Source: Bacteroidaceae bacterium | GTDB taxonomy: Bacteria; Bacteroidota; Bacteroidia; Bacteroidales; Bacteroidaceae | NCBI GenBank assembly: GCA_017622495.1 | Contig: JAGAQY010000006.1 | Span: 424 to 64,423, forward strand | Direction: 5' to 3' | Length of the DNA: 64,000 bases | Shown: positions 1 through 64,000 of the stretch, one piece after another | How the letters are laid out: each line of letters begins with the position of its first letter | How positions within the stretch are numbered: position 1 is the first letter of the stretch | Notes under the pieces: model-generated | Told to the model about the DNA's origin: nothing | The model's input: only the letters and a program-made list of their open reading frames with translations | Databases searched by the model: none | Made by a program: the position numbers and the translations under genes

Positions 1-29
1 ATTTATGAACTTTTGCCAATAGGGGACAC
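1..29. repeat. third copy of the repeat arm found at 51898-51926
   Basis: ATTTATGAACTTTTGCCAATAGGGGA matches ATTTATGAACTTTCGCCAATAGGAGA at 24 of the first 26 positions. The window begins exactly at this repeat. Confidence 0.7.
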
Positions 30-75
30 TTAAAAAAGTATCAAGAGCAGGTTACGTATTGTTGAATACATGTAT

Positions 76-1353
76 TTATTCCTTTTCACCGAATATTACC
101 TCATAGAGGTCGGTGGGTAGTTTCTTGCGGATACGCTCTTTGCGCTTGCGAATGGTGGTGGGAGTGGTGTGGCCGATGTAGGCAATGACATTGTTGCTGT
201 AGCCCAGATAGGTGCAGAAGCAGCATACCAGCTCCTGATCATTCAGCTCAAGCCCCTCGTGCAGCGTGCTGCAAGCCTCCTTGAAGGAGTCGAAGAGCGT
301 GCTCTCCACATCACGAGTAGCCTCGTAAGCCATATCGTAGAGTTCCTTCTCCTTAATCTGCATGGCGTTAAGTTCCTCATAGCTGGTGGTATTCTCAAAG
401 GCACGGCGACCATCGGCAAGCGAGCGGCGCAGTATCAGTGTCTCGGGAAGGGAAAAGGTCTCCTTGTCCTCCTCTTCTGTAGTCATTGTCGTGGGGCTGG
501 GAAGTGGCGACTGCGGCTCCTCACGGACAAGGTGTCGGCGACGATAATGCTTGCGATAGTACCCTATGGCAAAGGGAGATAGGAGAATCAGCAACAGGAG
601 TATGCGATAGATACGCTGGTGCCGTTTCTGCGCCTTGAACTGAGGGTCGCGTTTCTGAGCCTCTGAAGCTCGCAGATTCTCCTTCACCTCAGGCTTGCCA
701 TTGGCAATGACATTATTCTTCAACTCATCTTTCAGCTCATCCATCGTCTGTTCCAAATAGAGTTTCCCATCACGTGCTTTAAAATGGAGTTGCTTGTAAT
801 GCTCGGCTGAGTCGCTCATACCTAACTTTTCATAGGTCTTCCACAATACATATCCGCTGGTATACTCAACGGATGATTGATGATGTGGCAGCCGCAAGGC
901 CAATTTAGCATAGTAAATGGCAGAGTCAAGCTCTTCGATATGCCAAAGTCCATCGGCCTTAAAAGAACAAAAGTGGGCATAAACAGGATCATCCTTAGGA
1001 GTAAGCCTCATACATTGCTCCAAATATTGTAAGGCAGCTCCATAGTTATGCCTTTGGCAAGATTCTATCCAATGCAGTTTATATAATGCCTCAGCACGTA
1101 AGGTGTCGTTCGCATCGTCACGCACTACGATATTCGCATAGTGATAGTAGGCTTGGTTGTATATTTCAATACTCTTTTCTTTTTGTCCTTCTGCCTCGGC
1201 TTTACGAGCTTGTCCGAAAGTATTAAAGGCTAGTCGCATCTCTTCAATTGCAGATAACGCTGAATTTTCGTTATTCATTGTCTGCCCTGACCGATTGCAC
1301 GACGTGAATGCGAGAGCAACGATAGTCAGCAGGGAATAGATGAATGTTTTCAT
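76..1353 (-). CDS. TPR-repeat lipoprotein-signal membrane protein with C-terminal helix-turn-helix (membrane-spanning one-component regulator candidate)
   Basis: The track ORF 76..1605 was trimmed to the internal ATG at 1353. That start gives MKTFIYSLLTIVALAFTSC, a lipoprotein-type signal. TPR-like Y/A-rich repeats follow, then one hydrophobic span (IYRILLLLILLSPFAIGYY). The C-terminus is HTH-like (LGYSNNVIAYIGHTTPTTIRKRKERIRKKL). A CAAAGATA box (reverse complement TATCTTTG) lies at 1404-1411. Confidence 0.55.
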   Translation of the reverse strand: MKTFIYSLLTIVALAFTSCNRSGQTMNNENSALSAIEEMRLAFNTFGQARKAEAEGQKEKSIEIYNQAYYHYANIVVRDDANDTLRAEALYKLHWIESCQRHNYGAALQYLEQCMRLTPKDDPVYAHFCSFKADGLWHIEELDSAIYYAKLALRLPHHQSSVEYTSGYVLWKTYEKLGMSDSAEHYKQLHFKARDGKLYLEQTMDELKDELKNNVIANGKPEVKENLRASEAQKRDPQFKAQKRHQRIYRILLLLILLSPFAIGYYRKHYRRRHLVREEPQSPLPSPTTMTTEEEDKETFSLPETLILRRSLADGRRAFENTTSYEELNAMQIKEKELYDMAYEATRDVESTLFDSFKEACSTLHEGLELNDQELVCCFCTYLGYSNNVIAYIGHTTPTTIRKRKERIRKKLPTDLYEVIFGEKE

Positions 1354-1555
1354 AGTGCAATGCATATATTCAGTGGTTACATATATAATGTGTTCGTCTG
1401 TTGCAAAGATAAGGCTTTTACAACAGACGAACACAAAAACGGGCGTGAAAAAAGCGTGACATGAGCGTGACAAATGCGTGACATTGGCCACACGTAGCGT
1501 GACATCGAAATCTTTTTTCCAAGGATTCCCCCGATGGAAAGGGCGTTTCTCTTTC

Positions 1556-2392
1556 TCAGCCCAGCATCTTCTCGGCCATAGCGAAGCCGTGGCGGTAGAG
1601 GGCATTCATCTTGTCCATGTTGGTCTCGATGCGGGCCACATCGACGGGATGGTCGGGGCGGACGACGGTGATGCGCCCCTCACGCTCGAGCTGCTCTACC
1701 CAGGTGAGCTGGGCATTGTATCGGACTCCACGGGTGCGCAGTGCCTCGCGCAGCTTGGGGTAGCGGCTATAGACGAACGGGGGGATGCGGGGCGGACGCT
1801 CTTCCTTGCGGTAGCCATGGTGGCGGGTGAGCACTACCACGGCATGCTCATAGCCCTGGGCGAAGGCGCGGGCGAGGGGGATGGAGTCGGCAATGCCGCC
1901 ATCGAGCATGGCACGGCCGTCGACATGGGCGATGGGGCAGGCAAAGGGCAGGGCCGAGGAAGCACGCACGATGTCGATGATGCGCTCGGGGTTCTCCTTC
2001 TCTTCCAGGTATACGGCTTCGCCCGTGAGGCAGTCGGTGGCTACGCTCTCTACGCGCATGGGGTTGGCGCGGTAGGCGGCGTAGTCGTAGGGCCAGAGGG
2101 TCTCGGGCAACTCGCGGTAGAGGAGCTCCATATCCATGATGCTGTGGTGGCGCAGGAGGTTGCGCACACCGAGGTAGTGGCGCTCGGCCTGCAGGTCGGC
2201 AAAGGTGTACTTGGCACGGCCACGCTGATGCGAGGCGAACGACAGGGCGTTGCTCGAGCCTGCCGACACGCCTACGAGGTAGGGAAAGGTGATGTGATGG
2301 TCGATCATCCAGTCGAGCACGCCGCTGGTGAATACACCGCGCATGCCGCCCCCTTCGAGCACAAGGGCTGTGTGTGTGAACCTGTCTGCCAT
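1556..2392 (-). CDS. patatin-like phospholipase
   Basis: Glycine-rich oxyanion motif LEGGGMRG, the GxSxG nucleophile motif GVSAG, and a later DGG motif. Confidence 0.85.
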   Translation of the reverse strand: MADRFTHTALVLEGGGMRGVFTSGVLDWMIDHHITFPYLVGVSAGSSNALSFASHQRGRAKYTFADLQAERHYLGVRNLLRHHSIMDMELLYRELPETLWPYDYAAYRANPMRVESVATDCLTGEAVYLEEKENPERIIDIVRASSALPFACPIAHVDGRAMLDGGIADSIPLARAFAQGYEHAVVVLTRHHGYRKEERPPRIPPFVYSRYPKLREALRTRGVRYNAQLTWVEQLEREGRITVVRPDHPVDVARIETNMDKMNALYRHGFAMAEKMLG

Positions 2393-2517
2393 GCTGTGCG
2401 TTTGTTTTTTTTACCAATTCTACGATTATTTCGCAAATATATAAAAATCATTTTGTAATTTCGCTCCGTGAAGTTGCTGCCGTAGCACGAATTTAGAAAA
2501 AATTAAGAATCCACTCT

Positions 2518-3297
2518 ATGTCTACCATTATCTATCCCTCTCCTATCTTTGGCCCTATAAGGAGCCGTCGCCTGGGCATATCGCTGGGTATCAATCTGCT
2601 GCCGGGTGACGGCAAGGTGTGTACCTTCGACTGTATCTATTGCGAGTGTGGCTTCAATGCCGAGCGCCGTCCCAAGCAGAAACTGCCCACACGCCATGAG
2701 GTAGCAGAAGCATTGGAAAAGAAATTGGTGCAGATGCAGGCCGAGGGCATGGCACCCGATGTACTGACATTCGCGGGAAACGGTGAGCCTACGGCGCACC
2801 CCGACTTTGCGGCTATCATAGATGATACGTTGCAGCTGCGCGACCGCTATTTCCCCCATGCCAAGGTGAGTGTGCTCACCAATGCCACGCGCATCAATAG
2901 GCCAGAGGTGTTTGAGGCGCTGAAGCGGGTAGACAACAATATCGTGAAGCTCGATACGGTGGACATGGCCTATATCGCCCGGGTAGACCGCCCCGTGGGC
3001 CACTATGACCTGGACGAACTCATCGAGTGCATGAGGGCCTTTGAGGGGCATTGTGTGGTGCAGACTATGTTTATGAGAGGCACCGATGCCGAAGGCGTGT
3101 CGGTAGACAATACCACGCCCCAGTATGTAGACCCGTGGCTCGATGCCGTGGAGAGCATAGCACCGCGTGAGGTGATGATATATACGATAGATCGTGAGAC
3201 GCCGTCGCACAATCTGCAGAAGGCCTTGCCTGAGCAGCTCGACGGTATCGTAGAGCGTCTCATATCTCGGGGTATCAAGGCCTCGGCTTCGTATTGA
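2518..3297 (+). CDS. radical SAM protein
   Basis: CxxxCxxC cluster motif CTFDCIYCEC near the N-terminus. Length is typical of a small radical SAM enzyme. Confidence 0.8.
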   Translation: MSTIIYPSPIFGPIRSRRLGISLGINLLPGDGKVCTFDCIYCECGFNAERRPKQKLPTRHEVAEALEKKLVQMQAEGMAPDVLTFAGNGEPTAHPDFAAIIDDTLQLRDRYFPHAKVSVLTNATRINRPEVFEALKRVDNNIVKLDTVDMAYIARVDRPVGHYDLDELIECMRAFEGHCVVQTMFMRGTDAEGVSVDNTTPQYVDPWLDAVESIAPREVMIYTIDRETPSHNLQKALPEQLDGIVERLISRGIKASASY

Positions 3298-3414
3298 TGT
3301 TTTGTTAGTCGCTGTGTGTGACTCTTATATATATATAATAGCATTGTCTTAAACCTTTCCTCGTCTCGGAGTGTTCTTATCGGGTAGAATATAACCCTAA
3401 AAAAAGACATCCGT

Positions 3415-3990
3415 ATGAAAAGTGTAAAAGGAACCTTGACCGAGAAGAACCTGTTGACCTCGTTTGCCGGCGAGTCGCAGGCCCGTATGCGCTATACCTA
3501 TTTTGCCGAGGAGGCCAGGCGCGAAGGCTACGAGCAGATAGCAGCCATCTTTCAGGAGACAGCCGAGCAGGAGAAGATGCATGCCGAGCGCATGTTCCGC
3601 TTCCTCGAAGGAGGCATGGTAGAGATACGTGCCGACTATCCTGCTGGAAAAATACAAACCACGATGGACAACCTGCGGGCTGCGGCGGCAGGGGAGCATG
3701 AAGAGTGGTATGAGATGTATCCCGTGTTTGCCGATGTAGCCGAAGATGAGGGCTTCAAGGAGATTGCCATCATGTATAGAGCCATCTGCGTGGCCGAGCA
3801 GCAACACGAAGAGCGCTACCTGAGGCTGTTGGAGAATATGGAGCGCGAGCACACCTTCCATCGTCCCGAACCCGTGACATGGCAATGCCGAAAGTGTGGA
3901 TATACATTCACCGGCAAGAAGGCGCCCGACCGCTGTCCAGCTTGCCTGCATCCCAAAGGATACTTCGAGGTGAAGGCCGACAACTACTGA
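3415..3990 (+). CDS. rbr: rubrerythrin
   Basis: Ferritin-like diiron ExxH motifs (EQEKMHAE, EHEEWYE). C-terminal rubredoxin-like CRKC...CPAC. Confidence 0.9.
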   Translation: MKSVKGTLTEKNLLTSFAGESQARMRYTYFAEEARREGYEQIAAIFQETAEQEKMHAERMFRFLEGGMVEIRADYPAGKIQTTMDNLRAAAAGEHEEWYEMYPVFADVAEDEGFKEIAIMYRAICVAEQQHEERYLRLLENMEREHTFHRPEPVTWQCRKCGYTFTGKKAPDRCPACLHPKGYFEVKADNY

Positions 3991-4047
3991 TAGGGTGCTG
4001 AGGCGAGGAATATGGTGCTGCATGAGCAGATTTCGTTCGCTATAGTA

Positions 4048-4078
4048 GGGTGGCGGGAGACTTCCGCTACCCTTTTTT
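4048..4078 (+). terminator. rho-independent terminator after rubrerythrin
   Basis: GGGTGGCGG / CCGCTACCC stem with one wobble, followed by TTTTTT. Confidence 0.6.
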
Positions 4079-4288
4079 GTGGGCTGACAGGGGGAGGGCG
4101 TGTGCTCTAAATTGACGTTTTTGCCACATAAAAGATGAGGAAATGGGGATTTTTGAGATTTTTTTTGCGCAAAAAAAGTTTTTCAGTGCATTTTTGTCAG
4201 AAATCCAAAAAAAATATTTGGAGCGAAAGAGAAAGTTTGTTTCCTTTGTAGCGCTTTAAGTTATTTATTCATTAAAAACATTACTATT

Positions 4289-4525
4289 ATGGCAGAAATT
4301 GAAGCAAGAGTAAAAGCTATTATCGTTGACAAGCTCGGTGTAGACGAGTCAGAAGTAACTCCTACCGCAAGCTTCACTAACGATCTCGGTGCAGATTCTT
4401 TGGATACAGTAGAGTTGATCATGGAGTTGGAGAAGGAATTCGGTATGTCAATTCCCGATGATCAGGCTGAGAAGATCGCTACCGTACAGGACGCTATCGA
4501 CTACATCGCTAACAACGCGAAGTAA
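4289..4525 (+). CDS. acpP: acyl carrier protein
   Basis: 78 aa with the canonical phosphopantetheine site [17 protein letters not shown]. Confidence 0.95.
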
Positions 4526-4549
4526 TCAGAGTACAGCGATAGTACTATA

Positions 4550-4595
4550 AAAAGTCGTATTAATTGGTCAAAATCCGATTATACGACTTTTTATT
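4550..4595 (+). terminator. long hairpin between acpP and rnc (terminator and/or RNase III processing site)
   Basis: AAAAGTCGTAT(T)AATTGG pairs with CCGATTATACGACTTTT. That is about 17 bp with one bulge and one G-U pair, with loop TCAAAAT. TTATTATT follows. The hairpin ends about 22 nt before the rnc ATG. Confidence 0.55.
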
Positions 4596-4613
4596 ATTAA
4601 ACCCCATTCCCCT

Positions 4614-5483
4614 ATGCATCGCCTGGCCGATTACATACACTACCTCTTCAGCAGCGACAAGGAGTTTCGTCGCAAGCTGCGCCGTATCTTGGGATTTTAT
4701 CCTCGCGAGGTCTCTGTCTATCGTGAGGCGCTCATGCACCGCTCGCTCAACTATCACCGTCAAGGTAATCAGAAGAAAGACAATGAGCGGCTCGAGTATC
4801 TGGGCGATGCCATCATAGAGGCTGTAGTGAGCGACATCCTCTACCACCAGTTTCCCGGCAAGAAGGAGGGCTTCCTCACCTCTGTGCGAAGCAAGATAGT
4901 ACAGCGCAGCAGTCTCAACCGTCTGGCCAAGGAGACGGGGCTGGTCGACCTCATACAGTCGACTCACATCAACCACACACACAACAGCTTCATCCCCGGC
5001 AACGCCTTTGAGGCACTAGTGGGAGCCATCTACCTCGACCGTGGTTATGCCTGGTGCTACCGCTTCTTCGAGCATCGCCTGATAGGAAAGCATATCGACC
5101 TCAAGCAGGTGGCCAAGGAGGACGACAACTTCAAGAGCAAGCTCATCGAGTGGAGCCAGAAGACACAGTTTGCCGTCATGTTCGAGCTTGTGGACGAGAA
5201 CACGGTAGGCACCAACAGCCCCACCTTCCGTAGCCGCGTATGCATAGAAGGTCTCGAGTTTGGTACCGGTTTCGGCTATTCCAAGAAAGAGAGTCAGCAG
5301 CTTGCCGCCAAAGAGGCCATGCGCCACATCCGCAAGAAAGATGACTTGTACAAAAATGCCGTTGGGCACTATGAAGCGCGTACAGCTCCCGCAGTAGCAC
5401 CCTCCAAGGAGGTGCAGGAGCATATCCTCGAGGCATCAGACGAACCGCATGCTGCACCTGCTGAAGGCAAAGCCACTGCATAA
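4614..5483 (+). CDS. rnc: ribonuclease III
   Basis: RNase III signature ERLEYLGDA. A C-terminal dsRBD-like region is present (GYSKKESQQLAAKEAM), followed by an Ala/Pro-rich tail. Confidence 0.9.
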   Translation: MHRLADYIHYLFSSDKEFRRKLRRILGFYPREVSVYREALMHRSLNYHRQGNQKKDNERLEYLGDAIIEAVVSDILYHQFPGKKEGFLTSVRSKIVQRSSLNRLAKETGLVDLIQSTHINHTHNSFIPGNAFEALVGAIYLDRGYAWCYRFFEHRLIGKHIDLKQVAKEDDNFKSKLIEWSQKTQFAVMFELVDENTVGTNSPTFRSRVCIEGLEFGTGFGYSKKESQQLAAKEAMRHIRKKDDLYKNAVGHYEARTAPAVAPSKEVQEHILEASDEPHAAPAEGKATA

Positions 5484-5579
5484 GTGCGAAGGGTGTGTGT
5501 TTTTTTATCGGGGATGTTACTATATGTTATAATTTATTATAAAATGGCGAGATAGTAGGTTGGTCTCAAATCTTTGCAC

Positions 5580-5587
5580 TACATTTG
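5580..5587 (+). promoter_or_regulatory. Bacteroidetes -7 promoter box (TACATTTG) for the GH3-family gene
   Basis: Matches TAnnTTTG, 24 nt upstream of the ATG at 5611. Confidence 0.45.
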
Positions 5588-5610
5588 TGCAATTTTTATA
5601 AACGAGGATA

Positions 5611-7122
5611 ATGCAAACCAAACTGATTGGTACTGCCTTAAAGTTCAGACAGCACAAGATTGACCGATACGATACCCAGGCCGAGGCGATACAGCGTCGC
5701 GTCCTCTCACGCCTTATCAGCAAGAGCCGCCACACCGAGTGGGGTGCTCTATATGGCTATGACAATATGCGCGACTACGAGCAGTTTGCTGCCCGTGTGC
5801 CCGTCTCCGACTACGAGGGACTGAAGGGCTACATCGACCGTATGCGCCACGGCGAGAGCGACATCCTGTGGCCCGGACGTGTGAAGTGGTACGCCAAGTC
5901 ATCGGGCACTACCAACGACAAGAGCAAGTTTATCCCTGTATCGCAGGACGGCCTCGACAACCTACACTACCGTGGAGGCACAGATTCAGTGGCCCTCTAC
6001 CTCCGCAGCAATCCGCAGAGCCGAATGTTCGGCGGCAAGGCGCTCATTCTTGGCGGTAGCCATGCTCCCAACTATAACCTGCCCCACAGCCTCGTGGGCG
6101 ACCTCAGCGCCATCCTCATCGAGAACATCAGCCCCTTCGTCAACCTCTTCCGTGTGCCTGGCAAGGAGATAGCCCTGCTGAGCGACTTCGAGGAGAAGAT
6201 GGAGCGCATAGCCCAATATATCAAGGATTGCAACATCACGAACCTCTCCGGTGTGCCCTCTTGGATGATGGCTGTGCTCAAGCGTACGCTCGAGGTTACA
6301 GGCAAGGACAACCTATGCCAGCTATGGCCTCACCTGGAGGTATTCTTCCATGGTGGCGTGGCTTTTACACCCTACCGTGAGCAGTACAAGCAGCTCATCC
6401 CCACCGACCGTATGCACTATATGGAGACCTACAACGCCAGTGAGGGCTTCTTTGGCCTACAGAGCGACCTCGCCGACCCTGCCATGCTGCTGATGCTTGA
6501 CTACGATGTGTTCTACGAGTTCATCCCCATGGACGAGTTTGGCAAGGAGAACCCCACCATCGTACCCCTCTGGGGCGTGGAGCCTGGACGCAACTACGCC
6601 ATGGTCATTAGCACATCGTGCGGCCTGTGGCGCTACATCATCGGCGACACGGTGAAATTTACTCAAAAGAATCCCTATAAGTTCATCATCACTGGGCGCA
6701 CCAAGCATTTCATCAACGCCTTTGGCGAGGAGCTTGTGGTGGATAATGCCGAGAAGGGCCTACGACAGGCTTGCGAGGCCACCGGCGCACAGGTCAAGGA
6801 GTACACTGCCGCCCCCGTCTTCATGGATGGTAATGCCAAGTGCCGCCACCAGTGGCTCATCGAGTTTGCCATACCCCCTGCCGACTTCAGCGCCTTCGCC
6901 ACACTACTCGATCAGGCTTTGCAGACCATCAACTCCGACTATGAGGCCAAGCGCTACAAGGATATCACCCTGCAGGAGCTTGAGATAGTGCCTGCACGCA
7001 AGGGTCTCTTCGATGCCTGGCTCAAGGAGAAAGGCAAGCTGGGCGGACAGCACAAGATACCCCGCCTGAGCAACTCACGCGACATCATAGAGGATATGAT
7101 GCGGTTCAATATGGTAGAGTAG
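5611..7122 (+). CDS. GH3 auxin-responsive-promoter family protein (acyl-adenylate-forming amido synthetase fold)
   Basis: About 500 aa with YAKSSGTTNDKSKFIPVS (adenylation P-loop-like) and a YNASEGFFG motif. Both are typical of bacterial GH3 homologues. Confidence 0.8.
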   Translation: MQTKLIGTALKFRQHKIDRYDTQAEAIQRRVLSRLISKSRHTEWGALYGYDNMRDYEQFAARVPVSDYEGLKGYIDRMRHGESDILWPGRVKWYAKSSGTTNDKSKFIPVSQDGLDNLHYRGGTDSVALYLRSNPQSRMFGGKALILGGSHAPNYNLPHSLVGDLSAILIENISPFVNLFRVPGKEIALLSDFEEKMERIAQYIKDCNITNLSGVPSWMMAVLKRTLEVTGKDNLCQLWPHLEVFFHGGVAFTPYREQYKQLIPTDRMHYMETYNASEGFFGLQSDLADPAMLLMLDYDVFYEFIPMDEFGKENPTIVPLWGVEPGRNYAMVISTSCGLWRYIIGDTVKFTQKNPYKFIITGRTKHFINAFGEELVVDNAEKGLRQACEATGAQVKEYTAAPVFMDGNAKCRHQWLIEFAIPPADFSAFATLLDQALQTINSDYEAKRYKDITLQELEIVPARKGLFDAWLKEKGKLGGQHKIPRLSNSRDIIEDMMRFNMVE

Positions 7123-7200
7123 CAGTAAAGCAACTGTATTAGAAATATCCCATACTAAAGATTTTTTAAGATTTGTATCTGATAATTCGTGAAAAGGTGG

Positions 7201-7208
7201 TAATTTTG
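7201..7208 (+). promoter_or_regulatory. -7 promoter box (TAATTTTG) for the SulP gene
   Basis: Matches TAnnTTTG, 56 nt upstream of the ATG at 7264. Confidence 0.45.
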
Positions 7209-7263
7209 CACCATCAATTGACTCGATTATAATAAGGTATCAGTTAAAAAGTCTTATTCACGT

Positions 7264-8967
7264 ATGAAACTATTTGAATTTCAGCCCAAGTTGTTCTCCT
7301 GCTTGAAGGGATACAACAAGGCGACCTTTATGTCCGACCTCATGGCCGGTATTATAGTAGGTATTGTGGCCCTTCCACTGGCCATTGCTTTTGGTATCGC
7401 ATCAGGTGTCACTCCCGAGAAGGGTATCATCACCGCCATCATAGCTGGTCTGCTCATCTCTGTTTTCGGAGGCAGCAAGGTGCAGATAGGTGGACCTACA
7501 GGCGCCTTCATCGTCATTGTCTTCGGTATCATTGCCGACTACGGTATCAACGGCCTCGTCATTGCCACCTTCATGGCGGGTATCTTCCTCATCCTGATGG
7601 GTGTTCTGCGTGTGGGCACTATAATCAAGTACATACCATACCCCATCATCGTGGGCTTTACGAGCGGTATTGCCCTCACCATCTTCACTACACAGATCAA
7701 GGACCTCTTTGGCATGCAGATTGCCGATGTCCCTGCTGACTTCGTGAGCAAGTGGGTGGTATACTTCCAGCATTTCGATACGATGAATATATGGCCCCTG
7801 CTTATAGGTATATGCAGCATCCTCATCATTGTATACACACCCAAGATAAGCAAGAAGCTCCCCGGTTCGCTTGTAGCCATTATTGTGATGACCATAGTGG
7901 CACTGCTGCTCAAGCACTTTGCCGGTGTTACCACTATCGAGACCATAGGCGACCGATTCACCATCAACCCCAACATGCCCACTCCCGAGGTACCCAAGAT
8001 TACCTGGGAGGTGTTTACCAAACTTATGTCGCCTGCTCTTGTCATTGCTATGCTGGGAGCAATAGAGTCGTTGCTCTCTGCTGCTGTGGCAGATGGTGTT
8101 ATAGGTGACAAGCATGACAGTAACCAGGAACTTGTGGGCCAGGGTATCGCCAATATGGTATGTTCGCTCTTTGGCGGTATCCCCGCTACAGGTGCCATCG
8201 CTCGTACCATGACCAATATCAATAATGGTGGCCGTACTCCCGTGGCAGGCATCATCCATGCCCTCGTGTTACTGCTCATCTATTTCTTCCTCATGCCGCT
8301 GGCCAAGTACATCCCCATGTCGTGCCTGGCAGGTATCCTTGTAGTAGTATCATATAATATGAGTGAGTGGCGCAGCTTCAAGGCCATTCTCAAGAATCCT
8401 AAGAGCGATATCACCGTATTGCTCGTCACCTTCTTCCTTACGGTCATCTTCGACCTCACGGTAGCCATCGAGGTGGGTATCCTCATCGCTTGCCTACTCT
8501 TCATGCGCCGTATGTCTGAGGTTACAAATGTGTCGGTGGAAACGGGCGAAATAGACCTTAGTGTAGATAGCGACCTGCCCGATAATGTAGAGCACCTCAT
8601 CATTCCTGATCGCGTAGAGGTATACGAGATTAATGGGCCCTATTTCTTCGGCATTGCCAATCGTTTCGAGGAGGTGATGAACGATATGGGCAGCATCCCT
8701 GCCGTGCGCATCATCCGTATGCGTAAGGTTCCGTTCATCGATTCCACGGGTGTACACAATCTCACCAACCTCTGCAAGAAATGCTTGAAGAAAGATGTGC
8801 ATATCGTGCTCTCGGGTGTCAATCCCAAGGTAATGGAGGTGCTCTCAAAAGCTGGTTTTGACGAACTCATCGGTAAGGATAATATCTGCAGCCATATCAC
8901 CATCGCTCTGGAGCGTTCACGTGTGCTTGCCGAGGAACTGAAGAATAACCGAGGCAGAGAGTTATGA
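7264..8967 (+). CDS. SulP-family anion (sulfate/bicarbonate) transporter with C-terminal STAS domain
   Basis: Multi-pass hydrophobic N-terminal region of about 400 aa. STAS-like C-terminus (IRMRKVPFIDSTGVHNL). Confidence 0.9.
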   Translation: MKLFEFQPKLFSCLKGYNKATFMSDLMAGIIVGIVALPLAIAFGIASGVTPEKGIITAIIAGLLISVFGGSKVQIGGPTGAFIVIVFGIIADYGINGLVIATFMAGIFLILMGVLRVGTIIKYIPYPIIVGFTSGIALTIFTTQIKDLFGMQIADVPADFVSKWVVYFQHFDTMNIWPLLIGICSILIIVYTPKISKKLPGSLVAIIVMTIVALLLKHFAGVTTIETIGDRFTINPNMPTPEVPKITWEVFTKLMSPALVIAMLGAIESLLSAAVADGVIGDKHDSNQELVGQGIANMVCSLFGGIPATGAIARTMTNINNGGRTPVAGIIHALVLLLIYFFLMPLAKYIPMSCLAGILVVVSYNMSEWRSFKAILKNPKSDITVLLVTFFLTVIFDLTVAIEVGILIACLLFMRRMSEVTNVSVETGEIDLSVDSDLPDNVEHLIIPDRVEVYEINGPYFFGIANRFEEVMNDMGSIPAVRIIRMRKVPFIDSTGVHNLTNLCKKCLKKDVHIVLSGVNPKVMEVLSKAGFDELIGKDNICSHITIALERSRVLAEELKNNRGREL

Positions 8968-8985
8968 TATAATAAATTAATATTT

Positions 8986-9768
8986 ATGCAGGAGAGACAT
9001 ACCGATTACGAGCGCTATTTCTGCGAGAGCGAGGAGTCATGCCAGAAGTACTATCTGCCCTATCTTGGTGAGCATACCTCCCTTACTTGGGCTGCCTCTA
9101 CCAAGGTCCTTGAGGTGGGTTGTGGCTTGGGCGGCAACCTTGCTCCCTTTGCCCGTATGGGGTGTCCGGTCAGTGGTGTTGATATAGACTCCCTATCCAT
9201 TGATTGGGCTAATAGGTTGTTCCCGCAAAAAGGATTGGATGGGGTGTTTACCTGTTGTGACATCCACGACTATCAGGATGCAGGCACCTATCAGCTCATC
9301 ATGCTGCACGATGCCATAGAGCATATTCAGGAGAAGGAACGCCTGATGCTCCGCCTACGCGAACTCCTTGCCGATGATGGCATCCTCTATATCGCCTTCC
9401 CTGCCTGGTGTATGCCCTTTGGGGGGCATCAGCAAGTGGCACGCACCAAGTTTGTGTCGCGCTGCCCCTTCATCCACCTGTTGCCTAATGGTGTGTACGA
9501 ATGGTTGATGCGTAAGTTGGGCGAGCCTGACTTTGTCATTAAAGACCTCCTTAGTGTAAAGAGTACGCGGATGCCCATACAGGCATTTCAGGAGCTTTGC
9601 TCTCATACGGGTCTCGAGATCGTAGACCGTAGGCTCTACTTCATCAATCCCCATTATGAAAAGAAATTCGGTCTGAAGCCGCGCAAGCTATGGAGGGCTA
9701 TCGCCTGTCTTCCCTATGTGCGTGATTTCTTCAGCACCTCATGTCATTACTTGATACGTAAGAAATAA
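8986..9768 (+). CDS. class I SAM-dependent methyltransferase
   Basis: Motif I VLEVGCGLGGN and a following acidic loop GVDID. Confidence 0.75.
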   Translation: MQERHTDYERYFCESEESCQKYYLPYLGEHTSLTWAASTKVLEVGCGLGGNLAPFARMGCPVSGVDIDSLSIDWANRLFPQKGLDGVFTCCDIHDYQDAGTYQLIMLHDAIEHIQEKERLMLRLRELLADDGILYIAFPAWCMPFGGHQQVARTKFVSRCPFIHLLPNGVYEWLMRKLGEPDFVIKDLLSVKSTRMPIQAFQELCSHTGLEIVDRRLYFINPHYEKKFGLKPRKLWRAIACLPYVRDFFSTSCHYLIRKK

Positions 9769-9811
9769 GAATCTGCTCTGCAGGTTCTTTTTTCTCCCCT
9801 CCCCCGATACC

Positions 9812-11890
9812 TCAGAAGGTGTATCTTGCCTGCAGCTGAACGTTTTCTCGGTGGCAAGTATCAATCAGGGTGGCTCCACTGCCTATGGAGCTGCGGTCGG
9901 CATAGCAGGTAGTGCCCAGTTTGGCTGTGAAGGCGAGGCGTGGTGTATCTTTGTGGCTATACTGCACGAGCACGTAGCCGCGCACCCCGCGCCCATGATA
10001 CATCTGATAGTTGTAGGCATAGAGGAGGCCGCGTTCATAGTTGTAGAGTCGGGCGGCATAGTCTGCGTCGAAGGCAGTGATACCTGCTGATAGGCGCAAT
10101 GTGTGACCCTGCCATACTGGTGTATAAGTAGCCTGTATGCTGCCCATATATCCAGTCGAGCGCTTTTCGGCTGTCACCAGAGTTCCCTCGAGGAGTGCCC
10201 TCAATGATAGGGTGGGCGATAGTGTACCGTCCCACTCGGCATGAAATCGGTGTGTCCACTCATTGAGTAGCCCTCCATGGGGCAGACGGTATCCTTCGGC
10301 GACATCGCGCTGCTTGAGCCTATACCGGTAGCGTAGCATGAGGCTGTGATTATTGCTGGTGCTGTAGCTGGCCATGAGCTGTCCGTCGGTACCATATGAA
10401 GGGGTCGACACGCGATAGCGCAGATAGGGAAAATGGTAAGCATCGGCATAGGCCGTGACCTGCAGCTTGCGGTGAGGCTGCCATTCGGCACCGAGGTATA
10501 CGCCCTGCTCACCCCGGATATCTGATGAGACGGAGAAGCTCTTTGCCTCCAGAGCCCAATAGTCGTGGGCATAGTGGCGCTGCAATAGGGTGAGATGCAA
10601 TCCGTCCACCGCTTTTACGCGCAGCATGTTGAGTGTAGCCACTGAGCCTTTGCCATCTATAGCGGTCTCGCCGATGATACTCAGCCGGTGGTGATGCCAA
10701 GCGTAGTCGGCCGAGAAATTGAGAAAACTATGCCCCTGTGGCGCATATTGCTTGTAGGGCTGTGTAGGCTGTGCAAAGTTACGGTTAAAGGACTGATACA
10801 TGGCTGTGGCGCCTACGTGAAAACCGTGTTCAGCATATCCCAGATGTAGACCGAAGAGGTTGCCACGCGTGTTTCCCCTTCGTGCCAATTCGGTAGGTGT
10901 GCGGTGATAGCCGTCGGTCTTCAGTGTGCTGATGGCTGCACCATTGAGCGTAGCGTCGAGCTGCCGGTATGAAGCGAATGTGGTAACTTGCCATGAGTGC
11001 CATGCCAGTGTAGCGGCAGCCCCCGTGTAGTAGTCTCCTTCACCAGTGCCTCGATGAGGCTTGATGGTGCCGTTTGGTCGCCCCAGTCCTTGCATCAGCA
11101 TCGCCTTGCCGAGGGCAAAGTCGGAGTTCATCACCAGTCCCTGCCCGAATCGCAGGCGGTAGTTGCCCACAACAAGATTCTTAACGATGCCCATATCGCC
11201 CAATTGTATGTATCCCGATAGGTAATCGGGTAGGGGAGAGGTGGAGGTAAAGATGGGCTCGCCTGCGTCTTTCTCTGTGCTGATACCCCACGAGAGGCGT
11301 GTACCGTAGCGGTAGCTGTAGCGTAGGTTATGATAGAGGGCATTGCCCATATAGTAGCGTGAGGGCGCTGCCTCGAGTTGGCTCTGTGTGCGGGGTGCAT
11401 AGCCGGCCTGGCGGTATAGCGGTATATCCATTCGTGTAGATAGTTCGGTGCGACCCCGTGTGAGCATACGGTGCCACGTCTCACGTGTATCCTCACGCTT
11501 CTCTTCGGGCTTACCGAAGGTGATGAAGTAGGATAGCAATTGGCGCGTGTGGTAGTCGAGCTCGGGGATGAGCATCAGTTCGCCTATGCTGTGTAGAGGT
11601 CCATACCTATATATGTAGTAATGTATGCCCTCTATCTGTATGTCGGTGAGGAATCCCAGTTGTTGCAACTCTGTGGTGTCGGCACGGTTGATGTTGATGG
11701 GGTGGGTATGCAGATAGACGTAGTCGTCGTAGAGGTTTTCGGCCAAATGCTCTATGTTATCTTCGCTGGCTTCGGCCTCAATAAGCAACTGCTCTACGAA
11801 GGTGTCCCATGAGGCAAACTGTGCGGCGATGGGCGACATTCTACATAGCAGTATGGAAGCTATGGCTATGAATTTTATCTTTTGGTGCAT
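9812..11890 (-). CDS. helix-hairpin-helix domain outer-membrane protein
   Basis: Track ORF trimmed to the ATG at 11890, which gives MHQKIKFIAIASILLCRMSPIAAQ, a signal peptide. ComEA-like HhH repeats are present (ININRADTTELQQLGF, IGELMLIPELD). The long C-terminal region has alternating aromatic residues and ends in YTF, which looks beta-barrel-like. Confidence 0.6.
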   Translation of the reverse strand: MHQKIKFIAIASILLCRMSPIAAQFASWDTFVEQLLIEAEASEDNIEHLAENLYDDYVYLHTHPININRADTTELQQLGFLTDIQIEGIHYYIYRYGPLHSIGELMLIPELDYHTRQLLSYFITFGKPEEKREDTRETWHRMLTRGRTELSTRMDIPLYRQAGYAPRTQSQLEAAPSRYYMGNALYHNLRYSYRYGTRLSWGISTEKDAGEPIFTSTSPLPDYLSGYIQLGDMGIVKNLVVGNYRLRFGQGLVMNSDFALGKAMLMQGLGRPNGTIKPHRGTGEGDYYTGAAATLAWHSWQVTTFASYRQLDATLNGAAISTLKTDGYHRTPTELARRGNTRGNLFGLHLGYAEHGFHVGATAMYQSFNRNFAQPTQPYKQYAPQGHSFLNFSADYAWHHHRLSIIGETAIDGKGSVATLNMLRVKAVDGLHLTLLQRHYAHDYWALEAKSFSVSSDIRGEQGVYLGAEWQPHRKLQVTAYADAYHFPYLRYRVSTPSYGTDGQLMASYSTSNNHSLMLRYRYRLKQRDVAEGYRLPHGGLLNEWTHRFHAEWDGTLSPTLSLRALLEGTLVTAEKRSTGYMGSIQATYTPVWQGHTLRLSAGITAFDADYAARLYNYERGLLYAYNYQMYHGRGVRGYVLVQYSHKDTPRLAFTAKLGTTCYADRSSIGSGATLIDTCHRENVQLQARYTF

Positions 11891-12039
11891 AATTCTGTTG
11901 GTAAAGATACGATTTCTATTCTTAAATGTTGTAAAATGTTGCCTAAAAAATCTGTTTTTATGCCATCGGGTGGGGGATGACGAGATGTGCAGAGTGTTAA
12001 AACATTGTTTTATTCGTCCGCTTTTCATACCTTTGCTGC

Positions 12040-12639
12040 ATGAAAAGGTCATACGGTATAGTGATATGTTTGCTCTTGGTACTGCAGGCATGTGCCGGTG
12101 CTTCGGCGCAGAGCTATCGCAACAAGCAGATACCTCTGCCTGTAGAGCTGTATGAGGGCGATACTATCCCGGTAATCCATATGCGCGATGTTTACATATA
12201 TCAGCGTCCCAAGTTCAAGAACCGTCGCCAGGAGCGCTACTATTGGCGCACTGTACGCGATGTGAAGAAGACCCTTCCCATTGCCCGTGAGGTGCGAGGC
12301 ATTATCATTGAGACCTACGAGTACCTGCTTACCATCCCCGACGAGAAGGTGCGCGAAGAGCATTTGGCTACCGTAGAGAAGGGCATGTTGGCACAGTACA
12401 CCCCGCAAATGAAGAAGCTCACCTTCTCGCAGGGCAAGATGCTCATCAAACTTGTCGATCGCGAGTGCGACCAGACGGGCTACGAACTCATACGCACCTT
12501 CATGGGCAGCTTCAAGGCGGGTTTCTATCAGGCTTTTGCTGCCCTCTTCGGTGCCAGCCTTAAGCGTGGCTACGACCCCGACGGCGATGATGCCGAGATT
12601 GAGGAGATCATCTATTGGGTCGATCAGGGAGTCTTGTAA
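12040..12639 (+). CDS. DUF4294-like secreted protein
   Basis: Signal peptide ending ASAQ. Recalled family pattern (VIHMRDVYIY, YYWRTVRDVKKTLPIA). Confidence 0.55.
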   Translation: MKRSYGIVICLLLVLQACAGASAQSYRNKQIPLPVELYEGDTIPVIHMRDVYIYQRPKFKNRRQERYYWRTVRDVKKTLPIAREVRGIIIETYEYLLTIPDEKVREEHLATVEKGMLAQYTPQMKKLTFSQGKMLIKLVDRECDQTGYELIRTFMGSFKAGFYQAFAALFGASLKRGYDPDGDDAEIEEIIYWVDQGVL

Positions 12640-12695
12640 TTCTTGCCTTCGTGTAGAAAAGCTACGCTTTTTGACCGATTATTGAAAATTTCTTG

Positions 12696-12703
12696 TAACT
12701 TTG
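12696..12703 (+). promoter_or_regulatory. -7 promoter box (TAACTTTG) for the kduI-kduD-DUF4861 operon
   Basis: Matches TAnnTTTG, 48 nt upstream of the ATG at 12752. Confidence 0.5.
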
Positions 12704-12751
12704 CAGAGATACAATAAAAACATTATTACCAATCATAACAAAAGTAAAGCT

Positions 12752-13594
12752 ATGAAGACAAACTATGAAGTGCGTTATGCAGCACATCCTGAGGATGCGA
12801 AAAGCTACGACACCAAGCGTATCCGTCGCGACTTCCTCATTGAAAAGGTGTTTGCAGCCGATGAGGTAAACATGGTGTACTCTATGTACGATCGTATGGT
12901 AGTGGGCGGTGCCATGCCCGTGAACGAGGCGCTCAAGCTCGAGGCCATCGATCCCCTGAAGGCACCCTTCTTCACCACTCGCCGCGAGATCGGTATGTTC
13001 AACGTAGGTGGCCCCGGCGTAGTGAAGGCTGGCGACGAGACCTTTGAACTCGACTATAAGGAGGCGCTTTACATAGGTTCGGGCGACCGCGATGTAATCT
13101 TCGAGAGCAAGGATCCCCAGAACCCCGCCAAGTTCTACTTCAACTCATGCACCGCTCACCGCAACTATCCCAACAAGAAGGTAACCAAGGCCGATGCCGT
13201 TGTTGCACACATGGGTTCGCTCGAAGGCTCTAACGACCGCAACATCAACAAGATGCTCGTCAATCAGGTGCTCCCCACCTGCCAGATTCAGATGGGTATG
13301 ACCGAGCTGGCTCCCGGTAGCGTATGGAACACCATGCCTGCTCACGTACACAGCCGTCGCATGGAGGCTTACTTCTATTTCGAAGTACCCGAAGAGCATG
13401 CTGTATGCCACTTCATGGGTGAGGTTGACGAGACTCGCCACATCTGGATGAAGGGCGACCAAGCCGTGCTCTCTCCCGAGTGGTCAATCCATAGCGCTGC
13501 CGCCACACACAACTACACCTTCATCTGGGGTATGGGTGGCGAGAATCTCGACTATGGCGATCAGGACTTCTCTCTGATTACTGACTTGAAATAA
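12752..13594 (+). CDS. kduI: 5-dehydro-4-deoxy-D-glucuronate isomerase
   Basis: MKTNYEVRYAAHPEDAKSYDT start and cupin His motifs (HVHSRRMEAYFYF). The track ORF begins at an upstream TTG. ATG 12752 is preferred. Confidence 0.9.
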   Translation: MKTNYEVRYAAHPEDAKSYDTKRIRRDFLIEKVFAADEVNMVYSMYDRMVVGGAMPVNEALKLEAIDPLKAPFFTTRREIGMFNVGGPGVVKAGDETFELDYKEALYIGSGDRDVIFESKDPQNPAKFYFNSCTAHRNYPNKKVTKADAVVAHMGSLEGSNDRNINKMLVNQVLPTCQIQMGMTELAPGSVWNTMPAHVHSRRMEAYFYFEVPEEHAVCHFMGEVDETRHIWMKGDQAVLSPEWSIHSAAATHNYTFIWGMGGENLDYGDQDFSLITDLK

Positions 13595-13615
13595 TTAATA
13601 TACAATAAATAGAAT

Positions 13616-14416
13616 ATGAAAAACTTGTTTTCATTAGAGGGTAAGAACGCCTGGATTACCGGCGCATCTTACGGTATCGGATTCAACATCGCCAAGGCAT
13701 TCGTGCAGGCAGGTATCAAGAACATCATCTTCAACGACATCAACGAAGCCGCTTTGGAGAAGGGCTTGGCCAACTATAAGGAGGCAGGCATCGAGAACGT
13801 ACATGGCTACGTATGCGACGTTACCGATGAAGTGGCTGTGAAGGAGCTCGTAGAGAAGATTCACGCCGAGGTAGGTCAGATCGACATCCTTGTAAACAAT
13901 GCCGGCATCATCAAGCGCATTCCTATGCACGAGATGAAGCGTTCAGAGTTCCAGCAGGTTATCGACATCGACCTCGTAGGTCCGTTCATCTGCTCTAGCG
14001 CCGTTATCCCCGAGATGATGGAGCGCCGCGAAGGTAAGATCATCAACATCTGCTCTATGATGTCAGAGCTCGGCCGCGAGACCGTATCAGCTTATGCAGC
14101 AGCCAAGGGCGGTTTGAAGATGCTCACCCGCAACATCTGCTCAGAGTATGGCGAGTACAACATCCAGTGCAACGGCATCGGCCCGGGCTACATCGCTACC
14201 CCGCAGACAGCTCCTTTGCGCGAGCGTCAGGCCGACGGCTCACGTCACCCCTTCGACTCGTTCATCTGTGCCAAGACTCCCGCAGGTCGCTGGCTCGATC
14301 CCGAAGAGTTGGGTGGTCCCGCAGTGTTCCTCGCTTCGAAGGCTTCTGATGCCGTAAACGGTCACGTGCTCTACGTTGACGGCGGTATCTTGGCTTATAT
14401 CGGCAAGCAGCCCTAA
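13616..14416 (+). CDS. kduD: SDR-family 2-dehydro-3-deoxy-D-gluconate 5-dehydrogenase / gluconate 5-dehydrogenase
   Basis: TGASYGIG cofactor motif, NNAG, and a catalytic YxxxK (YAAAKGG). It lies directly after kduI. Confidence 0.8.
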   Translation: MKNLFSLEGKNAWITGASYGIGFNIAKAFVQAGIKNIIFNDINEAALEKGLANYKEAGIENVHGYVCDVTDEVAVKELVEKIHAEVGQIDILVNNAGIIKRIPMHEMKRSEFQQVIDIDLVGPFICSSAVIPEMMERREGKIINICSMMSELGRETVSAYAAAKGGLKMLTRNICSEYGEYNIQCNGIGPGYIATPQTAPLRERQADGSRHPFDSFICAKTPAGRWLDPEELGGPAVFLASKASDAVNGHVLYVDGGILAYIGKQP

Positions 14417-14503
14417 GTTTTTTAGAAGGTACATAATTTAGGAGTTGCAGGAGTCGAAATCCTGCAACTCCTAAAACTATTCATCTATAAAAATCAGTAC
14501 AAT

Positions 14504-15739
14504 ATGAAAAAGTATTTTTCAACCCTCCCCCTCCTCGCCCTGCTCGCTGCATGTGGTCCCAAGCAGAGTACCGACTTCGCCGTTACGGTGACCAACGACC
14601 TCTCCTTTGACCGTGCCGAGATGGTTGAGGTACCCATCAGCGAGGTGGCCAAGAAGGTGCAGCTCATTGATGAGGAACAATACATCGTCCTCGATGCTGA
14701 GGGCAATCAGGTAGCCTACCAAATCACTTATGACGACAACCTCCTCTTCCCCGTCAATGTCAAGGCTGGCGACAAGGCCGTGTATACCGTAGCTGTGGGC
14801 GAGCCCATTGAGGCCGAACCCCTTGTGTATGGCCGCCATTACCCCGAACGTGTCGATGATATCGCTTGGGAGAACGACCGCACCGCCTACCGTGCCTACG
14901 GTCCTGCCCTGCAGGCAAAAGGCGAGCGCGCCTTTGGCTACGATGCTTGGGTGAAACGCGTGCCCGGACTCGTGGTGGAGCAGCGCTACGCCAATGAGCT
15001 CAACCCCGACACGCAGGCCGAGATTGCCCGCCTGCGCAAGGAACGTAAGTACGATGAGGCTAACGAACTTTATCACTCTGTGTCTTACCACGTAGACCAT
15101 GGCAACGGCCTCGATTGCTACAAGGTAGGTCCTACACTCGGATGCGGCACCGCAGCCCTCATGCAGGGCGATGCCATCCTCTACCCCTACTGCTGGAAGG
15201 AGTATGAGATTCTCGAGAACGGTCCCCTGCGCTTCACTGTGAAGCTCACCTACAATCCTCTCGTCGTAGGTAAGGATACCGTGATAGAGACCCGCACTAT
15301 CTCTCTTGCCCAAGGATCACAGCTCAACAAGACCGTCGTGTCATACGCAGGTCTCACTAAGGCTGCTCCCGTAGCTACCGGTCTCGTCATCCATCCCGAG
15401 AACCCCACAGCCTATGTCCTCGAGGGCGACAAGGGCTACATCGCTTATGCCGACCTTACCGACAATGTCAACAATGGCAACGGAGTCATCTACGTAGGTG
15501 CCGTGATGCCTGCCAAGGTGCAGGAGGCCAAGGCACAGATGTTTGCCGACAAGGAGGCCAAGGAGCGTGGTGCTTCGGGTCACGTGCTCGCTATCAGCAA
15601 CTACAAGCCCGAGACCGAGTACACCTACTACTGGGGCTCAGGCTGGAGCAAGTATGGCTTCGACTCCATGGAGGCATGGACCACCTACCTCGATCGCTAC
15701 GCACAGAGTGTGCGTAAGCCCCTCAAGGTGGAGTACTAA
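14504..15739 (+). CDS. DUF4861-like lipoprotein (pectin-degradation associated)
   Basis: Lipoprotein signal LLALLAACG. It is the third gene after kduI and kduD, an arrangement common in Bacteroidales. Confidence 0.65.
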   Translation: MKKYFSTLPLLALLAACGPKQSTDFAVTVTNDLSFDRAEMVEVPISEVAKKVQLIDEEQYIVLDAEGNQVAYQITYDDNLLFPVNVKAGDKAVYTVAVGEPIEAEPLVYGRHYPERVDDIAWENDRTAYRAYGPALQAKGERAFGYDAWVKRVPGLVVEQRYANELNPDTQAEIARLRKERKYDEANELYHSVSYHVDHGNGLDCYKVGPTLGCGTAALMQGDAILYPYCWKEYEILENGPLRFTVKLTYNPLVVGKDTVIETRTISLAQGSQLNKTVVSYAGLTKAAPVATGLVIHPENPTAYVLEGDKGYIAYADLTDNVNNGNGVIYVGAVMPAKVQEAKAQMFADKEAKERGASGHVLAISNYKPETEYTYYWGSGWSKYGFDSMEAWTTYLDRYAQSVRKPLKVEY

Positions 15740-15766
15740 GTCATCTTACTCTCCTATATCAAGCAA

Positions 15767-15805
15767 ACCGGCAGCGATCTCGCATCGCTGCCGGTTCTCG
15801 TTTTT
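15767..15805 (+). terminator. rho-independent terminator of the kdu operon
   Basis: Perfect 12-bp stem ACCGGCAGCGAT / ATCGCTGCCGGT, loop CTCGC, then TCTCGTTTTT. Confidence 0.8.
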
Positions 15806-15850
15806 GCATCAATCTGAAAAGTCTTGTTTTTAGCTCATTTCTTTTTTGTT

Positions 15851-15945
15851 AAGTTTAGTTTAGTTTGGTCAGTTTAGTCTATTTTTAAAGTTTGGTCTGG
15901 TTTAGGTTTTTCGTGGTAATAGATTTTTAGTTTAGTTGTCGTTGG
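15851..15945. repeat. G/T-rich low-complexity tract built from GTTTAG / GTTTGGTC units
   Basis: The tract reads AAGTTTAGTTTAGTTTGGTCAGTTTAGTC...AAGTTTGGTCTGGTTTAGG...TTTAGTTTAGTTG. It is non-coding and lies between convergent genes. Confidence 0.6.
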
Positions 15946-15956
15946 TCCAATAGGTG

Positions 15957-16391
15957 TTAGTCGATATCGATGAGCTGCATCTTTTTGTTGAAGGTCAGTT
16001 CCACGCGATTGCTCAGCTTCACATCTATCTCGCGTCGGTCACGCTCTATTTTGGTAGCTTTGGCGTCAGGATATTGCTCCTTGATTACCTTCTCTATGGT
16101 TGCGGGTACGATACCTGCAGGTAACGGCTGGGTCAGGCAGTCCACCTCGGTCCATTCGCCCTTGCGGTCAAACTCCACCTTGCTACCGTTTGTGAATATT
16201 ACGTCGTAGCTCAGTTCTGTCACGTCAAACTCTTTTCGAGCGAGCGATACCTTTGCTTCAGGGAAATAGGTGGTCAGGAATGTCTGTGCCTTCTCGGGCA
16301 GTTGGCTCACATTGATGGGACGATAGTTGTCGGCATTAGCATTGGTTACTACGGTAAACACACATGCAAGGATAAGCATCATTTTTTTCAT
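15957..16391 (-). CDS. PepSY-like (putative beta-lactamase-inhibitor-like) periplasmic protein
   Basis: Signal peptide MKKMMLILACVFTVVTNANA. Repeated pattern of the type ...V.F...G.W.EVDC. ATG 16391 is preferred because a TACCTTTG box (reverse complement of 16445-16452) lies too close to the longer start. Confidence 0.55.
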   Translation of the reverse strand: MKKMMLILACVFTVVTNANADNYRPINVSQLPEKAQTFLTTYFPEAKVSLARKEFDVTELSYDVIFTNGSKVEFDRKGEWTEVDCLTQPLPAGIVPATIEKVIKEQYPDAKATKIERDRREIDVKLSNRVELTFNKKMQLIDID

Positions 16392-16444
16392 AATGGTTCT
16401 TCTTTTTTTAGATTCAACGTTTTTGTTATTCATTATTTACACGA

Positions 16445-16452
16445 CAAAGGTA
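16445..16452 (-). promoter_or_regulatory. -7 promoter box (reverse complement TACCTTTG) for the PepSY-like gene
   Basis: The + strand reads CAAAGGTA, about 54 nt upstream of the ATG at 16391. Confidence 0.45.
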
Positions 16453-16542
16453 GAACCCGATTCTGAAAAGAATCTGAAAAAGATTTTTTTTTCTCATTTT
16501 TTTTCAGAGTCCCTTCAGTGTAGAGTCCTACCTATTGATAAC

Positions 16543-16568
16543 AGAGTTTAGTGTGTAGTGTTTAGAGT
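16543..16568. repeat. copy A of the GTGTAG/GTTTAGAG intergenic motif
   Basis: TAGTGTGTAGTGTTTAGAGT (16549-16568) is identical to 60719-60738. AGAGTTTAGTGTGTAG matches the reverse complement of 25315-25330. Confidence 0.7.
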
Positions 16569-16699
16569 GGCGACATTGTAGAAGGTAATTTATCTTTCGC
16601 CAAAAGCTGCTTCGCAGCATTTACTGGTGGGTGGTTGATGGTTACCCCGTAGTTTTGATTGCAAATTATTAATCATTAATTCAGCAAAGGTTATCGTTA

Positions 16700-17683
16700 T
16701 CAGTCTACTACCCACCCAGGATAATGGGGTTTGGTTTTCTGCGGGTCGTAGTGCAATGCTTCCACATCGGGTATCCGTATTTTATACGTGCGGCCCGACT
16801 TGTTGTTCATGGTGTATTCGCGTAGCCAGGGGTTTTCCTCCTTAAGCTGTGCCACTGTCACTCCATGTTTTTTGGCAAATGCCGTGAGGTCATCAATCTG
16901 CTGTGTGGTGGTGATGATTTCTTTGGGTGGTATGTAGGGGTACAGCTGTGATCGTTTCAGTACGAATCCGTAGGCCTTGGGGTTCTCCAGCACGAGTTTG
17001 GCAGTCAGTATGCGGAACATGTAGCGCGAGGTTTCCTCCACAAGCCATAGGTCAAGTGCCTTGTCGGCTCCCTGCTGTTCGAGACGGCGCGATATGCCGT
17101 TCTGTCCTCCATTGTAGCTGGCAGCTACCGTCATCCAGTCACCATACATCTCATACGACTCTTTCAGATAGGCGCAGGCTGCTCGTGTGGCTTTCTCTAT
17201 GTTGTAGCGTTCGTCAATGTTTACATTCACCTCCAGTCCGTACTGTCGTCCTGTAGCTTGCATAAACTGCCACAATCCGGCTGCTCCTGCGGCGCTTCGT
17301 GCTGTGGGGCTCAGGTTGCTCTCTATCACCATCAGGTACTTCAGGTCGTCGGGTACACCGCACTCTTTCAGTATAGGTTCCACGATGGGAAAATACCTGT
17401 TTGCCCGCTTTATCATCAGCAGTGTAAGCTGGTGTGAGTAGGTGAAAGCCGTGATTTCACGGTCCATGCGTTCTCTGAGGTCAGCTCTATTGAGCAGTAT
17501 CGTCTCATCGGCAAAGTGAACTTTTTCAGGTACTTCGGGTGATACGGCCAGTGCTGCTACCTTAGATTGTGGCAACTCCTTGTCGGTAAGTTGTTGGTGT
17601 CCCATAAGTAAGGGTATCGATGCTCCCAATCCCATGAGCAGGGCTGCGGTCAATGTGCGTTGTATGATATGTTTGCCTTTCAT
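16700..17683 (-). CDS. lytic murein transglycosylase (SLT domain, MltD-like, C-terminal LysM-like)
   Basis: SLT catalytic region LMVIESNLSP and AGAAGLWQFM. LysM-like C-terminus (HGVTVAQLKEENPWL). Confidence 0.8.
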   Translation of the reverse strand: MKGKHIIQRTLTAALLMGLGASIPLLMGHQQLTDKELPQSKVAALAVSPEVPEKVHFADETILLNRADLRERMDREITAFTYSHQLTLLMIKRANRYFPIVEPILKECGVPDDLKYLMVIESNLSPTARSAAGAAGLWQFMQATGRQYGLEVNVNIDERYNIEKATRAACAYLKESYEMYGDWMTVAASYNGGQNGISRRLEQQGADKALDLWLVEETSRYMFRILTAKLVLENPKAYGFVLKRSQLYPYIPPKEIITTTQQIDDLTAFAKKHGVTVAQLKEENPWLREYTMNNKSGRTYKIRIPDVEALHYDPQKTKPHYPGWVVD

Positions 17684-17703
17684 ATATTATTATAATATGT
17701 TGT

Positions 17704-19131
17704 CTATTCCATGATTGCTTTGCATATTTTGTCTTGCCATGCTCGTGCCTGGGATAGTTTCAGCACGTGCTGGTTTAGGATGACGAAAGCCAGTATGTGT
17801 CCGTTGCTGGCATGTGCATATCCTGCCAGGGTGCTCACACCGGTCATGCTCCCGGTCTTGGCCACTATGCGCCTTCTCATGGCTTGGGTGCCCATGCGTC
17901 CTTTCAGTGTGCCGTCGATGCCGCTATGGGGCAATGCCTCGGTGAGCATGTCGTATATCTCTTCCCGGGAGTAGGCGTAGCGCAGATAGTCGAGCAGCAG
18001 GTGTGCGGTAATCATGTTGTAGTTCGACAAGCCGCTGCCATCCACAATCTTGTGTGAATACATTTTCTTGTCTGCCTCCTGTGTCCTGTAGTTCTTGTGT
18101 ACGACGCTGAGCAGCGAGTCAATTCTCTTTACGGCATCGGTTGCCGAGGCGTATGGCTGCGTATCGGCTGCTGCCAGATGGTAAAACAGGGCCTCGGCAT
18201 TGAGATTGTCGCTCTCCTTCAGTGCCTCATTTACTACATCGGCAATGGGTCTATGTACTGATGCTATCGTTTGTGCCTGTGGCGGACAGATACCATATCC
18301 GAAGTGTGTAGCTCCTATGCCGTATCTTAGCATTCTCTCGGTGAAAAGGGCAAAAAAATGCTCGTCGGAGGTCTGAATGCTCAGTTTCTTCGTCTGTGGC
18401 CGCTTCACATTTCCCGATACCACAATGCGGTTGCTCCCTTCCTGCCAATCGCGTGTGATGTGCAGTGCACCTGCCGAGTCGTTGTAGCACACAGCACGAT
18501 TGTCCACCTCATACCACGATGATGCAGGCAGGCACACCACCGTGGGTATGCTGTCTTTTACAGTGGGTGTCACGCACACCTCTACACAGCCCTTGTCAAG
18601 CAGTAGGGGAGAGTAGTAGGGTTGGAATGAGGCAGGTGCATCGTCCCAGCACCATCCGCTGCCCCAGTAGGTAGAGTCGGTCATGCTCACATCGGCCATC
18701 ACCGTGCCGTTGATGCTGCGTATGCCTGCTGCGGGGATGGCTGCGATGAGGCTGTTGAGGTCGGCCGATGTAAACTCCGGATCAAATCCTCCCACCACAT
18801 AGAGGTCTCCATGCAGGATGCTGTCGGCTCCAAGTGTGCCGGTATATCGCAGCTCGGTGTGCATGGTATAGTCGGTGCCCAAGCGGTCCAGCGCAGTGAT
18901 GGTAGTGATGAGCTTCTGCACCGATGCTGGGCGGCACAGCTTGTTGGCACGATGCTCATAGAGCAGTTTGTCTGCCGTGAGATCATACACAGCTACAGAG
19001 GCGTCCGCATTGTTGAGTAGTGCATCGTCGAGCAGGGCATCCATACGTGTGCCGATGCTCTGAGTGCTACCCGTAAAGAGGCACAGAGAGGCTATGATAG
19101 TCGCGGTATATCGCTTATAGATTGGTTTCAT
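17704..19131 (-). CDS. dacB: D-alanyl-D-alanine carboxypeptidase/endopeptidase (PBP4 family)
   Basis: Three motifs are present: SxxK (ASVQKL), SxN (ESDNLN) and KTG (AKTGSMTG). Confidence 0.8.
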   Translation of the reverse strand: MKPIYKRYTATIIASLCLFTGSTQSIGTRMDALLDDALLNNADASVAVYDLTADKLLYEHRANKLCRPASVQKLITTITALDRLGTDYTMHTELRYTGTLGADSILHGDLYVVGGFDPEFTSADLNSLIAAIPAAGIRSINGTVMADVSMTDSTYWGSGWCWDDAPASFQPYYSPLLLDKGCVEVCVTPTVKDSIPTVVCLPASSWYEVDNRAVCYNDSAGALHITRDWQEGSNRIVVSGNVKRPQTKKLSIQTSDEHFFALFTERMLRYGIGATHFGYGICPPQAQTIASVHRPIADVVNEALKESDNLNAEALFYHLAAADTQPYASATDAVKRIDSLLSVVHKNYRTQEADKKMYSHKIVDGSGLSNYNMITAHLLLDYLRYAYSREEIYDMLTEALPHSGIDGTLKGRMGTQAMRRRIVAKTGSMTGVSTLAGYAHASNGHILAFVILNQHVLKLSQARAWQDKICKAIME

Positions 19132-19186
19132 GTCGCGAAATTAATCAAAAAAATGAGGGTATATTGCATATTTCTCGTAAAATTGT

Positions 19187-19194
19187 ATAACTTT
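19187..19194 (+). promoter_or_regulatory. -7 promoter box (TAACTTTG) for the 1121-aa surface protein
   Basis: Matches TAnnTTTG, 58 nt upstream of the ATG at 19253. Confidence 0.45.
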
Positions 19195-19252
19195 GTATTT
19201 GAGATTATCGTGGAACTATTAGAACAGCATAATTTTTAACATCAATCATCGT

Positions 19253-22200
19253 ATGAAAAGAATATCTTGTTTATTTACTAACACCATGAGAAAGAGATTT
19301 TTATCCCTTGCAACATGCTGCATGGCCCTGACGTGTGCCATGGCACAGCGCACCTACACCTTCAATGCCACCGCACTGAATGTGGACGGTCTCCCCGAGA
19401 AGATTTCATTTGTTACAGTCAACGAAGGTGCCCCTGGTGCCGAGGGAGCTACGTTGATGGGTAATGCCATCGCAAAGCAGAACTGGGACATCGTAGGCCT
19501 TTCTGAGGACTTCAACTATCACACCGAGCTCACTGCTCCCTTGGCCAACTTATACCACGTGGGTACTCACCGCGGTGGCGTGTCGGGCTTGAGCAATGAC
19601 ACCGACGGTCTTGGTCTGCTTGTGGCCAAGCGCGACGGCACAGGCTTCTCCGGCGAGAGCTGGACAGGTTGGAGTACCTACAACGGTTATACCGACAGCG
19701 GTGCCGACGGCCTCATCGAGAAGGGATTCCGCTACTATGCTGTGACCATTGCCAGCGGCATCGTCATCGACGTATATGTGCTCCACATGGATGCCGACAT
19801 CAATGCCGGCGACATCGAGGCCCGCGAGACCCAGCTTGCCCAACTTGCAGCCTATATCAAGGGCACCAGCAACAAGCGTCCCATCCTTATCATTGGCGAC
19901 ACCAACTGCCGCTACACCCGCGAGCACCTGCAGACCGGCTTCATCGATGTCATCAATGCCGACAGCCGCTTCACCATCAAGGATGCGTGGGTAGAGAAGG
20001 TGTGGAACGGTGTATACCCCACCTATGGCGCCGATGCCATGATGTGGTACAATGCTCCCTACAACAACAATACCGGTGAGGTAGTCGACAAGATCTTCTA
20101 CATCAACAACACCGAGTCATCGCTCACCATCGAGGCCAACAGCTATCTGCACAACACCTCGTTCGGCGTGTCTGACCACTATCCTGTCATCGTCAACTTC
20201 ACCATTACCGACCCCACGGCTACAGCGCTCACTGCAGCCGAGAAGGAGGCCGCCAATACCTTGGACGATATTCAGGCTGGTAGCACCACCGCTAAGCCCA
20301 CATGGCTGGGCGAGCAGGTAGTGAGCGGCAGCAGCTACTACGTGATGAACGTGGGTACAGGCCAGTACATCAAGGTGGGTGCCACCTGGCAGACTCAAGC
20401 CACATCGGGCTATGCCGGCACACCCATCACCGTTACAGCCCTCTCCGATGGCACCTATTCACTGGCCACTGTAGGCAATAGCCGCGGCAACAAGCTCACT
20501 GCTACCGAGTATCCCTACATGGACGGTACCGATAGCGAGGCTCACGCTTGGACTCTTACTCCGGTCAACGCATCGGGCACCACTTGTCAGTACTATATCG
20601 AGGGTGGCGCAGGTGTGCTCACCACCACTACCGAGACCGGCAACGTGCTCAAGACCGTAGCCAAGAGCAGCTCCGACGACAATCAGCGCTGGGTGTTCCT
20701 CACCGCCGATGCTATCCGTCGCGAGATGGCCAAGGCCAGCTCCGACTACCCCTTCAACTTCACTCCGCTGATCCCTGCTGCCGACTTTGACAAGATGGAG
20801 GCCGATGCTGGCTATGCTGCCAGCTGGACAGGCTTTACCTTCGGTGGTGTCGACAATGGCGCCACACCTGCCAACTACGCTTGGGCTGCCGTAGCCAACA
20901 CCACCAGTGCTGTCACCGCCTCTCACGCTCTGGGTACCCTCCCTGCAGGTAACTACAGTGTGTCTTTCGAGGGCTTCTACCGTTCGCGCTACAAGCCCAG
21001 CGGCTGGTTCAAGAAAGAGCAGGATGAGACCCGCAATGTAGTCGTTTCGTTCGGCTCTACCAACATCGCCGTACCCCAGAACACTGCCACCACCATAGGC
21101 ACCGACATGTCTATTGTGGCCGCCACCTTCCGCGATGGCGACACCTACCTCGCCTCGGCCAACGTCAACCTCGCCTCGGCAACAGATGTTACGCTGGCAC
21201 TCAACAAGCCCGCTACCTCCAGCTCTGCCAAGGGTGCATGGGTGTGTCTCGACGATTTCCGCCTCACATTCTACGGCACCGGTGCAGCTCCCTCTGACCC
21301 CACCATTGCCTACAAGCAGATGGTTGTCACCAAGGTCAACGACACTTATGCCAAGGTGCTCCAGCTCAATGCTGCTGGTCAGGCCGCCTACGACATCTCT
21401 ACCGTGATGTACCGCTACAACAACGGCATGGTTGCCTCTGAGGCCGATGCCAAGGCACTGTGCGCTATGGTCGATGAGGCCTACAACAATGCCTATGCCG
21501 CTCATCAGGCTGCTGCCAATGCTCCCGTTGAGCCCGAGGAGCCCGAGACTCCCGTAGAGCCCGAGGAGCCTGAGACTCCCGTAGAGCCCGAGGAGCCCGA
21601 GACTCCCGTAGAGCCTGAGGAACCCGAGACTCCCGTAGAGCCCGAGGAGCCCGAGACTCCCGTAGAGCCTGAGGAGCCCGAGACTCCCGTAGAGCCCGAG
21701 GAACCCGAGACTCCCATTGAGCCCGAGGAGCCCGAGGTAGAGGAGGAGCAGCTGCCTACCGGTAGCACCGCCGATGCCCCCATCAGTCTCACCGCTACGC
21801 TCGTGCCCGCCATTGCTGATAACGTGGCCAACTGGACCGTCACCGGCTCATGGACTACATGGACCTCTACTGCAGACGGCAGCGGACTCAGTGTCCCCTA
21901 CGTACGCATCGGCACCAGCGGCACCAACCGCATCGCCAAGACCCTCTACTACCTCCCCGAGGGTACCTATCAGCTGAGCGCTTCATGCATGTCATACTAC
22001 TATTACAGTGGTTTCTTCGGTATCGGTAAGGGCGAGAAAGACGTCTCTGGCGTCACCCTCTTTGCCAACGATGCCACCACCACCATCAACACCAAGAGCA
22101 ACAAGGCTGCCAAGACCCTTACGGTGACCACTACCCTCTCGGGCACCAATACCCTCGAGTTTGGTATCAATGCCAAGAGCACCAAGGCCACCATCCTGGC

Positions 22201-22618
22201 GATGGACAATGTCGAGCTCGTATACCAGGGCTCTACAGCCGACTACATCAGTGGCATCAACACCATCACCGAGCGTTACCTCACCGCAGCTGAGTCTGCC
22301 GGCCTCACCGATGCTGCCGAGAGCCTCCGCGCAGCCCGCAAGACCTACGTCATCAACCTTGCTGGCGGTGCAGCCACTGCAGCCGACGTAGCAGCCTGGA
22401 CAGCCGCTATCGAGACCATCGTGAGCGCCACCGGTGCAAGCCGCTCAGCTGTCGAGGATGCCGAGGGCACTACCGAGATCACCGAAGCCGAGGCTGCCGA
22501 AGCTACCGTAGTGGCAGTCTACAACCTTCAGGGTGCCCGCGTAGAGAGCCTGCAGCCTGGCCTCAACATCCTGCTCATGAGCGATGGCTCTACACGCAAG
22601 GTACTGATCAACGACTGA
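19253..22618 (+). CDS. T9SS-sorted multidomain surface protein: N-terminal endonuclease/exonuclease/phosphatase (EEP) domain, beta-trefoil lectin-like region, two CBM-like modules, acidic Pro/Glu repeat linker, C-terminal sorting domain
   Basis: Signal peptide ending CAMAQ. EEP motifs are WDIVGLSEDFNYH, ILIIGDTNCRY and VSDHYPVIV. A ricin-like QxW is present (DDNQRWVFL). PVEPEEPET occurs 7 times plus one variant copy. The T9SS-type C-terminus is VVAVYNLQGARVESLQPGLNILLMSDGSTRKVLIND. Confidence 0.7.
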   Translation: MKRISCLFTNTMRKRFLSLATCCMALTCAMAQRTYTFNATALNVDGLPEKISFVTVNEGAPGAEGATLMGNAIAKQNWDIVGLSEDFNYHTELTAPLANLYHVGTHRGGVSGLSNDTDGLGLLVAKRDGTGFSGESWTGWSTYNGYTDSGADGLIEKGFRYYAVTIASGIVIDVYVLHMDADINAGDIEARETQLAQLAAYIKGTSNKRPILIIGDTNCRYTREHLQTGFIDVINADSRFTIKDAWVEKVWNGVYPTYGADAMMWYNAPYNNNTGEVVDKIFYINNTESSLTIEANSYLHNTSFGVSDHYPVIVNFTITDPTATALTAAEKEAANTLDDIQAGSTTAKPTWLGEQVVSGSSYYVMNVGTGQYIKVGATWQTQATSGYAGTPITVTALSDGTYSLATVGNSRGNKLTATEYPYMDGTDSEAHAWTLTPVNASGTTCQYYIEGGAGVLTTTTETGNVLKTVAKSSSDDNQRWVFLTADAIRREMAKASSDYPFNFTPLIPAADFDKMEADAGYAASWTGFTFGGVDNGATPANYAWAAVANTTSAVTASHALGTLPAGNYSVSFEGFYRSRYKPSGWFKKEQDETRNVVVSFGSTNIAVPQNTATTIGTDMSIVAATFRDGDTYLASANVNLASATDVTLALNKPATSSSAKGAWVCLDDFRLTFYGTGAAPSDPTIAYKQMVVTKVNDTYAKVLQLNAAGQAAYDISTVMYRYNNGMVASEADAKALCAMVDEAYNNAYAAHQAAANAPVEPEEPETPVEPEEPETPVEPEEPETPVEPEEPETPVEPEEPETPVEPEEPETPVEPEEPETPIEPEEPEVEEEQLPTGSTADAPISLTATLVPAIADNVANWTVTGSWTTWTSTADGSGLSVPYVRIGTSGTNRIAKTLYYLPEGTYQLSASCMSYYYYSGFFGIGKGEKDVSGVTLFANDATTTINTKSNKAAKTLTVTTTLSGTNTLEFGINAKSTKATILAMDNVELVYQGSTADYISGINTITERYLTAAESAGLTDAAESLRAARKTYVINLAGGAATAADVAAWTAAIETIVSATGASRSAVEDAEGTTEITEAEAAEATVVAVYNLQGARVESLQPGLNILLMSDGSTRKVLIND
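21524..21739 (+). repeat. in-frame 27-bp tandem repeat, 8 copies (PVEPEEPET)
   Basis: The unit CCCGTAGAGCCCGAGGAGCCCGAGACT is repeated head-to-tail with only synonymous or near-synonymous differences. Confidence 0.9.
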
Positions 22619-22641
22619 TGCATACATAGCACAATATCTTC

Positions 22642-22675
22642 AATGCGGTGGGCACTGCCCACCGCATTTGTTATT
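22642..22675 (+). terminator. probable terminator after the surface-protein gene
   Basis: AATGCGGTGGGC / GCCCACCGCATT stem with a 3-nt loop, then TTGTTATT. Confidence 0.55.
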
Positions 22676-22740
22676 AGGCATTTTCTCTGCATTCGCTCGT
22701 TAAAAACTTGCATTGTCTTCGCTTAATCGAAATTTTGCAC

Positions 22741-22748
22741 TAATTTTG
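22741..22748 (+). promoter_or_regulatory. -7 promoter box (TAATTTTG) for cysS
   Basis: Matches TAnnTTTG, 25 nt upstream of the ATG at 22774. Confidence 0.5.
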
Positions 22749-22773
22749 TACCCATATATAAAAACATAGCATT

Positions 22774-24255
22774 ATGGAACATCAGTTATTCATTTACAAT
22801 ACGCTCACACGCCGCAAGGAGCTCTTCAAGCCCCTGCACGAGAATCATGTGGGCATGTATGTGTGCGGCCCCACCGTATATGGCGATGCCCACCTGGGCC
22901 ACGCTCGCCCCGCCATCACTTTCGATATCCTCTTCCGCTACCTGCAGCACTTGGGCTACAAGGTGCGCTACGTGCGCAACATTACCGATGTAGGTCACCT
23001 CGAGCACGATGCCGATGAGGGTGAGGACAAGGTAGCCAAGAAGGCACGCCTCGAGCAGCTCGAGCCCATGGAGGTGGTGCAGCACTACCTCAACCGCTAC
23101 CACAAGGCCATGGAGGCACTTAATGTGCTGCCCCCCAGCATCGAGCCCCATGCCTCAGGACATATCATCGAGCAGATAGCCCTCGTCAAGGAGATTCTCG
23201 ACAACGGCTACGCCTACGAGAGCGAAGGCTCGGTATACTTCGATGTAGAGAAGTACAACCGCGACCACCGCTACGGCAAGCTCTCGGGCCGCAACCTCGA
23301 CGACGTGCTCAACACCTCACGCGACAACCTCGACGGACAGAGCGAGAAGCGCAACCCCGTAGACTTCGCCCTGTGGAAGAAGGCACAGCCCGAGCACATC
23401 ATGCGCTGGCCCTCACCCTGGAGCGACGGCTTCCCCGGCTGGCACTGCGAGTGCACGGCCATGGGCAAGAAATATCTCGGTGCCCACTTCGACATCCACG
23501 GTGGCGGCATGGACCTCGTGTTCCCCCACCACGAGTGCGAGATAGCCCAGAGCGTAGCCAGCCAGGGCGACGATATGGTGCACTACTGGATGCACAACAA
23601 CATGATCACCATCAACGGACAGAAGATGGGCAAGTCATACAACAACTTCATCAACCTCAGCGAGTTCTTTGCCGGTTCGCACCCCTTGCTCGAGCAGCCC
23701 TACAGCCCCATGACCATCCGCTTCTTCATCCTGCAGGCACACTACCGCAGCACGGTGGACTTTGGCAACGAGGCGCTGCAAGCCTCTGAGAAGGGCCTCA
23801 GCCGCCTCCTCGAGGCATGGGACAACCTCGGCCGCATCGCACCCGCCGAGAGCTCATCGGTCGATGTTACCGGCTTGCGTGCCAAGTGCTACGAGGCCAT
23901 GAACGACGACCTCAACACACCCATCGTCATCAGCCACCTCTTCGATGCCGCCCGCATCATCAATCAGGCCATCGACAAGAAGGCCACCCTCAGTGCTGCC
24001 CACTTGGCCGAACTGAAAGAGGTGTTCGCCCTCTTCCTCTTCGATATCCTCGGCATCAAGGCCGAGCAGAGCGGCAACAACAGCGGTCGCGAGGAGGCCT
24101 TCGGCAAGGTTGTCGATATGCTCCTCGAGCAGCGTGCTATCGCCAAGGCCAACAAGGACTGGGCCACCAGTGACAAGATACGCAACGAGCTCGCTGCCCT
24201 CGGCTTCGAGATCAAGGATACCAAGGATGGCTGCACCTGGAAGTTGAACAAGTAA
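22774..24255 (+). CDS. cysS: cysteine--tRNA ligase
   Basis: HIGH-type motif (GDAHLGHA), the KMSKS variant KMGKS, and the Zn-binding region WHCECTAM. Confidence 0.95.
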
Positions 24256-24270
24256 ATTGAAAATTAAAAA

Positions 24271-25263
24271 TTGAAAATTAAAAATTATAACATCCCGTTC
24301 TTGCTTCTGCTGTTGAGTGTGACATTACTTGTTGCCTGCGGAAGCAAGCAACCCAAAACTTCCACGCAGCCCCAAGTCGCTGTCGTGGTGCCCACCTTCA
24401 ATGCCGACAGCGCCTACCACTACACCGCGCAGCAGGTAGCCTTCGGGCCGCGTGTGCCCAATAGTGAGGCCCACCGCCAGTGTGGCGACTGGCTGGCGCA
24501 GACGCTCGAGCGCTTCGGAGCCAAGGTGACCTCACAGCATGTCACCCTCCGCGCCTACGACGGCACCGTCCTTGCTGCCCGCAACATCATCGGCTCCTAC
24601 AAGCCCGAGACCCGCAAGCGCGTGCTCCTCTGTGCCCATTGGGACAGCCGCCCCTGGGCCGATGCCGACCCCGACCCCAAGAACCACCGCACACCCATCC
24701 TCGGAGCCAATGACGGCGCCAGCGGCGTGGGCGTGCTCCTCGAGATAGCCCGCCAGCTGCAGGCCCAGCCCACCGATATCGGTATCGACATTATCTTCTT
24801 CGATGCCGAGGACTATGGCACCCATGCCGAAGATAAGGAACCCACTGATGGCATCACCTGGTGTCTGGGCTCTCAGTACTGGGCCCGCGTGCCTCATGTA
24901 GAGGAATATATGGCCCGCTTCGGTATCCTGCTCGATATGGTGGGTGGCCGCGATGCCCGCTTCCATCGTGAGGGCTACTCTGATTATTATGCCAAGCATG
25001 TTGTTGACAAAGTGTGGGCAGCTGCTCATACCAGTGGTCACGGAGGGTGGTTCCCCTATGCCGATGGCGGAGTAATTACGGACGACCATCTGCCCATCAA
25101 TGAGATAGCCCGCATTCCTTGTATCGACATCATTGGGCACTATCCCGAGACGGGCTTTGCCCCCACCTGGCACACCATGGACGACACGATGGAAAACATC
25201 GACCCCGCTGTGCTCCGTGCTGCCGGACAAACCGTGATGCAGGTCATCTATAATGAGAAATAA
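24271..25263 (+). CDS. glutaminyl-peptide cyclotransferase (M28-fold lipoprotein)
   Basis: Lipoprotein signal LLVACGSK. M28/QC metal-site motifs are LLCAHWDSRPWAD, GANDGASGVGVLLE and FFDAEDYG. Only a TTG start is available, so the start is uncertain. Confidence 0.75.
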   Translation: MKIKNYNIPFLLLLLSVTLLVACGSKQPKTSTQPQVAVVVPTFNADSAYHYTAQQVAFGPRVPNSEAHRQCGDWLAQTLERFGAKVTSQHVTLRAYDGTVLAARNIIGSYKPETRKRVLLCAHWDSRPWADADPDPKNHRTPILGANDGASGVGVLLEIARQLQAQPTDIGIDIIFFDAEDYGTHAEDKEPTDGITWCLGSQYWARVPHVEEYMARFGILLDMVGGRDARFHREGYSDYYAKHVVDKVWAAAHTSGHGGWFPYADGGVITDDHLPINEIARIPCIDIIGHYPETGFAPTWHTMDDTMENIDPAVLRAAGQTVMQVIYNEK

Positions 25264-25314
25264 ATATTAGGAGTTAAACCAATAACACCCAGATGGCAGT
25301 CCGTTGACTGTTGA

Positions 25315-25355
25315 CTACACACTAAACTCTACACACTACACTCTAAACACTAAAC
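25315..25355. repeat. copy C (inverted orientation) of the GTGTAG/GTTTAGAG motif, directly upstream of sufE
   Basis: The + strand reads CTACACACTAAACTCTACACACTACACTCTAAACACTAAAC. It contains no G and ends 11 nt before the ATG at 25366. Confidence 0.7.
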
Positions 25356-25365
25356 AAAAAAAAAC

Positions 25366-25794
25366 ATGACCATCAACGAAATACAAGACCAGATTATCGA
25401 GGAGTTCAGCGAACTCGACGACTGGATGGACAAGTACCAGCTCCTCATCGACCTCGGCAGTGAGCAGGAGCCGCTGCCCGAGGAGTACAAGACCGACAGT
25501 AACCTCATCGAGGGCTGTCAGAGCCGCGTATGGCTACAGGCCGATGAGGTAGATGGCCGCCTCGTGTTCCAGGCCGAGAGCGATGCCCTCATCGTCAAGG
25601 GCATCGTCAGCCTTCTGGTGCAGGTTCTCTCCGGCCACACTGCCGAAGAGATTGTCGATGCCGACCTCTACTTCATCGAGGAGATAGGCCTCAAGGAGCA
25701 CCTCTCGCCCACCCGCAGCAATGGCCTCGTCGCCATGGTCAAGCAGATGCGCCTCTATGCACTGGCCTATAAGGCACGGCATGCGCAGGGGTAG
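25366..25794 (+). CDS. sufE: SufE-like cysteine desulfuration protein
   Basis: 142 aa with the SufE active-site context LIEGCQSRVWL. Confidence 0.85.
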   Translation: MTINEIQDQIIEEFSELDDWMDKYQLLIDLGSEQEPLPEEYKTDSNLIEGCQSRVWLQADEVDGRLVFQAESDALIVKGIVSLLVQVLSGHTAEEIVDADLYFIEEIGLKEHLSPTRSNGLVAMVKQMRLYALAYKARHAQG

Positions 25795-25798
25795 GGGG

Positions 25799-25984
25799 CT
25801 AATCGCCCCATAGGTTGCCCCATACACCGCGACTGTTGTCGCGCTTCCGGCCGAAGTCTGCTTCCTCACCACCCTGATGCTCCGAGTCCACACTTAACTC
25901 ATGGCTAATGGCCAATATGTGCATTAACACTATTTCTATCACCTCTATTTCAGGGCGTATATAAACCATTTTTTTCCTTTTCAT
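25799..25984 (-). CDS. hypothetical small protein (61 aa), possibly a secreted or processed peptide
   Basis: It starts 12 nt after the stop of the upstream T9SS gene, behind an A-rich leader. The N-terminus is basic (MKRKKMVYIRPEIEVIE), an internal QGG is present, and the tail is rich in Trp and Gly. There is no homology evidence, and the 3' half overlaps a short hairpin. Confidence 0.3.
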   Translation of the reverse strand: MKRKKMVYIRPEIEVIEIVLMHILAISHELSVDSEHQGGEEADFGRKRDNSRGVWGNLWGD

Positions 25985-25996
25985 CGGTGTTTTTTC

Positions 25997-27898
25997 TTAA
26001 AAGAAGACCTTCTTCCCATTGGTAATGTATATCCCTTTGCCTGCATGCTTGATGGGGCGGCCGAATAGGTCATAAATCTGCATCTCGCATCGAGGCATTG
26101 TTTCTATAGTTGGGTTAATATCAGTCTCGTCTACTCTTTTGATAGCATAAGAAATGGGTGCCTCGTTGGGATTTATGGAGAGGTATGCTTTTCCCGCCTT
26201 AGCTATGAATGCACTCTTAGGTGTGGGATTGTCCCCTATAGCCGTCTTGGGTACATAAAAGCCGACGATGCCATTAAGCGCATTAAGTGCATAGTGCGAT
26301 ACTCCATTGTTGACCTCAGTGTCTTCTGTGTATCCTATGAGATGGTTCCCACTAACATTTTCTGTAGTAGCGTTTGTGTATGATAATGTATAGGTCTTCG
26401 ATGATTGGGTTGTGGCAGCTTCGGACGAATAAAGTATAGCTGCAGTAGAGGAGGGTATGATACCGCTTATTGGGTGCAGTGTGGCAATTGTACTTTCCTC
26501 TATAGTGCAATAATAGGCATTGAGCCCCTCTGGGATATTCACGGGGACGGTGCTGTACCAAGTGGAGTATCCGTATTTGTTTGCTGTAACTTCGATATTC
26601 AAAGATGTGGTGTAATAGGTGTATGCAGAGGAGGTTTGATTGAGTTTATATAGTTGGATGGGGAGACTATTGGAATATAGATAATATCTAAATCTACTTC
26701 CACTTCCACTCTTATAATATCTGATAGCATAATTTTCTGCTTTACCTGTTCCCTTTATATATACACCATTATCCCCATTGTATGAAATGAAATTTACTTT
26801 TGGATTATCTGACGTAGATACTTGATTCTTCATTTCAGTGTTATAAAGGTATTTCCCACTTGTGGACTGTAGGGAATATCCATCTGTCGTTTTGCTGATA
26901 TAGAAAGCTGATGCATTTGTTTCTTCATTGCTTATGATATTATTATCTGAGATAATGACGCTTTTAAAATTTCCAGCAACATCTATATCGTTTAAACTAC
27001 CGTCGAAAGCTACACCTTCGCTTTCACAAACAATGAGGTAGGTGCCGCTCCAATCGCTCTGTTCATTCTCAATCTTTATGTAAGTAGGTTCTCTAACTTC
27101 TTCCTTCTTAGCATATACGGCATAGTACGTTATGGTGTCGTCAATGGTTACAGTCTCTCCTGGATTATTTAATTCTGGAGTCTTTGTTGTCCCGATAGGG
27201 AATGGAGTTGTACTCCAACCGACGAAGTCAAGTCCTGCGACTTCGGGAACTTCAGATGGTAAAGTATAGCTACTCCCTACCTTAAGTGTTTCTGTATTAT
27301 CTATGCTATCAACAGATAATGTTACAGTGCAATTCCTAATTAAATCTGAGTCTGTCAGTTTGTATAATACAATATCTTTTGGTTGTGTGCTTGTTTTATT
27401 GTAACATGAAAATAATGCGTATGTATTATTGTGTCGCATTTCATTGTTTGTGTTTGCTCCTTGAGCTACTATATTAGTTCTATCTTCAGTAATAGTGATT
27501 TCCCAACTGCTATTATTGGATAATGTGTTTTCTGTTCTTAACCAATTCTCTTTATCAGATGCTGCGTATAAATAGCCATCACCTGTATAGAAGGCGTACG
27601 TGTTATCTTTCTTCCCTTTTCTGAGGATGAGTTTTTGTATATCATAGGTGTTATTTGAGGCTGTTTCGACAGAACAAAATATGCCCTCTTTTCTAATGGC
27701 TATTTGGCCTCTGTTGTCGGCTTTCTGTTCTGTGCTCATTGCAAAGTTTGCATTATTGGCAACAATTATGACAGTGTCCCCTACTGACAATTCGGAAACA
27801 TCGGTTACCAATGTCCAAACAGATTCTGCATACGTAGAACTTATATAGCTAAATAAGAATGCGATAGCTATCAATAGCTTGTGGTGGCACTTATTCAT
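25997..27898 (-). CDS. T9SS-sorted surface protein with duplicated N-terminal modules and a Listeria-Bacteroides repeat
   Basis: Trimmed to the ATG at 27898, which gives MNKCHHKLLIAIAFLFSYISSTYA. Two similar modules each end in ..LYKL. A List-Bact repeat is present (FVGWSTTP...ITYYAVYA). The T9SS-like C-terminus is MQIYDLFGRPIKHAGKGIYITNGKKVFF. The gene is visibly AT-richer than its flanks. Confidence 0.65.
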   Translation of the reverse strand: MNKCHHKLLIAIAFLFSYISSTYAESVWTLVTDVSELSVGDTVIIVANNANFAMSTEQKADNRGQIAIRKEGIFCSVETASNNTYDIQKLILRKGKKDNTYAFYTGDGYLYAASDKENWLRTENTLSNNSSWEITITEDRTNIVAQGANTNNEMRHNNTYALFSCYNKTSTQPKDIVLYKLTDSDLIRNCTVTLSVDSIDNTETLKVGSSYTLPSEVPEVAGLDFVGWSTTPFPIGTTKTPELNNPGETVTIDDTITYYAVYAKKEEVREPTYIKIENEQSDWSGTYLIVCESEGVAFDGSLNDIDVAGNFKSVIISDNNIISNEETNASAFYISKTTDGYSLQSTSGKYLYNTEMKNQVSTSDNPKVNFISYNGDNGVYIKGTGKAENYAIRYYKSGSGSRFRYYLYSNSLPIQLYKLNQTSSAYTYYTTSLNIEVTANKYGYSTWYSTVPVNIPEGLNAYYCTIEESTIATLHPISGIIPSSTAAILYSSEAATTQSSKTYTLSYTNATTENVSGNHLIGYTEDTEVNNGVSHYALNALNGIVGFYVPKTAIGDNPTPKSAFIAKAGKAYLSINPNEAPISYAIKRVDETDINPTIETMPRCEMQIYDLFGRPIKHAGKGIYITNGKKVFF

Positions 27899-27924
27899 GA
27901 TATACTTGATTGTTAAATTTTCTG

Positions 27925-27932
27925 CAAATATA
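27925..27932 (-). promoter_or_regulatory. -7 promoter box (reverse complement TATATTTG) for the AT-rich T9SS gene
   Basis: The + strand reads CAAATATA, 27 nt upstream of the ATG at 27898. Confidence 0.45.
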
Positions 27933-28036
27933 CAACATCCCCCAATTATTTGAAAACAATGATTAAAAAACATTAGATGTTCTAAGGGGAATAGATAGAA
28001 AATATGTATCTTCGCAAAAGATTTTTATTCACCATT

Positions 28037-28585
28037 ATGGAAAGAACAGAGAATCACCCATTTGAATCGTTTCATTACTGCCCGCGGTGCGGGGCGCGGT
28101 TTGTGAGACACAACGAGAAGGCGTACCACTGCGAGGGGTGCGGATTCGTGTATTACTTCAACCCCTCGGCGGCGACGGTGGCGGTGATAGTGAACGAACG
28201 GAACGAGCTGCTGGTGTGCGTGAGGGCCAAGGAGCCGGCCAAGGGGACGCTGGACCTGCCGGGAGGGTTCTGCGACATGCACGAGAGCGCCGAGCAGGGC
28301 GTGGCACGAGAGGTGCTGGAGGAGACGGGCATGAGGGTGACGGAGACGAAGTATCTGTTTTCGCTGCCAAACACGTACCTGTACAGCGGATTCGTGGTGC
28401 ACACGATAGATGCGTTCTTCCTGTGCAGCGTGCCGCAAGGGGCTATGCCCGTACCACACGATGATGTGGCGGAGTGCCGCTGGGTGCCGATGGGCGAGGT
28501 GAAAGCCGATGACTTCGGGCTGGACTCGGTGAGGGAAGGGGTGAGGAGGATAATTGACAATTCGCAGTTGACAATTCGTGGTTGA
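28037..28585 (+). CDS. NUDIX hydrolase with N-terminal zinc ribbon (NADH-pyrophosphatase-like)
   Basis: Zinc ribbon CPRCG...CEGCG. Nudix box GGFCDMHESAEQGVAREVLEETG. The start may instead be 28004. Confidence 0.8.
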   Translation: MERTENHPFESFHYCPRCGARFVRHNEKAYHCEGCGFVYYFNPSAATVAVIVNERNELLVCVRAKEPAKGTLDLPGGFCDMHESAEQGVAREVLEETGMRVTETKYLFSLPNTYLYSGFVVHTIDAFFLCSVPQGAMPVPHDDVAECRWVPMGEVKADDFGLDSVREGVRRIIDNSQLTIRG

Positions 28586-28674
28586 GTTTTTAGGGCTTGC
28601 TGTGAAACCTTAATAAAATGGTGGAAATGAGAAGAAATATTAAAAAAAGTTTTGCCACCCGAATTTAAAGCAGT

Positions 28675-28682
28675 ACCTTTGC
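28675..28682 (+). promoter_or_regulatory. -7 box (TACCTTTG) with an upstream TTTTG (-33-like, 28650-28654) for the outer-membrane cluster
   Basis: TAnnTTTG lies 26 nt upstream of the ATG at 28708. The TTTG element sits about 20 nt further upstream. Confidence 0.55.
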
Positions 28683-28707
28683 GGTCTGAAAAAAATCAGC
28701 ACAAAAG

Positions 28708-29478
28708 ATGTTTTTAAGAAAAAGATTTGCAAAGGTGCAACTTACGTTGGTTGCTATCCTTGGTTTTTTGGGTGTAGGACAGGCAGTTGCGCAGGATGGG
28801 TTTCGTGTGCCCGCTGTGTCGACCAACTTGATTGACTGGGCACTGGTAACACCTAACGTGGGTGTTGACATACCGCTCACCAATCCGATATACATCAACG
28901 GCGCTTCGCTCTATGTGGAGGCCAAGATGAGCCTGAATGCCAACAAGGCGTATGCACCTGACATGAATTATGAGTATTTCTCGGGTAAGATCGAGTATCG
29001 CCGCCACTTCCGCTTCGGTGAGAACTCTAACGAGTGCTCGCTGATGACGAATGCATGGAACGGGCTGGCCCGCCTGTTTACCACCAAGAAGTACTGGAAC
29101 GAGCGTGTGAACGACCGCCTCAACGACAAGGGACGCAGCTATGCAGGTATATTCGCACAGTATGCGGACTTCTCGATGTGCCTGCCGCTGTATAACTACG
29201 AGCATGGACGCGTGGGACGCGCTGCCATTGCGGGCTTCTCGTATGGCTTCAACAAGCCTTTCTATAACTTCAGCAACAAGTATTGCCTGGAGTGGGAGTT
29301 CGGTACAAGCCTGGGCTGTGTGCTGAGCCAGTATGACTGCTACAACCGCGTGGAGAGCGAGGTGACTGGCAGCGGCAAGTGGTATTACCCAATCATCACT
29401 GACCTGCATGTGTCGCTGGTGCTGCGCAGACAGTCGATAAGTAAAATGTATAGGAAGACCCGCATGACGGACTATTAA
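28708..29478 (+). CDS. DUF3575-like small outer-membrane beta-barrel protein
   Basis: Signal peptide ending AVAQ. The family-typical start of the mature protein is VSTNLIDWALVTPNVGVDIPL. Confidence 0.7.
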   Translation: MFLRKRFAKVQLTLVAILGFLGVGQAVAQDGFRVPAVSTNLIDWALVTPNVGVDIPLTNPIYINGASLYVEAKMSLNANKAYAPDMNYEYFSGKIEYRRHFRFGENSNECSLMTNAWNGLARLFTTKKYWNERVNDRLNDKGRSYAGIFAQYADFSMCLPLYNYEHGRVGRAAIAGFSYGFNKPFYNFSNKYCLEWEFGTSLGCVLSQYDCYNRVESEVTGSGKWYYPIITDLHVSLVLRRQSISKMYRKTRMTDY

Positions 29479-29491
29479 TAATGATTGACGT

Positions 29492-30049
29492 ATGAAGAAG
29501 CATATAATGATAATGAAACGGAGCTTGTGGATAGCTGTAGCACTGATGGGGTTGTGCTCACAACCTGTGGTGGCACAGCATATCTCTGTGAAGACAAATG
29601 TTCTCTCCGACCTGGGACTGGTGCCCAACATCGGTACCGAACTGGTGATAGGCGAGAAGACGAGCCTGAACGTGGAACTGATGGGTACCGTAGCAAAACC
29701 CTGGGGACTCGACATGGAGATGGCTATGGGTAGCCTCCAGTACAGATACTGGATATCGAAGCGTTCGCTGACACAGCTCTTCGTAGGTGCAGGACTGAAG
29801 GCCGGCGCTTATACCTATAATAATAAGAACGGTCTGTACAGGGCCGATATGGCTGCCGCCGAGATCGTGGCCGGATATGCATGGCCGCTCTCGAAGCGCT
29901 GGAACCTGGAGGTGCAGTATGGATGGGGACTCCTCATGCGCTATGCCAATGACATGCCTGCTGCCGAGGGTGTCACAAGCCAACCGGGAATGAAGTATGA
30001 CATTGCTACAACGTCAATAGGTGTTAATTTCGTATATATCTTGAAATAA
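29492..30049 (+). CDS. DUF3575-like small outer-membrane beta-barrel protein
   Basis: Signal peptide ending VVAQ. Motifs VKTNVLSDLGLVPNIGTELVIG, LQYRYWIS and WNLEVQYGWG. Confidence 0.75.
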   Translation: MKKHIMIMKRSLWIAVALMGLCSQPVVAQHISVKTNVLSDLGLVPNIGTELVIGEKTSLNVELMGTVAKPWGLDMEMAMGSLQYRYWISKRSLTQLFVGAGLKAGAYTYNNKNGLYRADMAAAEIVAGYAWPLSKRWNLEVQYGWGLLMRYANDMPAAEGVTSQPGMKYDIATTSIGVNFVYILK

Positions 30050-32478
30050 TGAATAACTGGAAAAAGATCGTAGGGTTGCTGGCCATTGTCGTGATGATAG
30101 GCAGTGGCAACGCGTGGGCGCAGGACCACTATGTGCAGGGTAAGGTTGTCAACGTGACCGACGGGGACAAACCTTTTGCCGTAGGTACAGTAAACCTGTA
30201 TTTCGTGAAGAGCCAGAAAGAGGCTAAGGAGGTGGCGCGTAACCTGAGAAAGGACCACCACTACTATGATACCAAGGTGCAGGAGATGCTCATCATACAG
30301 CCTGACGAGAATGGTTACTACGCTTGTGAGGAGGCCTACTCGAATGGTTGCATCGTGGTGGACTATGGTATGGACAACTGTCCCATATTCCCCATCATGG
30401 ACAAGGGTGACCTGGATATCGAGGTTGCCGTGGAGGGTGAGAAGATTGACGAGGTAGAAATCGTGGCCAAGCTGCCCGATGCGGATGTGCTGGAGCCTAC
30501 GGCACCGACACTGATCGGTGACCAGATGTTTTTCACACCGAACTTTGCCGCCCAGGGACACAAGCACGACCGTATCATCTATCAGACGTACGTGACCACT
30601 TGCTTCAGCGAGACGGATACGATACTCGACTACTTTGACCCGGTAATCGTGGTGGGCGACCAGTTTGCCCTCACACAGGAGCGCCGCATGAGCTATGTGC
30701 CCCAGCGCGACACGCTGTATCCCTATACCGACACGACTATCGTGCTCGATGGAGAGTACAAGAAGTTTAGCCGCGACTACCAGTTTACCATGCCCGACCC
30801 CCACGCCTATTACCAGCTCAAGCTCACCAAGGTGACACAGCAGTATCCTGGTATCGTGGAGACTATCGACACGATAGCTTGTAAGTGCCAGCGCGAGGAC
30901 CCGCTGCAGTATTTCCAGTTGGGATTCGCATCGTTTGCCCTGGATCCTCTCAAGTATAGACCCAGCTCACAGCTGCGCGCAAGAAACGATGCCGACACCG
31001 TATCGCTCACCTTCCTCGTGGGTAGCACGCGCATAGACCCCAAGAACCCGAAGAACGAGACGGAGTGGAACAAGATCGTGGATAACCTGAAGGCTATCCT
31101 CGAGACTACAGGCTCGCGCATACAGTCATACGAAATCGTGGGTGTGGCCTCTCCTGAGGGTGGATATCAGTCGAACTTGAACCTCGCCGGACGCCGTGCC
31201 AACTATGCTATCGAGCAGCTCAGGGCGCAGGGATTGCTGAAGTCTACAACTCCTACCGAATGGCGTGGTGAGGTGGCCGGATGGGACCAGGTGGCCGACC
31301 TCATGCAGCAGCGCGACCCCGTGAAGGCTGCCGAGATTGCCGAGATCGTGGCCAACTACCCCACAATAGACGCGCAGTCGGCTCAGATGCGCCGCTTGCC
31401 CTACTACAGGGAGATCGCCGACAGTATATTGCCCAAGTTGCGTTGTGTGCGCACAAGCTGTAAGTATACCGTACGCCGTAACCTGAGCAGTGCCGAGGTG
31501 ATGGAGATATACAGAACGAATCCTGACTTCAAGTTTGAACCTCTCGAGTTCTGGATGCTCATACAGGGTATCAAGAATCCTGAGGAGAAGATTGCCATCT
31601 GCAAGCGCGCACTTGCCGAGATCACATACGACTCGCCCATACGCCCCTTCGCTGCCAATGCCATGGCTCAGCAGAAGATTGACTTGTCGATGATGGATAC
31701 CGTATTGCTGAAGGAGTTTATCTTCCCGCAATATCGTGTGAACCAGGATCTGAAGATTTCGGATACCTATACTAAGATATATAACCCCGGTGAAATCTTG
31801 GGTAACCAGGTATATATGTACCTGCTCAGCAGACGATTCTTCTCGGCTGCAAGCCTCGTACGCCGCCTGGAGAACATTCCCGAGTTTAGAGAACTGTCGA
31901 TGCTGGTTGCCTGCCTCAACGGTTACTACGCTCAGGATCCCGAGGTGCTGAACGCCAACCTTGGCAAGGATGTAATCAACGATATCGTACTGCACTTGGC
32001 AATGGGTGCCAAGCAGAACAAGGGTAAGGTGTCGCGCGAGATGCAGCGCTACCACAATGTGGAGGCCCTGAAGATGATTCGCCAGCTCAACGACCTGCCC
32101 GCTGAGAAACAGGCGCTGGGCTACTACCTCAAGGCTGTAATCTATAGCCGTCTCGACCTGGCTATCGCCGAGGCCAACGTGTTTACAGGATATCTCTATG
32201 AGAATAAGGCTGTAGACTGCCTGGTGAAGTGCTTCGAGCTGGATGAGTCGTTCATCCGCCGATGCCAGGGTGATGCCTATGTGAGAGATTCATACCAGGA
32301 TGGCGACGTACGTGAGAGAGACCTCTATGAGGAGGCTGTGGCCAGATACTACAGATGGAAAGATGGCGACGGGGATCTGGGATATACCGTGTTGGATGAC
32401 ATGTCGGTAGACGAGTTTGGATTTGGTGCCCCCGATCCTACTCCCGAGGATGTAGAAGACTGGGGCTTAACAAAGTAA
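30049..32478 (+). CDS. large secreted protein with central OmpA-like/DUF3868-like motif and helical-repeat C-terminal half
   Basis: Signal peptide ending AWAQ. The central motif IVGVASPEGGYQSNLNLAGRRANYAIEQL is an OmpA-type peptidoglycan-binding variant. It is seen next to DUF3575 genes in Bacteroidales type V pilus loci. The start overlaps the previous stop (TAATG). Confidence 0.55.
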   Translation: MNNWKKIVGLLAIVVMIGSGNAWAQDHYVQGKVVNVTDGDKPFAVGTVNLYFVKSQKEAKEVARNLRKDHHYYDTKVQEMLIIQPDENGYYACEEAYSNGCIVVDYGMDNCPIFPIMDKGDLDIEVAVEGEKIDEVEIVAKLPDADVLEPTAPTLIGDQMFFTPNFAAQGHKHDRIIYQTYVTTCFSETDTILDYFDPVIVVGDQFALTQERRMSYVPQRDTLYPYTDTTIVLDGEYKKFSRDYQFTMPDPHAYYQLKLTKVTQQYPGIVETIDTIACKCQREDPLQYFQLGFASFALDPLKYRPSSQLRARNDADTVSLTFLVGSTRIDPKNPKNETEWNKIVDNLKAILETTGSRIQSYEIVGVASPEGGYQSNLNLAGRRANYAIEQLRAQGLLKSTTPTEWRGEVAGWDQVADLMQQRDPVKAAEIAEIVANYPTIDAQSAQMRRLPYYREIADSILPKLRCVRTSCKYTVRRNLSSAEVMEIYRTNPDFKFEPLEFWMLIQGIKNPEEKIAICKRALAEITYDSPIRPFAANAMAQQKIDLSMMDTVLLKEFIFPQYRVNQDLKISDTYTKIYNPGEILGNQVYMYLLSRRFFSAASLVRRLENIPEFRELSMLVACLNGYYAQDPEVLNANLGKDVINDIVLHLAMGAKQNKGKVSREMQRYHNVEALKMIRQLNDLPAEKQALGYYLKAVIYSRLDLAIAEANVFTGYLYENKAVDCLVKCFELDESFIRRCQGDAYVRDSYQDGDVRERDLYEEAVARYYRWKDGDGDLGYTVLDDMSVDEFGFGAPDPTPEDVEDWGLTK

Positions 32479-32502
32479 TAATAGAAAGACGTATATAGGA
32501 AT

Positions 32503-35376
32503 ATGATGAGATATAAGTATCTACGCAGCTTTTTGATGGTGTTGGGGGTAGTTTTGCTCATGCCCCAGGGTATGCATGCCCAGAACATCGATGATTTTAA
32601 GAAGGATACGACCTCCTTTAACGCTCTGGACCACTTGATAACTCCGCGTTATCGCACGCCCGACAAGCATGTATTTGTACCCGGTTGGCTCAAGCACATC
32701 TCAATGGGTGTGTATACCGACCAGTCGATGCCGTTCATCGCACCGCACCGTAACGACTTCATCTCGAAGTATAACTTCCACTGGGGTGCTTTCGTGAACA
32801 AGTACTTCGACCAGCACAACGGTATACGCCTCAACTATGACTATGCCAACATGGCTCTTGCCGATGACAAGTATGCACTACGTCATCAGCTGGGACTCGA
32901 CTACATGTGGGATATGTCGAACTACTACTTCGGATACAACGAGGCTCGACCCTGGTCGCTGGCTTATGTTGTGGGTATGGACTTCGGACGCAGCTCTATC
33001 GCCGATGCAGGATATTATTATGGTGGCTTGCACACTGGTCTGCAGGTAAGGGCCAACCTCTCGCCCCGATCATACTTCTTCGTAGAGCCCCGCGTATCGG
33101 CATATACCAACAACCATACTCGTGACGACTGGCACAACATCGACGTGAAGAGCCACGTGCTCGTAGGTTGGGGTGCCCGCCTCACATCGCCCTACAAGCC
33201 CTTGCAGTGGACTGTAGACGAGGATACCGTGACCAAGACAGACAACTACTTCATACAGCTCAGCATGGGTGCATTCGACAGCTTTGCCGACATGCGCGCC
33301 GGTGCTCCCGAGATGGGTCCTTCGTTCCACTTCGCTGTGGGTCGCTGGTTTAACCCCAAACTCGGTGTGCGCACATCGCTCTATGCCGAGCAGCTGAACA
33401 GGATACACCGCAACAGACGTGCAGGTGCCATGGTAGAGGGTGTGATGAGTATCCCTCACTTCTTCGGATTCGATATGGGACGCTTCGGCCTTGAGGTGTC
33501 GGGCGGTATGCGCTACGACCGTGTGTGCTGGGCTCTGGGTCAGTGGGGTAGCTCATCGGCCATCCAGCTGAAATACTTCGTGAACAAGCAGTTTGCCCTG
33601 TTTGCCGACGCCAGATACTCATCTATGTATAATGGCGAGCACGACCGCTACGATGAGTATGGTAACTTCAACCTCGGTGTGGAGTTCTACAAGTCGAACT
33701 ACAACCGCTACTCTGCCAAGTACATGACCATGGGCGATGTAGAGTACCGCAGAGGGTTCTTCGCTTCGGTAGCTTATGGACGTCAGTACCCCTTCCTCAT
33801 GGGTGGCGACTGGCTGGCATCTCTGAATCCTAGCTACAACTTCACATTGGGTTATCGCTTCGACGACTACAGTGCCTTGCGCCTGAAGCTCGACAATACC
33901 GAGTATGAGGTAGAGGGCATCAAGTCGAAGACAAACTGGAGCACCTTCTCGCCCCAATACATGTTTAACGTGACCAACTGGTGGCTGGGCAACACCAATC
34001 ACCGCTTCGACCTGCGTCCGTACGCCGGTCCTGTAATCTCGCTCACTGATGCTGAGTATTTTGGTCACGGTATCGAGATCGGTATGCCGGTAGTATGGAA
34101 GGTGGCTCCTGCCATCGAGCTCTTCGTAGAGCCTTCGTACCGCTACATGTCGGGTTGGGCACTCAGACAGTGTCTGCTGTATGACAAGGGTATGTGGAAC
34201 ATGACCGCAGGTATCAGCTATGTGAACGGGCCTCTCTACTTCCGCCGATATATGGAGAAGTTCAACTGGGGTAAGGACTGGTTCGTATCTGTATTCGGCG
34301 GTCTGCAGAAAGACCATAACTCTAACGGATACGATGACGTGATGATGGAGCCCGGTGACATCACTGCCCTGCCTATCGGTAATGTTGCCGTAGGTCGATG
34401 GTTCGGCCCTGTAGGTGCTCGTGTATCAGCCTTCGGTTCGCTCAACCGTACTTACCAGGAGCCCTTCCTGCTCGCTATGGCTTATGCAGGTGGTCGTCTC
34501 GAGGGTATGCTGAACGTATCGTCGCTCTTTGCTCCTACAAAGGAACTCAGAAAGTTTGAGGTCGACATCCTCGGCGGTTATCATGGTAGTGTGCTGTATC
34601 GTCCGCTGCCGCAGTATGAAGACCACTGGGCGTATGCCAGCGGTCCGACTGTAGCTGCACAGCTCAAGTACTATGTACGCGACGGTATAGGTCTGTTCAT
34701 CGAGCCCCGCCATACATGGCTCGGCTATGAGCGTCAGTTCGTCGACGAATATGGTGGTACCATCCCCCACTTCGAGCAGCGCATCACCGATGTTAGCGTG
34801 GGTATGGAAATACGTCAGCGCAACCCCATCAAGGAGGAGCTCAAGAAGAGCTACGCTGGATTCACTCCGCGCACGTTCGTATCGGCCGACTTTGGTTTGT
34901 CTTATCCGATGAACTTCTTCCACGTGAAGCCCGTGAAGGATGTGTTGGGCATCTTCAGTCCGCACGTGGGGCTGGCCGTAGGTCGTGAGTTCAATGCACT
35001 GAGCTCTATCCGTTTCAGAGCTACATATAACAATCTCCAGTCTGACTTCACCGATGCTATTGAGCATGGCATGTCAGGTAGTGTAGAATATATGCTCAAT
35101 GTGACCAACGCAATGTTGGGCTACGACCCCTCGCGCATCATGGATGTAAAGGCTACCGTGGGTGTAGATGCATTGTACTCTACCTACAAGAACCGTACCA
35201 ACCTGGGTTGGCACCTGGGCGCTCAGTGGGGATTCCGTGCTTCGGACAACTGGAAGATCTTTGCCGAAGGTAACGTAGCTATATACCACAAGCCCGAAAT
35301 CGTTGAGGGTATGCGTATCGTACGTGACAATGGTCTTATGCCTCAGGCATCGATCGGTGCAGCCTACTACTTCTAA
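32503..35376 (+). CDS. 957-aa outer-membrane protein built from five tandem small-beta-barrel-like modules
   Basis: Signal peptide ending MHAQ. Five modules of roughly 170-190 aa share a strand pattern. Shared elements include AVGRWFNPKLGVRTS / AVGRWFGPVGARVS / AVGREFNALSSIRF, YMFNVTNWWLG / YMLNVTNAMLG / GMLNVSSLFA, and LFVEPSYRYM / LFIEPRHTWLGY / FFVEPRVSAY. The C-terminus is AAYYF, a beta-signal-like terminal Phe. Confidence 0.6.
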   Translation: MMRYKYLRSFLMVLGVVLLMPQGMHAQNIDDFKKDTTSFNALDHLITPRYRTPDKHVFVPGWLKHISMGVYTDQSMPFIAPHRNDFISKYNFHWGAFVNKYFDQHNGIRLNYDYANMALADDKYALRHQLGLDYMWDMSNYYFGYNEARPWSLAYVVGMDFGRSSIADAGYYYGGLHTGLQVRANLSPRSYFFVEPRVSAYTNNHTRDDWHNIDVKSHVLVGWGARLTSPYKPLQWTVDEDTVTKTDNYFIQLSMGAFDSFADMRAGAPEMGPSFHFAVGRWFNPKLGVRTSLYAEQLNRIHRNRRAGAMVEGVMSIPHFFGFDMGRFGLEVSGGMRYDRVCWALGQWGSSSAIQLKYFVNKQFALFADARYSSMYNGEHDRYDEYGNFNLGVEFYKSNYNRYSAKYMTMGDVEYRRGFFASVAYGRQYPFLMGGDWLASLNPSYNFTLGYRFDDYSALRLKLDNTEYEVEGIKSKTNWSTFSPQYMFNVTNWWLGNTNHRFDLRPYAGPVISLTDAEYFGHGIEIGMPVVWKVAPAIELFVEPSYRYMSGWALRQCLLYDKGMWNMTAGISYVNGPLYFRRYMEKFNWGKDWFVSVFGGLQKDHNSNGYDDVMMEPGDITALPIGNVAVGRWFGPVGARVSAFGSLNRTYQEPFLLAMAYAGGRLEGMLNVSSLFAPTKELRKFEVDILGGYHGSVLYRPLPQYEDHWAYASGPTVAAQLKYYVRDGIGLFIEPRHTWLGYERQFVDEYGGTIPHFEQRITDVSVGMEIRQRNPIKEELKKSYAGFTPRTFVSADFGLSYPMNFFHVKPVKDVLGIFSPHVGLAVGREFNALSSIRFRATYNNLQSDFTDAIEHGMSGSVEYMLNVTNAMLGYDPSRIMDVKATVGVDALYSTYKNRTNLGWHLGAQWGFRASDNWKIFAEGNVAIYHKPEIVEGMRIVRDNGLMPQASIGAAYYF

Positions 35377-35396
35377 GGATTGGCCAACAGATAGAA

Positions 35397-35437
35397 TGAA
35401 GAGGGAGAATCGTGAGATTCTCCCTCTTCATCTTTTG
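35397..35437. terminator. bidirectional terminator between convergent genes
   Basis: Perfect 15-bp stem TGAAGAGGGAGAATC / GATTCTCCCTCTTCA, loop GTGA, with T-rich sequence downstream. Confidence 0.8.
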
Positions 35438-35458
35438 TCTAATGCTTGATGACTAATG

Positions 35459-36445
35459 TCATTTGTGCTTGGCGAACACGACCTTGCTGCCTTTGACGCG
35501 TTTCTTGTATTCGGGGCGCTCCTCGATGAAAGAGAGGATGTGTCGCTTGCGCTTGTCTTCGTGCAGCTCGTTTACATGGATGAGTATGCCGGTCTCCTCT
35601 ACATTGCCAAACTCGTGGTTGATGGCGGTGCCGAACATCAGCATGGTGGGGGAGAGGTTCATGTAGGCGTTTACCAGGGGAGGTATGTTGCATCCTCGCT
35701 TGCGCACCTCTGCATTGAGTATGCGGTAGTCGAGCTTGAAGTCGTCTTCCACGAACAGCTCTCTGAACTGCTTGGGGTTGTGCTCCAGGAACAGAGGCTG
35801 GTAGGCACTCACCAGGTGGCGGCGGTCGCCAAAATGCTTGTCGAGGAAGTAGAGTATCATGTCGCGGGCAAGCCTGTCGTAGGAGGGGTACATGGTCATT
35901 TTGCCAAAGAAGTACTCGGCACCATCGAGCACTACGGTGAGTGAGGCAAGGCCGTCGAAGAGGTTGTCAAGTGCAAACAGACCCTTGGTGTCGGTACGTG
36001 ATGCCTGATACTCTATGGCTACGAATGAACGGCCCAGTTCAAGGGTGCGGGGCAGATAGTGCTGGATAAACTTCTCGGAGAAGTGGAACATGTGTGAGGT
36101 GGCGAGGATTGGCTGTCCCTTGTCGTCGAACTTGGCATCGGAGCCATGCAGGTAGCGGTATCCGCCTATAATCTCCTCTGCATCGGGGTTCCACACCACG
36201 AGTTGCTTGTAGGGTACCTCCATCGTATCGAACTCATCGATGTCGACACTCATGCCAGTGCCACCGCCACCTGCACGAAAAGCAATCTCGCGCAAGCGAC
36301 CTATCTCCTGCATCACGTTGGGGGCAGTGTGGGCATCGATTATGTATAGCTCATTGCCACCGCGATTGGTGTGTCGCAGGAGTCGTTCCTCGGTGAGTTC
36401 GGATTTCAGTAGTTCCTTACTGATGGGGGCGATAACATTTTCCAT
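35459..36445 (-). CDS. glsB: GNAT-fold N-acyl amino acid synthase (OlsB/GlsB, commendamide-synthase-like)
   Basis: Strong resemblance, from memory, to Bacteroides N-acyltransferases. Recalled segments are IGRLREIAFRAGGGGTG, DIDEFDTME, GRSFVAIEYQ, YFFGKMTMYPSY and IPPLVNAYMNLSPTM. Confidence 0.75.
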   Translation of the reverse strand: MENVIAPISKELLKSELTEERLLRHTNRGGNELYIIDAHTAPNVMQEIGRLREIAFRAGGGGTGMSVDIDEFDTMEVPYKQLVVWNPDAEEIIGGYRYLHGSDAKFDDKGQPILATSHMFHFSEKFIQHYLPRTLELGRSFVAIEYQASRTDTKGLFALDNLFDGLASLTVVLDGAEYFFGKMTMYPSYDRLARDMILYFLDKHFGDRRHLVSAYQPLFLEHNPKQFRELFVEDDFKLDYRILNAEVRKRGCNIPPLVNAYMNLSPTMLMFGTAINHEFGNVEETGILIHVNELHEDKRKRHILSFIEERPEYKKRVKGSKVVFAKHK

Positions 36446-36515
36446 TATGTCTTCGTTGTCTTGCTTTTAATAATCTTGTCATGAATCGCTTACTGTATGG
36501 TAAACGAATGTGCTA

Positions 36516-36523
36516 CAAAAGTA
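36516..36523 (-). promoter_or_regulatory. -7 promoter box (reverse complement TACTTTTG) for the N-acyltransferase gene
   Basis: The + strand reads CAAAAGTA, about 70 nt upstream of the ATG at 36445. Confidence 0.4.
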
Positions 36524-36568
36524 AGGACATTTTTTTATATTTACCTTATATGAGCGGTAAAATGGAGC

Positions 36569-36883
36569 CTATTCCATATAGAATACCTCGGGCAGAGGAA
36601 TCGATACAGGTGAGTTGTCGGGGTTTACCTCCATGATGTCGGCCATGTAGTCCCACCACTTCTGCACGATGGGGTTGTCACCCATGTCTTGCGAACCACC
36701 TTCGCCGCGTACCTTCTGGCAGGCAAAAAGTATGTTGGTGTCTTTGTCCCAATAGATGGAGTAGTCGTAGACTCCGTTATCGGACAGCATTTTCTTCAGC
36801 TCAGGCCATATGGCTGCATGGCGGCGTTCGTACTCTTCCTCGCAACCGGGCTTGAGGAACATCTTGAAAGCTTCTCTTTTCAT
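36569..36883 (-). CDS. rhaM: L-rhamnose mutarotase
   Basis: 104 aa starting MKREAFKMFLKPGCEEEYERRHAAIWPEL, a characteristic RhaM start. Confidence 0.85.
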   Translation of the reverse strand: MKREAFKMFLKPGCEEEYERRHAAIWPELKKMLSDNGVYDYSIYWDKDTNILFACQKVRGEGGSQDMGDNPIVQKWWDYMADIMEVNPDNSPVSIPLPEVFYME

Positions 36884-36912
36884 AATGTATATGGATTAGA
36901 TGTTAGTAGTTG

Positions 36913-38826
36913 TCATTTGATATATGTGCCGCGGAAGTGACCCTTCAGCTCGGGGCCGATGTAGAAGCCTGGCTGAGTGGGCTGGTTGTATGCTACATTC
37001 TGCGTAGCTACACTGATGCGGTATACGGGGTCGTGCATGAAGGTGTGGAAACGGTAGTGGGTAGGGATGGTAGAGATGTATAGCCGCAGTGCTTTGTTGT
37101 CTTGGGTACGCATCAGCACCTCTTCGCGCCAGTCGCCCAGGATATCGGCCTGCAGGCATGGGTTTGACTTGGTGCCGTTGTTTCTCGCACATCCCTCGAA
37201 AGAGGCTATGACTTGGCAACTGTCGGCTTCCCATATGTACTTGCTCACGCGTGTGCCGTCGAGCAGTTCGCGCAGCAGGTCTCCGTCCCACCATACGGCC
37301 ATGTTGGTGGAGAGACCTTTCACCTTAGCGGCAGTGACCTCGCCCTTGAGGTTGCGTATGCCTCCCGATGCCAGGCTCCACATCTCTACCCCCGGATGGC
37401 GTGGGTCTATGTCGGCAGCCATGCAGCGCCCCACATCCTCGTTGCTGGGGTATTGGTGTATGATGCGCCCGGTGCGGGCATCGCGCAAGGTGGAGCCGTC
37501 ACGCCTATTCTCGTGGCAAGCCCATACCTGCAGTGCTGCACTGTCGGGGTAGAAGGCGGTCATGTGGAGTGCATCGCCATGGCCGAGGCCGGTAGAGTAC
37601 AGCCCCTCGCCATTATGGTCTATCGTGCATGACCCGTATACAATCTCGTCGTATCCGTCACCATCGATGTCACCTACACGCAAGTTGTGGTTGCCCTGTC
37701 CCGAATAGTTCTTCCATTGCGGCTGGTATGAGTCGAATACCCACTGCTGGGTGAGTTGCTTGCCGTCCCATTGGAAAGCAGCCAACACCGTACGGGTATA
37801 GTATCCGCGGCACATGATGACCGAGGGGTGTATGCCGTCGAGGTAGGCTACGCAGGCCAGGAACCTGTCAGAACGGTTGGCCTTGCTGTCGCCCCAGTCT
37901 TGTACCTGACCGCGTTGGGGCACGTAGTCTATGGTGTGGAGCGCTTCTCCTGTGAGGCCTGAGAATACAGTAAGATACTCGGGACCGCTGATGATGCGGC
38001 CTTGCATGGGGGGAGTAGGACGCCAACGTCGGCGTGCGGAGTTGGGAGAGGGTGCAGGAGTGCGCATGGTGGTGTCGCCTACAAGGCGGTGGTCGGCAAA
38101 AGCATCACCGATGACGTGTCCTATGCCGTCAATGGTGCCATCGGCAGTGCGCATCACCACTTCGGCTCTGTTGTCGCCGTCAAGGTCATATACCATGAAC
38201 TGTGTATAGTGGGCTCCTGCACGGATGTTGGGGCCGAGATCTATGCGCCAAAGCTTTTCGCCGGTGAGCCGGTAGCAATCGAAGAGAACATTGCCCGTGT
38301 ATCCGTCGTGTGCGTTGTCGCGCGCATTCGAGGGATCCCACTTCAGTATGATTTCATATTCGCCGTCACCGTCTACATCGCCAATGCTTGCATCGCCGGC
38401 TGCATAGGTGTAGGGGCGCCCGTCGGGGGTAACGCCTACTGTAGGGTAGTCGAGAGGAATCTCTATGTAGCCGTGGCTGCTATGGGCTGGTACAGTGTAT
38501 TGCCCATGGGATATGGCGTCAGTGCTTGTCGTTGGGCGCACTTCGTACTGAACATCGGTATCCACGTCGTATGGGTCGATGTAGTATGTCTTGTCTTTCA
38601 CAGGCACCTTGTTAATCTTCTCCCCATTGCGGTAGATGTTGAATGCTACATTCTCGGGGTCGCTTGCCAGGTAACGCCAGGTGACGAACACCTTGTTGTC
38701 TTGACTCTTCACGGCGGCCACTCCACGGCCTAACTTCTCTAAGCGGATGGCGTCAGAATAGCGGGGCTGTGCTGCAAGCAATGTGCAGCAGGTAATGAAT
38801 ATGCCAAGGATAATGTCTCTTTTCAT
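36913..38826 (-). CDS. rhamnogalacturonan lyase (PL11-like, FG-GAP/beta-propeller)
   Basis: Signal peptide ending LAAQ. Repeated Ca-binding DxDGDG motifs (GDVDGDGEYEI, YDLDGDNRAEV, GDIDGDGYDEI) fit the YesW-type propeller pattern. Confidence 0.8.
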   Translation of the reverse strand: MKRDIILGIFITCCTLLAAQPRYSDAIRLEKLGRGVAAVKSQDNKVFVTWRYLASDPENVAFNIYRNGEKINKVPVKDKTYYIDPYDVDTDVQYEVRPTTSTDAISHGQYTVPAHSSHGYIEIPLDYPTVGVTPDGRPYTYAAGDASIGDVDGDGEYEIILKWDPSNARDNAHDGYTGNVLFDCYRLTGEKLWRIDLGPNIRAGAHYTQFMVYDLDGDNRAEVVMRTADGTIDGIGHVIGDAFADHRLVGDTTMRTPAPSPNSARRRWRPTPPMQGRIISGPEYLTVFSGLTGEALHTIDYVPQRGQVQDWGDSKANRSDRFLACVAYLDGIHPSVIMCRGYYTRTVLAAFQWDGKQLTQQWVFDSYQPQWKNYSGQGNHNLRVGDIDGDGYDEIVYGSCTIDHNGEGLYSTGLGHGDALHMTAFYPDSAALQVWACHENRRDGSTLRDARTGRIIHQYPSNEDVGRCMAADIDPRHPGVEMWSLASGGIRNLKGEVTAAKVKGLSTNMAVWWDGDLLRELLDGTRVSKYIWEADSCQVIASFEGCARNNGTKSNPCLQADILGDWREEVLMRTQDNKALRLYISTIPTHYRFHTFMHDPVYRISVATQNVAYNQPTQPGFYIGPELKGHFRGTYIK

Positions 38827-38858
38827 GGGCTTCTATGATATGGGTATTTAGTTTGCTC

Positions 38859-38866
38859 CAAAGATA
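38859..38866 (-). promoter_or_regulatory. -7 promoter box (reverse complement TATCTTTG) for the PL11-rhaM operon
   Basis: The + strand reads CAAAGATA, 33 nt upstream of the ATG at 38826. Confidence 0.5.
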
Positions 38867-38976
38867 GCTTAAAAAACGGAATTATCTGTATCATTGATAA
38901 GAAAAAATGAGTGTTATGGTATCTTTTTTTCTCCGAGCGGGAATGCATAAAAAAACAAAAAAGCATTTAATATGTC

Positions 38977-38984
38977 TATATTTG
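38977..38984 (+). promoter_or_regulatory. -7 promoter box (TATATTTG) for the rhomboid operon
   Basis: Matches TAnnTTTG, 55 nt upstream of the ATG at 39039. Confidence 0.45.
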
Positions 38985-39038
38985 GCGGTTATATAGAAGA
39001 AAATGCGTACTTTTACATGTTTTTTGGAAAATTGAATT

Positions 39039-39764
39039 ATGATGGACAATACACCACCTGTAACCAAGAATCTCATAATCATCAATATACTATGCTTCTT
39101 TGCCGCTATTGTGGCAGAGAAATATGGTGTAGACCTTAATGATGTGTTGGGACTCCATTACTTTGAGTCTGATAAGTTCAGGCTCTATCAACTCTTCACC
39201 TACATGTTCATGCACTCGGGCTTCGAGCATATTTTCTTCAATATGTTTGCCGTATGGATGTTTGGACGCATACTGGAGACTGTATGGGGGTCGCAGCGGT
39301 TTCTCTTCTACTATGTGCTGTGCGGCATGGGCGCCGGACTGGTGCAGGAGGTGACGCAATACATTGAGTTTATACCCTATATGGCCGACATGGCGCAACT
39401 CTCGACCTATGCTCCTGAGGCCGTCATACCCATCAATGGCACCACGCATACGGCTGCACAGTGGCTTACTATGTATGAACGTGTAATCAGCGTGCCCACC
39501 GTGGGAGCTTCGGGTGCAGTATATGCTATTCTGATGGCTTTTGGCATGCTCTTCCCCAACCAGGAGATATTTATCTTCCCATTACCTATGCCCATCAAGG
39601 CCAAGTGGCTCATCATTGGATATTTTGTGATAGAGTTGGGCATGGGCATCATGAGCAATGATGGCATCGCCCACTTCGCTCACCTGGGCGGAATGATATT
39701 CGGCTTCTTACTGATTATGTATTGGCGCAAGAAAGGGACTCAGCATGGCAGGTATTTTAGATGA
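39039..39764 (+). CDS. rhomboid-family intramembrane serine protease
   Basis: FMHSGFEHIFFNM (the HxxxN region) and the catalytic GASGAVYAI. A later His is present in HLGG. Confidence 0.85.
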   Translation: MMDNTPPVTKNLIIINILCFFAAIVAEKYGVDLNDVLGLHYFESDKFRLYQLFTYMFMHSGFEHIFFNMFAVWMFGRILETVWGSQRFLFYYVLCGMGAGLVQEVTQYIEFIPYMADMAQLSTYAPEAVIPINGTTHTAAQWLTMYERVISVPTVGASGAVYAILMAFGMLFPNQEIFIFPLPMPIKAKWLIIGYFVIELGMGIMSNDGIAHFAHLGGMIFGFLLIMYWRKKGTQHGRYFR

Positions 39765-40650
39765 TCTGAAGCGTACTTTCCGGCAAGGGAACATTGTTGT
39801 CCGCCTCATCTACATCAATGTGGCGGCATATATCGTCAGCATGCTGCTGGGAGTGGTGCTTGGGCTGTTCAATATAGGCATCTCAGAGTGGCTGTACAGA
39901 CTTTATCTCCCGGCCGATCTGCTGCAGCTGTTGCGCCGTCCGTGGACATTGGTTACCTATATGTTCATGCATGCCGGTCTCTGGCATTTGCTGGGCAATA
40001 TGCTGTGGCTCTATTGGTTTGGCCGTCTATTTCTCTATTTCTTCTCCGCCAAGCATCTGCGTGGACTTTATGTCGTAGGTGGGTTGTCGGGTGCACTTCT
40101 CTATATACTGGCTTATAATGTCTTTCCCATGTTCGGGCCACAGCTTTATGGAGCCACGCTGGTAGGGGCTTCGGCTTCGGTGTTGGCCATAGCCATTGCC
40201 ACGGCGATACGCGAGCCCGATTATCAAATCAATCTCCTATTTGTCGGCCCGGTGAAACTGAAGTATTTTGCCCTATTCATCGTACTTTTTGATATACTGT
40301 ATGTGAGTTCGAACAATGCAGGCGGACATATCGCTCACTTGGGCGGAGCCTTGGCTGGATGGTGGTTTGCACGAGGAATCGCTAAGGGGTACGACATCAC
40401 TCATTGGGTGAATGTGTGTATGGATGCTCTCGGCAGCCTCTTCCGTAAGCGCGAGCGCAAACCTCGTAGACCCAGGATGAAGGTGCATGTCAACAATGCC
40501 TCGGGACGTAAGGCCGACTACGAATATAATGCCCGCAAGAAGGAACAATCCGATGAGGTGGACCGTATATTGGAAAAACTGAAAAAGTCGGGCTATAGCA
40601 GTCTCACCGATAATGAGAAACGCCGATTATTTGATGCTAGTAAGAACTGA
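39745..40650 (+). CDS. rhomboid-family intramembrane protease paralogue with basic C-terminal tail
   Basis: FMHAGLWHLLGNM, GASASVLAI and AHLGGAL. It overlaps the upstream rhomboid gene by 20 nt. Confidence 0.8.
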   Translation: MAGILDDLKRTFRQGNIVVRLIYINVAAYIVSMLLGVVLGLFNIGISEWLYRLYLPADLLQLLRRPWTLVTYMFMHAGLWHLLGNMLWLYWFGRLFLYFFSAKHLRGLYVVGGLSGALLYILAYNVFPMFGPQLYGATLVGASASVLAIAIATAIREPDYQINLLFVGPVKLKYFALFIVLFDILYVSSNNAGGHIAHLGGALAGWWFARGIAKGYDITHWVNVCMDALGSLFRKRERKPRRPRMKVHVNNASGRKADYEYNARKKEQSDEVDRILEKLKKSGYSSLTDNEKRRLFDASKN

Positions 40651-40683
40651 CCATGGCGTTTTTTGAACGAGTAGGAGCCGAAG

Positions 40684-41775
40684 ATGAAGTGGTTGCGCAA
40701 AATATTGTTATTCCCTTTACTGCTCATTAATGTAGTGATGGCAGTGGCACTCATAGCTTGTGCCTATAGTCAGCTACTCCCTCCTGAGCATATACGGCTG
40801 CTCTCATTGGGCGGCCTCGCCTTCCCCTTTGTGCTGGCAGCTAATGTAGCCTTTCTGCTCGTGTGGCTGGTATTCTACCCTCGCTATATGTTGGCATCGC
40901 TTGTCGCATGCCTGATGTGCATAGCGCAAATCCGCACCTTCTTACCGGTCAATTTCTCCCGTCAGGAACCTCCGGAGGGTAGCATCAAGGTGGTATCGTA
41001 CAACCTGCTTAGCTGGACACTCAATATACCCTCCCCGCTCAAGGAAAACCCCACCGTGCAGTACCTTGACTCTATCGATGCCGATATTGTATGCTTACAG
41101 GAGTTCGCATTTGCCAATCTCAAGGAGAACGGCAGGCACTCCGATATTTTGGCCAAGTATCCCTACCGCTCGTTCGACCTGTCTGGTAGTGGCGAGTGGA
41201 CTTCCCGCTATCTTGGCTGTCTGTCCAAATATCCTATTCTAAGCGTAGAGCAGATAGATCTCTATACTACGGCAAATGGCTGCCAGAAATACCGTATCCT
41301 ACATGAGGAAGACACCATAGTGGTGTATAACTGCCATTTGCAGTCAAACAATCTCAATACCGAGGATAAGAGCAATTACGAACAGATACTGTCTGACCCC
41401 AAGGGAAAGCTCCGGGCACAGGGCACATGGACTATACTGGATAAGCTGACCGATGCAGCCGTGAAACGTGCCGTACATGCGCGCATCCTTATGGACGATA
41501 TGGAGCGTGAGGATGCTCCCTATGTCATCCTATGCGGAGACTTCAATGATTCTCCCATATCGTATACTCATCACCTCTTTTCCAGTCGTCTGACCGATGC
41601 CTTTGTAGCCAGTGGGAATGGTCCCGGCATAAGCTATAACCGGAACAAACTCTACTATCGTATTGACCACATGATGCACTCGCCCTCTTTAGATGCATAC
41701 GCATGTCGTGTAGACCGCACCTTTGGTCGCTCAGACCATTATCCAGTTTCTTGCTATTTAAAAAAGTCAAAATAG
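40684..41775 (+). CDS. membrane-anchored endonuclease/exonuclease/phosphatase family protein
   Basis: Three N-terminal hydrophobic spans. EEP motifs are VVSYNLLSW, VCLQEF, ILCGDFND and RSDHYPV. Confidence 0.75.
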   Translation: MKWLRKILLFPLLLINVVMAVALIACAYSQLLPPEHIRLLSLGGLAFPFVLAANVAFLLVWLVFYPRYMLASLVACLMCIAQIRTFLPVNFSRQEPPEGSIKVVSYNLLSWTLNIPSPLKENPTVQYLDSIDADIVCLQEFAFANLKENGRHSDILAKYPYRSFDLSGSGEWTSRYLGCLSKYPILSVEQIDLYTTANGCQKYRILHEEDTIVVYNCHLQSNNLNTEDKSNYEQILSDPKGKLRAQGTWTILDKLTDAAVKRAVHARILMDDMEREDAPYVILCGDFNDSPISYTHHLFSSRLTDAFVASGNGPGISYNRNKLYYRIDHMMHSPSLDAYACRVDRTFGRSDHYPVSCYLKKSK

Positions 41776-41871
41776 CTTCTATCAAGCCTGTAAAACATCC
41801 TTTTGCCACATAAAATAGGAGCAAAAGAGTAAATATTTGGGCAATAAATCGTCTGTTGAGAAAAAAAGCCC

Positions 41872-41879
41872 TATATTTG
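41872..41879 (+). promoter_or_regulatory. -7 promoter box (TATATTTG) for secDF
   Basis: Matches TAnnTTTG, about 94 nt upstream of the ATG at 41973. Confidence 0.45.
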
Positions 41880-41972
41880 CACTCTTGTTAGAAACTGTTT
41901 TTGATTTTTTGGGTCATTGTGCAGTGTCTTGACAGAGTGAAAAACAAATAACAAAATAAAATAACTAACAAA

Positions 41973-44957
41973 ATGCAAAACAAAGGATTTGTAAAAACGA
42001 TTGCGGTATTGCTCACTGTAGTGTGCGCATTTTACCTTTCCTTCACGTTTGTGACAAGCCATCATGAGAAGAAGGCGAAACAATACGCTGGAGGCGAATC
42101 GGTGTATATCGATTCAATCATGAACAAGAAGGTATACCTCGGTATGTATACCTTCAAGCAAGCTCGTGAGATGGGTATCGGTCTCGGTCTTGACCTTAAG
42201 GGCGGTATGAACGTTATTCTCGAGGTTTCTGTACCCGATGTAGTGAAGGCACTTGCCGACCACAAGACCGATGAGGCATTTACTACTGCCATAGCCAACG
42301 CTACCAAGCAGGCTGCAAGCAGCAACAGCGATTTCATTACCTTATTTATTAAGGAGTATAAAAACCAAAAGCCCGACGGAACACTGGCCGAGCTCTTCGC
42401 TACTCAACAGTTGAAGGACAAGGTAAATACCAAGAGCACTGATGCTGAGGTAGAGACCGTGTTGCGTGCTGAGGTAGAAGCTGCTATCGATAACTCATTC
42501 AACGTGCTCCGTACACGTATCGACCGCTTCGGTGTAGCTCAGCCCAATATTCAGGAACTTGAGGGTAGCATGGGACGCATCATGATTGAGCTCCCTGGTA
42601 TCAAGGAGCCTGAGCGTGTAAGAAAACTCCTCCAGGGATCGGCTAACCTCGAGTTCTGGGAGACCTACACTTCTGCAGAAGTAGCACCGTTCCTCATGGC
42701 TGCCGATGCCAAGTTGCGCGATATCATTGCCTTGGAGAACCCCGAGGCTGCAGAAACTCCTGCCCAGGAGGCTGCTGCTGAGGCAACTGAAGCTGCCGAA
42801 GAGGACGTAGACCTCTCTGCACTTACCGGTGACAATACCGAAAGTGCTGTAGATGCAGCTACTCTTGCAAAGGCCAAGAAGGAAAATCCCTTGCTCTCTA
42901 TCCTCCAGCCCGTGCAGAATCAGGGTTGTGTGGTGGGCTATGCTCACAGCCGTGACTTGAAGCAGATCGACGAGTATCTTGCTCGTGAAGAGGTGAAGGC
43001 ACTCCTCCCCCGCGACCTCAAGCTCATGTGGGGTGTGAAGGCCATTGACACCGATGGCAAAATCTATGAACTCTATGCTATCAAGTCTACGCAACGTAAC
43101 GGACGCGCTCCGCTCGAGGGTGACGTTATCGTATCTGCTACCGACGACTATGACAACAACGGTCGTCCCAGCGTATCAATGACCATGAACTCTGACGGTG
43201 CACGCCGTTGGGCACAACTGACCAAGATGAACGTTGGCAAGCCCATCGCAATTGCACTTGACGGTTATATCTACAGTGCTCCTAACGTAATCAATGAGAT
43301 TACTGGCGGACAGTCACAGATTACCGGTCAGTTCACACAGGAAGATACCAAGGACTTGGCCAACGTGCTCAAGTCAGGTAAGATGCCTGCTCCTGCCAAG
43401 ATTGTGCAGGAAGATATCGTTGGTCCTTCACTCGGTCAGAAGTCAATCCAGCAGGGTATCCTCTCATTTGTAGTGGCTTTCATCGCCTTGATGATTTACA
43501 TGTGTGCCGTTTACGGCCTTATCCCCGGTATGGTGGCCAACTGCGCGCTTATCCTCAATTTCTTCTTCACACTAGGTATCTTGGCTTCGTTCCAGGCCGC
43601 TCTTACCATGTCTGGTATCGCCGGTATGGTGCTTACTCTCGGTATGGCTGTGGATGCCAACGTGCTTATCTACGAACGTACCAAGGAAGAACTTCGTGCG
43701 GGCAAGACTGTGAAGCAAGCACTCGCAGATGGTTACAAGAATGCTTTCTCGGCCATCTTTGACTCTAACATTACCTCTATCATTACTGGTATCATCCTCT
43801 TCAACTTCGGTACAGGTCCTATCCGTGGCTTTGCCACCACATTGATCATCGGTATCGTTTGCTCATTCTTCACCGCTGTGTTCGTGACACGTCTCGTTTA
43901 CGAGTGGCGTCTTGGCAAGGAGAAGTGGACAGACCTCGCTTTCGTAACTCCTCTCTCTGCCAAGTGGATGCGTGCTCCGAAGTTCAACTTCATGGGTGCA
44001 TACAAGACCTCATTCATTGTGTTTGGTGCTGCTATCCTCATCAGCCTCGTGTCACTCGGTATCCGCGGTTTGAGCTCAAGTATCGACTTTACTGGTGGCC
44101 GTAACTTCACCGTTAAGTTTGAGCAGCAAGTTGAGCCCGAGCAGATCCGTGAGGTATTGGCTGAGAAGGTAGGCGAGGATGCTTCAGTATCTGTAATCGC
44201 ACTTGGTAGCGATGGCCAGACCGTACGTATCAGTACCAACTACCGTATCAACGACGATGCACAGGATATCGATGCAGAGATAGAGCAGTTCCTCTTCGAT
44301 GCTTTCATGGATGCCAAGTTGCTCAGTAGCAATCTCACCTACGATGTGTTCATTGACCGCGACAACCACTATGGTGGCTCTATCATCAGTTCACAGAAGG
44401 TGGGTCCGAGCATGGCTTCTGATATCCTCCGTGGTGCAATCTGGTCAGTGGTGCTCGCATGGGCTGCTATCTTCATCTACATCTTGATTCGTTTCCGCAA
44501 CGTAGCATATAGTGTGGGTTCAGTTATCGCCCTTGCAGTTGACGTAGTGCTCATCATGGGTACCTACTCACTGCTCCACGGCTTCCTGCCCTTCTCTATG
44601 GACGTTGACCAGACCTTTATCGGTGCTATCTTGACCGCTATCGGTTACTCAATCAATGACAAGGTGGTTATCTTCGACCGTATCCGTGAGTTCTTCGGAC
44701 TCTATCCTAAGCGCGACAAGAAGCAGCTCTTCAATGACTCGCTCAACACCACACTGGCTCGTACCATCAACACCTCACTGACAACCTTGCTCGTATTGTT
44801 CTTCATCTTCTTCCTCGGTGGTGATAGCATCCGTAGCTTCGCCTTTGCCATGATTCTCGGTGTTATCTATGGTACCTGCTCATCACTCTTCTTCGCCGCT
44901 CCCATGGCATACCTCGTGATGGGTAAGAAGGATAAGAAAGCAGTAGAAAAGAAATAA
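41973..44957 (+). CDS. secDF: protein translocase subunit SecDF (fused)
   Basis: 994 aa with two 6-TM bundles and a large periplasmic domain. Conserved segments include GLDLKGG, GPSLG and the DANVLIYER type. Confidence 0.95.
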   Translation: MQNKGFVKTIAVLLTVVCAFYLSFTFVTSHHEKKAKQYAGGESVYIDSIMNKKVYLGMYTFKQAREMGIGLGLDLKGGMNVILEVSVPDVVKALADHKTDEAFTTAIANATKQAASSNSDFITLFIKEYKNQKPDGTLAELFATQQLKDKVNTKSTDAEVETVLRAEVEAAIDNSFNVLRTRIDRFGVAQPNIQELEGSMGRIMIELPGIKEPERVRKLLQGSANLEFWETYTSAEVAPFLMAADAKLRDIIALENPEAAETPAQEAAAEATEAAEEDVDLSALTGDNTESAVDAATLAKAKKENPLLSILQPVQNQGCVVGYAHSRDLKQIDEYLAREEVKALLPRDLKLMWGVKAIDTDGKIYELYAIKSTQRNGRAPLEGDVIVSATDDYDNNGRPSVSMTMNSDGARRWAQLTKMNVGKPIAIALDGYIYSAPNVINEITGGQSQITGQFTQEDTKDLANVLKSGKMPAPAKIVQEDIVGPSLGQKSIQQGILSFVVAFIALMIYMCAVYGLIPGMVANCALILNFFFTLGILASFQAALTMSGIAGMVLTLGMAVDANVLIYERTKEELRAGKTVKQALADGYKNAFSAIFDSNITSIITGIILFNFGTGPIRGFATTLIIGIVCSFFTAVFVTRLVYEWRLGKEKWTDLAFVTPLSAKWMRAPKFNFMGAYKTSFIVFGAAILISLVSLGIRGLSSSIDFTGGRNFTVKFEQQVEPEQIREVLAEKVGEDASVSVIALGSDGQTVRISTNYRINDDAQDIDAEIEQFLFDAFMDAKLLSSNLTYDVFIDRDNHYGGSIISSQKVGPSMASDILRGAIWSVVLAWAAIFIYILIRFRNVAYSVGSVIALAVDVVLIMGTYSLLHGFLPFSMDVDQTFIGAILTAIGYSINDKVVIFDRIREFFGLYPKRDKKQLFNDSLNTTLARTINTSLTTLLVLFFIFFLGGDSIRSFAFAMILGVIYGTCSSLFFAAPMAYLVMGKKDKKAVEKK

Positions 44958-44993
44958 GAGCTTGATTAGTGGAACAATCAAAACTCTAATTGT

Positions 44994-45032
44994 GAGGGGG
45001 AGATGCCGTGAGGCAATCTCCCTCTCTTTTTT
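44994..45032 (+). terminator. rho-independent terminator after secDF
   Basis: GAGGGGGAGAT / ATCTCCCTCTC stem with one wobble, an 11-nt loop, then TTTTTT. Confidence 0.7.
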
Positions 45033-45213
45033 ATTCAACCAATACTCCATATTGACCCAGTACTGAAAAAAAAGAGCATTATAGGCGGTGTATTACAAAT
45101 AATTTATGTACTTTTACGCCATAAGCCTGACTGCGCTCTCTTGTCAAGAGTGTTGGGTTAGTCCCACTTGCAAAAGGGTAATAATATAGATTAAACTCAA
45201 AAACAAAGCGATA

Positions 45214-46467
45214 ATGAAAATCAATTATTTAGCCGCACTGTTCTGTGCTATGGCATTGGTGACCTCATGCGGGGAAGAGGATGAAAGAGTCATTTCTCAG
45301 GAAGCAATAGTGGATGATGGTGGATATACCATTACACGTACATTTGCCGAGCCGGATGAATCTGTCGATTTGAGTACAATGAGCTCTACCAACAAGCGAC
45401 TACGCGATTTGCTGGACAAGGCCGGATCAGGAATCATACAGTCATTGGGTGCAATAAACATTACAAGCGAACAGTATGATGAGATAGCCGAGTTTACTGT
45501 AGACCTGACTAAAAAGGACACTACACAGATGATGAAGTACAAGACCATCTTCAACTGGATAACAAATAATATCAAGTATGAGTACAACGATAACGATCCC
45601 TATGCTGTGTTCAAGAATCGCAAAGCCATATGTCAAGGTTATTCAAACCTGCTTACCGTGATGTGCTACTCGCAAGGCATACCTGCCATGGTGGTCAACG
45701 GTTTCCTCATAGACCCATATTATGGTGAAATGGGGCATGCGTGGGCCTATACTTGTCCTGACAGTACATGGACGGTAAGTGACCCTACTAACAAGGGCAC
45801 TTTCACGATGAAAAAATATGGCAACTACGGCCATCTCTCACCCGTAACAGCCGATGTGAATATATTCAGTGATGACATAGCCATATATAACTATTCTGAC
45901 CGCCTGCTCAATATAAAAGAAGTACGCACAAATAGTGCTGCTTTTATAGTGCCCTATAGTGTCAATGGATTTGTTGTGAACTCGCTGAATCCAGTGGTTG
46001 AGCTGCCTGAAGATATTGCTGAGATATATGTCGGACAGAACATCATAACCCTGGGTAATGCTGATGATAACAATGTAGGTCTTAGCCGATTTGGGCAAAA
46101 TCTGCAGGCCGTTTACGTTGATGAGAAGAATGAGAGCTTGATGGATCATAAGGGTATCGTATATCAGCGTAATGGAGGTAATCCACTGCTTTATTATATC
46201 CCAGGAGGCATGACATTTGTTGAACTTCTCCCTATGGAAGTAGTGGGAAAGAACACAATATACAGCCATCTTAGCGTTGAGGAAATCTATTTCCCGGAGG
46301 GAACAAAGCGTATCGAGAGTTTTGCTATAGAGAATTGTCCGAAATTGAAGCGTATCTATATCCCCATTGATGCAGAGATAGCAAAGGATGCGCTATACAA
46401 GATGTCTAATCAGGTGGAAATTGTACGCGGTGCACCAAGCGGCATTACCAATATCACTATGGATTAG
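45214..46467 (+). CDS. lipoprotein with transglutaminase-like core and BspA-type leucine-rich repeats
   Basis: Lipoprotein signal LVTSCG. Transglutaminase Cys/His context (AICQGYSNLL ... GHAWAY). C-terminal LRR_5-like repeats (IYFPEGTKRIESFAIENCPKLKRIYIP). Confidence 0.7.
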   Translation: MKINYLAALFCAMALVTSCGEEDERVISQEAIVDDGGYTITRTFAEPDESVDLSTMSSTNKRLRDLLDKAGSGIIQSLGAINITSEQYDEIAEFTVDLTKKDTTQMMKYKTIFNWITNNIKYEYNDNDPYAVFKNRKAICQGYSNLLTVMCYSQGIPAMVVNGFLIDPYYGEMGHAWAYTCPDSTWTVSDPTNKGTFTMKKYGNYGHLSPVTADVNIFSDDIAIYNYSDRLLNIKEVRTNSAAFIVPYSVNGFVVNSLNPVVELPEDIAEIYVGQNIITLGNADDNNVGLSRFGQNLQAVYVDEKNESLMDHKGIVYQRNGGNPLLYYIPGGMTFVELLPMEVVGKNTIYSHLSVEEIYFPEGTKRIESFAIENCPKLKRIYIPIDAEIAKDALYKMSNQVEIVRGAPSGITNITMD

Positions 46468-46497
46468 GCCTGAGATAATCCCAACAGAATATAAGAA

Positions 46498-46530
46498 TAG
46501 GGAATGGATGCTTCCATTCCCTACTTTTTA
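46498..46530. terminator. terminator between convergent genes
   Basis: TAGGGAATGGA / TCCATTCCCTA stem, loop TGCT, then CTTTTTA. Confidence 0.7.
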
Positions 46531-46598
46531 TGGGTCTACCCTTGATTTAATCAGTTTATTCTCTCCTTTGTATGACTTAAATAAGGAGCAGAATGTAG

Positions 46599-47627
46599 TC
46601 AGTTTGCGATTCGCTTTATCAAGCGGTCTATTTTCCAGAGGATGCCTTTACGGCGGTGTTTCCAGAAGTATTTCATGTATAGTCGTTCGGCAATGCCCCT
46701 TATGCTGTTATGGTAGGCCTTGGCTTGTTGCCTCATGCGTTTCACATAGCGGCGTCCCCAGTATACACGATTGTAGCGTAGTGCATTCTCCTGTGGCTGG
46801 TCTATGATATGGCATATAAACTCTGTCAGCTGTTTGAGTTTAGCTTCTATGCTGTCCTCGTCAGGATGCTTCAGTGCTGGTGTAGCCAGCATGCGGTTAT
46901 ATAGCTCTGGATTACTGTCAATATGTTTGACGGTCTCCAGCACTTCGTCCCATGAGGTGTACTTGTTGCAGTTGATGAATGCATCCTCATTGAATGTTTC
47001 AGCTACTGCAGGGTCGCCCCAGTAGATGGGGACAGTCTGTGCAGCAAACGATTGCACCAGCTTTTCGGTACAGTAGCCGGGGTAGCTGCTGTTTTCGAAA
47101 GAGAAGCTGAACTTGTGCCCCTGTTCAAAGGCGAGTTTGTCTGCTACGGGGCCTCCGATATTGTTTCTATAACGTCCACCTGATGAGACGGGCTTATACT
47201 CCGACAACTGTTCGAAAAAGCGCTCACGTACCTCTGAGGCGCGGTCGTTGGAGTAGACGAAACTGCAGAAACCGCTCTTTTCGGGAACTGGTTTTTTGTG
47301 TTTCTCCTGCATCAGCCGAAAGTCTTTCTGGTATCTGTTGAGATAGTATATAGGTAATCTGAAGTATCTGTCGCCAAACTCCATGCGGTCAAACCCTATG
47401 GCATAGTCATAGAGGTTGAAGTCGGCACACTGGTTCTCGCCCGTGTAGAATATCTTCACACAGTCGTAGCGCAGATGCTCATCGCCAAAAACGGAGCAGA
47501 AGAGGTATTCTGGATTGTCAGAGAGTTCCACGTCGTAGTATTCGCTCAGGAGCTGGTAGAAGAGATTGTTCTCGGGCACGAAATCGTCCCAGAAGTCAAC
47601 AAACTTGATGCGGATATGCTTCTTCAT
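46599..47627 (-). CDS. GT10-family alpha-1,3/4-fucosyltransferase
   Basis: IKFVDFWDDF start, YTGEN, and the family motif FSFSFENSSYPGYCTEKL. An ATGA overlap links it to the upstream gene. Confidence 0.8.
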   Translation of the reverse strand: MKKHIRIKFVDFWDDFVPENNLFYQLLSEYYDVELSDNPEYLFCSVFGDEHLRYDCVKIFYTGENQCADFNLYDYAIGFDRMEFGDRYFRLPIYYLNRYQKDFRLMQEKHKKPVPEKSGFCSFVYSNDRASEVRERFFEQLSEYKPVSSGGRYRNNIGGPVADKLAFEQGHKFSFSFENSSYPGYCTEKLVQSFAAQTVPIYWGDPAVAETFNEDAFINCNKYTSWDEVLETVKHIDSNPELYNRMLATPALKHPDEDSIEAKLKQLTEFICHIIDQPQENALRYNRVYWGRRYVKRMRQQAKAYHNSIRGIAERLYMKYFWKHRRKGILWKIDRLIKRIAN

Positions 47628-48637
47628 AACTTCATTTTTGTTTTGTGTATATAGTAGGGCAGCACCTTGAATGCCAATCGTGGGTATTGGCGGACGAATG
47701 TATGCAGCAGGCGCAGCTTAAGGTCGGCATGGTAGTAAGCGTTTGCCTTGTAGTAAGGCACGTAGCTGAGCAGATGATTGTATATCTTGCATAGTGTGAG
47801 CTGCTGCGGTTGCTGCTCATTATAGATATAGGTGAGTATTCCCAGCAGATAGCCTTTCTTTAGGTATATATAGTCCAGTTCTGCTTGGTTGGCCTCGTAT
47901 AATCCATTTTCGCGGGCAAACTGCATGAGTAGGTCGAATGACTTGATTTTGTCTCGATAGCGGCTGGGATTGCGTGTTTCAGAGAGTGATTCCTCATGCA
48001 TGAGATAGTGGTACAGAGGCTTGTCGACACAAGCTATTTGGCGTGCTGCCAAGAGTGTGCAGGTGAGGAAATAGCTGTCTTCGGCACTGCGTGTGGCAGG
48101 GAAGGAGATGGCATATTCGTTAAGCAACGAGCGGCGATAGAGGAAGGAGACGAAGAGCGTGGTGTAATGGGTGAGGAAGAAGCAACGTTTCTCTCCACTA
48201 AATGCGCCACTTTCAATCACGGGATTATTCATCGGTTGAGTCTCAGCTCCCTTTACCAACTGTGCTTGGCAATAGGCAAGGTCGGCATCATACTGCCTGG
48301 CGGCAGTGTAGAGCTGCTCGCAGAAGTCGCGCTCTACCACGTCGTCACTATCAATAAATGCGATGTATTCTCCTTGGGCAGCTTCGATGCCTATATTGCG
48401 TGCTGGGCCAGGACCCATATTGTGCGGTGTGGCAAGGAAGCGGAATGTCTTATTGCCCGGGTGAGTGTCGACAAACCTCTGGGCACGCTCCATACTATCA
48501 TCGCGCCCATGATCATCGACAAGCAACACTTCAATATTGTCCAAGGTCTGCGCTACAATCGATGCCAGGCAGGCCTCGATATAGGGACCTGCATTGTAGA
48601 TGGGGATAATGATAGATATCTTGGGCATAGTCAGCAT
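47624..48637 (-). CDS. GT2-family glycosyltransferase
   Basis: ISIIIPIYNAGPYIEACL..., LLVDDHGRDDS, and a DSDD DxD motif. The start may instead be 48628. Confidence 0.85.
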   Translation of the reverse strand: MLTMPKISIIIPIYNAGPYIEACLASIVAQTLDNIEVLLVDDHGRDDSMERAQRFVDTHPGNKTFRFLATPHNMGPGPARNIGIEAAQGEYIAFIDSDDVVERDFCEQLYTAARQYDADLAYCQAQLVKGAETQPMNNPVIESGAFSGEKRCFFLTHYTTLFVSFLYRRSLLNEYAISFPATRSAEDSYFLTCTLLAARQIACVDKPLYHYLMHEESLSETRNPSRYRDKIKSFDLLMQFARENGLYEANQAELDYIYLKKGYLLGILTYIYNEQQPQQLTLCKIYNHLLSYVPYYKANAYYHADLKLRLLHTFVRQYPRLAFKVLPYYIHKTKMKL

Positions 48638-49590
48638 ACCATTCTATATATTTTGAGGCCGAGTGTCAGATTTGTATACATCAGCAATCCGCCTATCTGT
48701 AATTTTATGTTCTTTGCACTGCACATGCACTTGAGTAGGTGCCGGTTGTCGCGTATCATCTGTGTCAGTGTGGCAGCTTCCTCTTCGTTCACCGACTCGA
48801 TTGTGCGGAGTACGGTTCTCATGGCAAAACCTATCTGTGCATAGAAGCTGCGGCGGTATACCCCCGTCACATGGTGTTCATCCACAAAGGCATACAGCTT
48901 GTTCATTACGGTAAAGAGGTCAACTCCGTTCTTCAGCTTCAGTACGGCAGTGATGCTGCCGGAGTTTCCTTTGAAATAGTTGTAAGCCACCTTGTCGTAT
49001 GATGCACAATCCTTAGAGAGGTATAATACCTTCGGCTTGAACTCACTGTCTTCGTGGTATATTCCGGGGTGAAAAAACAGATGACGTTGCAGTAGTAAGG
49101 TGCGACGATATATCATGAAAGGTACGGCAGCGTGGTATTTGTTTCGTACGAACAACTCTCTGCAGGGCATGATACCATTGATGATGGCAAAGTGCTCGTC
49201 GCTTGGTGTACCGTCGGCATACACGTTTCTGTATTGCAATTGCAGTATATCTACATTGGTCTGTGCCAGACGCTCCAGAATCTCACTTATGCAGCCCTCC
49301 TCTATCCAGTCATCAGAGTCAACAAACCACACATACTCTCCCTTTGCCGCTTTCAGCCCGGCATTGCGTGCCATGCTCAAGCCCTGATTATCCTGATTGA
49401 TGACAGTGATATTTGTACATCCTTGTGTCATCTCCTCTACCACTTGCATGCTGTTGTCCTTGGTGCCGTCATTGACGATCACCAACTCATAGTCATCTGC
49501 TGTGACATTGGCTTGGGATAAGCAGCTCTGCAGGCAACGACCGATGTATTGCTCTACATTGTATACGGGGATGATGATGGAGAGTTTCAT
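48631..49590 (-). CDS. GT2-family glycosyltransferase
   Basis: MKLSIIIPVYNVEQYIGRCL, VIVNDGTKDNS and VDSDD. ATG 49590 forms an ATGA overlap with the LicD stop. The track ORF extends to 49608. Confidence 0.85.
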   Translation of the reverse strand: MKLSIIIPVYNVEQYIGRCLQSCLSQANVTADDYELVIVNDGTKDNSMQVVEEMTQGCTNITVINQDNQGLSMARNAGLKAAKGEYVWFVDSDDWIEEGCISEILERLAQTNVDILQLQYRNVYADGTPSDEHFAIINGIMPCRELFVRNKYHAAVPFMIYRRTLLLQRHLFFHPGIYHEDSEFKPKVLYLSKDCASYDKVAYNYFKGNSGSITAVLKLKNGVDLFTVMNKLYAFVDEHHVTGVYRRSFYAQIGFAMRTVLRTIESVNEEEAATLTQMIRDNRHLLKCMCSAKNIKLQIGGLLMYTNLTLGLKIYRMVC

Positions 49591-50378
49591 AGCGGTGTGT
49601 CGATCCATTTAATATTACCATGCACGGCTATCTCCTTGGGTAGTTGCATGTAGTCTCCAAACATCCTTGATAGATAGCTATGTGCACTCTTGGGAGCATA
49701 GAAGATGCTATCCTCGAAGGGTATCTCCACCAAGGGGAATATATCAGCTACACACCTCTCGGCCTTGTATATCATCCCGAAGGTATGATGATAGTTGCTT
49801 CCCTTATGGAATAGGGAAACATATCCTCTGAAAAGGGGGAATACGACACGCGTAAGGACTGCGTAGTTGAAGTTGTATAGCCAACGATGCTTGTACACCT
49901 TGTGGTGGCACAGGTTGACGTATAGTCTGTTGGCAATGCGATATAGCGCATACGGCGAGCGCTCCAGAGGGAATATGTCGATGAAGCATCCTTTGTGCTT
50001 CATCTCAAACGCAAAGCTCTCTTCGATGCATGAGTGCTTGTCGCGCACCTTGGCGTAGAGATGGGGATAGTCCTTATCGGTGCTTCTGTCTTGAAGCATG
50101 TACTGTTCGGGGAGTTCCTCGCGCAGTAGGGGCAACAGACGTAGATAGTCATCGCGCAGCATTTCGATGTCAAGGTCATCGTCCCAAGGAATGAATCCCC
50201 CATGGCGTACGGCCCCCAGCAGTGTGCCCGAGCTGAGCCAGTAGGGTATGTCGTGGGCACGGCAGATCTTATCCACCGCTTTCAGTATGTCGAGCATCCG
50301 TAGCTGCCCTCTACGCAGTAGCGAGCCGTCGGGACTGTATTTCTCGCGCAGTTCTTGCTGCACTTTTCGGTCTATCAT
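49587..50378 (-). CDS. licD: LicD-family phospho-substituent (phosphocholine-type) transferase
   Basis: LicD motif IPYWLSSGTLLGAVRHGGFIPWDDDLDIEM. ATG 50378 forms an ATGA overlap with the upstream stop. The track ORF extends to 50408. Confidence 0.8.
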   Translation of the reverse strand: MIDRKVQQELREKYSPDGSLLRRGQLRMLDILKAVDKICRAHDIPYWLSSGTLLGAVRHGGFIPWDDDLDIEMLRDDYLRLLPLLREELPEQYMLQDRSTDKDYPHLYAKVRDKHSCIEESFAFEMKHKGCFIDIFPLERSPYALYRIANRLYVNLCHHKVYKHRWLYNFNYAVLTRVVFPLFRGYVSLFHKGSNYHHTFGMIYKAERCVADIFPLVEIPFEDSIFYAPKSAHSYLSRMFGDYMQLPKEIAVHGNIKWIDTPL

Positions 50379-51340
50379 ATCCACCTCCTTTTCATCCTCT
50401 TCAGCCATTGCGTCATGGCTCTAATTCCTAAATATAGTCTGCTGAACATGGGATTGGCAAACCGCAGTGCAAAGCATTCCCACCATTGCCCCTTGTAGCC
50501 GTAATTGCGGATGTCCTCTATCACCTGCAGGTGTAGCTGAGTCTTTTCTCTGGTCTTGTGGTAATAATAGTGCCCTACAATCACGTGGTTCATCATCAGT
50601 ACATTGGCAATGCAGTAGGGCATGCACCTCTCGCGATAAGGCTCGGGAATCACACTTTTCTTGAAGTGATACGACCTGCCGAGATAGTCGAGCGTATAGT
50701 TGAACGTGTTCATGATACCCTCAGTGTTGTCGTTGTAGTGATATACCATTGTATGTGCTATGCGTATCTTCCTATCGCATGCAAAGGCCAGTCGGAGGTT
50801 CATGATGAAGTCCTCGCCCATTACAAAGTCGCGTGGGAGGTCGAATGTCTCTTCGTCGAACAACTCTCTTCTGAACAATTTGGCATAGGGCGATGAGGCT
50901 ATGCTATAGGCATATATCCGCTTGACGAGTTCCAACTTGTCCATCTCGCCATCGGCGTATTGCTTGGGATTACGGTCATAGTTCCCGATGATGATGTCAT
51001 ATTCCTCACCGGCCAAGGCATACAGGTCGTGTAGCGCTGTGGACGGCAGCGAGTCATCAGAGTCTACGAAGGTGATATATTCGCTTCCTGCCGATTCGCT
51101 TACGCCTAATGCTCGCGCCTTGTTGGCTCCGCCATTGGGGATATGGAATACACGCACGCGATGGTCATTTTCGGCGTATTCATCGCATATTTTCCCCGAA
51201 CTGTCGGGACTGCCATCATCGATGAGCAGCAGTTCGAAATCCTCGAATGTCTGTGCCAGAATACTGTCTACACAGCCATGCAAGAATCTCTCCGCCTTGT
51301 ATACGGGAACCACTACGGATATTTTCGGCGACTGCTTCAT
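50375..51340 (-). CDS. GT2-family glycosyltransferase
   Basis: ISVVVPVYKAERFLHGCV, LLIDDGSPDSS and VDSDD. Confidence 0.85.
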   Translation of the reverse strand: MKQSPKISVVVPVYKAERFLHGCVDSILAQTFEDFELLLIDDGSPDSSGKICDEYAENDHRVRVFHIPNGGANKARALGVSESAGSEYITFVDSDDSLPSTALHDLYALAGEEYDIIIGNYDRNPKQYADGEMDKLELVKRIYAYSIASSPYAKLFRRELFDEETFDLPRDFVMGEDFIMNLRLAFACDRKIRIAHTMVYHYNDNTEGIMNTFNYTLDYLGRSYHFKKSVIPEPYRERCMPYCIANVLMMNHVIVGHYYYHKTREKTQLHLQVIEDIRNYGYKGQWWECFALRFANPMFSRLYLGIRAMTQWLKRMKRRWI

Positions 51341-51463
51341 ACCTCTGTCTTCTATCTGTTGCCATGACTGTTCGTCTTGCGAAGATACAATATCCCCTCC
51401 AAGACTGCAAATTTTTCTTCGGAAAGTTTATACACGCTCTATGATTGCCATCAGTACCTGAGG

Positions 51464-51502
51464 ATCTCTATGGCGAAAGTTCATAAATCGGTTGGCAATG
51501 GC
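51464..51502. repeat. left arm of a roughly 40-bp imperfect inverted repeat
   Basis: ATCTCTATGGCGAAAGTTCATAAATCGGTTGGCAATGGC is the reverse complement of 51884-51924. There are 2 mismatches and 2 single-nt indels, and the 18-bp core is perfect. Confidence 0.85.
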
Positions 51503-51679
51503 TTGCTTTATATTGGCACAGCACAGCGAGGCAATGATAAGCTTCATGGACTGACCAAGTGCCTGGGCAGGTCTTAACCATCACCGAGCGAGAAGTCATC
51601 TTAAAGTGTTTTTTTATTGGAGGGAGCACAGATTCTTTTAACCCTCTGATTGTCTATACGGGACAAAGGGAAAAACTAC

Positions 51680-51761
51680 CGCCACCGCGGTGGCGTGATA
51701 GCGTCACCGCGGTGACAGAAAAGTGCCACCGCGGTGAAAACAAAACGCCACCGCGGTGGCG
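51680..51761. promoter_or_regulatory. array of four CACCGCGGTG palindromes phased at exactly 22 bp (candidate protein-binding array)
   Basis: CGCCACCGCGGTGGCG (51680-51695), GTCACCGCGGTGAC (51703-51716), CACCGCGGTG (51727-51736) and CGCCACCGCGGTGGCG (51746-51761). Dyad centres fall at 51687.5, 51709.5, 51731.5 and 51753.5. Confidence 0.6.
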
Positions 51762-51883
51762 GTGCAGTGAATGGCGGTTCGTCAGCAAACAGCGATGTGG
51801 AGAAACGAGCATAGAGGTGTATCTGTGGATAAAAAGGCGGCAAGAGTGAGGTTCCCGATACCTCGCTTATTTATGATGGCCTT

Positions 51884-51924
51884 GCCAATGCCAACCTATT
51901 TATGAACTTTCGCCAATAGGAGAT
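51884..51924. repeat. right arm of the inverted repeat
   Basis: GCCAATGCCAACCTATTTATGAACTTTCGCCAATAGGAGAT. A degenerate tandem half-copy (TATTTATGATGGCCTTGCCAAT) lies just inside it. Confidence 0.85.
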
Positions 51925-51966
51925 GCATTATGGATGCTGCGGCTCGGTGAGAACGGATAGATAGTA

Positions 51967-53100
51967 TTAATGCAGTGACTCCTGTAGGAATCGGAGGGCA
52001 TCTGTACGCCTTTCTTCAAGGATGCGGTATACCGGCTCGTAATCTATCGGGCAGAGTAGGGCCTTTTTATTTTGTTTGTAGTCTTCGTACGAGGTGACCA
52101 GCCGTCCCTCCAAGCCGAATACCTGCAACAGAGATTCAAAACGTGTCATTCCACGGCTTTTGTTGCCAATGACTACGAATGGTTTTCTATACAATATAGA
52201 GAATATACAAGCATGATAACTATCGGTAACCACGAACTCTGCATCACGGAATCCTTTCAACCATTGTTCAACAGGTGGCTGTATGCGCTCTTCCAATGTT
52301 GCTTTATGATCCTCGGTGCGCGAGTTCGTATGAAAAGGTTGTAATCCTTTCTCGCAGGCAATGTCATTGACCAATGCATCTTTTTCTTCACTCCTGTCGA
52401 GTACATAGCACATCATATTGCCTGGACTCGGCGGAGTATCTTCCCCAATCAGTCGAGTATAATCCTCTGCATTCAAGAGCAATGTAGGATCTATCATGCA
52501 CATGGCCTCTACGCCTAAGTACTTTTGACAAAGCCCGACACCAGACACCTCACGTACACTTATGGCATCGAACATACGAGCCATAGCAGCGACATTTGCC
52601 GTCTCTGCTTTATTGTATTCCCATTCGTCAGTGCCGAATGATGCCGCATATGCAAGGCGCTTGACATTCCAGCCTTCTGTAAATTTCAAGAAGGAGTTTT
52701 CGACCCCAGGAAATGGTCTGGCATAACGTGCACGCCATATCTGATCGCTTCCGACAACGAATGCGTCAAAATCCTGTACGCCAATCTCTGTCATGTTGCG
52801 TACCATCTTCCTGCTGATGTGCCGGCTGACGAACCTATTGGTGTGCATCGTACGTGCAGCCCATAGCTTCCTATAATAGGTGGGCGAATAGATGATGGCG
52901 TTCTTCCCCATCAAGCATCTTTTTATGGTACCTTTGACAAACATCTCTATCCGCCGCTTCAGCGAATATTCAAATTGCTTGTCCTCATCGATGACATATA
53001 CCTCATGCCCCATATCGTGCAATGTGTGCAGCAAGGCATACGACTGCAATATGCCACCATAGTTGGTTCCTAACGGAAGCGATAAGATGCCTATTCTCAT
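51967..53100 (-). CDS. polysaccharide pyruvyl transferase family protein
   Basis: The start MRIGILSLPLGTNYGGILQSYAL is typical of the family. VVTDSYHACIF motif present. Confidence 0.8.
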   Translation of the reverse strand: MRIGILSLPLGTNYGGILQSYALLHTLHDMGHEVYVIDEDKQFEYSLKRRIEMFVKGTIKRCLMGKNAIIYSPTYYRKLWAARTMHTNRFVSRHISRKMVRNMTEIGVQDFDAFVVGSDQIWRARYARPFPGVENSFLKFTEGWNVKRLAYAASFGTDEWEYNKAETANVAAMARMFDAISVREVSGVGLCQKYLGVEAMCMIDPTLLLNAEDYTRLIGEDTPPSPGNMMCYVLDRSEEKDALVNDIACEKGLQPFHTNSRTEDHKATLEERIQPPVEQWLKGFRDAEFVVTDSYHACIFSILYRKPFVVIGNKSRGMTRFESLLQVFGLEGRLVTSYEDYKQNKKALLCPIDYEPVYRILEERRTDALRFLQESLH

Positions 53101-53104
53101 ACCC

Positions 53105-54253
53105 TTACTTTCTTTTAAAAATGTCCAACAATGCCCATTTAACCTTCAGGTAAAGTATCAATAGCCTCGGCGGCCCAGCCTTCCGGCATATGGGCTCTAT
53201 GCATGCAATGCCTTTCAGGGGAAACTGTTGCCAAAACAGCTGCGAATATTCGCTTTCAGGAGGGTCCTGTACTATGCTCGGATTCTCGCATAGCGCATTT
53301 TCGAGTTTAGCCTCGGTATGCTCCTTTTCTATGGAATCGTACAAGGCCTGCCCTTTGTCACTATGGATGAGGACAAGACTTGTGCCCTTGTCGTCATCAA
53401 TCTGAGGATAATGTTTCTGTATACCCCAAAAGTCGCCTAATGTGATATCGCTACAACTCTTTCCTGAACGGGCAGGGCAAGCATGACATGAGGGACGCAA
53501 ATAAAGATCCTTAAGGAAGCCTTTCATGAAGACGTTGCCTGACGAAGGAGTATCGGTAGAGCCGGCATAGCGAATATGGAATCTATACTTCTTCCATCCG
53601 TATGTCTTGTCGCGAAACGAGATCCCAGCTATAGGGGATGTCTGCTTACGGCATATCTCAGAGAGATAGGTGTCCCACACCAGAGGACTGGAAACGCCAT
53701 GGCACACAATATCAACGGTCAACAAGTTGGCATACTCCTTGCGCAGATAACGCTTTAGCCCCGCGATTTGGCAGGGTGTACCAACAAAGAGCACCTTCTT
53801 CTCTTGGAGCAATAACTCTTTCGCCTCCTTGTACGTATCGCCTATTATGCTCTGAACATATTTTGACCCACGTAACATCGATAGTTCCTCCATGTTATTG
53901 ACGTGGGCATGCACTACATGCCAATGCTTGTCAAACCGTGCCCCAAATACGACACCGCCATCCTTTATCACAGCTTCAGCCAGGTGGGTAAATATCCCGC
54001 CCGACGAGCTCTGCATACGCACCTCTTCGTTTTTGCTCTTAGCAGCATATACACTCTGAGGTTGGCGACGGGCACCCTGATGTATTACTGGGCATACTCT
54101 CTCGCATAGTCCGCACTGCGTACAGGCTTCCTTATCTACAATCGGGTATAGAAATCCCTGCTCATCGGCCTTCATCGTGATGCAATGAACCGGGCATGCC
54201 GTAGCACACGCATGGCATCCACAACAATGCTTTTTGTCAATAATCTCAATCAT
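53105..54253 (-). CDS. coenzyme F420 hydrogenase/dehydrogenase beta-subunit-like Fe-S protein
   Basis: Two 4Fe-4S motifs (CCGCHACATACP, CTQCGLCERVCP). It is typically paired with a pyruvyl transferase in glycan loci. Confidence 0.8.
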   Translation of the reverse strand: MIEIIDKKHCCGCHACATACPVHCITMKADEQGFLYPIVDKEACTQCGLCERVCPVIHQGARRQPQSVYAAKSKNEEVRMQSSSGGIFTHLAEAVIKDGGVVFGARFDKHWHVVHAHVNNMEELSMLRGSKYVQSIIGDTYKEAKELLLQEKKVLFVGTPCQIAGLKRYLRKEYANLLTVDIVCHGVSSPLVWDTYLSEICRKQTSPIAGISFRDKTYGWKKYRFHIRYAGSTDTPSSGNVFMKGFLKDLYLRPSCHACPARSGKSCSDITLGDFWGIQKHYPQIDDDKGTSLVLIHSDKGQALYDSIEKEHTEAKLENALCENPSIVQDPPESEYSQLFWQQFPLKGIACIEPICRKAGPPRLLILYLKVKWALLDIFKRK

Positions 54254-55782
54254 CGCTTGCGGAGTTTTGAGATTACATTCACTATAGTGTTGCGCACCAA
54301 GGTGCGCTCTTCACACGTGCAGCCTACAAAATAGATTGCCGCAATGGAGGCACACACCGAAAGTGTACCCAGAATAATGACACGCAGGTATCCAGGGGGC
54401 ATCATGACATAGCAGATGGCAGGTACAATCAGTGACAGTATGGTGACTCCGATGACATTAAAGTATACTCTGATAATGAATTGTCTCACTGGGAAGTCAA
54501 TCATCTTTCTAAGAAACCATAGACGCGCAGCAAGGCACAACTGCGAAACGACAATGGCAACAACGACCGTCACTTCGGGGAATACTCCCCAGCGGAGCAA
54601 AAGATAGGAGATGGGAAGGTTTAGTAGAAGGATGCCACCTACTACTATTTGGTAGTCTCTAATCTTGCCAGTAGCATTTTGAGCCGTAATCAATGTATAT
54701 GAAACAATCTCGGCAAGGCTGAGCACCAATACTAAGCGCGTAAATAGCACTGAGTGTTCAGGAACCTCGCCTAACCACAAGGTAAGAAAGGCCTTCACCT
54801 CAAAGATGAGAGGTATGGAGAGTACCATGAATATGTAGTACGAGAGTTTAGTTCCTTGGAACATCAGTTTGTGCATGCGTTGTAGCTGCCCCGCAGCGTA
54901 ATCCTTGATGATTTGGGGGTTGAGTGCCATCGTGAAATTGCTGATAAACTGCATCACCATGCCGTTGACTTGCATGGCAATACCACGTGCTGCGTTGATG
55001 GCTGTATTGGTGAAAATATTGATGACCACATTTACCCCCTCGTTCTTCATCAGACCAGCGGTGTTGCCTATAAAGCTCCAGCCAGCAAAGCTGAAAATCT
55101 CCTTGAAGAGTTTCGTGTCGGTCACCCACTCATACGAGCATTCCTTGAAGTTGCGCTTACAGTAGCGCCAATAAATTATTTGTGATATGATCGCCGGCGT
55201 GATATTAAGAACCGATAACAATATCAACTTATCTCCACCATAGAAATAGACAGCACAGACAATAAGCAGTTTGGCCGTAGCATCAAATATCGTGAGGTAG
55301 GCAAAGGCCGACATACGCTCATGTGCGATTATCGCGGCCCTATATGGTACAGAGAGCAGATTGATAGCGAACGTCACGGTCGAGCACTGTAATACCCAAT
55401 TGGCAGCTACAAGGCGGTCGGCATCTATGTTCATCCTATTGTTGAGAAACCATACCCCTATTACTTCGATAGCCAATACTACAACTATAGCCAGCAAAAT
55501 ATGTATATTGATAGAGGTAGAGAAAATTACCCGTAGTCGCTTCATGTCCCCCTTACCCAGACCGAAAGTGAAGAAACGGCTTACGGCACCCGACAAGGAT
55601 GCCGACAACATGGAGAACATGGATACCAACCCTCCCACCACATTGTTGATGCCATAGTTGTTTACCCCTAATGCTTTCAGCATTACACGAGCTGTGATGA
55701 AGCCTATTGCCATCATCACCAGCATTCTCATGTAGAGGAAACCAGTATTCTTTACTATACGTTTGGTGTCAGAGTCGGGCAT
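54250..55782 (-). CDS. wzx: Wzx-type oligosaccharide flippase (MOP superfamily)
   Basis: 510 aa with 12 or more hydrophobic spans. The start (KNTGFLYMRMLVMMAIGFITARV) is typical of polysaccharide biosynthesis proteins. Confidence 0.85.
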   Translation of the reverse strand: MPDSDTKRIVKNTGFLYMRMLVMMAIGFITARVMLKALGVNNYGINNVVGGLVSMFSMLSASLSGAVSRFFTFGLGKGDMKRLRVIFSTSINIHILLAIVVVLAIEVIGVWFLNNRMNIDADRLVAANWVLQCSTVTFAINLLSVPYRAAIIAHERMSAFAYLTIFDATAKLLIVCAVYFYGGDKLILLSVLNITPAIISQIIYWRYCKRNFKECSYEWVTDTKLFKEIFSFAGWSFIGNTAGLMKNEGVNVVINIFTNTAINAARGIAMQVNGMVMQFISNFTMALNPQIIKDYAAGQLQRMHKLMFQGTKLSYYIFMVLSIPLIFEVKAFLTLWLGEVPEHSVLFTRLVLVLSLAEIVSYTLITAQNATGKIRDYQIVVGGILLLNLPISYLLLRWGVFPEVTVVVAIVVSQLCLAARLWFLRKMIDFPVRQFIIRVYFNVIGVTILSLIVPAICYVMMPPGYLRVIILGTLSVCASIAAIYFVGCTCEERTLVRNTIVNVISKLRKR

Positions 55783-55794
55783 ATGATATTGAGG

Positions 55795-56811
55795 TTATCT
55801 GTATGTTGTAATATTTACACCCCAATCGTACACCATATCTATCATAGGAATTGCCACTCCTTGTCGGTGAGCCTCCTGATAGATGTAGCGCAAGCCATAC
55901 ATGAAGTCTTCTTGAAAATAACGGCTATCAAGGTCAGGCTGCCATCCTTTGTCAGAGTGTATCATGGGGGTGGCTATTCCCTTAAAGCTATTGATAGAGC
56001 GTATCTTATGGGTCAGACTTACCGCATCTATACTTTCATAATAAGGCAATATGGGTGTCAGGAAGTCAGGAGCTACAGGTAACTTACCTAAGAGTGAAAA
56101 TAGTTCTCCATCCAGCGCAATCAATAATTTAGAAGCTTCATCAGTCCAATCTTCATAGAACAGGAATTGATGGTCATAATAAACTTCTTTATTCCAGTCC
56201 TTGAATAGAGTATACAGTCTCGATGGATGCAGTATAGGATTGCTATTGGTGAAACTCGCCTCGTAATAATTATTCAATAGACGTACGGGAGCATCAAAGA
56301 GTTCCTCTATAATGGTCCGAAAACCTTCCTTGTCTTCGCAACGCTCTATTGCTATGTTGTGACTATTCTTGTAACCCAGCAAATGGGCACTCTCTCCATA
56401 TACATTGGTGCGAGCAATAAAAGGCACCCGTTGGAACCCCCATAAGGGGACATCCCCTTCGAACAACTCCATAGCCTCAAAAAAGAAACCCGTAGAAGAG
56501 AATACCGAGCCTACGAAGGTGTGGCTATTCACGTAAGGCTTTATCTTGATGAGTTCGTTTTTGATGGCATAACCCGGCAGGCAAAGCAGTACAATATCAG
56601 TTCCACGCAAAGCCTCTTCGGGATTATTACTGATAATATGCAATTTCCCGTGTAGAGTGTCATCTTCCGGGGTGGATATATGAAGTTTTTGCTTCCACAG
56701 CTGCGGACGTTGGGTAAGGATGTTTACTTCAACCTCCTTCTTTGCACTCAGATAGCCAGCAATCACATGCCCCAGTGAGCCTCCTCCACAGATGCAGATT
56801 CTCTTCATCAC
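55795..56811 (-). CDS. NAD(P)-dependent opine (octopine/nopaline) dehydrogenase-like / glycerol-3-phosphate-dehydrogenase-like oxidoreductase
   Basis: N-terminal Rossmann motif ICICGGGSLGHVIAG. Overall length and C-terminal helical domain fit the family. Substrate is unknown. Confidence 0.6.
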   Translation of the reverse strand: MMKRICICGGGSLGHVIAGYLSAKKEVEVNILTQRPQLWKQKLHISTPEDDTLHGKLHIISNNPEEALRGTDIVLLCLPGYAIKNELIKIKPYVNSHTFVGSVFSSTGFFFEAMELFEGDVPLWGFQRVPFIARTNVYGESAHLLGYKNSHNIAIERCEDKEGFRTIIEELFDAPVRLLNNYYEASFTNSNPILHPSRLYTLFKDWNKEVYYDHQFLFYEDWTDEASKLLIALDGELFSLLGKLPVAPDFLTPILPYYESIDAVSLTHKIRSINSFKGIATPMIHSDKGWQPDLDSRYFQEDFMYGLRYIYQEAHRQGVAIPMIDMVYDWGVNITTYR

Positions 56812-58625
56812 GCCAATGCTTTTAGTGCTTCTACGAAATAGGCATTGTCGGCCCGGTCACGGATGGCGATGCGTATGTATTGCTTACCTGCAAAGGCTGA
56901 CTTGGTGCCGCAGTCCTTGATGAGGATGTTGCATCGCTTCAGCAGCAGTTGGGTCAGTTCGGTGGCAGTATATCTATCGGTCACCTCACAGAGAAAATAG
57001 TTGGCCTGTGAGGGTATTACACGTAAGTAGGGTACGGCTTGCAGTTCCTCGAAGAAGATGTTGCGCTCCTTGATGAACTTATGGCAGGCAACGGTGTAGT
57101 CTTTCTCATACTTACCGAAGATCTGCATATAAAATTCGGCAAATGAGTTGATGTTCCATATCGCCACCTCCTTCTTCATGCAGGCGATTAAGGTCTTGTC
57201 ACCTGAGGCCAATACGCCCAAGCGAAGGCCGGGTACACCGTATGACTTGCTGATGGACTTCACCACTACCAAGTTACTATGTGCTTCCAGTATATGATTA
57301 TGGAGTAGCGAGTTGTTGGCAAAGTCGTCTGTAAAGTCCACGAAGCTCTCATCTACTATCATCGTGATGCCTCGCTCGCGTGCCCACTCAATCAGCGGCA
57401 GCAGGTCGGCCATGGTGATGAAGTTGCCCGATGGGTTGTCGGGGTTGATAAGGAGCAGGGTAGAGATGGCCTTGTCGGCAAAGTAGGTCTTGATGTCCTG
57501 TGCTGTATAGGCAAAGTCGGCATTGCCGGGCATGTATCTGACAATACGCTCCGCGATGGCGCGGTTGGGGTATTCCTCGAAAGTGGGGAAGATGATGCCA
57601 ATATTTCCCTCCACGTGGTTCACCACATAACTCTTGATGAGTTCGGCAGCACCATTGCCCACGACCACATAATCCTGATTGATGCCAAAATACTTGCCTG
57701 CCAACAGGGAATTGACATACATGCCTGAGGGGTATTCGGTGAGCAGCACGTCGAAGTTGGCGCGAAGCTCATCCTTCATCCTTGGGCTGGGATAGTAGGG
57801 ATTTACCAAATAGCAGTAATCCTTCAGCTGTGGGAAACGCCAGTACCCACCATAACGGCGGTAATATTTACGTAACAGATGCTCATCCTCGGCAAACATT
57901 GCTTCGGCAATGTCAAGATCCTGCACATCATCTATCTCGTACCACTTCTCCGTGGTGATGGGCAGTGCCTTCAGATCAGAACGATCAAGAGCGGTGAGCA
58001 CACGCAGCACTTGCTCGTAGTACTCATTGTTGCCCATAGCCTTGCTGTAGGCCTCCAGGAAGGGTACGTATTGGGTACATGAGAACTCACGGCTAAACTT
58101 ATAGATGTTACACGTCTTGTAGTAGTGCTCTATATCGGCATACTTGAAAGCCTTCTTCGGGATAAAGCTCATGATGTCGTTATCCTCAGAGATGCGCACC
58201 ATAGTACCATCCATCCAGGTCTCGTACTTGGCCACAAGGGCTAGGTTGGGATAGGGGTTGTGTATGATGAGATCGAGCATGCTGTCGTCAAAAATGAGGT
58301 CCGACTCCAGCAGCAGCGTATCCTCCTCGAGCATATACTCCTTGGCCAGGGCCAGGGAGTATATGTTGTTGGTCTTGTCGTAGATGTCGTTGTGTACGTA
58401 CTCTATCTTGATACGGTCGTCATATCGGTTGCCGATATGGGCAATGAGCTCTTCCTTCTTGTATCCTACTACGATGACCACACGTGAAAGTTCCCGTGCA
58501 GCCAATTGTGTCAGCATACGATCGATGAGGCGTACTCCATTGACTGATACCATGCATTTGGTGTTCTCCTTGGTGAGTTCACCAAGACGCTTTCCCATAC
58601 CTGCGGCCAATATGATTGCTTGCAT
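56808..58625 (-). CDS. bifunctional fusion: LicC-like sugar/phospho-amine nucleotidyltransferase (N-terminal) plus class I/II PLP aminotransferase or decarboxylase (C-terminal)
   Basis: The N-terminus AIILAAGMGKRLGELTKENTKCMV is the NTP-transferase signature. The C-terminus has the PLP-lysine context VVKSISKSYGVPGLRLG, plus NPDNPSG. Confidence 0.75.
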   Translation of the reverse strand: MQAIILAAGMGKRLGELTKENTKCMVSVNGVRLIDRMLTQLAARELSRVVIVVGYKKEELIAHIGNRYDDRIKIEYVHNDIYDKTNNIYSLALAKEYMLEEDTLLLESDLIFDDSMLDLIIHNPYPNLALVAKYETWMDGTMVRISEDNDIMSFIPKKAFKYADIEHYYKTCNIYKFSREFSCTQYVPFLEAYSKAMGNNEYYEQVLRVLTALDRSDLKALPITTEKWYEIDDVQDLDIAEAMFAEDEHLLRKYYRRYGGYWRFPQLKDYCYLVNPYYPSPRMKDELRANFDVLLTEYPSGMYVNSLLAGKYFGINQDYVVVGNGAAELIKSYVVNHVEGNIGIIFPTFEEYPNRAIAERIVRYMPGNADFAYTAQDIKTYFADKAISTLLLINPDNPSGNFITMADLLPLIEWARERGITMIVDESFVDFTDDFANNSLLHNHILEAHSNLVVVKSISKSYGVPGLRLGVLASGDKTLIACMKKEVAIWNINSFAEFYMQIFGKYEKDYTVACHKFIKERNIFFEELQAVPYLRVIPSQANYFLCEVTDRYTATELTQLLLKRCNILIKDCGTKSAFAGKQYIRIAIRDRADNAYFVEALKALA

Positions 58626-58649
58626 AGTTTATGCCATTATAATACACTT

Positions 58650-60710
58650 TTACTTCACCTCGCTTCCGGGCTTCACCTCACGCAGGAGCGATGTCACTGC
58701 CAGCGAGCCGTCGTAGTTCTCGGCGCTGAGGATCATGCCCTCGCTCACGAGGCCGTTCTTGAACTGGCGGGGAGCGAAGTTGGCGATGAAGAGCACCTGC
58801 TTGCCTACGAGCTCCTCGGGAGCGTAGTGCTCGGCGATGCCGCTTACGATGGTGCGGTCGGCGAGTCCGTCGGCAATCTTGAACTTGAGCAGCTTCTTCA
58901 TCTTGGGCACGCGCTCACACTCGAGCACGGTGCCTACGCGGATGTCGAGCTTCTCCCAGTCCTCGAACGATACGGTGGGCTTCACGGGATTGGCCTTGTA
59001 GTTGGCCGCCTCGTTGGCCTTTTTGATATCCTCGAGGCGCTGCATCTGCGCGTCGATGGCGCTGTCTTCAATCTTCTCGAACAGGAGTTCGGCCTTGCCG
59101 AGCTGATGGCCTGCAGCGAGCAGGTCGGTGCTGCCGAGCTGGTTCCACTCAAACGTCTCCATGCCGAGCATGCCGCGCAGCTTCTCGCTGCTGAAGGGCA
59201 GGAAGGGCTCGAAGGCGATGGCGAGGTTGGCAGCGAGCTGCAACGACAGGTTGAGGATGGTGCCTACGCGCTCCATATCGGTCTTGGCCAGTTTCCAGGG
59301 CTCGGTGTCGGCCAAGTACTTATTGCCAATGCGGGCGAGGTTCATGGCCTCCTTCTGTGCCTCGCGGAACTTGAAGGTGTCGAGCAGCTTCTCCACCTCG
59401 GCCTTCACGTCCATAAATTCGGCAACGGTAGCCTTGTCATAGTCGGTGAGCGCGCCACATGCGGGCACCTTACCGTCGAAGTATTTGTGTGTGAGCACGA
59501 GGGCGCGGTTCACGAAGTTACCATATACGGCCACCAGCTCATTGTTGTTGCGTGCCTGGAAGTCGCGCCAGGTGAAGTTGTTGTCCTTGGTCTCGGGCGC
59601 ATTGGCCGTGAGCACATAGCGCAGTACGTCCTGCTTGCCGGGAAAGTCCACGAGATACTCGTGGAGCCAAACGGCCCAGTTGCGCGAGGTAGATATCTTG
59701 TCGTCTTCGAGGTTGAGGAACTCGTTGCTCGGCACGTTGTCGGGCATAACATAGCCGCCGTGTGCCTTCATCATGGTGGGGAAGATGATGCAGTGGAACA
59801 CGATGTTGTCCTTGCCGATGAAGTGCAGCAGGCGTGTGCCCTCATCTTGCCACCACTTCTCCCATGTGCCCCACTTCTCAGGCTCGTTGTCGCACAGCTC
59901 CTTGGTGTTGCTGATGTAGCCGATGGGCGCATCGAACCATACGTAGAGCACCTTGCCGTCGGCTCCCTCTACGGGCACGGGGATACCCCAGTCGAGGTCG
60001 CGCGTCATGGCACGGGGCTGCAGGTCCATGTCGAGCCAGCTCTTGCACTGGCCGTACACGTTGGGGCGCCACTCCTTGTGACCCTCCAGTATCCACTCCT
60101 TCAGCCACTGCTGGTATTCGTTGAGTGGAAGGTACCAGTTTTTGGTTTCCTTGAGCACAGGAGTCTCGCCCGTCTCCTTGGAGCGGGGGTTGATGAGCTC
60201 TGTGGGCTCGAGTGCACGTCCGCAGCCCTCCTCGCATTGGTTGCCGTAAGCCTGCTTGTGGCAGTAGGGGCACTCACCCACCACATCGCGGTCGGTGAGG
60301 AATTTCCCTGTTTTCTCATCGTAGAACTGCATTGTTGACTGCTCTACCAGTTTGCCCTCATCGTAGAGCTTTCGGAAGAAGTCCGATGCAAACTTATGAT
60401 GTACGTCCGATGTTGTACGGCTGTATACGTCGAACGAGATTCCGAACTCCTTGAAGCTCTCCTTGATGATATTGTGATAGCGGTCCACTACATCTTGCGG
60501 CGTGATGCCCTCCTTGCGGGCACGCTGGGTCACGGGCACTCCATGCTCGTCGGATCCTCCTACGAAGAGCACCTCCTCGCCTTTGAGGCGGAGGTAACGC
60601 ACGTAGATGTCGGCAGGCACGTATACGCCAGCCAAGTGACCGATATGTACAGGACCGTTGGCATAAGGAAGCGCCGAAGTGACGGTCGTTCTCTTGAATT
60701 TCTTTTCCAT
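58650..60710 (-). CDS. metG: methionine--tRNA ligase with C-terminal tRNA-binding (EMAP-like) domain
   Basis: [15 protein letters not shown] (HIGH), Zn knuckles CPYCH...CEEC, and a KISTS variant of KMSKS. The C-terminal OB-fold tail is [23 protein letters not shown]. Confidence 0.95.
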
Positions 60711-60718
60711 TATAGTTG

Positions 60719-60738
60719 TAGTGTGTAGTGTTTAGAGT
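60719..60738. repeat. copy B of the GTGTAG/GTTTAGAG motif, 9 nt upstream of the metG start
   Basis: TAGTGTGTAGTGTTTAGAGT is identical to 16549-16568. On the metG coding strand it reads ACTCTAAACACTACACACTA, which contains no G. Confidence 0.7.
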
Positions 60739-60805
60739 TGATGGATGATGGTTGATAGAACCATCCTGATGGGATTTTTTCAGTTTTCAATTGTAATTGT
60801 GACAA

Positions 60806-62821
60806 TTACTTGCGCTTATCTTCTAATGAGAGGCTCTCGTTGCGGATGAATGTCATGGGCACAATCTCGAAGTAGTCGTGCATAAACTGTGCTTTACCGT
60901 CATCACCCTCGAACACGCTCTTGAAACGTATCCAATGCTCACCCTCCGAGAGATACTTGGTTGTTATCACCTTGCGTATGGTCGATGCCTCCTCGCGCAC
61001 GATGACCGAACCATTATACTTATATGTGGTGGGTGCCTTCATGTAACCACGGTTCTTCATCTCCTTGTCGTTGGCCACGCCATTGTCGTCAGTTTCAGAA
61101 TCTTTTACCCATCCTATCGAGGGGTGGCTTGCCGCAATTCTAAGGTCTACGGGTATGCCTGTCACTTCACCGTCTACATAGAACTGGATAATGTGTCGAA
61201 CCGTCTCAGACTGATATCCCATGCGTATCTCATAGGTGCCGGCTGGTACGGGCGGCAGTTTATATGCAAAGTCCAACGCACCCAGTGTCATCATCTCGTC
61301 GCCTTGGTAGTTGTGCCAGTTGGTATAAGGACACAGGTAGAAGTGCATGGTCTCCTCTGAGTATACCTCCATGTTGGTGCAGTAGTTGTTGGGGATATAT
61401 ATTTCTCCGGCATTCTTTCCCGCCTTGTCGCGGCTTCTCCAGCGGATGTCGTTATTGGTGAGCTCAGGGCACAATGTAGAAGCATCAAATCGGATGATAC
61501 AGTTCAGGATATTTCCTGCCATCTCATCTTCGTTATAAATGAGCACCTTATCGATGACGTTGATAGAGCCATTCAGTGCTTCAGGAGCAAAGTCCGTATA
61601 CAATGTATCCAGTGTGCGGAATTCGGCTGGGTCATATACCTTTACGTTCACGTGCTCGGCCATTTCGGGCAGGTTAGCTCCGTCGCGTGTGTAGTTGATG
61701 AGGTATGTAGACTGATACTTGGGGTTGCTGCGCGGCACGGTCACCTTCATCAGTCGATTGTTCATGGTCTCGTAAAACTCGTTTCGGTCAGAGTAGTTCA
61801 CGAGATTCTTCTCCGAATCGAAGTTGTTGAGTGCTATCTTGTAGCATGTGAGTCGCGAGTATGGCACTTTTTTGTTGATGAGGTGATATCCCACAAATTG
61901 GTTTAGTGGATTGTCCTTGCTTGTATAGGGGGCCGATGGGTCTGCATTGGGGTACCACTCGGCACTCTTGTCAATGAGGTCTTCGAGGGTGAATACACCA
62001 TATTTGTTAAACACTTGGTCACTCTCCACGAACGCCGTGAATCCGTAATATCTGTCGGCAGGATAGGGACAATATCCTTGCAACTTGATGTCGAGGTGCT
62101 GCTTGTCGCCATCGGTATATGTCTCGTCCTTGTAGAGCTGCATCATCTCATCATATCCAGTGAGCTCAAGAGCCTCACTGAAGATGCGGAAATATTCATG
62201 CTCCTTAACCTGTGTGGGTACCATGTTGGTCGAGGGGTTCAGTACACTGGCCAGGGTGTGTACTACACCGTTCTCCACCTCTTCGTCCTTTGCGATAATC
62301 TGCGCCGTTCCGTTGATGAGCAGCACGGCCATGTTGTTCTCGTCCACGTCGTATCCCAAGCTCAGGTAGCGGTCGTTCATATTCATCGTAGGTATAATGT
62401 CACCCTCCATGTCGGTGGTGAGGTATTGGTCGGCGAGGATATGCGTTTGCGATATAACCTTACACATCGAGTCTGACAGTTCACTCAACTCAGGCGATGT
62501 GATTCCCGTCCATATAGGGTCACCAGCAGCCAGCGTAGTCCAGTAGATGGAGTCCTGTTCATACAGGTAGCGTTCAATTGCATCGTTGGTGGGTGCAAAG
62601 CAGGTGTACTCGCCATATGCTTTCATCAGGCTCAGGCATTCGCCTCTGCGGAGTATCTCTATAAAACTGCTATAGATTTCCTCGTTAGACTCCAAGAATG
62701 AAGCTATCGTGTGTCCTACGAACGTGTAGCGTGCCTCTTCCTCAATACGCTCCTTACAACCGCAGAGTACCATCACGAGGAGCGCGAGCATGGCAATAGA
62801 TTTCGAGTTTAACTGTTTCAT
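60806..62821 (-). CDS. fasciclin (FAS1)-domain lipoprotein
   Basis: Trimmed to the ATG at 62821, which gives MKQLNSKSIAMLALLVMVLCGC, a lipobox. The FAS1 motif YTCFAPTNDAIERYL is present. A TAATTTTG box (reverse complement of 62881-62888) lies upstream. Confidence 0.6.
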   Translation of the reverse strand: MKQLNSKSIAMLALLVMVLCGCKERIEEEARYTFVGHTIASFLESNEEIYSSFIEILRRGECLSLMKAYGEYTCFAPTNDAIERYLYEQDSIYWTTLAAGDPIWTGITSPELSELSDSMCKVISQTHILADQYLTTDMEGDIIPTMNMNDRYLSLGYDVDENNMAVLLINGTAQIIAKDEEVENGVVHTLASVLNPSTNMVPTQVKEHEYFRIFSEALELTGYDEMMQLYKDETYTDGDKQHLDIKLQGYCPYPADRYYGFTAFVESDQVFNKYGVFTLEDLIDKSAEWYPNADPSAPYTSKDNPLNQFVGYHLINKKVPYSRLTCYKIALNNFDSEKNLVNYSDRNEFYETMNNRLMKVTVPRSNPKYQSTYLINYTRDGANLPEMAEHVNVKVYDPAEFRTLDTLYTDFAPEALNGSINVIDKVLIYNEDEMAGNILNCIIRFDASTLCPELTNNDIRWRSRDKAGKNAGEIYIPNNYCTNMEVYSEETMHFYLCPYTNWHNYQGDEMMTLGALDFAYKLPPVPAGTYEIRMGYQSETVRHIIQFYVDGEVTGIPVDLRIAASHPSIGWVKDSETDDNGVANDKEMKNRGYMKAPTTYKYNGSVIVREEASTIRKVITTKYLSEGEHWIRFKSVFEGDDGKAQFMHDYFEIVPMTFIRNESLSLEDKRK

Positions 62822-62934
62822 AGTGTTTTTTATTGATATAAATAGTTTCTTCTGAAAGGGTATAATTGCATATAATGCCACAAAATTACAAATAATTCTC
62901 ATACGATGGATTTTTTTCTCCGACAAACTTTATA

Positions 62935-62942
62935 TAATTTTG
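62935..62942 (+). promoter_or_regulatory. -7 promoter box (TAATTTTG) for the PNPOx-like gene
   Basis: Matches TAnnTTTG, 60 nt upstream of the ATG at 63003. Confidence 0.45.
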
Positions 62943-63002
62943 CGCTCTGTATCTTCGTGTCGTTAGTGAAACGGAGAAAAAATCTTCAATCCCCTAAAAG
63001 TT

Positions 63003-63395
63003 ATGAAGCGAGTTTACGATTTTCTCAAAGAGGCTAAGGTGTATTACTTGGCTACGTTTGATGGCGTTCAAGCCCGTGTGCGTCCCTTTGGCACCATCCA
63101 CCTTTACGATGGGCGCTTGTACATCATGACCAAGAGCGGCAAGCATGTGTCTGATCAGATGAAGCAATACCCACAGGTCGAGCTAACCGCCATGCGTGGC
63201 GACGACTGGATACGCGTCACCTGCTGTGTTACCCTCGATCCACGGCGCGAGGCCGTAGCAAGCATGGTCAATGCCCACCCGCACCTGGCTCAGTTCTATC
63301 GTGCCGATGATCCTGCTACTGAGGTCTTCTATCTTAGTCATGCTACGGCCATCATTTATAGCGATACTCCCACGCCGCTCACTATCACTTTCTGA
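63003..63395 (+). CDS. pyridoxamine 5'-phosphate oxidase-family (flavin-binding split-barrel) protein
   Basis: 130 aa with YYLATFDGVQARVRPFG and LYIMTKSGKHV, a pattern typical of small PNPOx-like proteins. Confidence 0.7.
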   Translation: MKRVYDFLKEAKVYYLATFDGVQARVRPFGTIHLYDGRLYIMTKSGKHVSDQMKQYPQVELTAMRGDDWIRVTCCVTLDPRREAVASMVNAHPHLAQFYRADDPATEVFYLSHATAIIYSDTPTPLTITF

Positions 63396-63416
63396 TTTTG
63401 ATGTGTCTATTTTTTA

Positions 63417-63449
63417 CGCCCTTTTCTACCGATGGAAAGGGCGTTTTTT
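63417..63449 (+). terminator. rho-independent terminator
   Basis: CGCCCTTT / AAAGGGCG stem, an 11-nt loop, then TTTTTT. Confidence 0.7.
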
Positions 63450-63674
63450 GCGTACATTACCACTCTTCTCTCACCTCTTTCCTTTCACTGCTCACAGCTT
63501 AAATGAGGTATAAATATCGGTCAAATGTGTGGTAATAATAATCCTATTTTCATTTTGCGTGCTCTACCTATTGGATTAATGACTATTTTTGGCATCAGCA
63601 AAGCCGAGTGCCGAGAACAATCATCTTGGTGCCATGTGATTACCGATATATTATTATATTGAAATGTAATAACC

Positions 63675-64000
63675 AATGAAGAGAATTATGAGAAAACTAC
63701 TTACCCCCGCAATGGCGGCCCTGTGCCTGCTGATGGCAAGCATGCCGCTTCGTGCCTTCGATGAGGTATCACCCCAGAGTGGTGTCATCACCTTTGCCGA
63801 TGCCGATGGCGCGGCATTGTCAGCATCTAAGGCAATAGTACCCGATAAGATGATCATTAAGGGTACTGGTACAGAGATGACCCTAAAGGTCAATACCATG
63901 GGGCTATTACAAGATGTCAGTTTAAAGGTCACTAGTGGATTTGCTGTGAGACCAGAAGTGATTCCTGCAGGAATAGATGAAGAGGTTACAGTCACCGTTA
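63675..64000 (+). CDS. secreted protein, 5' partial (runs off the window)
   Basis: My own translation gives MKRIMRKLLTPAMAALCLLMASMPLRAFDEVSPQSG... A clear signal peptide is present and the frame stays open to position 64000. This is preferred over the antisense track ORF 63654..63995. Confidence 0.5.

What the first reader, a model, noticed from the sequence alone, without database searches (positions are those of the whole stretch)
28708..35376. Four-gene outer-membrane operon resembling the front end of a type V pilus locus but lacking any fimbrillin
Four co-directional genes follow a good -33/-7 promoter (TTTTG ... TACCTTTG). Their junctions are 13 nt, a 1-nt TAATG overlap, and 24 nt. A strong bidirectional terminator closes the cluster.

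The four products are:
- DUF3575-like barrel, 256 aa.
- DUF3575-like barrel, 185 aa.
- An 809-aa secreted protein with an OmpA/DUF3868-type motif (VGVASPEGGYQSNLNLAGRRANYAIEQL) and a long helical-repeat half.
- A 957-aa multi-barrel protein.

In Bacteroidales, DUF3575 plus a DUF3868/OmpA-like gene normally precede Mfa/FimA-type pilin lipoproteins. No lipoprotein pilin, anchor or tip gene is present here. A giant repetitive outer-membrane protein takes that position instead. All four products have SPase I-type A-Q cleavage sites.

This could be an uncharacterised envelope assembly, for example a peptidoglycan-tethered outer-membrane complex.
Basis: partly seen in the sequence, partly recalled or inferred. 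Interest (0 to 1): 0.7.

Follow-up and report, generated by a model that had tools for sequence, protein, structure and literature searches.

The report
Pilin-less outer-membrane barrel and tether operon
This is a real four-gene operon of a gut Bacteroidaceae bacterium encoding two small outer-membrane barrels, a periplasmic protein with a cell-wall-binding-type domain and a chain of five fused barrels; relatives carry the same genes wrapped around a type V pilus gene set that is missing here, and no function has been tested for any of them.

Summary
Four co-directional ORFs lie at 28708-35376, with a Bacteroides-type promoter and a 16-17 bp hairpin terminator.

- g1 and g2 are DUF3575 proteins.
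- g3 is a secreted non-lipoprotein. It has a carboxypeptidase-regulatory-like β-sandwich, a second β domain, an OmpA-like fold and a helical-repeat half.
- g4 is modelled as five tandem 8-stranded β-barrels.

All four genes are under purifying selection (dN/dS 0.07-0.15).

The main new result is comparative. A core trio, DUF3575 → g3-like → multibarrel, is intact in 51 of 58 genome loci across Bacteroidales; the other 7 are cut by contig ends. It occurs in three layouts:
- A: this window, head-DUF3575 plus trio.
- B: 24 loci where DUF5119 and 1-5 Mfa-like lipoprotein pilin genes lie upstream of the trio; in the 22 complete ones they sit exactly between the g1 and g2 homologues.
- C: trio alone, for example in B. 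xylanisolvens.

g1 is most closely related to the head genes of the layout-B pilus operons. The window therefore looks like both ends of a composite pilus operon without its pilin cassette.

My best reading is a peptidoglycan-tethered outer-membrane raft, at moderate confidence. DUF3868, usher and pilin assignments are not supported. The held literature describes only the multibarrel class, by prediction.

The parts
28651..28681 (+). Bacteroides-type promoter: -33 TTTG (28651-28654) and -7 TACCTTTG (28674-28681)
   Evidence: Read. The GTAnnTTTGC box is invariant across six clade-A loci whose upstream DNA is otherwise divergent. The consensus itself (TTTG / TAnnTTTG) is from my own knowledge of Bacteroides promoters.
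28708..29478 (+). g1: 'head' DUF3575 outer-membrane barrel, 256 aa, predicted cleavage A28/Q29, no K/E-rich tail
   Evidence: Pfam DUF3575 E=2e-11. It clusters with the head genes of layout-B pilus operons in an NJ tree. The C-terminal K/E-rich tail seen in most head homologues is absent. dN/dS 0.15.
29492..30049 (+). g2: 'proximal' DUF3575 barrel, 185 aa, first gene of the conserved trio
   Evidence: Pfam DUF3575 E=8e-29. It forms a clade separate from the head genes. Present immediately upstream of the g3 homologue in every locus not cut upstream of g3 by a contig end. dN/dS 0.08.
30049..32478 (+). g3: 809-aa secreted non-lipoprotein (predicted cleavage A24/Q25); presumed periplasmic scaffold
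   Evidence: AF2 model with mean pLDDT 84. The family has 472 clusters at 50% identity with E<=1e-30. No lipobox Cys in its signal peptide (sequence; N-termini listed). dN/dS 0.09.
30127..30426 (+). g3 residues 27-126: carboxypeptidase-regulatory-like β-sandwich
   Evidence: Strands in the model. Foldseek hit to the SusC NTE domain 9hfj, TMt 0.74, probability 1.0; assigning that hit to these residues is my inference, because the output gives no query coordinates. Homologues hit PF13715 and the SusC/RagA N-terminus.
30508..30882 (+). g3 residues 154-278: second β domain, unassigned
   Evidence: Secondary structure of the model. No family match.
30976..31473 (+). g3 residues 310-475: OmpA-like α/β domain with the motif GVASPEGGYQSNLNLAGRRA
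   Evidence: Foldseek hits to 3td5, 4rha, 5u1h and 6top (PorE), probability 1.0, TMt 0.5-0.71. Pfam OmpA 22.8 bits, below cut-off. The motif aligns without gaps to GYTDSTGSRQHNMDLSQRRA of PA0833. S368, P369, G371, N376, L379 and R383 are invariant.
31489..32358 (+). g3 residues 481-770: α-helical repeat (TPR-like) half
   Evidence: Helices in the model, pLDDT about 90. The B. xylanisolvens homologue gives weak TPR_1 and TPR_END hits. No PDB sequence match.
32503..35376 (+). g4: 957-aa multibarrel outer-membrane protein, predicted cleavage A26/Q27, C-terminal ...AAYYF
   Evidence: OMP_b-brl 37.8 bits. Five repeats. Model with 40 strands in five groups of eight. dN/dS 0.07.
32617..32664 (+). g4 residues 39-54, FNALDHLITPRYRTPD: conserved N-terminal, presumably periplasmic, peptide before barrel 1
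   Evidence: The motif F(N/D)A(L/T)xYx(L/F)QKRYRxPD is recognisable in multibarrel homologues of all three layouts. A role as docking peptide is inference.
32698..33180 (+). g4 barrel unit 1 (residues 66-226)
   Evidence: Eight strands. Unit HMM hit E=4e-48.
33247..33693 (+). g4 barrel unit 2 (residues 249-397)
   Evidence: Eight strands. Unit HMM hit E=5e-36.
33754..34224 (+). g4 barrel unit 3 (residues 418-574)
   Evidence: Eight strands, grouping short neighbouring strand segments at 502-513 and 522-533. Unit HMM hit E=4e-43.
34276..34818 (+). g4 barrel unit 4 (residues 592-772)
   Evidence: Eight strands. Unit HMM hit E=2e-42.
34870..35370 (+). g4 barrel unit 5 (residues 790-956)
   Evidence: Eight strands, the best-modelled unit. 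Unit HMM hit E=8e-45. Best Pfam OMP_b-brl stretch at 818-925.
35396..35431 (.). Hairpin terminator shared with the convergent GNAT-family gene (35459-36445, minus strand)
   Evidence: 16-17 bp stem with 7 G-C pairs, called on both strands. Sequence.

Best explanation
The operon encodes a self-contained envelope module.

**Proposed assembly.** All four products are exported by Sec and cut by signal peptidase I at A/Q. g1, g2 (small DUF3575 barrels) and g4 (five tandem 8-stranded barrels in one chain) are inserted into the outer membrane. g3 stays in the periplasm, because it has no lipobox and I recognised no type IX secretion (T9SS) C-terminal sorting domain by eye.

**Proposed mechanism.** g3 binds peptidoglycan through its OmpA-like domain. 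It holds the barrels through its helical-repeat half and/or its N-terminal β-sandwich. Candidate docking sites on g4 are the conserved N-terminal peptide FNALxxLxxRYRxPD and the unusually long, conserved β4-β5 periplasmic turn that recurs in each barrel. The result would be a multi-point staple between outer membrane and cell wall: a 'split OmpA' with the barrels and the wall-binding domain on separate chains.

**Relation to pili.** In many relatives this staple is co-transcribed with type V pilins and may give the pilus a wall-anchored footing. Here the pilin cassette is absent. The module then acts alone or serves pili encoded elsewhere.

**Shown versus inferred.**
- Shown: gene structure, domain folds, repeat architecture, conservation, synteny and selection.
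- Inferred: localisation, g3-barrel contact, peptidoglycan binding and any link to pili in this organism.
For: - **Barrel proteins.** g1 and g2 match DUF3575 and g4 matches OMP_b-brl above the Pfam cut-offs. g4 is modelled as 5 x 8 strands and ends in ...YYF. DUF3575 proteins are found in P. gingivalis outer-membrane vesicles (PMC12937337).
- **g3 wall-binding domain.** The central domain superposes on OmpA-like peptidoglycan-binding domains, including the T9SS anchor PorE, at probability 1.0 and TMt 0.5-0.71. Asn376 and Arg383 are invariant, at the canonical spacing.
- **Linkage.** The trio is intact in 51 of 58 genome loci and in none is a member missing from an uncut contig. The two most distant multibarrel hits, at 22-25% identity, also follow DUF3575 plus a g3-like gene. 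Junctions are tight or overlapping. The module keeps its integrity in different chromosomal contexts.
- **Periplasm-facing features of g4.** Predicted extracellular loops are short (2-18 aa) and least conserved (0.53). Periplasmic turns are most conserved (0.69), with a 10-13 aa β4-β5 turn in each unit. The N-terminal motif is conserved in all layouts.
- **Selection.** dN/dS is 0.07-0.15 for all four genes.
Against: - The canonical peptidoglycan-binding Asp of the OmpA motif (TDxxG) is an invariant Ser here (SPEG). The Pfam OmpA score is below the gathering cut-off. Wall binding may therefore be altered or lost.
- No complex prediction or experiment links g3 to the barrels.
- The g4 model has only moderate confidence (pLDDT 68, pTM 0.37, 13 sequences). 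Closure of each unit as a separate barrel could not be inspected.
- The loop and turn assignment assumes a periplasmic N-terminus.
- Operon linkage would equally fit an assembly-factor role for g3.
Confidence: 0.45

Rival explanations
1. Pilus base acting in trans. The module is an accessory of type V pili, either a wall-anchored footing or an assembly platform for lipoprotein pilins. This organism keeps it to serve pilins encoded at other loci.
For: - In 24 of 58 loci, from Bacteroidaceae, Alistipes/Rikenellaceae and Cryptobacteroides, DUF5119 and 1-5 Mfa-like lipoprotein genes lie in the same transcriptional direction directly upstream of the trio. In the 22 complete loci they sit between the head DUF3575 and the trio. 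Gaps run from overlaps to about 220 nt, often 0-30 nt or overlaps.
- g1 groups with those head genes.
- Bacteroides genomes carry many pilus operons, for example 22 in B. fragilis (PMC11601372).
Against: - About 20 Bacteroides genomes have the trio alone, with unrelated flanks.
- No pilin gene occurs anywhere in this 64-kb window.
- In the held papers I checked, none assigns such proteins a role in type V pili.
- 8-stranded barrels are too narrow to translocate pilins (general knowledge).
Confidence: 0.2
2. Dedicated assembly factor. g3 is a periplasmic chaperone or BAM-docking factor needed to insert the tandem barrels of g4, and perhaps the DUF3575 barrels. It is not a permanent structural partner.
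For: - g3-like genes always directly precede the multibarrel gene.
- The helical-repeat half recalls TPR proteins such as BamD that bind outer-membrane-protein signals (my knowledge).
- The N-terminal β-sandwich of the B. xylanisolvens homologue weakly matches BamP and strongly matches the SusC N-terminal extension. BamP docks on BamA/BamD in Flavobacterium (PMC12611786).
- How multibarrels are inserted is an acknowledged open question (PMC8346858).
Against: - The BamP match is far below its cut-off (22.8 against 230 bits) and covers only the shared β-sandwich.
- An OmpA-like domain is not expected in a pure chaperone.
- g3 length does not track barrel number: 809-819 aa with 3, 5 or 7 barrels.
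Confidence: 0.15
3. Co-regulated but independent surface proteins. The barrels act on their own as adhesins, phage or colicin receptors, or small-solute or lipid channels. The avidity hypothesis proposed for poly-8 proteins belongs here, as does a polysaccharide-export role like GfcD/YjbH. g3 would be unrelated to them.
For: - Solan et al. suggest that multivalent binding of repeated glycan epitopes could explain poly-8 proteins in gut genera (PMC8346858).
- GfcD/YjbH combine two barrels with a peptidoglycan-binding domain in capsule operons.
- L003 lies among capsule genes.
Against: - Predicted extracellular loops are short and carry no domains.
- Flanks differ between loci, and capsule genes are not consistently adjacent.
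- The strict three-gene linkage, reciprocal and across families, argues for a shared function.
Confidence: 0.1

Closest known systems
Poly-8 multibarrel outer-membrane proteins of Bacteroidetes (Solan et al., PNAS 2021, PMC8346858)
   Same: g4 is a single chain of tandem 8-stranded barrels. It comes from a member of the Bacteroidetes, to which that class is confined. Barrel number varies between relatives (2, 3, 4, 5, 7 here; 2-11 in the paper).
   Different: That class is known only from prediction. The sections of the paper I read assign it no experimentally tested function or gene context. Here every member sampled is preceded by DUF3575 and a g3-like gene. I could not check whether g4's family is in their list, because no supplement is held.
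OmpA / Pal / PorE-type peptidoglycan anchors
   Same: The g3 central domain has the OmpA-like fold with conserved Asn and Arg. As I recall, PorE of the T9SS also combines a carboxypeptidase-regulatory-like domain, an OmpA-like domain and TPR repeats; only the PorE C-terminal domain match is a tool result (6top).
   Different: - g3 is not a lipoprotein and, in contrast to OmpA, has no barrel of its own.
- It has no β-propeller and no T9SS context.
- The canonical Asp is an invariant Ser.
- Barrels and wall-binding domain are on separate polypeptides.
Type V (FimA/Mfa) pilus operons of Bacteroidales
   Same: g1 is most closely related to the DUF3575 head gene of 22 complete (plus 2 upstream-cut) pilus-containing loci. 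DUF3575 also lies near Mfa-like genes in B. thetaiotaomicron (BT4227-BT4234, PMC10434189).
   Different: There is no stalk, anchor or tip pilin and no lipoprotein here. The trio also occurs with no pilus genes at all.
BamP and the SusC N-terminal extension (carboxypeptidase-regulatory-like periplasmic domains)
   Same: The N-terminal β-sandwich of g3 and its homologues matches the SusC NTE by fold (9hfj) and sequence (TIGR04056, E=1e-13). It matches BamP weakly.
   Different: Only that one domain is shared. The scores are far below the family cut-offs. g3 has no TonB-dependent barrel, and nothing in it matches BamP beyond that first domain, so no equivalent of the BamP seam-plugging loop was found.
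GfcD / YjbH (12-12 multibarrel with a middle peptidoglycan-binding domain, group 4 capsule)
   Same: It combines several barrels with a wall-binding domain in one functional unit.
   Different: It is proteobacterial, has two 12-stranded barrels with the domains fused in one chain, and sits in a capsule operon. No sequence relation was detected.

Membership tests
DUF3575 (PF12099) | Match to the Pfam model above the gathering score | tested here: met
   g1 scores 43.8 bits and g2 100.7 bits against a cut-off of 21.1.
OmpA-like peptidoglycan-binding domain (PF00691) | Match to the Pfam model above the gathering score | tested here: not met
   22.8 bits against a cut-off of 27.2. Some homologues carry a precomputed PF00691 hit.
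OmpA-like peptidoglycan-binding domain (PF00691) | α/β OmpA_C fold | tested here: met
   Foldseek probability 1.0 and TMt 0.5-0.71 to 3td5, 4rha, 5u1h, 1r1m and 6top, from a model with pLDDT about 85 in this region.
OmpA-like peptidoglycan-binding domain (PF00691) | Asp and Arg pair that contacts diaminopimelate (D271/R286 in A. baumannii OmpA, from my knowledge) | tested here: inconclusive
   Arg383 and Asn376 are invariant. The position of the Asp is an invariant Ser368, followed by Pro-Glu/Asp.
Poly-8 multibarrel OMP superfamily (Solan 2021) | Two or more 8-stranded barrels in one chain | tested here: met
   Five sequence repeats and 5 x 8 strands in the model. Barrel closure was not inspected and pTM is 0.37.
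Poly-8 multibarrel OMP superfamily (Solan 2021) | Restricted to Bacteroidetes, with barrel number varying by amplification and deletion | tested here: met
   All 58 loci are from Bacteroidales. Unit counts are 2, 3, 4, 5 and 7.
Poly-8 multibarrel OMP superfamily (Solan 2021) | Listed in, or homologous to, the authors' 28 families | not testable with these tools
   No supplementary files are held.
Type V pilus locus | Lipoprotein pilins of the FimA/Mfa fold (stalk, anchor, tip) | tested here: not met
   None of the four products gives an Mfa_like, FimA or DUF5119 hit. The iterated profile finds none in the 64-kb window.
Type V pilus locus | DUF3575 head gene of the kind that opens pilus operons | tested here: met
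   g1 clusters with head genes of layout-B loci and apart from the proximal DUF3575 genes.
   No hit at E<=1 for g3.
PorE-like T9SS anchor | Lipoprotein with TPR, β-propeller, carboxypeptidase-regulatory-like and OmpA_C domains (architecture from my knowledge) | tested here: not met
   The g3 signal peptide has no lipobox Cys. The model has no propeller. Only the domain types partly overlap.
BamP (NF053692) | Match above the NCBIfam cut-off | tested here: not met
   The window g3 gives no hit. The B. xylanisolvens homologue scores 22.8 bits against 230.
Chaperone-usher pilus usher | Large usher barrel with plug domain | tested here: not met
   No usher family hit. g4 is built of 8-strand repeats.

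The most novel reading that the evidence does not exclude
The DUF3575 / g3 / multibarrel trio is the missing wall-anchored base of a subclass of type V pili. A multi-barrel raft would be stapled to peptidoglycan by g3, the lipid-anchored pilus would be mounted on it, and g3 would double as the insertion factor for tandem barrels. The pilin-less copies, such as this one, would be bases that serve pilins encoded elsewhere or that have been re-used as general envelope staples.
Probability: 0.15. Interest if true: 0.8.

Novelty: new variant of a known kind. Interest (0 to 1): 0.6.

Why it matters
Multibarrel outer-membrane proteins have been known only from prediction since 2021. As far as the held literature shows, they have no demonstrated function, partner or insertion route.

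This locus and its 58 relatives give them a fixed genetic context: a DUF3575 barrel and a periplasmic protein with an OmpA-like domain, and in many genomes a type V pilus gene set as well. That makes three open questions directly testable in cultured Bacteroides, for example B. ovatus/xylanisolvens, B. clarus and B. gallinarum:
- What do poly-barrel proteins do?
- How are tandem barrels assembled?
- Are type V pili, so far thought to be held only by a lipid anchor, connected to the cell wall?

It also gives a first functional lead for DUF3575, a family common in gut and oral Bacteroidales.

Tried and rejected
- **DUF3868:** no Pfam signal in g3.
- **Pilin or usher identity for g3/g4:** no family hit. 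Folds are OmpA-like and generic outer-membrane barrel.
- **Sequence search of g3 and g4 against PDB:** nothing significant. The helical half alone also gave nothing.
- **g4 barrels derived from DUF3575:** profile-profile probability 0.9%. Rejected.
- **Scan with the full g3 alignment A2:** too divergent for pattern design. A narrower alignment, A3, worked.
- **Homologue search with g1, to sample DUF3575 contexts in general:** returned only 16 close relatives, so the general claim that DUF3575 heads pilus loci rests on my 24 loci plus one paper.
- **Membership in the Solan list:** supplement not held.
- **Phase-variable (invertible) promoter:** no flanking inverted repeats, only a weak 15-nt pair that is probably chance.
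- **Link to capsule synthesis:** flanks differ between loci. The polysaccharide cluster in this window lies 11 kb away, behind housekeeping genes.
- **Correlation of barrel number with pilin number or g3 length:** none seen.
- **Literature on the trio, on locus tags of the B. ovatus copy, and on DUF3575:** nothing functional.

Full report
**1. The observation**

- g1, 28708-29478, 256 aa
- g2, 29492-30049, 185 aa
- g3, 30049-32478, 809 aa
- g4, 32503-35376, 957 aa

The junctions are 13 nt, a one-base TAATG overlap and 24 nt.

Upstream, TTTG lies at 28651-28654 and TACCTTTG at 28674-28681. They are 19 nt apart and the second box ends 26 nt before the ATG. I aligned the upstream regions of six loci that carry the same four-gene layout. 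The DNA is otherwise poorly conserved, yet GTAnnTTTGC is invariant. This gives the promoter call phylogenetic support.

Downstream, a hairpin with a 16-17 bp stem at 35396-35431 is detected on both strands. It separates the operon from a convergent GNAT-family gene.

Against the closest genome locus (L005, about 90% protein identity), dN/dS is 0.15, 0.08, 0.09 and 0.07 for g1 to g4. These are real genes under purifying selection.

The exact proteins are in NCBI as MBO5083378-81 and MBQ3239440.1, from Bacteroidaceae metagenome-assembled genomes. They are named only 'DUF3575 domain-containing protein' or 'hypothetical protein'. The closest genome-collection relatives come from rectal samples of cattle, buffalo and sheep.

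**2. What the four products are**

*g1 and g2.* Both match Pfam DUF3575 above the cut-off, at E=2e-11 and 8e-29.

*g3.* Its only Pfam hit is a sub-threshold OmpA match, 22.8 bits against a cut-off of 27.2, at residues 322-409. There is no DUF3868 signal. It has no sequence relative in the PDB. An AlphaFold2 model built on 33 homologues is confident, with mean pLDDT 84. It shows:
- a signal peptide;
- a β-sandwich at residues 27-126;
- a second β domain at 154-278;
- an α/β domain at 310-475;
- a long helical-repeat half at 481-770;
- an acidic, largely unstructured C-terminal tail.

Foldseek places an α/β domain on OmpA-like peptidoglycan-binding domains with probability 1.0 and TMt 0.5-0.71. 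The hits include A. baumannii OmpA 3td5, Salmonella OmpA 4rha, OprF 5u1h, RmpM 1r1m and the type IX secretion (T9SS) anchor PorE 6top. The search also returns the N-terminal extension of a SusC transporter (9hfj, TMt 0.74). The output gives no query coordinates. I assign the OmpA-like hits to residues 310-475, consistent with the Pfam stretch at 322-409, and the 9hfj hit to the N-terminal sandwich. Homologues in Bacteroides hit CarbopepD_reg_2 above threshold. They also hit the SusC/RagA N-terminus (E=1e-13) and, weakly, TPR models.

A profile of the OmpA-like region aligns GVASPEGGYQSNLNLAGRRA without gaps to GYTDSTGSRQHNMDLSQRRA of PA0833. Asn376, Leu379 and Arg383 are invariant across the family. 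The canonical Asp position is an invariant Ser368, followed by Pro and Glu/Asp. The fold and one of the two key wall-binding residues are kept, and the other is replaced.

*g4.* It passes the OMP_b-brl cut-off in three stretches. It contains five internal repeats of about 170-190 residues. Four of the five repeats carry a recurring (F/I)xEP motif; unit 2 has FADA and unit 5 FAEG at that position. The AlphaFold2 model has moderate confidence (pLDDT 68, pTM 0.37, 13 sequences). It gives forty strands in five groups of eight, and the chain ends in ...AAYYF. Foldseek returns only generic outer-membrane barrels.

*Export signals.* All four products have a hydrophobic N-terminus ending in A-Q, and none has a lipobox Cys in its signal peptide. 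This is read from the sequences and contrasts with the pilin ORFs. A-Q sites are the usual signal peptidase I pattern in this phylum (my knowledge).

**3. Relatives and gene context**

*Family sizes.* Word-based protein searches made the g3 and g4 families look tiny, with 53 and 17 hits. An exhaustive profile search found 472 clusters at 50% identity with E<=1e-30 for g3, and more than 150 of them match over nearly the full length of the profile.

*Survey.* A scan of one genome per species returned 58 loci, all from Bacteroidales. They include Bacteroidaceae with cultured Bacteroides species, Alistipes/Rikenellaceae, Cryptobacteroides and Odoribacter. I called ORFs in all loci and classified them with iterated profiles seeded from the window and from locus L001. 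I verified the seeds with Pfam.

*Core trio.* A core trio is intact in 51 of 58 loci: a DUF3575 protein of about 185-200 aa, then a g3-like protein, then a multibarrel protein. The other seven loci are cut by contig ends. No uncut contig lacks a member. One locus (L058, B. finegoldii) looks pseudogenised. The association is reciprocal. The two most distant g4 hits, at 22-25% identity, are also preceded by DUF3575 and a g3-like gene.

*Three layouts.*
- Layout A: head DUF3575, DUF3575, g3, multibarrel. Found in this window, L003/L004 and L005-L008.
- Layout B: head DUF3575, DUF5119, one to five Mfa-like genes, DUF3575, g3, multibarrel. Found in 24 loci, two of them cut upstream. They include B. 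clarus, B. gallinarum, B. propionicigenes, B. cutis, Mediterranea, Phocaeicola, Alistipes and Cryptobacteroides.
- Layout C: the trio alone. Found in about 20 loci including B. xylanisolvens XB1A, B. acidifaciens, B. congonensis and a B. thetaiotaomicron MAG. Its flanks are unrelated: hydrogenase, heparinase-like, DUF5690 and a porin.

*Pilins in layout B.* The pilin-type ORFs carry lipoboxes in 83 of 92 cases by a permissive pattern that also fires in 13-45 of the barrel and g3 ORFs; the listed pilin N-termini show canonical Cys sites. The last pilin gene is often separated from the proximal DUF3575 gene by 0-30 nt or overlaps it, although gaps reach about 220 nt in a few loci.

*Origin of g1 and g2.* A neighbour-joining tree of all DUF3575 proteins splits them into a 'head' clade and a 'proximal' clade. 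g1 falls in the first, as sister to the layout-B head genes. g2 falls in the second. The window therefore corresponds to both ends of a composite pilus operon with the pilin cassette absent.

*Loss or gain.* I cannot polarise loss against gain without a rooted tree. Layout B is the taxonomically widest, which mildly favours loss in layouts A and C.

*Other comparative points.*
- Most head proteins carry a K/E-rich C-terminal tail of up to about 300 residues. g1 has none.
- Layout-A loci other than L005 sit in different chromosomal contexts, so the module travels as a unit.
- The number of barrel units in the last gene is 2, 3, 4, 5 or 7, and it differs even between close relatives.
- The barrel units are not detectably related to DUF3575.

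**4. How it most likely works**

The steps that are shown are gene structure, folds, repeat architecture, linkage and selection. The rest is inference.

My preferred model (confidence 0.45) is a peptidoglycan-stapled outer-membrane raft. g1, g2 and g4 are barrels in the outer membrane. g3 is periplasmic, because it has an SPase I signal, no lipid anchor and no sorting domain that I recognise. g3 would bind the wall through the OmpA-like domain and hold the barrels through the helical half or the N-terminal sandwich.

Two features of g4 point to the periplasmic face, assuming the usual periplasmic N-terminus.
- Predicted extracellular loops are short (2-18 residues) and the least conserved class (0.53). 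Periplasmic turns are the most conserved (0.69). Each unit has an unusually long 10-13 residue β4-β5 turn with a conserved motif.
- Multibarrel proteins of all three layouts share an N-terminal peptide, F(N/D)A(L/T)xYxLQKRYRxPD, before the first barrel. A peptide of this kind is what helical-repeat domains typically bind.

The short loops argue against the adhesin or avidity idea proposed for this protein class.

The layout-B loci suggest that in many species the staple is made together with type V pili. In this organism it either works alone or serves pilins encoded elsewhere.

Rivals:
- a pilus base acting in trans (0.2);
- g3 as a dedicated insertion factor for tandem barrels (0.15). This is prompted by the strict g3-then-multibarrel order, the weak BamP/SusC-NTE similarity of the first domain and the role of BamP at BamA (PMC12611786);
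- independent surface or transport proteins (0.1).

Against wall binding stand the Asp-to-Ser replacement and the sub-threshold Pfam score.

**5. Comparison with what is known**

*Multibarrel class.* g4 fits the 'poly-8' multibarrel superfamily predicted by Solan et al. That class has 289 proteins with 2-11 barrels. It is found only in Bacteroidetes, mainly Prevotella and Bacteroides, and its barrel number changes by amplification and deletion (PMC8346858). I could not test formal membership because no supplement is held. In the sections I read, the paper gives no gene context and no experimentally tested function for this class.

*Wall anchors.* g3 works like OmpA, Pal or PorE-type wall anchors in fold. 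It is not a lipoprotein, lacks a barrel and a propeller, and deviates at the Asp.

*Type V pili.* The operon is not a type V pilus locus, since no pilin is present. It does share its head gene with such loci. DUF3575 next to Mfa-like genes is also visible in B. thetaiotaomicron BT4227-4234 (PMC10434189). DUF3575 proteins occur in P. gingivalis vesicles (PMC12937337).

*Literature.* Searches for DUF3575, DUF3868, multibarrel, type V pili with barrels, and locus tags of the B. ovatus copy found no functional study of the trio.

**6. Verdict**

- The conserved unit is a trio plus an optional head gene.
- The pilins, where present, sit in the middle of the locus, not at its end.
- DUF3868 is not involved.

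Each component belongs to a known or predicted family. The fixed combination, its tie to type V pilus operons and the pilin-less form seen here are not described in the literature I could search. I rate it a new variant of a known kind, with interest 0.6. It is not bizarre, but it gives a concrete handle on what multibarrel outer-membrane proteins and DUF3575 do, and on whether type V pili have a wall-anchored base.

Noticed in passing
window 25997-27973 (- strand): A 658-aa ORF has 38% GC against about 53% around it. It has no Pfam hit and a signal-like N-terminus. Its C-terminus (...GKGIYITNGKKVFF) looks by eye like a type IX secretion sorting domain. It is conserved in synteny in L005.
   Followed up: partly
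L023 13762-18066; L025 18960-20600; L029 18801-20441; L043 17235-18869: Extra g3-like paralogues occur near the trio. L023 has two in tandem directly after its multibarrel gene. Three other loci have a roughly 545-aa copy about 5-7 kb downstream.
   Followed up: no
L058 (Bacteroides finegoldii JCM 13345) 8612-13602: The trio is broken into several short ORFs (g3 as 159 + 402 aa; the multibarrel gene as 334 + 98 + 72 + 120 aa). It is probably a pseudogenised copy.
   Followed up: no
L003 8023-9423, L006, L022, L062 and other head genes; L003/L006/L008 multibarrel N-termini: Head DUF3575 proteins carry K/E/Q-rich low-complexity C-terminal tails of 0 to about 300 residues. The tail is absent in g1 of the window and in L007. 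A similar K/E/Q/A-rich insert follows the signal peptide of some multibarrel proteins.
   Followed up: partly
window 28554-28581: A tandem 14-nt direct repeat, TTGACAATTCGCAG / TTGACAATTCGTGG, lies at the 3' end of the NUDIX gene just upstream of the operon promoter. It is also present in L005.
   Followed up: no
window 28668-28682 and 28729-28743: A 15-nt inverted repeat, 80% complementary, pairs the -7 box region with the start of the g1 coding sequence. It may be chance.
   Followed up: no
window 46599-58625 (- strand): A polysaccharide-synthesis gene cluster: GT10 fucosyltransferase, GT2, polysaccharide pyruvyl transferase and a fused nucleotidyl-transferase/aminotransferase. Two rhomboid genes, SecDF and a transglutaminase-like gene separate it from the operon.
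   Followed up: partly
L039 9977-12010 (B. xylanisolvens XB1A g3 homologue): Its N-terminal domain matches the SusC/RagA N-terminal extension (E=1e-13). It also matches the NCBIfam BamP model (E=5e-5), far below that model's cut-off.
   Followed up: partly

What the first reader, a model, noticed from the sequence alone, without database searches (positions are those of the whole stretch)
32503..35376. 957-aa protein made of five tandem 8-strand-like beta-barrel modules
By eye, the mature protein divides into five modules of roughly 170-190 aa with the same order of amphipathic strands:
- Start strand: HISMGVY / IQLSMGAF / FASVAYG / FVSVFGG / FVSADFG.
- Second element: GAFVNKYFDQHNGIRLNY / AVGRWFNPKLGVRTSL / LGYRFDDYSALRLKL / AVGRWFGPVGARVSAF / AVGREFNALSSIRFRA.
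- Third element: LDYMWDMSNYYFG / VEGVMSIPHFFG / PQYMFNVTNWWLG / LEGMLNVSSLFA / VEYMLNVTNAMLG.
- Near the module end: YFFVEPRVSAY / LFADARYSSMY / LFVEPSYRYM / LFIEPRHTWLGY / IFAEGNVAIYH.

The protein ends in AAYYF, a canonical outer-membrane beta-signal.

Single OMP_b-brl / OmpA-N-like barrels are about 180 aa. I do not know of a characterised protein with five in one chain. It would fold either as five barrels on a string or as one very large barrel of about 40 strands. The second outcome would be comparable in size to the largest known translocon barrels.
Basis: seen in the sequence. Interest (0 to 1): 0.7.

Follow-up and report, generated by a model that had tools for sequence, protein, structure and literature searches.

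The report
Five-barrel outer-membrane protein, known class
This gene from an uncultured gut Bacteroidaceae bacterium encodes an outer-membrane protein made of five small 8-stranded beta-barrels joined in one chain, an architecture already predicted by computer in 2021 but never studied experimentally, and it always sits in an operon with a likely cell-wall-binding partner.

Summary
ORF 32503..35376 (+) encodes a 957-aa secreted protein with five homologous modules of about 170-195 aa. Each module has eight predicted strands at equivalent positions, and the chain ends in AAYYF.

Four lines of evidence favour five separately closed 8-stranded barrels over one 40-strand barrel:
- A confident two-module AlphaFold model matches the OmpA barrel, not 14-16-strand barrels.
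- Linkers between modules are 17-22 residues.
- Covariation shows a strand 1-strand 8 closing signal inside modules and none across module boundaries.
- Relatives carry 3 to 15 modules while keeping the same partner genes.

The architecture is not new. Solan et al. (PNAS 2021) described Bacteroidetes "poly-8" multibarrels with 2-11 barrels from sequence. This protein fits that description as a new member from ruminant-gut MAGs. No member has been characterised experimentally.

Two observations were not found in the searched literature:
- An alternating A-B-A-B-A module pattern that grows by B-A pairs.
- A conserved cassette of DUF3575 barrel(s), a ~680-1100-aa protein with a CarboxypepD_reg-like and an OmpA-C-like domain, then the multibarrel.

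The cassette suggests a split-OmpA-like envelope complex. That function is inferred only.

The parts
28674..28681 (+). Bacteroidetes-type -7 promoter motif (TAnnTTTG), 27 nt upstream of the first gene of the cassette
   Evidence: Pattern search. This is a consensus match only. It is the only + strand match between 26802 and 32549.
28708..29478 (+). Gene 1: DUF3575 small outer-membrane barrel, long form (256 aa)
   Evidence: PF12099 E 2.2e-11. Related to gene 2 by hhalign (95.9%). Present upstream in the close-family loci L001-L008.
29492..30049 (+). Gene 2: DUF3575 small outer-membrane barrel (185 aa)
   Evidence: PF12099 E 7.8e-29. Present directly upstream of the partner gene in all 14 related loci.
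30049..32478 (+). Gene 3: 809-aa partner protein with a signal peptide, a CarboxypepD_reg-like N-terminal domain, an OmpA-C-like domain (aa 322-409) and a C-terminal half with no domain assigned
   Evidence: - PF00691 E 1.2e-4 here, and matched by 8 of 26 family members.
- The family profile hits the N-terminal domain of SusC homologs (8aa4_A, E 1.3e-6).
- PF13715 is found in 4 family members.
- Collinear with the multibarrel gene in every locus.
32503..35376 (+). Gene 4: 957-aa poly-8 multibarrel outer-membrane protein (the finding)
32503..32580 (+). Predicted signal peptide, aa 1-26 (MMRYKYLRSFLMVLGVVLLMPQGMHA|Q)
   Evidence: Read from the sequence. No Cys lipobox is present. No signal-peptide predictor was run.
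32680..33237 (+). Module 1 (aa 60-245), type A, strands 66-226
   Evidence: hhalign against M5 and M3. Eight DSSP strands.
33238..33747 (+). Module 2 (aa 246-415), type B, strands 249-397
   Evidence: hhalign against M4: 98.8%, E 7e-16. Eight strands. PF13505 E 0.005.
33748..34272 (+). Module 3 (aa 416-590), type A, strands 418-574
   Evidence: hhalign against M5: 97.3%. Eight strands. PF13505 E 0.002.
34273..34857 (+). Module 4 (aa 591-785), type B, strands 592-772
   Evidence: Modelled with M5 at pLDDT 83.5 and pTM 0.72.
34858..35373 (+). Module 5 (aa 786-957), type A, strands 790-956, ending in the beta-signal-like S-I-G-A-A-Y-Y-F
   Evidence: PF13505 E 7.4e-5. 114 of 163 family proteins end in F.
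35396..35431 (.). 16-17-bp hairpin terminator, readable on both strands, 20 nt after the stop codon
   Evidence: This is a consensus scan. The next gene (35459..36445) is on the opposite strand.

Best explanation
**Structure**
- Gene 4 encodes a Sec-exported outer-membrane protein.
- It folds into five separately closed 8-stranded OmpA-N/OMP_b-brl-type beta-barrels, in the order A-B-A-B-A.
- The barrels are joined by periplasmic linkers of 17-22 residues.
- It fits the description of the "poly-8 multibarrel" class predicted for Bacteroidetes by Solan et al. 2021.

**Assembly (inferred)**
- Each module carries its own beta-signal-like last strand: a conserved Gly followed three residues later by an aromatic or hydrophobic residue (modules 2-5; Leu at +4 in module 1).
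- The barrels are therefore probably inserted one by one by BAM.
- 8-stranded barrels of this type normally act as membrane anchors rather than channels, and each module keeps conserved Arg (S3), Gln (S6) and Glu/Asp (S7) residues that could line the interior as in OmpA. I therefore expect anchors here. Neither the side-chain orientation nor the absence of a channel was tested.

**Function (inferred from context, not shown)**
- The protein probably serves as a multivalent outer-membrane anchor.
- Its conserved periplasmic face consists of the helix-bearing turn between strands 4 and 5 plus the linkers.
- That face would work with the co-transcribed periplasmic partner, which carries an OmpA-C-like peptidoglycan-binding domain, and with one or two DUF3575 barrels.
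- The result would be a "split OmpA" envelope complex in which the barrels and the wall-binding domain lie on separate chains.

My confidence is about 0.85 for the five-barrel structure and class, and about 0.3 for the tether or platform function.
For: **Modules**
- The modules are homologous.
- Each has 8 predicted strands.

**Two-module AlphaFold model (aa 586-957)**
- pLDDT is 83.5 and pTM 0.72.
- Foldseek alignments to 14-16-strand barrels do not superimpose: TMq 0.14-0.27, rmsd 17-25 A.
- The OmpA transmembrane barrel 9fzc_A aligns over 185 columns with TMt 0.55 and rmsd 6.1 A.

**Linkers**
- Linkers are 22, 20, 17 and 17 residues.
- This matches the 22 +/- 13 reported for multibarrels. 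An engineered fusion of two barrels into one used a 2-residue linker.

**Covariation on 420 adjacent module pairs**
- The strand 1-strand 8 closure ladders score 2.52 and 2.23, above all 103 control strand pairs (maximum 2.19).
- The cross-boundary hairpin S8(i)-S1(i+1) scores 1.30, which 25 of 103 controls reach.
- All 14 hairpins within modules score 2.5-5.7.
- In the single-module analysis, closure ranks 1 of 21 non-adjacent strand pairs.

**Module number**
- Relatives carry 3 to 15 modules.
- Close orthologs at 63-65% identity carry 3, 5 or 7 modules while the partner stays at about 810-825 aa.

**Context**
- The cassette is collinear in all 14 fetched loci, including homologs at 22-25% identity, and the flanking genes differ.
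- Partner domains.
- Predicted periplasmic turns and linkers are more conserved than extracellular loops (entropy 1.00 against 1.48, p 3e-8). Extracellular loops are only 2-18 residues.
Against: **Structure**
- No model coordinates could be inspected, so barrel closure rests on Foldseek scores and covariation.
- The full-length model is only moderate (pLDDT 68, pTM 0.37, 13 sequences). Its Foldseek hits are uninformative (TMq at most 0.11).
- A two-module fragment cannot form a 40-strand barrel, so that test only excludes an 8+8 to 16 fusion.
- The first covariation pass gave a weak closure signal: 10 of 103 controls reached it, and it ranked 7 of 21. The clear signal came only after I rebuilt the module HMM and kept modules with ungapped S1 and S8. 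That choice was made after seeing the first result.

**Function**
- There are no experimental data on any member.
- The OmpA-C match in this window's partner is below Pfam's cut-off (22.8 against 27.2 bits).
- No interaction was modelled.
- Conserved turns and variable loops are common in outer-membrane proteins generally.
Confidence: 0.6

Rival explanations
1. The 40 strands form a single giant barrel, comparable to or larger than the 36-strand SprA. The 809-aa partner might act as a plug or cap.
For: - The strands form a continuous up-down meander of 40.
- Solan et al. predicted single barrels of 38 and 40 strands in other families.
- Fusing two OmpX barrels can give one larger barrel.
- The full-length model has low pTM, so it does not settle the arrangement.
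Against: - Linkers are 17-22 residues, against 2-4 residues for turns T1 and T3 within modules.
- The two-module model does not superimpose on 14-16-strand barrels but does on OmpA.
- There is no covariation across module boundaries, while an intra-module closure signal is present.
- Module number varies from 3 to 15 with a partner of similar size. This would imply barrels of 24 to 120 strands.
- The chain contains no plug domain.
Confidence: 0.05
2. The structure is the same (five barrels), but the function is surface adhesion. Many adjacent barrels would present repeated loops that bind repetitive gut polysaccharides or host surfaces with high avidity. This is the hypothesis of Solan et al.
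For: - Solan et al. proposed it for gut Bacteroides and Prevotella poly-8 proteins.
- The organism is a gut (ruminant rectum) Bacteroidaceae.
- Extracellular loops vary between orthologs, as expected for surface-exposed parts.
- Module number varies rapidly.
Against: - Predicted extracellular loops are very short (2-18 residues) and poorly conserved.
- The longest conserved non-strand elements lie on the predicted periplasmic side.
- The conserved operon partner carries an OmpA-C-like domain rather than adhesin or glycan-binding domains.
Confidence: 0.2
3. The cassette is an accessory module of type V (Mfa/Fim-like) pili or another surface-filament system. The barrels would serve as the outer-membrane platform.
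For: - In L011 and L012 the cassette lies directly downstream of a cluster of Mfa_like_1 genes, and that cluster itself begins with a DUF3575 gene.
- From my own recollection, not tested here, DUF3575 genes often head fimbrial loci in Bacteroidales.
Against: - No Mfa/Fim-like gene was called next to the cassette in L001/L002, L003/L004, L009, L010 or L013/L014, and none was seen among the window genes scanned. L005-L008 were not checked for such genes.
- The flanks differ from locus to locus.
- The association is seen in only one lineage.
Confidence: 0.1

Closest known systems
Bacteroidetes poly-8 multibarrel superfamily (Solan, Pereira, Lupas, Kolodny, Ben-Tal, PNAS 2021; PMC8346858)
   Same: - Tandem full-length 8-stranded outer-membrane barrels in one chain.
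- Linkers of about 20 residues.
- All named relatives come from Bacteroidales or Bacteroidaceae, matching the Bacteroidetes-only distribution.
- Module number changes by amplification and deletion.
- No helical linker domain, so it resembles their first superfamily rather than the second.
   Different: - I could not check whether this family is among their 28 MB-families.
- It occurs only in uncultured ruminant and gut MAGs: 17 close relatives in 5.8 billion proteins.
- Relatives found here reach 15 modules (P0037, 2889 aa). Their reported maximum is 11.
- They did not report the A/B alternation or the conserved operon.
OmpA (E. coli) and OmpA-like proteins
   Same: - The barrel fold is 8-stranded (9fzc_A: TMt 0.55, rmsd 6.1 A).
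- The conserved Arg, Gln and Glu/Asp residues in strands may line the interior as in OmpA. This is inferred.
- A peptidoglycan-binding OmpA-C-like domain is part of the system.
   Different: - There are five barrels per chain instead of one.
- The OmpA-C-like domain is not in the same chain. It sits in the neighbouring 809-aa protein.
- Extracellular loops are much shorter.
- There is no sequence hit to any PDB chain.
Pfam PF13505 OMP_b-brl
   Same: The whole protein scores 37.8 bits against a cut-off of 28.7, in 3 stretches. Modules 2, 3 and 5 each match weakly.
   Different: - No single module reaches the cut-off on its own.
- Modules 1 and 4 give no hit at E up to 1.
- The family model describes single barrels.
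Giant single-barrel translocons (36-strand SprA, 26-strand LptD) and the predicted 38- and 40-strand families
   Same: The total strand count is about 40, and the organism is a Bacteroidetes.
   Different: - There is no 3D similarity (TMq at most 0.11, rmsd above 30 A to LptD).
- The chain has a modular repeat with long linkers.
- It has no plug or cap domain.
- Module number is variable.
DUF3575 (PF12099) small barrels encoded in the same operon
   Same: They are small predicted outer-membrane barrels of similar size and are co-transcribed.
   Different: No relationship to the modules is detectable (hhalign probability about 1% or less). The modules did not arise by duplicating the neighbouring gene.

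Membership tests
Poly-8 multibarrel OMBB (Solan et al. 2021) | Two or more non-overlapping full-length matches to 8-stranded outer-membrane barrels in one chain | tested here: met
   - There are five modules with 8 strands each.
- Modules are related to each other by hhalign and HMM.
- PF13505 matches in 3 stretches.
- The OmpA barrel is a structural match.
Poly-8 multibarrel OMBB (Solan et al. 2021) | Extended linkers (median 22 +/- 13 residues) separating the barrels | tested here: met
   Linkers are 22, 20, 17 and 17 residues.
Poly-8 multibarrel OMBB (Solan et al. 2021) | Each barrel closes on itself: a first-last strand contact signal and no fusion into a larger barrel | tested here: met
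   - In the refined covariation analysis, closure exceeds all 103 controls in both modules, and the fusion hairpin is at background. Closure ranks 1 of 21 in the single-module analysis.
- The two-module AlphaFold model with Foldseek agrees.
- Caveat: the first covariation pass was weak, and no coordinates were inspected.
Poly-8 multibarrel OMBB (Solan et al. 2021) | Confined to Bacteroidetes | tested here: met
   The four genome loci are all Bacteroidaceae MAGs. All named cluster members are Bacteroidales or Bacteroidaceae.
Poly-8 multibarrel OMBB (Solan et al. 2021) | Sequence membership in one of their 28 listed MB-families | not testable with these tools
Pfam PF13505 OMP_b-brl | Whole-protein score at or above the gathering cut-off (28.7 bits) | tested here: met
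   The whole protein scores 37.8 bits, E 2.9e-9. Single modules score only 17.5-23.4 bits.
OmpA family (barrel plus OmpA-C domain in one chain) | C-terminal OmpA-C (PF00691) peptidoglycan-binding domain in the same polypeptide | tested here: not met
   The 957-aa protein has no PF00691 hit at E up to 1. The domain is in the neighbouring 809-aa protein.
Single giant barrel translocon (SprA/LptD-like, or the predicted 38- and 40-strand families) | One continuous sheet with short turns throughout and a lumen closed by a plug or partner | tested here: not met
   - Linkers are 17-22 residues at every eighth strand.
- There is no cross-boundary covariation.
- TMq is at most 0.11 to LptD and TonB-dependent transporter barrels.
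- Relatives carry 3 to 15 modules.
DUF3575 (PF12099) | Match of the modules to the DUF3575 profile or to the operon's DUF3575 proteins | tested here: not met
   There is no PF12099 hit. hhalign probability is 0.7-1.1%.
BAM-dependent outer-membrane protein | N-terminal signal peptide and a C-terminal beta-signal ending in an aromatic residue | tested here: met
   - The N-terminus is MMRYKYLRSFLMVLGVVLLMPQGMHA|Q and the C-terminus is S-I-G-A-A-Y-Y-F.
- 114 of 163 relatives end in F.
- Both were read from the sequence. No dedicated predictor was run and there are no experimental data.

The most novel reading that the evidence does not exclude
The conserved cassette may encode a previously unrecognised Bacteroidales envelope complex. 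The cassette is DUF3575 barrel(s), a periplasmic protein with a CarboxypepD_reg-like and an OmpA-C-like domain, then a poly-8 multibarrel.

In this reading, a string of 3 to 15 covalently linked barrels forms a multivalent outer-membrane raft. The raft is tied to peptidoglycan in trans by the partner, giving a "split, multimerised OmpA". The number of barrels would be tuned by duplication of B-A pairs.

It would also be a natural test case for how BAM inserts several barrels from one chain.
Probability: 0.3. Interest if true: 0.6.

Novelty: new member of a known kind. Interest (0 to 1): 0.4.

Why it matters
I found no experimental structure or functional study of any multi-barrel outer-membrane chain. 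How BAM handles several barrels in one polypeptide is an open question that Solan et al. raised themselves.

This family offers a compact, well-delimited five-barrel example:
- Natural 3-, 5- and 7-barrel orthologs exist for comparison.
- Every barrel has a beta-signal-like last strand.
- The conserved operon gives a concrete functional hypothesis, a peptidoglycan-linked envelope complex, that can be tested by pull-down and deletion.

As an architecture, however, it is already in the literature. The finding is a useful example rather than a discovery.

Tried and rejected
- **Self-BLASTP of the protein.** It found no internal hits. The repeats are too diverged, so profile methods were needed.
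- **Sequence searches of the PDB.** The family profile gave no hit. The partner as a single sequence gave no hit.
- **Foldseek with the full-length model.** It returned only long 3Di alignments to large barrels, with TMq at most 0.11. These say nothing on 5x8 against 1x40.
- **First covariation pass.** Closure was weak or not significant. It was superseded by the refined alignment. Both passes are reported because the refinement was chosen after seeing the first result.
- **Modules derived from the neighbouring DUF3575 genes.** Rejected.
- **Sigma-70 promoter scan.** It found no more sites than in shuffled sequence, and this consensus is not suited to Bacteroidetes.
- **NCBIfam.** There was no hit for the multibarrel.
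- **Literature searches.** I found no experimental follow-up on Bacteroidetes multibarrels and no functional study of DUF3575.
- **Model coordinates.** They are not exposed, so I could not count hydrogen bonds across the S1-S8 seams.
Full report
**1. The observation**

The ORF 32503..35376 (+) encodes 957 aa.

Self-BLASTP finds nothing, but profile methods do. I cut an alignment of homologs (A1) into five module sub-alignments: aa 60-245, 246-415, 416-590, 591-785 and 786-957. hhalign on these gives:
- M2~M4: 98.8%, E 7e-16.
- M3~M5: 97.3%, E 8e-11.
- M1~M5: 80%, E 1.6e-6.
- M1~M3 and M2~M5: E about 2e-4.

HMMs of each module hit the other modules of the same type at E 1e-5 to 1e-12. The chain is therefore an alternating A-B-A-B-A array.

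Pfam reports PF13505 OMP_b-brl in three stretches, 37.8 bits against a cut-off of 28.7. Single modules match only weakly.

**2. Secondary structure and module signature**

AlphaFold2 on the full chain (13 sequences; pLDDT 68, pTM 0.37) gives 40 strands, exactly eight per module. Connections between modules are 22, 20, 17 and 17 residues. The strands of all five modules map to the same columns of a single module HMM.

Across 716 modules taken from 163 related proteins, a common signature appears:
- Gly in S1, S2, S5 (99%), S6 and S8 (92%).
- Arg in S3 (91%).
- Glu-Pro in S7 (91% and 86%).
- A Gly...Arg turn after S4.

The Gly and Arg positions are kept in all five window modules. The S7 position is acidic in all five (Asp in M2), and Pro follows it in M1, M3 and M4.

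Each last strand carries Gly followed three residues later by an aromatic or hydrophobic residue in M2-M5 (Leu at +4 in M1). The final strand reads S-I-G-A-A-Y-Y-F. Of the 163 relatives, 114 end in F. The N-terminus reads as a type I signal peptide, MMRYKYLRSFLMVLGVVLLMPQGMHA|Q. I read this from the sequence and ran no predictor.

**3. Five barrels or one?**

Evidence for five separate barrels:

(a) *Two-module model.* A model of M4-M5 was built with 22 B-A pair fragments (A3). It is confident: pLDDT 83.5, pTM 0.72, 16 strands. Foldseek alignments of this model to 14-16-strand barrels (OmpG, FadL, OmpF) do not superimpose, with TMq 0.14-0.27 and rmsd 17-25 A. The OmpA transmembrane barrel (9fzc_A) aligns over 185 columns with TMt 0.55 and rmsd 6.1 A. 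The model is therefore 8+8, not 16.

(b) *Linker length.* The linkers of 17-22 residues fit the 22 +/- 13 reported for multibarrels. The engineered OmpX-OmpX fusion into one barrel used a 2-residue linker.

(c) *Covariation.* I ran mean-field DCA on modules extracted from 163 family proteins.
- First pass: all 14 intra-module hairpins were recovered (ladder scores 2.7-6.0; controls had mean 1.15, maximum 2.76). The cross-boundary hairpin S8(i)-S1(i+1) was at background (0.78). The S1-S8 closure was only weakly raised: 1.58 and 1.60, which 10 of 103 controls reached, and rank 7 of 21 in the single-module analysis.
- Second pass: I rebuilt the module HMM from the whole family and kept only modules with ungapped S1 and S8. 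Closure then ranked first of 21 non-adjacent strand pairs (3.30 against 2.61 for the next). In 420 adjacent pairs it exceeded all 103 controls in both modules (2.52 and 2.23 against a maximum of 2.19). The fusion hairpin stayed at background (1.30, which 25 of 103 controls reached).
- The refinement was chosen after the weak first result, so I treat this as supportive, not decisive.

(d) *Module number.* In the family it runs 3 (16 proteins), 4 (27), 5 (61), 6 (7), 7 (39) and up to 15. Close orthologs at 63-65% identity have 3 (M1-M3), 5 or 7 (M1-M5 plus an extra M4'-M5') modules, while the partner gene stays at about 810-825 aa. A single barrel whose strand count jumps by 16 between orthologs is implausible.

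Foldseek on the full-length model was uninformative (TMq at most 0.11). I could not inspect coordinates.

**4. Context**

The gene is the last of a tight four-gene operon:
- Gene 1, DUF3575 (28708-29478, 256 aa).
- Gene 2, DUF3575 (29492-30049, 185 aa).
- Gene 3, an 809-aa protein (30049-32478).
- Gene 4, the multibarrel.

The gaps between genes are 13, -1 and 24 nt. A TAnnTTTG motif lies at 28674, and a strong hairpin terminator lies at 35396-35431.

The order DUF3575, partner, multibarrel is collinear in all 14 fetched loci, and the flanking genes differ. These loci include:
- Homologs only 22-25% identical (L009, L010).
- Loci reached through the partner protein, whose downstream genes proved to be 3- and 4-module members (L011, L013).

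The partner family carries three recognisable parts:
- A signal peptide.
- An N-terminal CarboxypepD_reg-like domain, like the N-terminal extension of SusC homologs (8aa4_A, E 1.3e-6; PF13715 in some members).
- An OmpA-C-like domain (aa 322-409; PF00691 in 8 of 26 members, best E 4e-7).

The C-terminal half of the partner has no assigned domain. The modules are not detectably related to the DUF3575 neighbours.

**5. Which face is conserved**

I assume the usual topology, with the N-terminus in the periplasm.
- Predicted extracellular loops are short (2-18 residues) and variable (mean entropy 1.48).
- Periplasmic turns and linkers are more conserved (1.00; Mann-Whitney p 3e-8).
- The most conserved of these is the 10-13-residue strand 4-5 turn, which carries a short helix in four of the five modules and the motif N-[VL]-[TS]-N...G in the A-type modules. 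Its entropy (0.82) is below that of the strands (0.98).

This argues against a loop-based adhesin and for a periplasm-facing role. The pattern is common among outer-membrane proteins, so the argument is weak.

**6. Distribution**
- There are only 17 close relatives among 5.8 billion proteins.
- Four genome loci were found, all Bacteroidaceae MAGs from cattle, sheep, buffalo and another gut sample. The closest is 93% identical.
- A profile search of 1.84 billion representatives finds 492 proteins at E up to 1e-3 and 158 at E up to 1e-30. They are 420-2889 aa long with 2-12 matched stretches.
- All named cluster members are "hypothetical protein" from Bacteroidales or Bacteroidaceae MAGs.

**7. 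Comparison with what is known**

Solan et al. (PNAS 2021, PMC8346858) described 34 multibarrel architectures from sequence and contact maps. These include a Bacteroidetes-only poly-8 superfamily of 289 proteins with 2-11 barrels, mainly from Prevotella and Bacteroides. They also described amplification and deletion of barrels, and proposed adhesion by avidity.

They did not report the operon context. I found no experimental follow-up and no functional study of DUF3575.

The protein here fits that class on every feature I could test. It is not an OmpA family member in the strict sense, because it has no OmpA-C domain in the chain. It is not a giant single-barrel translocon.

**8. Verdict**

The protein is a five-barrel poly-8 multibarrel and a new member of a computationally known kind (confidence about 0.85).

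The function is unknown. My best inference, at about 0.3, is a multivalent outer-membrane anchor working with a peptidoglycan-binding partner.

The overall interest is moderate. The architecture is published, but the family is a clean experimental entry point, and the conserved cassette is a new and testable lead.

Noticed in passing
window 25997-27973 (-): - A 658-aa ORF lies in an AT-rich island (GC 0.38 against about 0.52 around it).
- It has no Pfam or PADLOC hit.
- It has a hydrophobic N-terminal segment.
- Its C-terminus (…IYDLFGRPIKHAGKGIYITNGKKVFF) looks to me like a type IX secretion C-terminal sorting domain. That reading is from memory and was not tested.
   Followed up: partly
L011 1-12156 and L012 (uncultured Mediterranea-like contigs): The DUF3575, partner and 3-module multibarrel cassette sits directly downstream of a cluster of Mfa_like_1 (type V pilin-like) genes. 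That cluster itself starts with another DUF3575 gene. This is a possible link between the cassette and fimbrial loci, seen in this lineage only.
   Followed up: partly
P0037 (2889 aa), P0030 (2559 aa), P0020 (2427 aa): Relatives carry 15, 14 and 12 module matches respectively. This exceeds the maximum of 11 barrels per chain reported by Solan et al. 2021.
   Followed up: partly
window 32503-35376, with orthologs in L003 and L007: - Modules alternate between two types (A-B-A-B-A).
- Orthologs at 63-65% identity have 3 (A-B-A) or 7 (A-B-A-B-A-B-A) modules, so the unit of gain and loss is a B-A pair.
- Odd module numbers dominate the wider family: 3, 5 and 7 account for 116 of 163 proteins.
   Followed up: yes
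P0010 (988 aa; ortholog at 50% identity): This protein continues about 25 residues past the conserved ...TTYYF terminus, ending ...KYMIIKVLH. The beta-signal would then be internal. This may be a lost stop codon or an assembly or gene-calling error.
   Followed up: no
window 19253-25263: A stretch with higher GC (0.56-0.60) holds three genes: a 1121-aa protein with an endonuclease/exonuclease/phosphatase domain, cysteinyl-tRNA synthetase and an M28 peptidase. The composition shift next to the AT-rich island at 26-28 kb is unexplained.
   Followed up: no
window 35459-38826 (-): Downstream on the opposite strand lie a GNAT-like Acetyltransf_5 protein (35459-36445) and a rhamnogalacturonan lyase of family 11 (36913-38826; PF21348 E 1.6e-219). 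This is consistent with a pectin-degrading gut Bacteroidaceae.
   Followed up: no

What the first reader, a model, noticed from the sequence alone, without database searches (positions are those of the whole stretch)
51464..51924. Inverted-repeat-flanked 460-bp segment splitting the glycan locus: candidate invertible switch or MITE
The minus-strand glycan gene run is otherwise tightly packed, with ATGA overlaps or gaps of 4-12 nt. It is interrupted by a 626-bp non-coding gap (51341-51966).

Inside the gap is a roughly 40-bp imperfect inverted repeat:
- Left arm, 51464-51502: ATCTCTATGGCGAAAGTTCATAAATCGGTTGGCAATGGC.
- Right arm, 51884-51924: GCCAATGCCAACCTATTTATGAACTTTCGCCAATAGGAGAT.
- The 18-bp core is perfect. 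Overall there are 2 mismatches and 2 single-nt indels.
- The arms enclose about 380 bp with no credible ORF.

A third copy of the arm sits at window positions 1-29. The window starts exactly there, as happens when an assembly breaks at a multicopy repeat.

IR-flanked segments in front of polysaccharide genes are the classic Bacteroidales phase-variation architecture. Here the element would gate the five distal genes: GT2, LicD, GT2, GT2 and the GT10 fucosyltransferase. The flippase and precursor genes upstream would not be affected.

Caveats:
- I find no TAnnTTTG box in either orientation inside the segment.
- No recombinase gene is in the window.
- A MITE, or a protein-binding insulator carried by a MITE, is an equally live explanation.
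Basis: partly seen in the sequence, partly recalled or inferred. Interest (0 to 1): 0.75.

Follow-up and report, generated by a model that had tools for sequence, protein, structure and literature searches.

The report
Gene-less mobile-element copy inside glycan locus
The inverted-repeat-flanked segment is a miniature, gene-less copy of a previously undescribed 2.7-kb mobile element of gut Bacteroidales, which carries a DNA-binding-protein gene and a helicase gene; it is not a flip-flop promoter switch for the sugar-coat genes.

Summary
There are 32-nt arms at 94% complementarity, about 40 nt each with indels, 381 bp apart, in a 626-bp gap of a minus-strand glycan operon. A third arm sits at window 1-29.

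The arms are terminal inverted repeats of a multicopy family in ruminant-gut Bacteroidaceae MAGs:
- at least 16 assemblies carry them, with at least 19 loci in one genome;
- 49 outward-facing pairs of 129-1082 bp were found, and no other arrangement;
- 46 of 49 are intergenic.

Four independent loci carry 2.6-2.8-kb versions bounded by the same arms. Each encodes an HU-HIG DNA-binding protein and a VapE-like helicase, transcribed divergently. A 4 x 22-bp CACCGCGGTG palindrome array sits behind the HU promoter.

Window 51646-51850 aligns colinearly with that promoter, array, leader and start codon. The element is therefore an internal-deletion (MITE) derivative. Its promoter box is destroyed but all four palindromes are intact.

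Evidence against an invertible switch:
- no Bacteroidetes promoter box inside the segment;
- a near-consensus promoter for the distal genes lies outside it;
- every assembly read shows one orientation;
- no recombinase was detected among 40 window ORFs.

On the operon-sense strand the array forms a -72.8 kcal/mol hairpin followed by a U-run. This probably acts as a terminator or insulator (inferred).

The parts
51464..51502 (.). Left terminal inverted repeat (arm); conserved core 51471-51502. It corresponds to the VapE-side end of the full-length elements.
51884..51924 (.). Right terminal inverted repeat (arm); conserved core 51884-51915. It corresponds to the HU-side end of the full-length elements.
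51469..51470 (.). TA dinucleotide abutting the left arm. It may be a target-site duplication or the outermost part of the repeat.
   Evidence: all 38 resolved pairs have TA next to (T)TGGCG...CGCCA(A). No empty site at nucleotide resolution was found.
51917..51918 (.). TA dinucleotide abutting the right arm (after CGCCA-A).
51503..51647 (.). Left inner segment. It is a mosaic of short stretches shared with other family members, including weak matches to the VapE-side subterminal region of L140.
51648..51659 (+). Decayed -7 promoter region of the former HU-HIG gene. GATTGTCTATAC here corresponds to GATTATCTTTGC (box TATCTTTG) in full-length elements.
   Evidence: Alignment A1; no TAnnTTTG in either strand.
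51681..51768 (.). Array of four 22-bp units. Each carries the palindrome CACCGCGGTG, at 51683-92, 51705-14, 51727-36 and 51749-58.
   Evidence: Palindromes are 93-96% conserved against 58-63% for spacers.
51769..51883 (+). Remnant of the HU-HIG 5' leader and first codons, followed by the HU-side subterminal sequence. ATGGCAAAAAAG of the parents has become GTGGATAAAAAG, with the GTG at 51825-51827.
   Evidence: Alignment A1.
51663..51763 (-). On the operon-sense strand, a long G+C-rich hairpin formed by the array (-72.8 kcal/mol, z = -10.5) followed by GUAGUUUUUCCCUUUG. This is intrinsic-terminator-like.
   Evidence: Function is inferred, not shown.
51380..51411 (-). Near-consensus Bacteroidetes promoter (TTTG-N20-TATCTTCG) for GT2 and the four genes behind it. 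It lies outside the element, about 40 nt upstream of the GT2 ATG.
   Evidence: Relatives without the element have TACCTTTG or TATCTTTG at the same relative place.
1..29 (+). Right arm of a second family member, of the AGTACT-array subfamily. The rest of that element lies upstream of the window start.
   Evidence: L139; orthologous complete 399-bp element at L045 2084-2482.
50375..51340 (-). GT2 glycosyltransferase gene, the first of the five distal genes (GT2, LicD, GT2, GT2, GT10 fucosyltransferase).
51967..53100 (-). Polysaccharide pyruvyl-transferase gene, the last gene of the upstream block.

Best explanation
**What it is.** The segment is a non-autonomous, internally deleted copy (a MITE) of a TIR-bounded mobile cassette found in ruminant-gut Bacteroidaceae.

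**The full-length cassette (2.6-2.8 kb).** It has the same roughly 35-nt arms. It carries two divergent genes: an HU-HIG DNA-binding protein and a VapE-like SF3-type helicase. Four 22-bp-phased CACCGCGGTG palindromes sit just downstream of the HU promoter. It has no recognisable transposase.

**What the window copy keeps.** It keeps both arms, the HU promoter region (now mutated), all four palindromes, the HU leader and the mutated start codon. It sits in a pre-existing intergenic space, upstream of the distal genes' own promoter. It is present in every read copy of this lineage that includes this region, always in one orientation.

**How it most likely acts now (inferred).**
- It acts in cis on transcription of the glycan locus.
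- On the operon-sense strand the array folds into a very stable hairpin followed by a U-run.
- The two arms can pair into a roughly 45-bp RNA stem.
- Read-through from the precursor, flippase and pyruvyl-transferase block would therefore be terminated or processed, and the glycosyltransferase block would run from its own promoter.

**Status of the steps.**
- Shown: family membership, parent-derivative relation, absence of an internal promoter, constant orientation in assemblies.
- Inferred: termination or insulation, and mobilisation in trans.
For: **The arms are family TIRs.**
- An 18-mer of the arm recovers full arms in at least 16 Bacteroidales assemblies.
- There are 49 pairs within 1.2 kb, all outward-facing, with sizes from 129 to 1082 bp.
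- 46 of 49 are intergenic, in all gene configurations.
- They fall into subfamilies of 13, 9, 7 and 4 members.

**Parent elements exist.**
- Four loci carry them: L086 1377-4197, L140 2341-5017, L141 2274-4971 and L142 2348-4920.
- Each is bounded by the arms and carries HU-HIG (PF18291) and a VapE-like gene (PF05272, DUF5906/DUF3874).
- They are 74-87% identical to one another over their full length, in four unrelated contexts.

**The window copy derives from them.**
- Window 51646-51850 is colinear with the promoter, array, leader and start codon of the HU gene (A1).
- A second MITE, L042, in the same genome as L086, shares 186 nt at 89% with L086.

**Locus context.**
- Relatives with the same gene order have a 178-bp gap with no arm and a consensus -7 box (L117/L118).
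- The window's own promoter lies outside the element.

**Orientation.** It is identical in ENA, Logan and JGI assemblies and in 99%-identity strain variants.

**Structure.** Hairpin plus U-run, and arm pairing. RNase III is encoded in the window.
Against: - No transposase with matching ends was found. About 300 ORFs of at least 200 aa around the arms were compared only with one another; no multicopy protein stood out and only a few were put through Pfam. None lies in the four full-length elements. Mobility is therefore inferred from distribution only.
- No empty site at nucleotide resolution was found, so the TA flanks cannot be proven to be a target-site duplication.
- In part of the family the inverted repeat extends 30-140 nt beyond the arms, so the true termini are uncertain.
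- Termination or insulation is only a sequence prediction. No expression data were available.
- Perfect retention of all four palindromes next to a destroyed promoter suggests a function beyond a passive relic. That function could be protein binding rather than termination.
Confidence: 0.8

Rival explanations
1. **Trans-acting protein-binding array.** The four phased palindromes are still bound by a dimeric DNA-binding protein. The candidate is an HU-HIG(wHTH) or VapE-like protein made by a full-length element elsewhere in the genome. Binding would create a roadblock or insulator, or a titration site, that tunes read-through into the glycosyltransferase block. This is not exclusive of the MITE identity.
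For: - Spacing is exactly 22 bp in 35 of 49 family members, and the palindrome differs by subfamily.
- The same architecture sits just downstream of the HU promoter in all four full-length elements.
- It also occurs in 3 of 4 cassettes read from cultured Bacteroides, three of them in B. finegoldii, with other palindromes.
- Palindromes are 93% conserved against 63% for spacers. The window copy has 40 of 40 palindrome positions intact, while its -7 box has 3 of 8 positions changed.
- Self-symmetric variants such as CTCCGCGGAG occur. These fit dimer binding better than pairing between units.
Against: - No binding data exist.
- It is unknown whether this genome holds a cognate full-length element.
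- Burroughs et al. 2017 (PMC5499826) argued that HU-HIG proteins are unlikely to be sequence-specific factors.
- Palindrome conservation is equally explained by selection for the hairpin.
Confidence: 0.3
2. **Inert relic.** The copy is a decaying MITE with no effect on the glycan locus. Its structures are by-products of its origin.
For: - The HU promoter box and start codon are destroyed.
- The arms are imperfect: 94% with indels.
- The inner-left part is only weakly similar to any other copy.
- The insertion is present in every copy read that includes this region, including the 99%-identity variants.
Against: - All four palindromes are perfect despite 36-54% divergence elsewhere against the other copies.
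- The hairpin plus U-run lies in the sense orientation of an operon. Any transcript crossing it should be affected.
Confidence: 0.2
3. **Invertible promoter switch (inverton).** A site-specific recombinase acting in trans flips 51503-51883 between the arms and switches the five distal genes on and off.
For: - Inverted repeats flank a roughly 380-bp segment in front of polysaccharide genes.
- The arms are better conserved than the inner sequences across loci. This could also fit a shared recombinase site.
- MITEs such as Correia elements have been reported to invert (PMC10969869).
Against: - No TAnnTTTG box on either strand inside the segment.
- Promoter boxes are depleted inside family members, and no element has a full -33/-7 pair.
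- The distal genes' promoter lies outside the segment.
- Only one orientation is seen in all assemblies read. Logan contigs run through the right arm into the inner segment without a branch.
- Three orthologous pairs of other family members are colinear.
- No recombinase domain was detected among 40 window ORFs.
- The arms differ by 2 mismatches and 2 indels.
Confidence: 0.04

Closest known systems
Correia / NEMIS elements of Neisseria (MITEs)
   Same: - Short terminal inverted repeats, with TA at both borders.
- Many intergenic copies, often inside operons.
- A binding site for an HU/IHF-family protein in the middle.
- Transcripts fold on the repeats and are cut by RNase III.
- Effects on neighbouring gene expression. 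All from the review PMC10969869.
   Different: - There is no sequence relation and the host is a different phylum.
- The centre here is a 4 x 22-bp palindrome array, not one IHF site.
- The gene-bearing relatives carry HU-HIG and helicase genes, not a transposase.
- The TA duplication is unproven here.
BrickBuilt MITE of Porphyromonas gingivalis (PMC4596501)
   Same: - A Bacteroidales MITE.
- Always intergenic, with about 19 copies.
- Short inverted ends enclose an internal tandem repeat of 23 nt, and overall length varies.
   Different: - BrickBuilt repeats are 1-23 head-to-tail units without palindromes, and they carry promoter activity.
- Here there are 2-4 units of exactly 22 bp, each with a palindrome.
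- The window copy has no promoter box.
- A gene-bearing parent is identified here.
Mobile insertion cassettes (MICs, e.g. MIC231 of Bacillus cereus): TIR-bounded units with passenger genes and no transposase (from own knowledge)
   Same: The 2.6-2.8-kb elements are bounded by the family TIRs and carry two non-transposase genes.
   Different: - For MICs the cognate IS is known. Here no IS with these ends was found.
- The passenger genes look like a replication/DNA-binding module.
Bacteroides invertible polysaccharide promoters (Mpi-type invertons; from own knowledge)
   Same: Inverted repeats flank a few hundred bp next to polysaccharide genes.
   Different: - No internal promoter.
- The promoter of the downstream genes lies outside the segment.
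- Only one orientation is seen.
- The arms are imperfect.
- The arm sequence is unrelated to the known inverton repeat consensus.
Rep-ori modules of phage-inducible chromosomal islands and iteron plasmids (from own knowledge)
   Same: Phased repeated sites (22-bp spacing is the classic iteron spacing) lie next to a gene for an SF3-type helicase or initiator. The repeat sequence differs between lineages.
   Different: - The sites here are palindromes, not direct iterons.
- They lie in the 5' leader of the HU gene.
- Replication has never been tested.
- The element is bounded by TIRs rather than att sites.

Membership tests
MITE | Terminal inverted repeats | tested here: met
   32-nt arms at 94% complementarity. 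The same arms flank all 49 pairs.
MITE | Small size and no coding capacity | tested here: met
   About 460 bp. The only ORF is a 96-aa GTG ORF through the palindromes with no Pfam hit.
MITE | Many dispersed, mostly intergenic copies | tested here: met
   At least 16 assemblies and at least 19 loci in one genome; 46 of 49 intergenic.
MITE | Target-site duplication | tested here: inconclusive
   TA lies at both borders in all 38 resolved pairs. TA could be part of the repeat. The nearest locus without the element is too diverged (76% aa) to define the junction.
MITE | Longer related element sharing ends and internal sequence | tested here: met
   Four 2.6-2.8-kb elements with the same arms; window 51646-51850 is colinear with them.
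MITE | Cognate transposase identified | tested here: not met
   None in the full-length elements. About 300 neighbouring ORFs were compared only with one another, with no multicopy protein standing out, and only a few were put through Pfam; 40 window ORFs were scanned against Pfam. ISfinder was not available.
Bacteroidales invertible promoter (inverton) | Inverted repeats flanking 100-700 bp | tested here: met
Bacteroidales invertible promoter (inverton) | Promoter (-7 TAnnTTTG) inside the invertible segment | tested here: not met
   None on either strand. Family-wide depletion, with no full -33/-7 pairs.
Bacteroidales invertible promoter (inverton) | Both orientations present in sequence data | tested here: inconclusive
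   Only one orientation in all ENA, Logan and JGI contigs read. Assemblies cannot show minor populations, and raw reads were not available.
Bacteroidales invertible promoter (inverton) | Site-specific recombinase nearby | tested here: not met
   No recombinase or transposase domain in 40 window ORFs. A global recombinase elsewhere cannot be tested.
Intrinsic (Rho-independent) terminator | G+C-rich hairpin followed by a U-run on the transcribed strand | tested here: met
   Pattern scan: 6 sites against 1.2 expected, 5 of them on the minus strand, all at the array. The hairpin is -72.8 kcal/mol and is followed by GUAGUUUUUCCCUUUG.
Intrinsic (Rho-independent) terminator | Transcripts end there | not testable with these tools
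   No RNA data.
Iteron-type origin / rep-ori module | Phased repeated sites next to an initiator or helicase gene | tested here: met
   22-bp phasing. In the full-length elements the array lies between the HU-HIG and VapE-like genes. The VapE-like protein matches phage helicase/primase families and PDB 7pds.
Iteron-type origin / rep-ori module | Supports replication that depends on the adjacent protein | not testable with these tools
   This needs an experiment.

The most novel reading that the evidence does not exclude
**Claim.** The arms, the 22-bp-phased palindrome array and the HU-HIG/VapE-like gene pair define a previously undescribed class of Bacteroidales mobile element that needs no canonical transposase.

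- The helicase-like protein and the sequence-specific HU-HIG(wHTH) protein would act on the array as an origin or operator, and with the arms, to replicate or move the cassette.
- The abundant gene-less copies, including the one in this glycan locus, would be satellites that keep only the cis sites and are maintained or moved in trans.
- This would give the rapidly diversifying, so far enigmatic HU-HIG proteins a concrete job. It would also explain why each lineage has its own palindrome.
Probability: 0.2. Interest if true: 0.8.

Novelty: new variant of a known kind. Interest (0 to 1): 0.5.

Why it matters
**For this locus.**
- It removes a tempting but wrong annotation: a phase-variable glycan switch.
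- It replaces that annotation with a testable one. A fixed mobile-element remnant probably separates two transcription units of a fucosylated, pyruvylated, phosphocholine-type glycan locus.

**More generally.**
- It links three things that had no stated connection: a very abundant repeat family in uncultured ruminant Bacteroidaceae, the HU-HIG proteins whose function is unknown (PMC5499826), and the VapE/BT4734-type helicase genes that accompany them in Bacteroides genomes.
- The strict 4 x 22-bp palindrome arrays, with lineage-specific palindromes, give a direct experimental handle for binding, replication and mobilisation assays.
- These repeats also break metagenome assemblies, including at this window's start.

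Tried and rejected
**Searches that found nothing useful**
- Rfam at gathering threshold on the whole window found nothing. At permissive E-values there were only generic hairpin (miRNA-precursor) hits far below threshold.
- blastn of the gap against plasmids gave no match.
- The arm pattern in viral contigs gave 12 hits. None has a convincing arm: two matches at the 6-mismatch limit, both single-copy, read as chance.
- A literature search for the arm sequence found no papers.

**Search for a transposase**
- Distant arm pairs enclose ordinary genes (L043, L048).
- Genes next to unpaired arms are housekeeping genes.
- An all-against-all comparison of about 300 neighbouring ORFs found only orthologues, but most were never put through a domain search.

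**Search for an empty site**
- Exact-protein look-ups of both flanking genes, and of a 99% variant, all carry the element.
- The 76%-identity relative lacks the element but is too diverged to define the junction.
- The 86% relative has a different downstream gene and another repeat array.

**Ideas rejected**
- *The arm element inserted into a short palindromic 'motif B' element.* Rejected because motif B pairs never occur without arms between them.
- *The window is part of JAFTVE010000013.1.* Rejected because identity is only 86%.
- *The B. finegoldii HU/VapE cassettes share these arms.* They do not.

**Other checks**
- The sigma-70 promoter scan is not informative for Bacteroidetes.
- A metagenome scan with an inner-specific 24-mer found one contig, with the same locus and orientation.

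Full report
**1.

- The gap between the GT2 gene (50375-51340, minus) and the pyruvyl-transferase gene (51967-53100, minus) is 626 bp. The other genes of the run overlap or are 4-12 nt apart.
- Inside the gap, the repeat finder reports arms 51471-51502 and 51884-51915: 32 nt, 94% complementary, 381 nt apart. With single-base indels the repeat reaches 51464 and 51924.
- The arm core is far beyond chance. A 22-mer with up to 3 mismatches gives 2 hits against 0.00 expected. A 16-mer gives 3 hits against 0.42 expected.
- A third copy lies at window 2-23.

**2. The arms are the ends of a multicopy family**

- It returned full arms in at least 16 Bacteroidales assemblies. These are mostly ruminant hindgut Bacteroidaceae MAGs. 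Loci per genome were at least 19 in JAFTVE, 14 in CANBEE and 13 in CAZMZC.
- About 27 further loci in unrelated taxa have the 18-mer only and no arm. That number matches chance.
- A 32-nt fuzzy search found 128 arms. Whenever two lie within 1.2 kb they face outward: 49 pairs and no other configuration. Sizes are 129-130 bp (9 copies), a spread from 268 to 635 bp, and single cases of 846 and 1082 bp.
- 46 of 49 are intergenic, between convergent, tandem and divergent genes alike.
- Inner sequences fall into subfamilies of 13, 9, 7 and 4 members, plus singletons such as the window copy.
- All 38 resolved pairs have TA next to (T)TGGCG...CGCCA(A), with a variable (TA)n.
- In part of the family the inverted repeat runs 30-140 nt further out.

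**3. A gene-bearing parent**

Four loci in unrelated contexts carry the same arms 2.6-2.8 kb apart:

| Locus | Coordinates |
|---|---|
| L086 | 1377-4197 |
| L140 | 2341-5017 |
| L141 | 2274-4971 |
| L142 | 2348-4920 |

- Each encloses a 207-aa HU-HIG gene (PF18291).
- Each also encloses a divergent 430-454-aa VapE-like gene (PF05272 with DUF5906/DUF3874). It matches the helicase halves of phage primase-helicases and PDB 7pds.
- The four are 74-87% identical over their whole length.
- None encodes a recognisable transposase.
- Between the genes, just downstream of a TATCTTTG (in L142 TACCTTTG) -7 box that faces the HU gene, lies the same 4 x 22-bp array of CACCGCGGTG-type palindromes.

**4. 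The window copy is a deletion derivative**

- Alignment A1 shows window 51646-51850 colinear with the promoter, array, 5' leader and first codons of the HU gene.
- GATTATCTTTGC has become GATTGTCTATAC, and ATGGCAAAAAAG has become GTGGATAAAAAG.
- Another miniature copy, L042, lies in the same genome as L086 and shares 186 nt at 89% with it.
- This is the usual relation between a MITE and its parent.

**5. The array is the family's hallmark and is under constraint**

- Among the 49 elements, 35 have a central tandem array of period 22 bp (31 cases) or 44 bp (4 cases) with 2-4 units. All 35 belong to the 40 elements longer than 260 bp.
- The palindrome differs by subfamily: CACCGCGGTG, AGTACT pairs, ATATCCACGGATAT, AAACTGCAGTTT, TCACCGGGGTGA and GAAAAAAAATTTTC.
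- In A1 the palindromes are 93% identical between copies. Spacers are 63% and the leader 55%.
- The window copy keeps 40 of 40 palindrome positions, although 3 of 8 positions of its -7 box have changed.
- Divergent HU/VapE-type (BT4734-type) gene pairs in cultured Bacteroides also have 4 x 22-bp arrays upstream of the HU gene. This holds for three B. finegoldii loci, each with its own palindrome, though not with these arms. One Bacteroides sp. locus has a long hairpin instead.

**6. Tests of the switch model**

- No TAnnTTTG box exists on either strand of 51300-52000.
- Across the family only 19 of 49 inner segments have any such box and none has a TTTG-N17-23-TAnnTTTG pair. Density is 1.27 per kb inside, against 3.14 per kb in flanking intergenic DNA.
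- A near-consensus promoter (TTTG-N20-TATCTTCG, 51411-51380, minus) lies outside the element, about 40 nt before the GT2 ATG.
- Relatives with the same gene order but no element (L117/L118, 178-bp gap) or another GT2 (L115, 70-bp gap) have consensus boxes at the same relative place. The break in the operon and the distal promoter therefore predate the insertion.
- The same locus was read in 14 ENA, Logan and JGI contigs that reach the inner segment, including 99%-identity strain variants from other studies. All have one orientation.
- Logan contigs run from the flank through the right arm into the inner segment without a branch. They stop only in the left arm, which is identical to other copies.
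- Three orthologous pairs of other members are colinear.
- Forty window ORFs contain no recombinase or transposase domain.
- Caveat: look-ups hide contigs with the same neighbours, and assemblies cannot show minor orientations.

**7. How it probably acts (inference)**

- The glycan genes are on the minus strand. On that strand the array folds into a hairpin of -72.8 kcal/mol (z = -10.5) followed by GUAGUUUUUCCCUUUG.
- The whole element folds with the two arms paired (-189 kcal/mol, z = -12).
- A transcript leaving the pyruvyl-transferase gene should therefore be terminated, or cut in the double-stranded stem. RNase III is encoded at 4614-5483.
- The five glycosyltransferase genes would start from their own promoter.
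- The perfect palindromes leave room for a second, non-exclusive mechanism: binding of a cognate protein made by a full-length element.

**8. Comparison with known systems**

- The element works like a Correia-type MITE: terminal repeats, TA borders, a central site for an HU/IHF-family protein, and RNase III substrates (PMC10969869).
- It also resembles BrickBuilt, the P. gingivalis MITE with an internal 23-nt repeat (PMC4596501).
- The full-length form fits the definition of a mobile insertion cassette.
- It fails defining features of Bacteroides invertons.
- HU-HIG proteins were described as rapidly diversifying and of unknown function (PMC5499826).
- BT4734/VirE proteins are primase-helicases of mobile-element origin (PMC11724360).
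- I found no description of TIR-bounded HU-HIG/VapE cassettes, of their 22-bp arrays, or of this arm sequence.

**9. Limits**

- No transposase, no proven target duplication, no read-level or RNA data, and no complete genome of the window's organism.
- The window is not the JAFTVE MAG: identity is 86%.
- Copy numbers are lower bounds from a truncated scan of related species.

Noticed in passing
L138 799-865 and 1889-1955 (Bacteroides finegoldii NZ_OY725904.1): A perfect 67-nt inverted repeat (100% complementary) flanks a 1.0-kb segment. The segment holds an HU-family gene and its 4 x 22-bp CACTnnAGTG array, next to a BT4734-family gene and a glycan gene cluster. Perfect long repeats of this kind are what an actively inverting segment would look like.
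   Followed up: no
L135 3084-3171; L136 3169-3257 and 2348-2426; L138 1633-1720: Cultured B. finegoldii has divergent HU / VapE-type (BT4734-type) gene pairs set among housekeeping genes. Each has four 22-bp units with its own palindrome upstream of the HU gene. L136 has a second 22-bp array downstream of the HU gene.
   Followed up: partly
L113 6134-6672: In the 86%-identical relative, the position after the pyruvyl-transferase gene holds a different array (GTTCTGATTACGTAATCAGAAC-type palindromes). The downstream genes differ, so the glycan locus ends there.
   Followed up: no
window 51103-51182 versus L131: A JGI metagenome contig of the same locus (98-99% identical) lacks 80 bp inside the GT2 gene. 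This would shift the frame. It is either a natural null allele or an assembly error.
   Followed up: no
window 1443-1484; L140 1359-1424: An 11/22-bp tandem repeat (GCGTGACAAAA) lies at the 5' end of the 509-aa ORF without Pfam hits (76-1605, minus). A similar repeat lies upstream of a 423-aa Pfam-less gene next to the full-length element in L140. Related lipoprotein-like proteins recur next to arms in several genomes.
   Followed up: no
L005 1-2822 versus window 1-376 and 60805-62746: In the CANBEE MAG, the flank of the window-start element (97% identical) is joined through a single arm to a fasciclin-domain gene. That gene is 80% identical to one lying 60 kb away in the window. This may be a rearrangement with a breakpoint in an element, or a paralogue.
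   Followed up: partly
window 4614-5483: An RNase III gene is present. This enzyme cuts the paired terminal repeats of MITE-containing transcripts in Neisseria.
   Followed up: no
L086 3761-3763: The HU-HIG gene of the L086 full-length element has an in-frame TAG between the HU domain and the C-terminal winged-helix part. The copies in L140-L142 are intact at 207 aa.
   Followed up: partly
L016, L043 (record titles): Two contigs carrying typical family members are binned in MAGs labelled Lysinibacillus and Eubacteriales. These are probably mis-binned Bacteroidaceae contigs.
   Followed up: no
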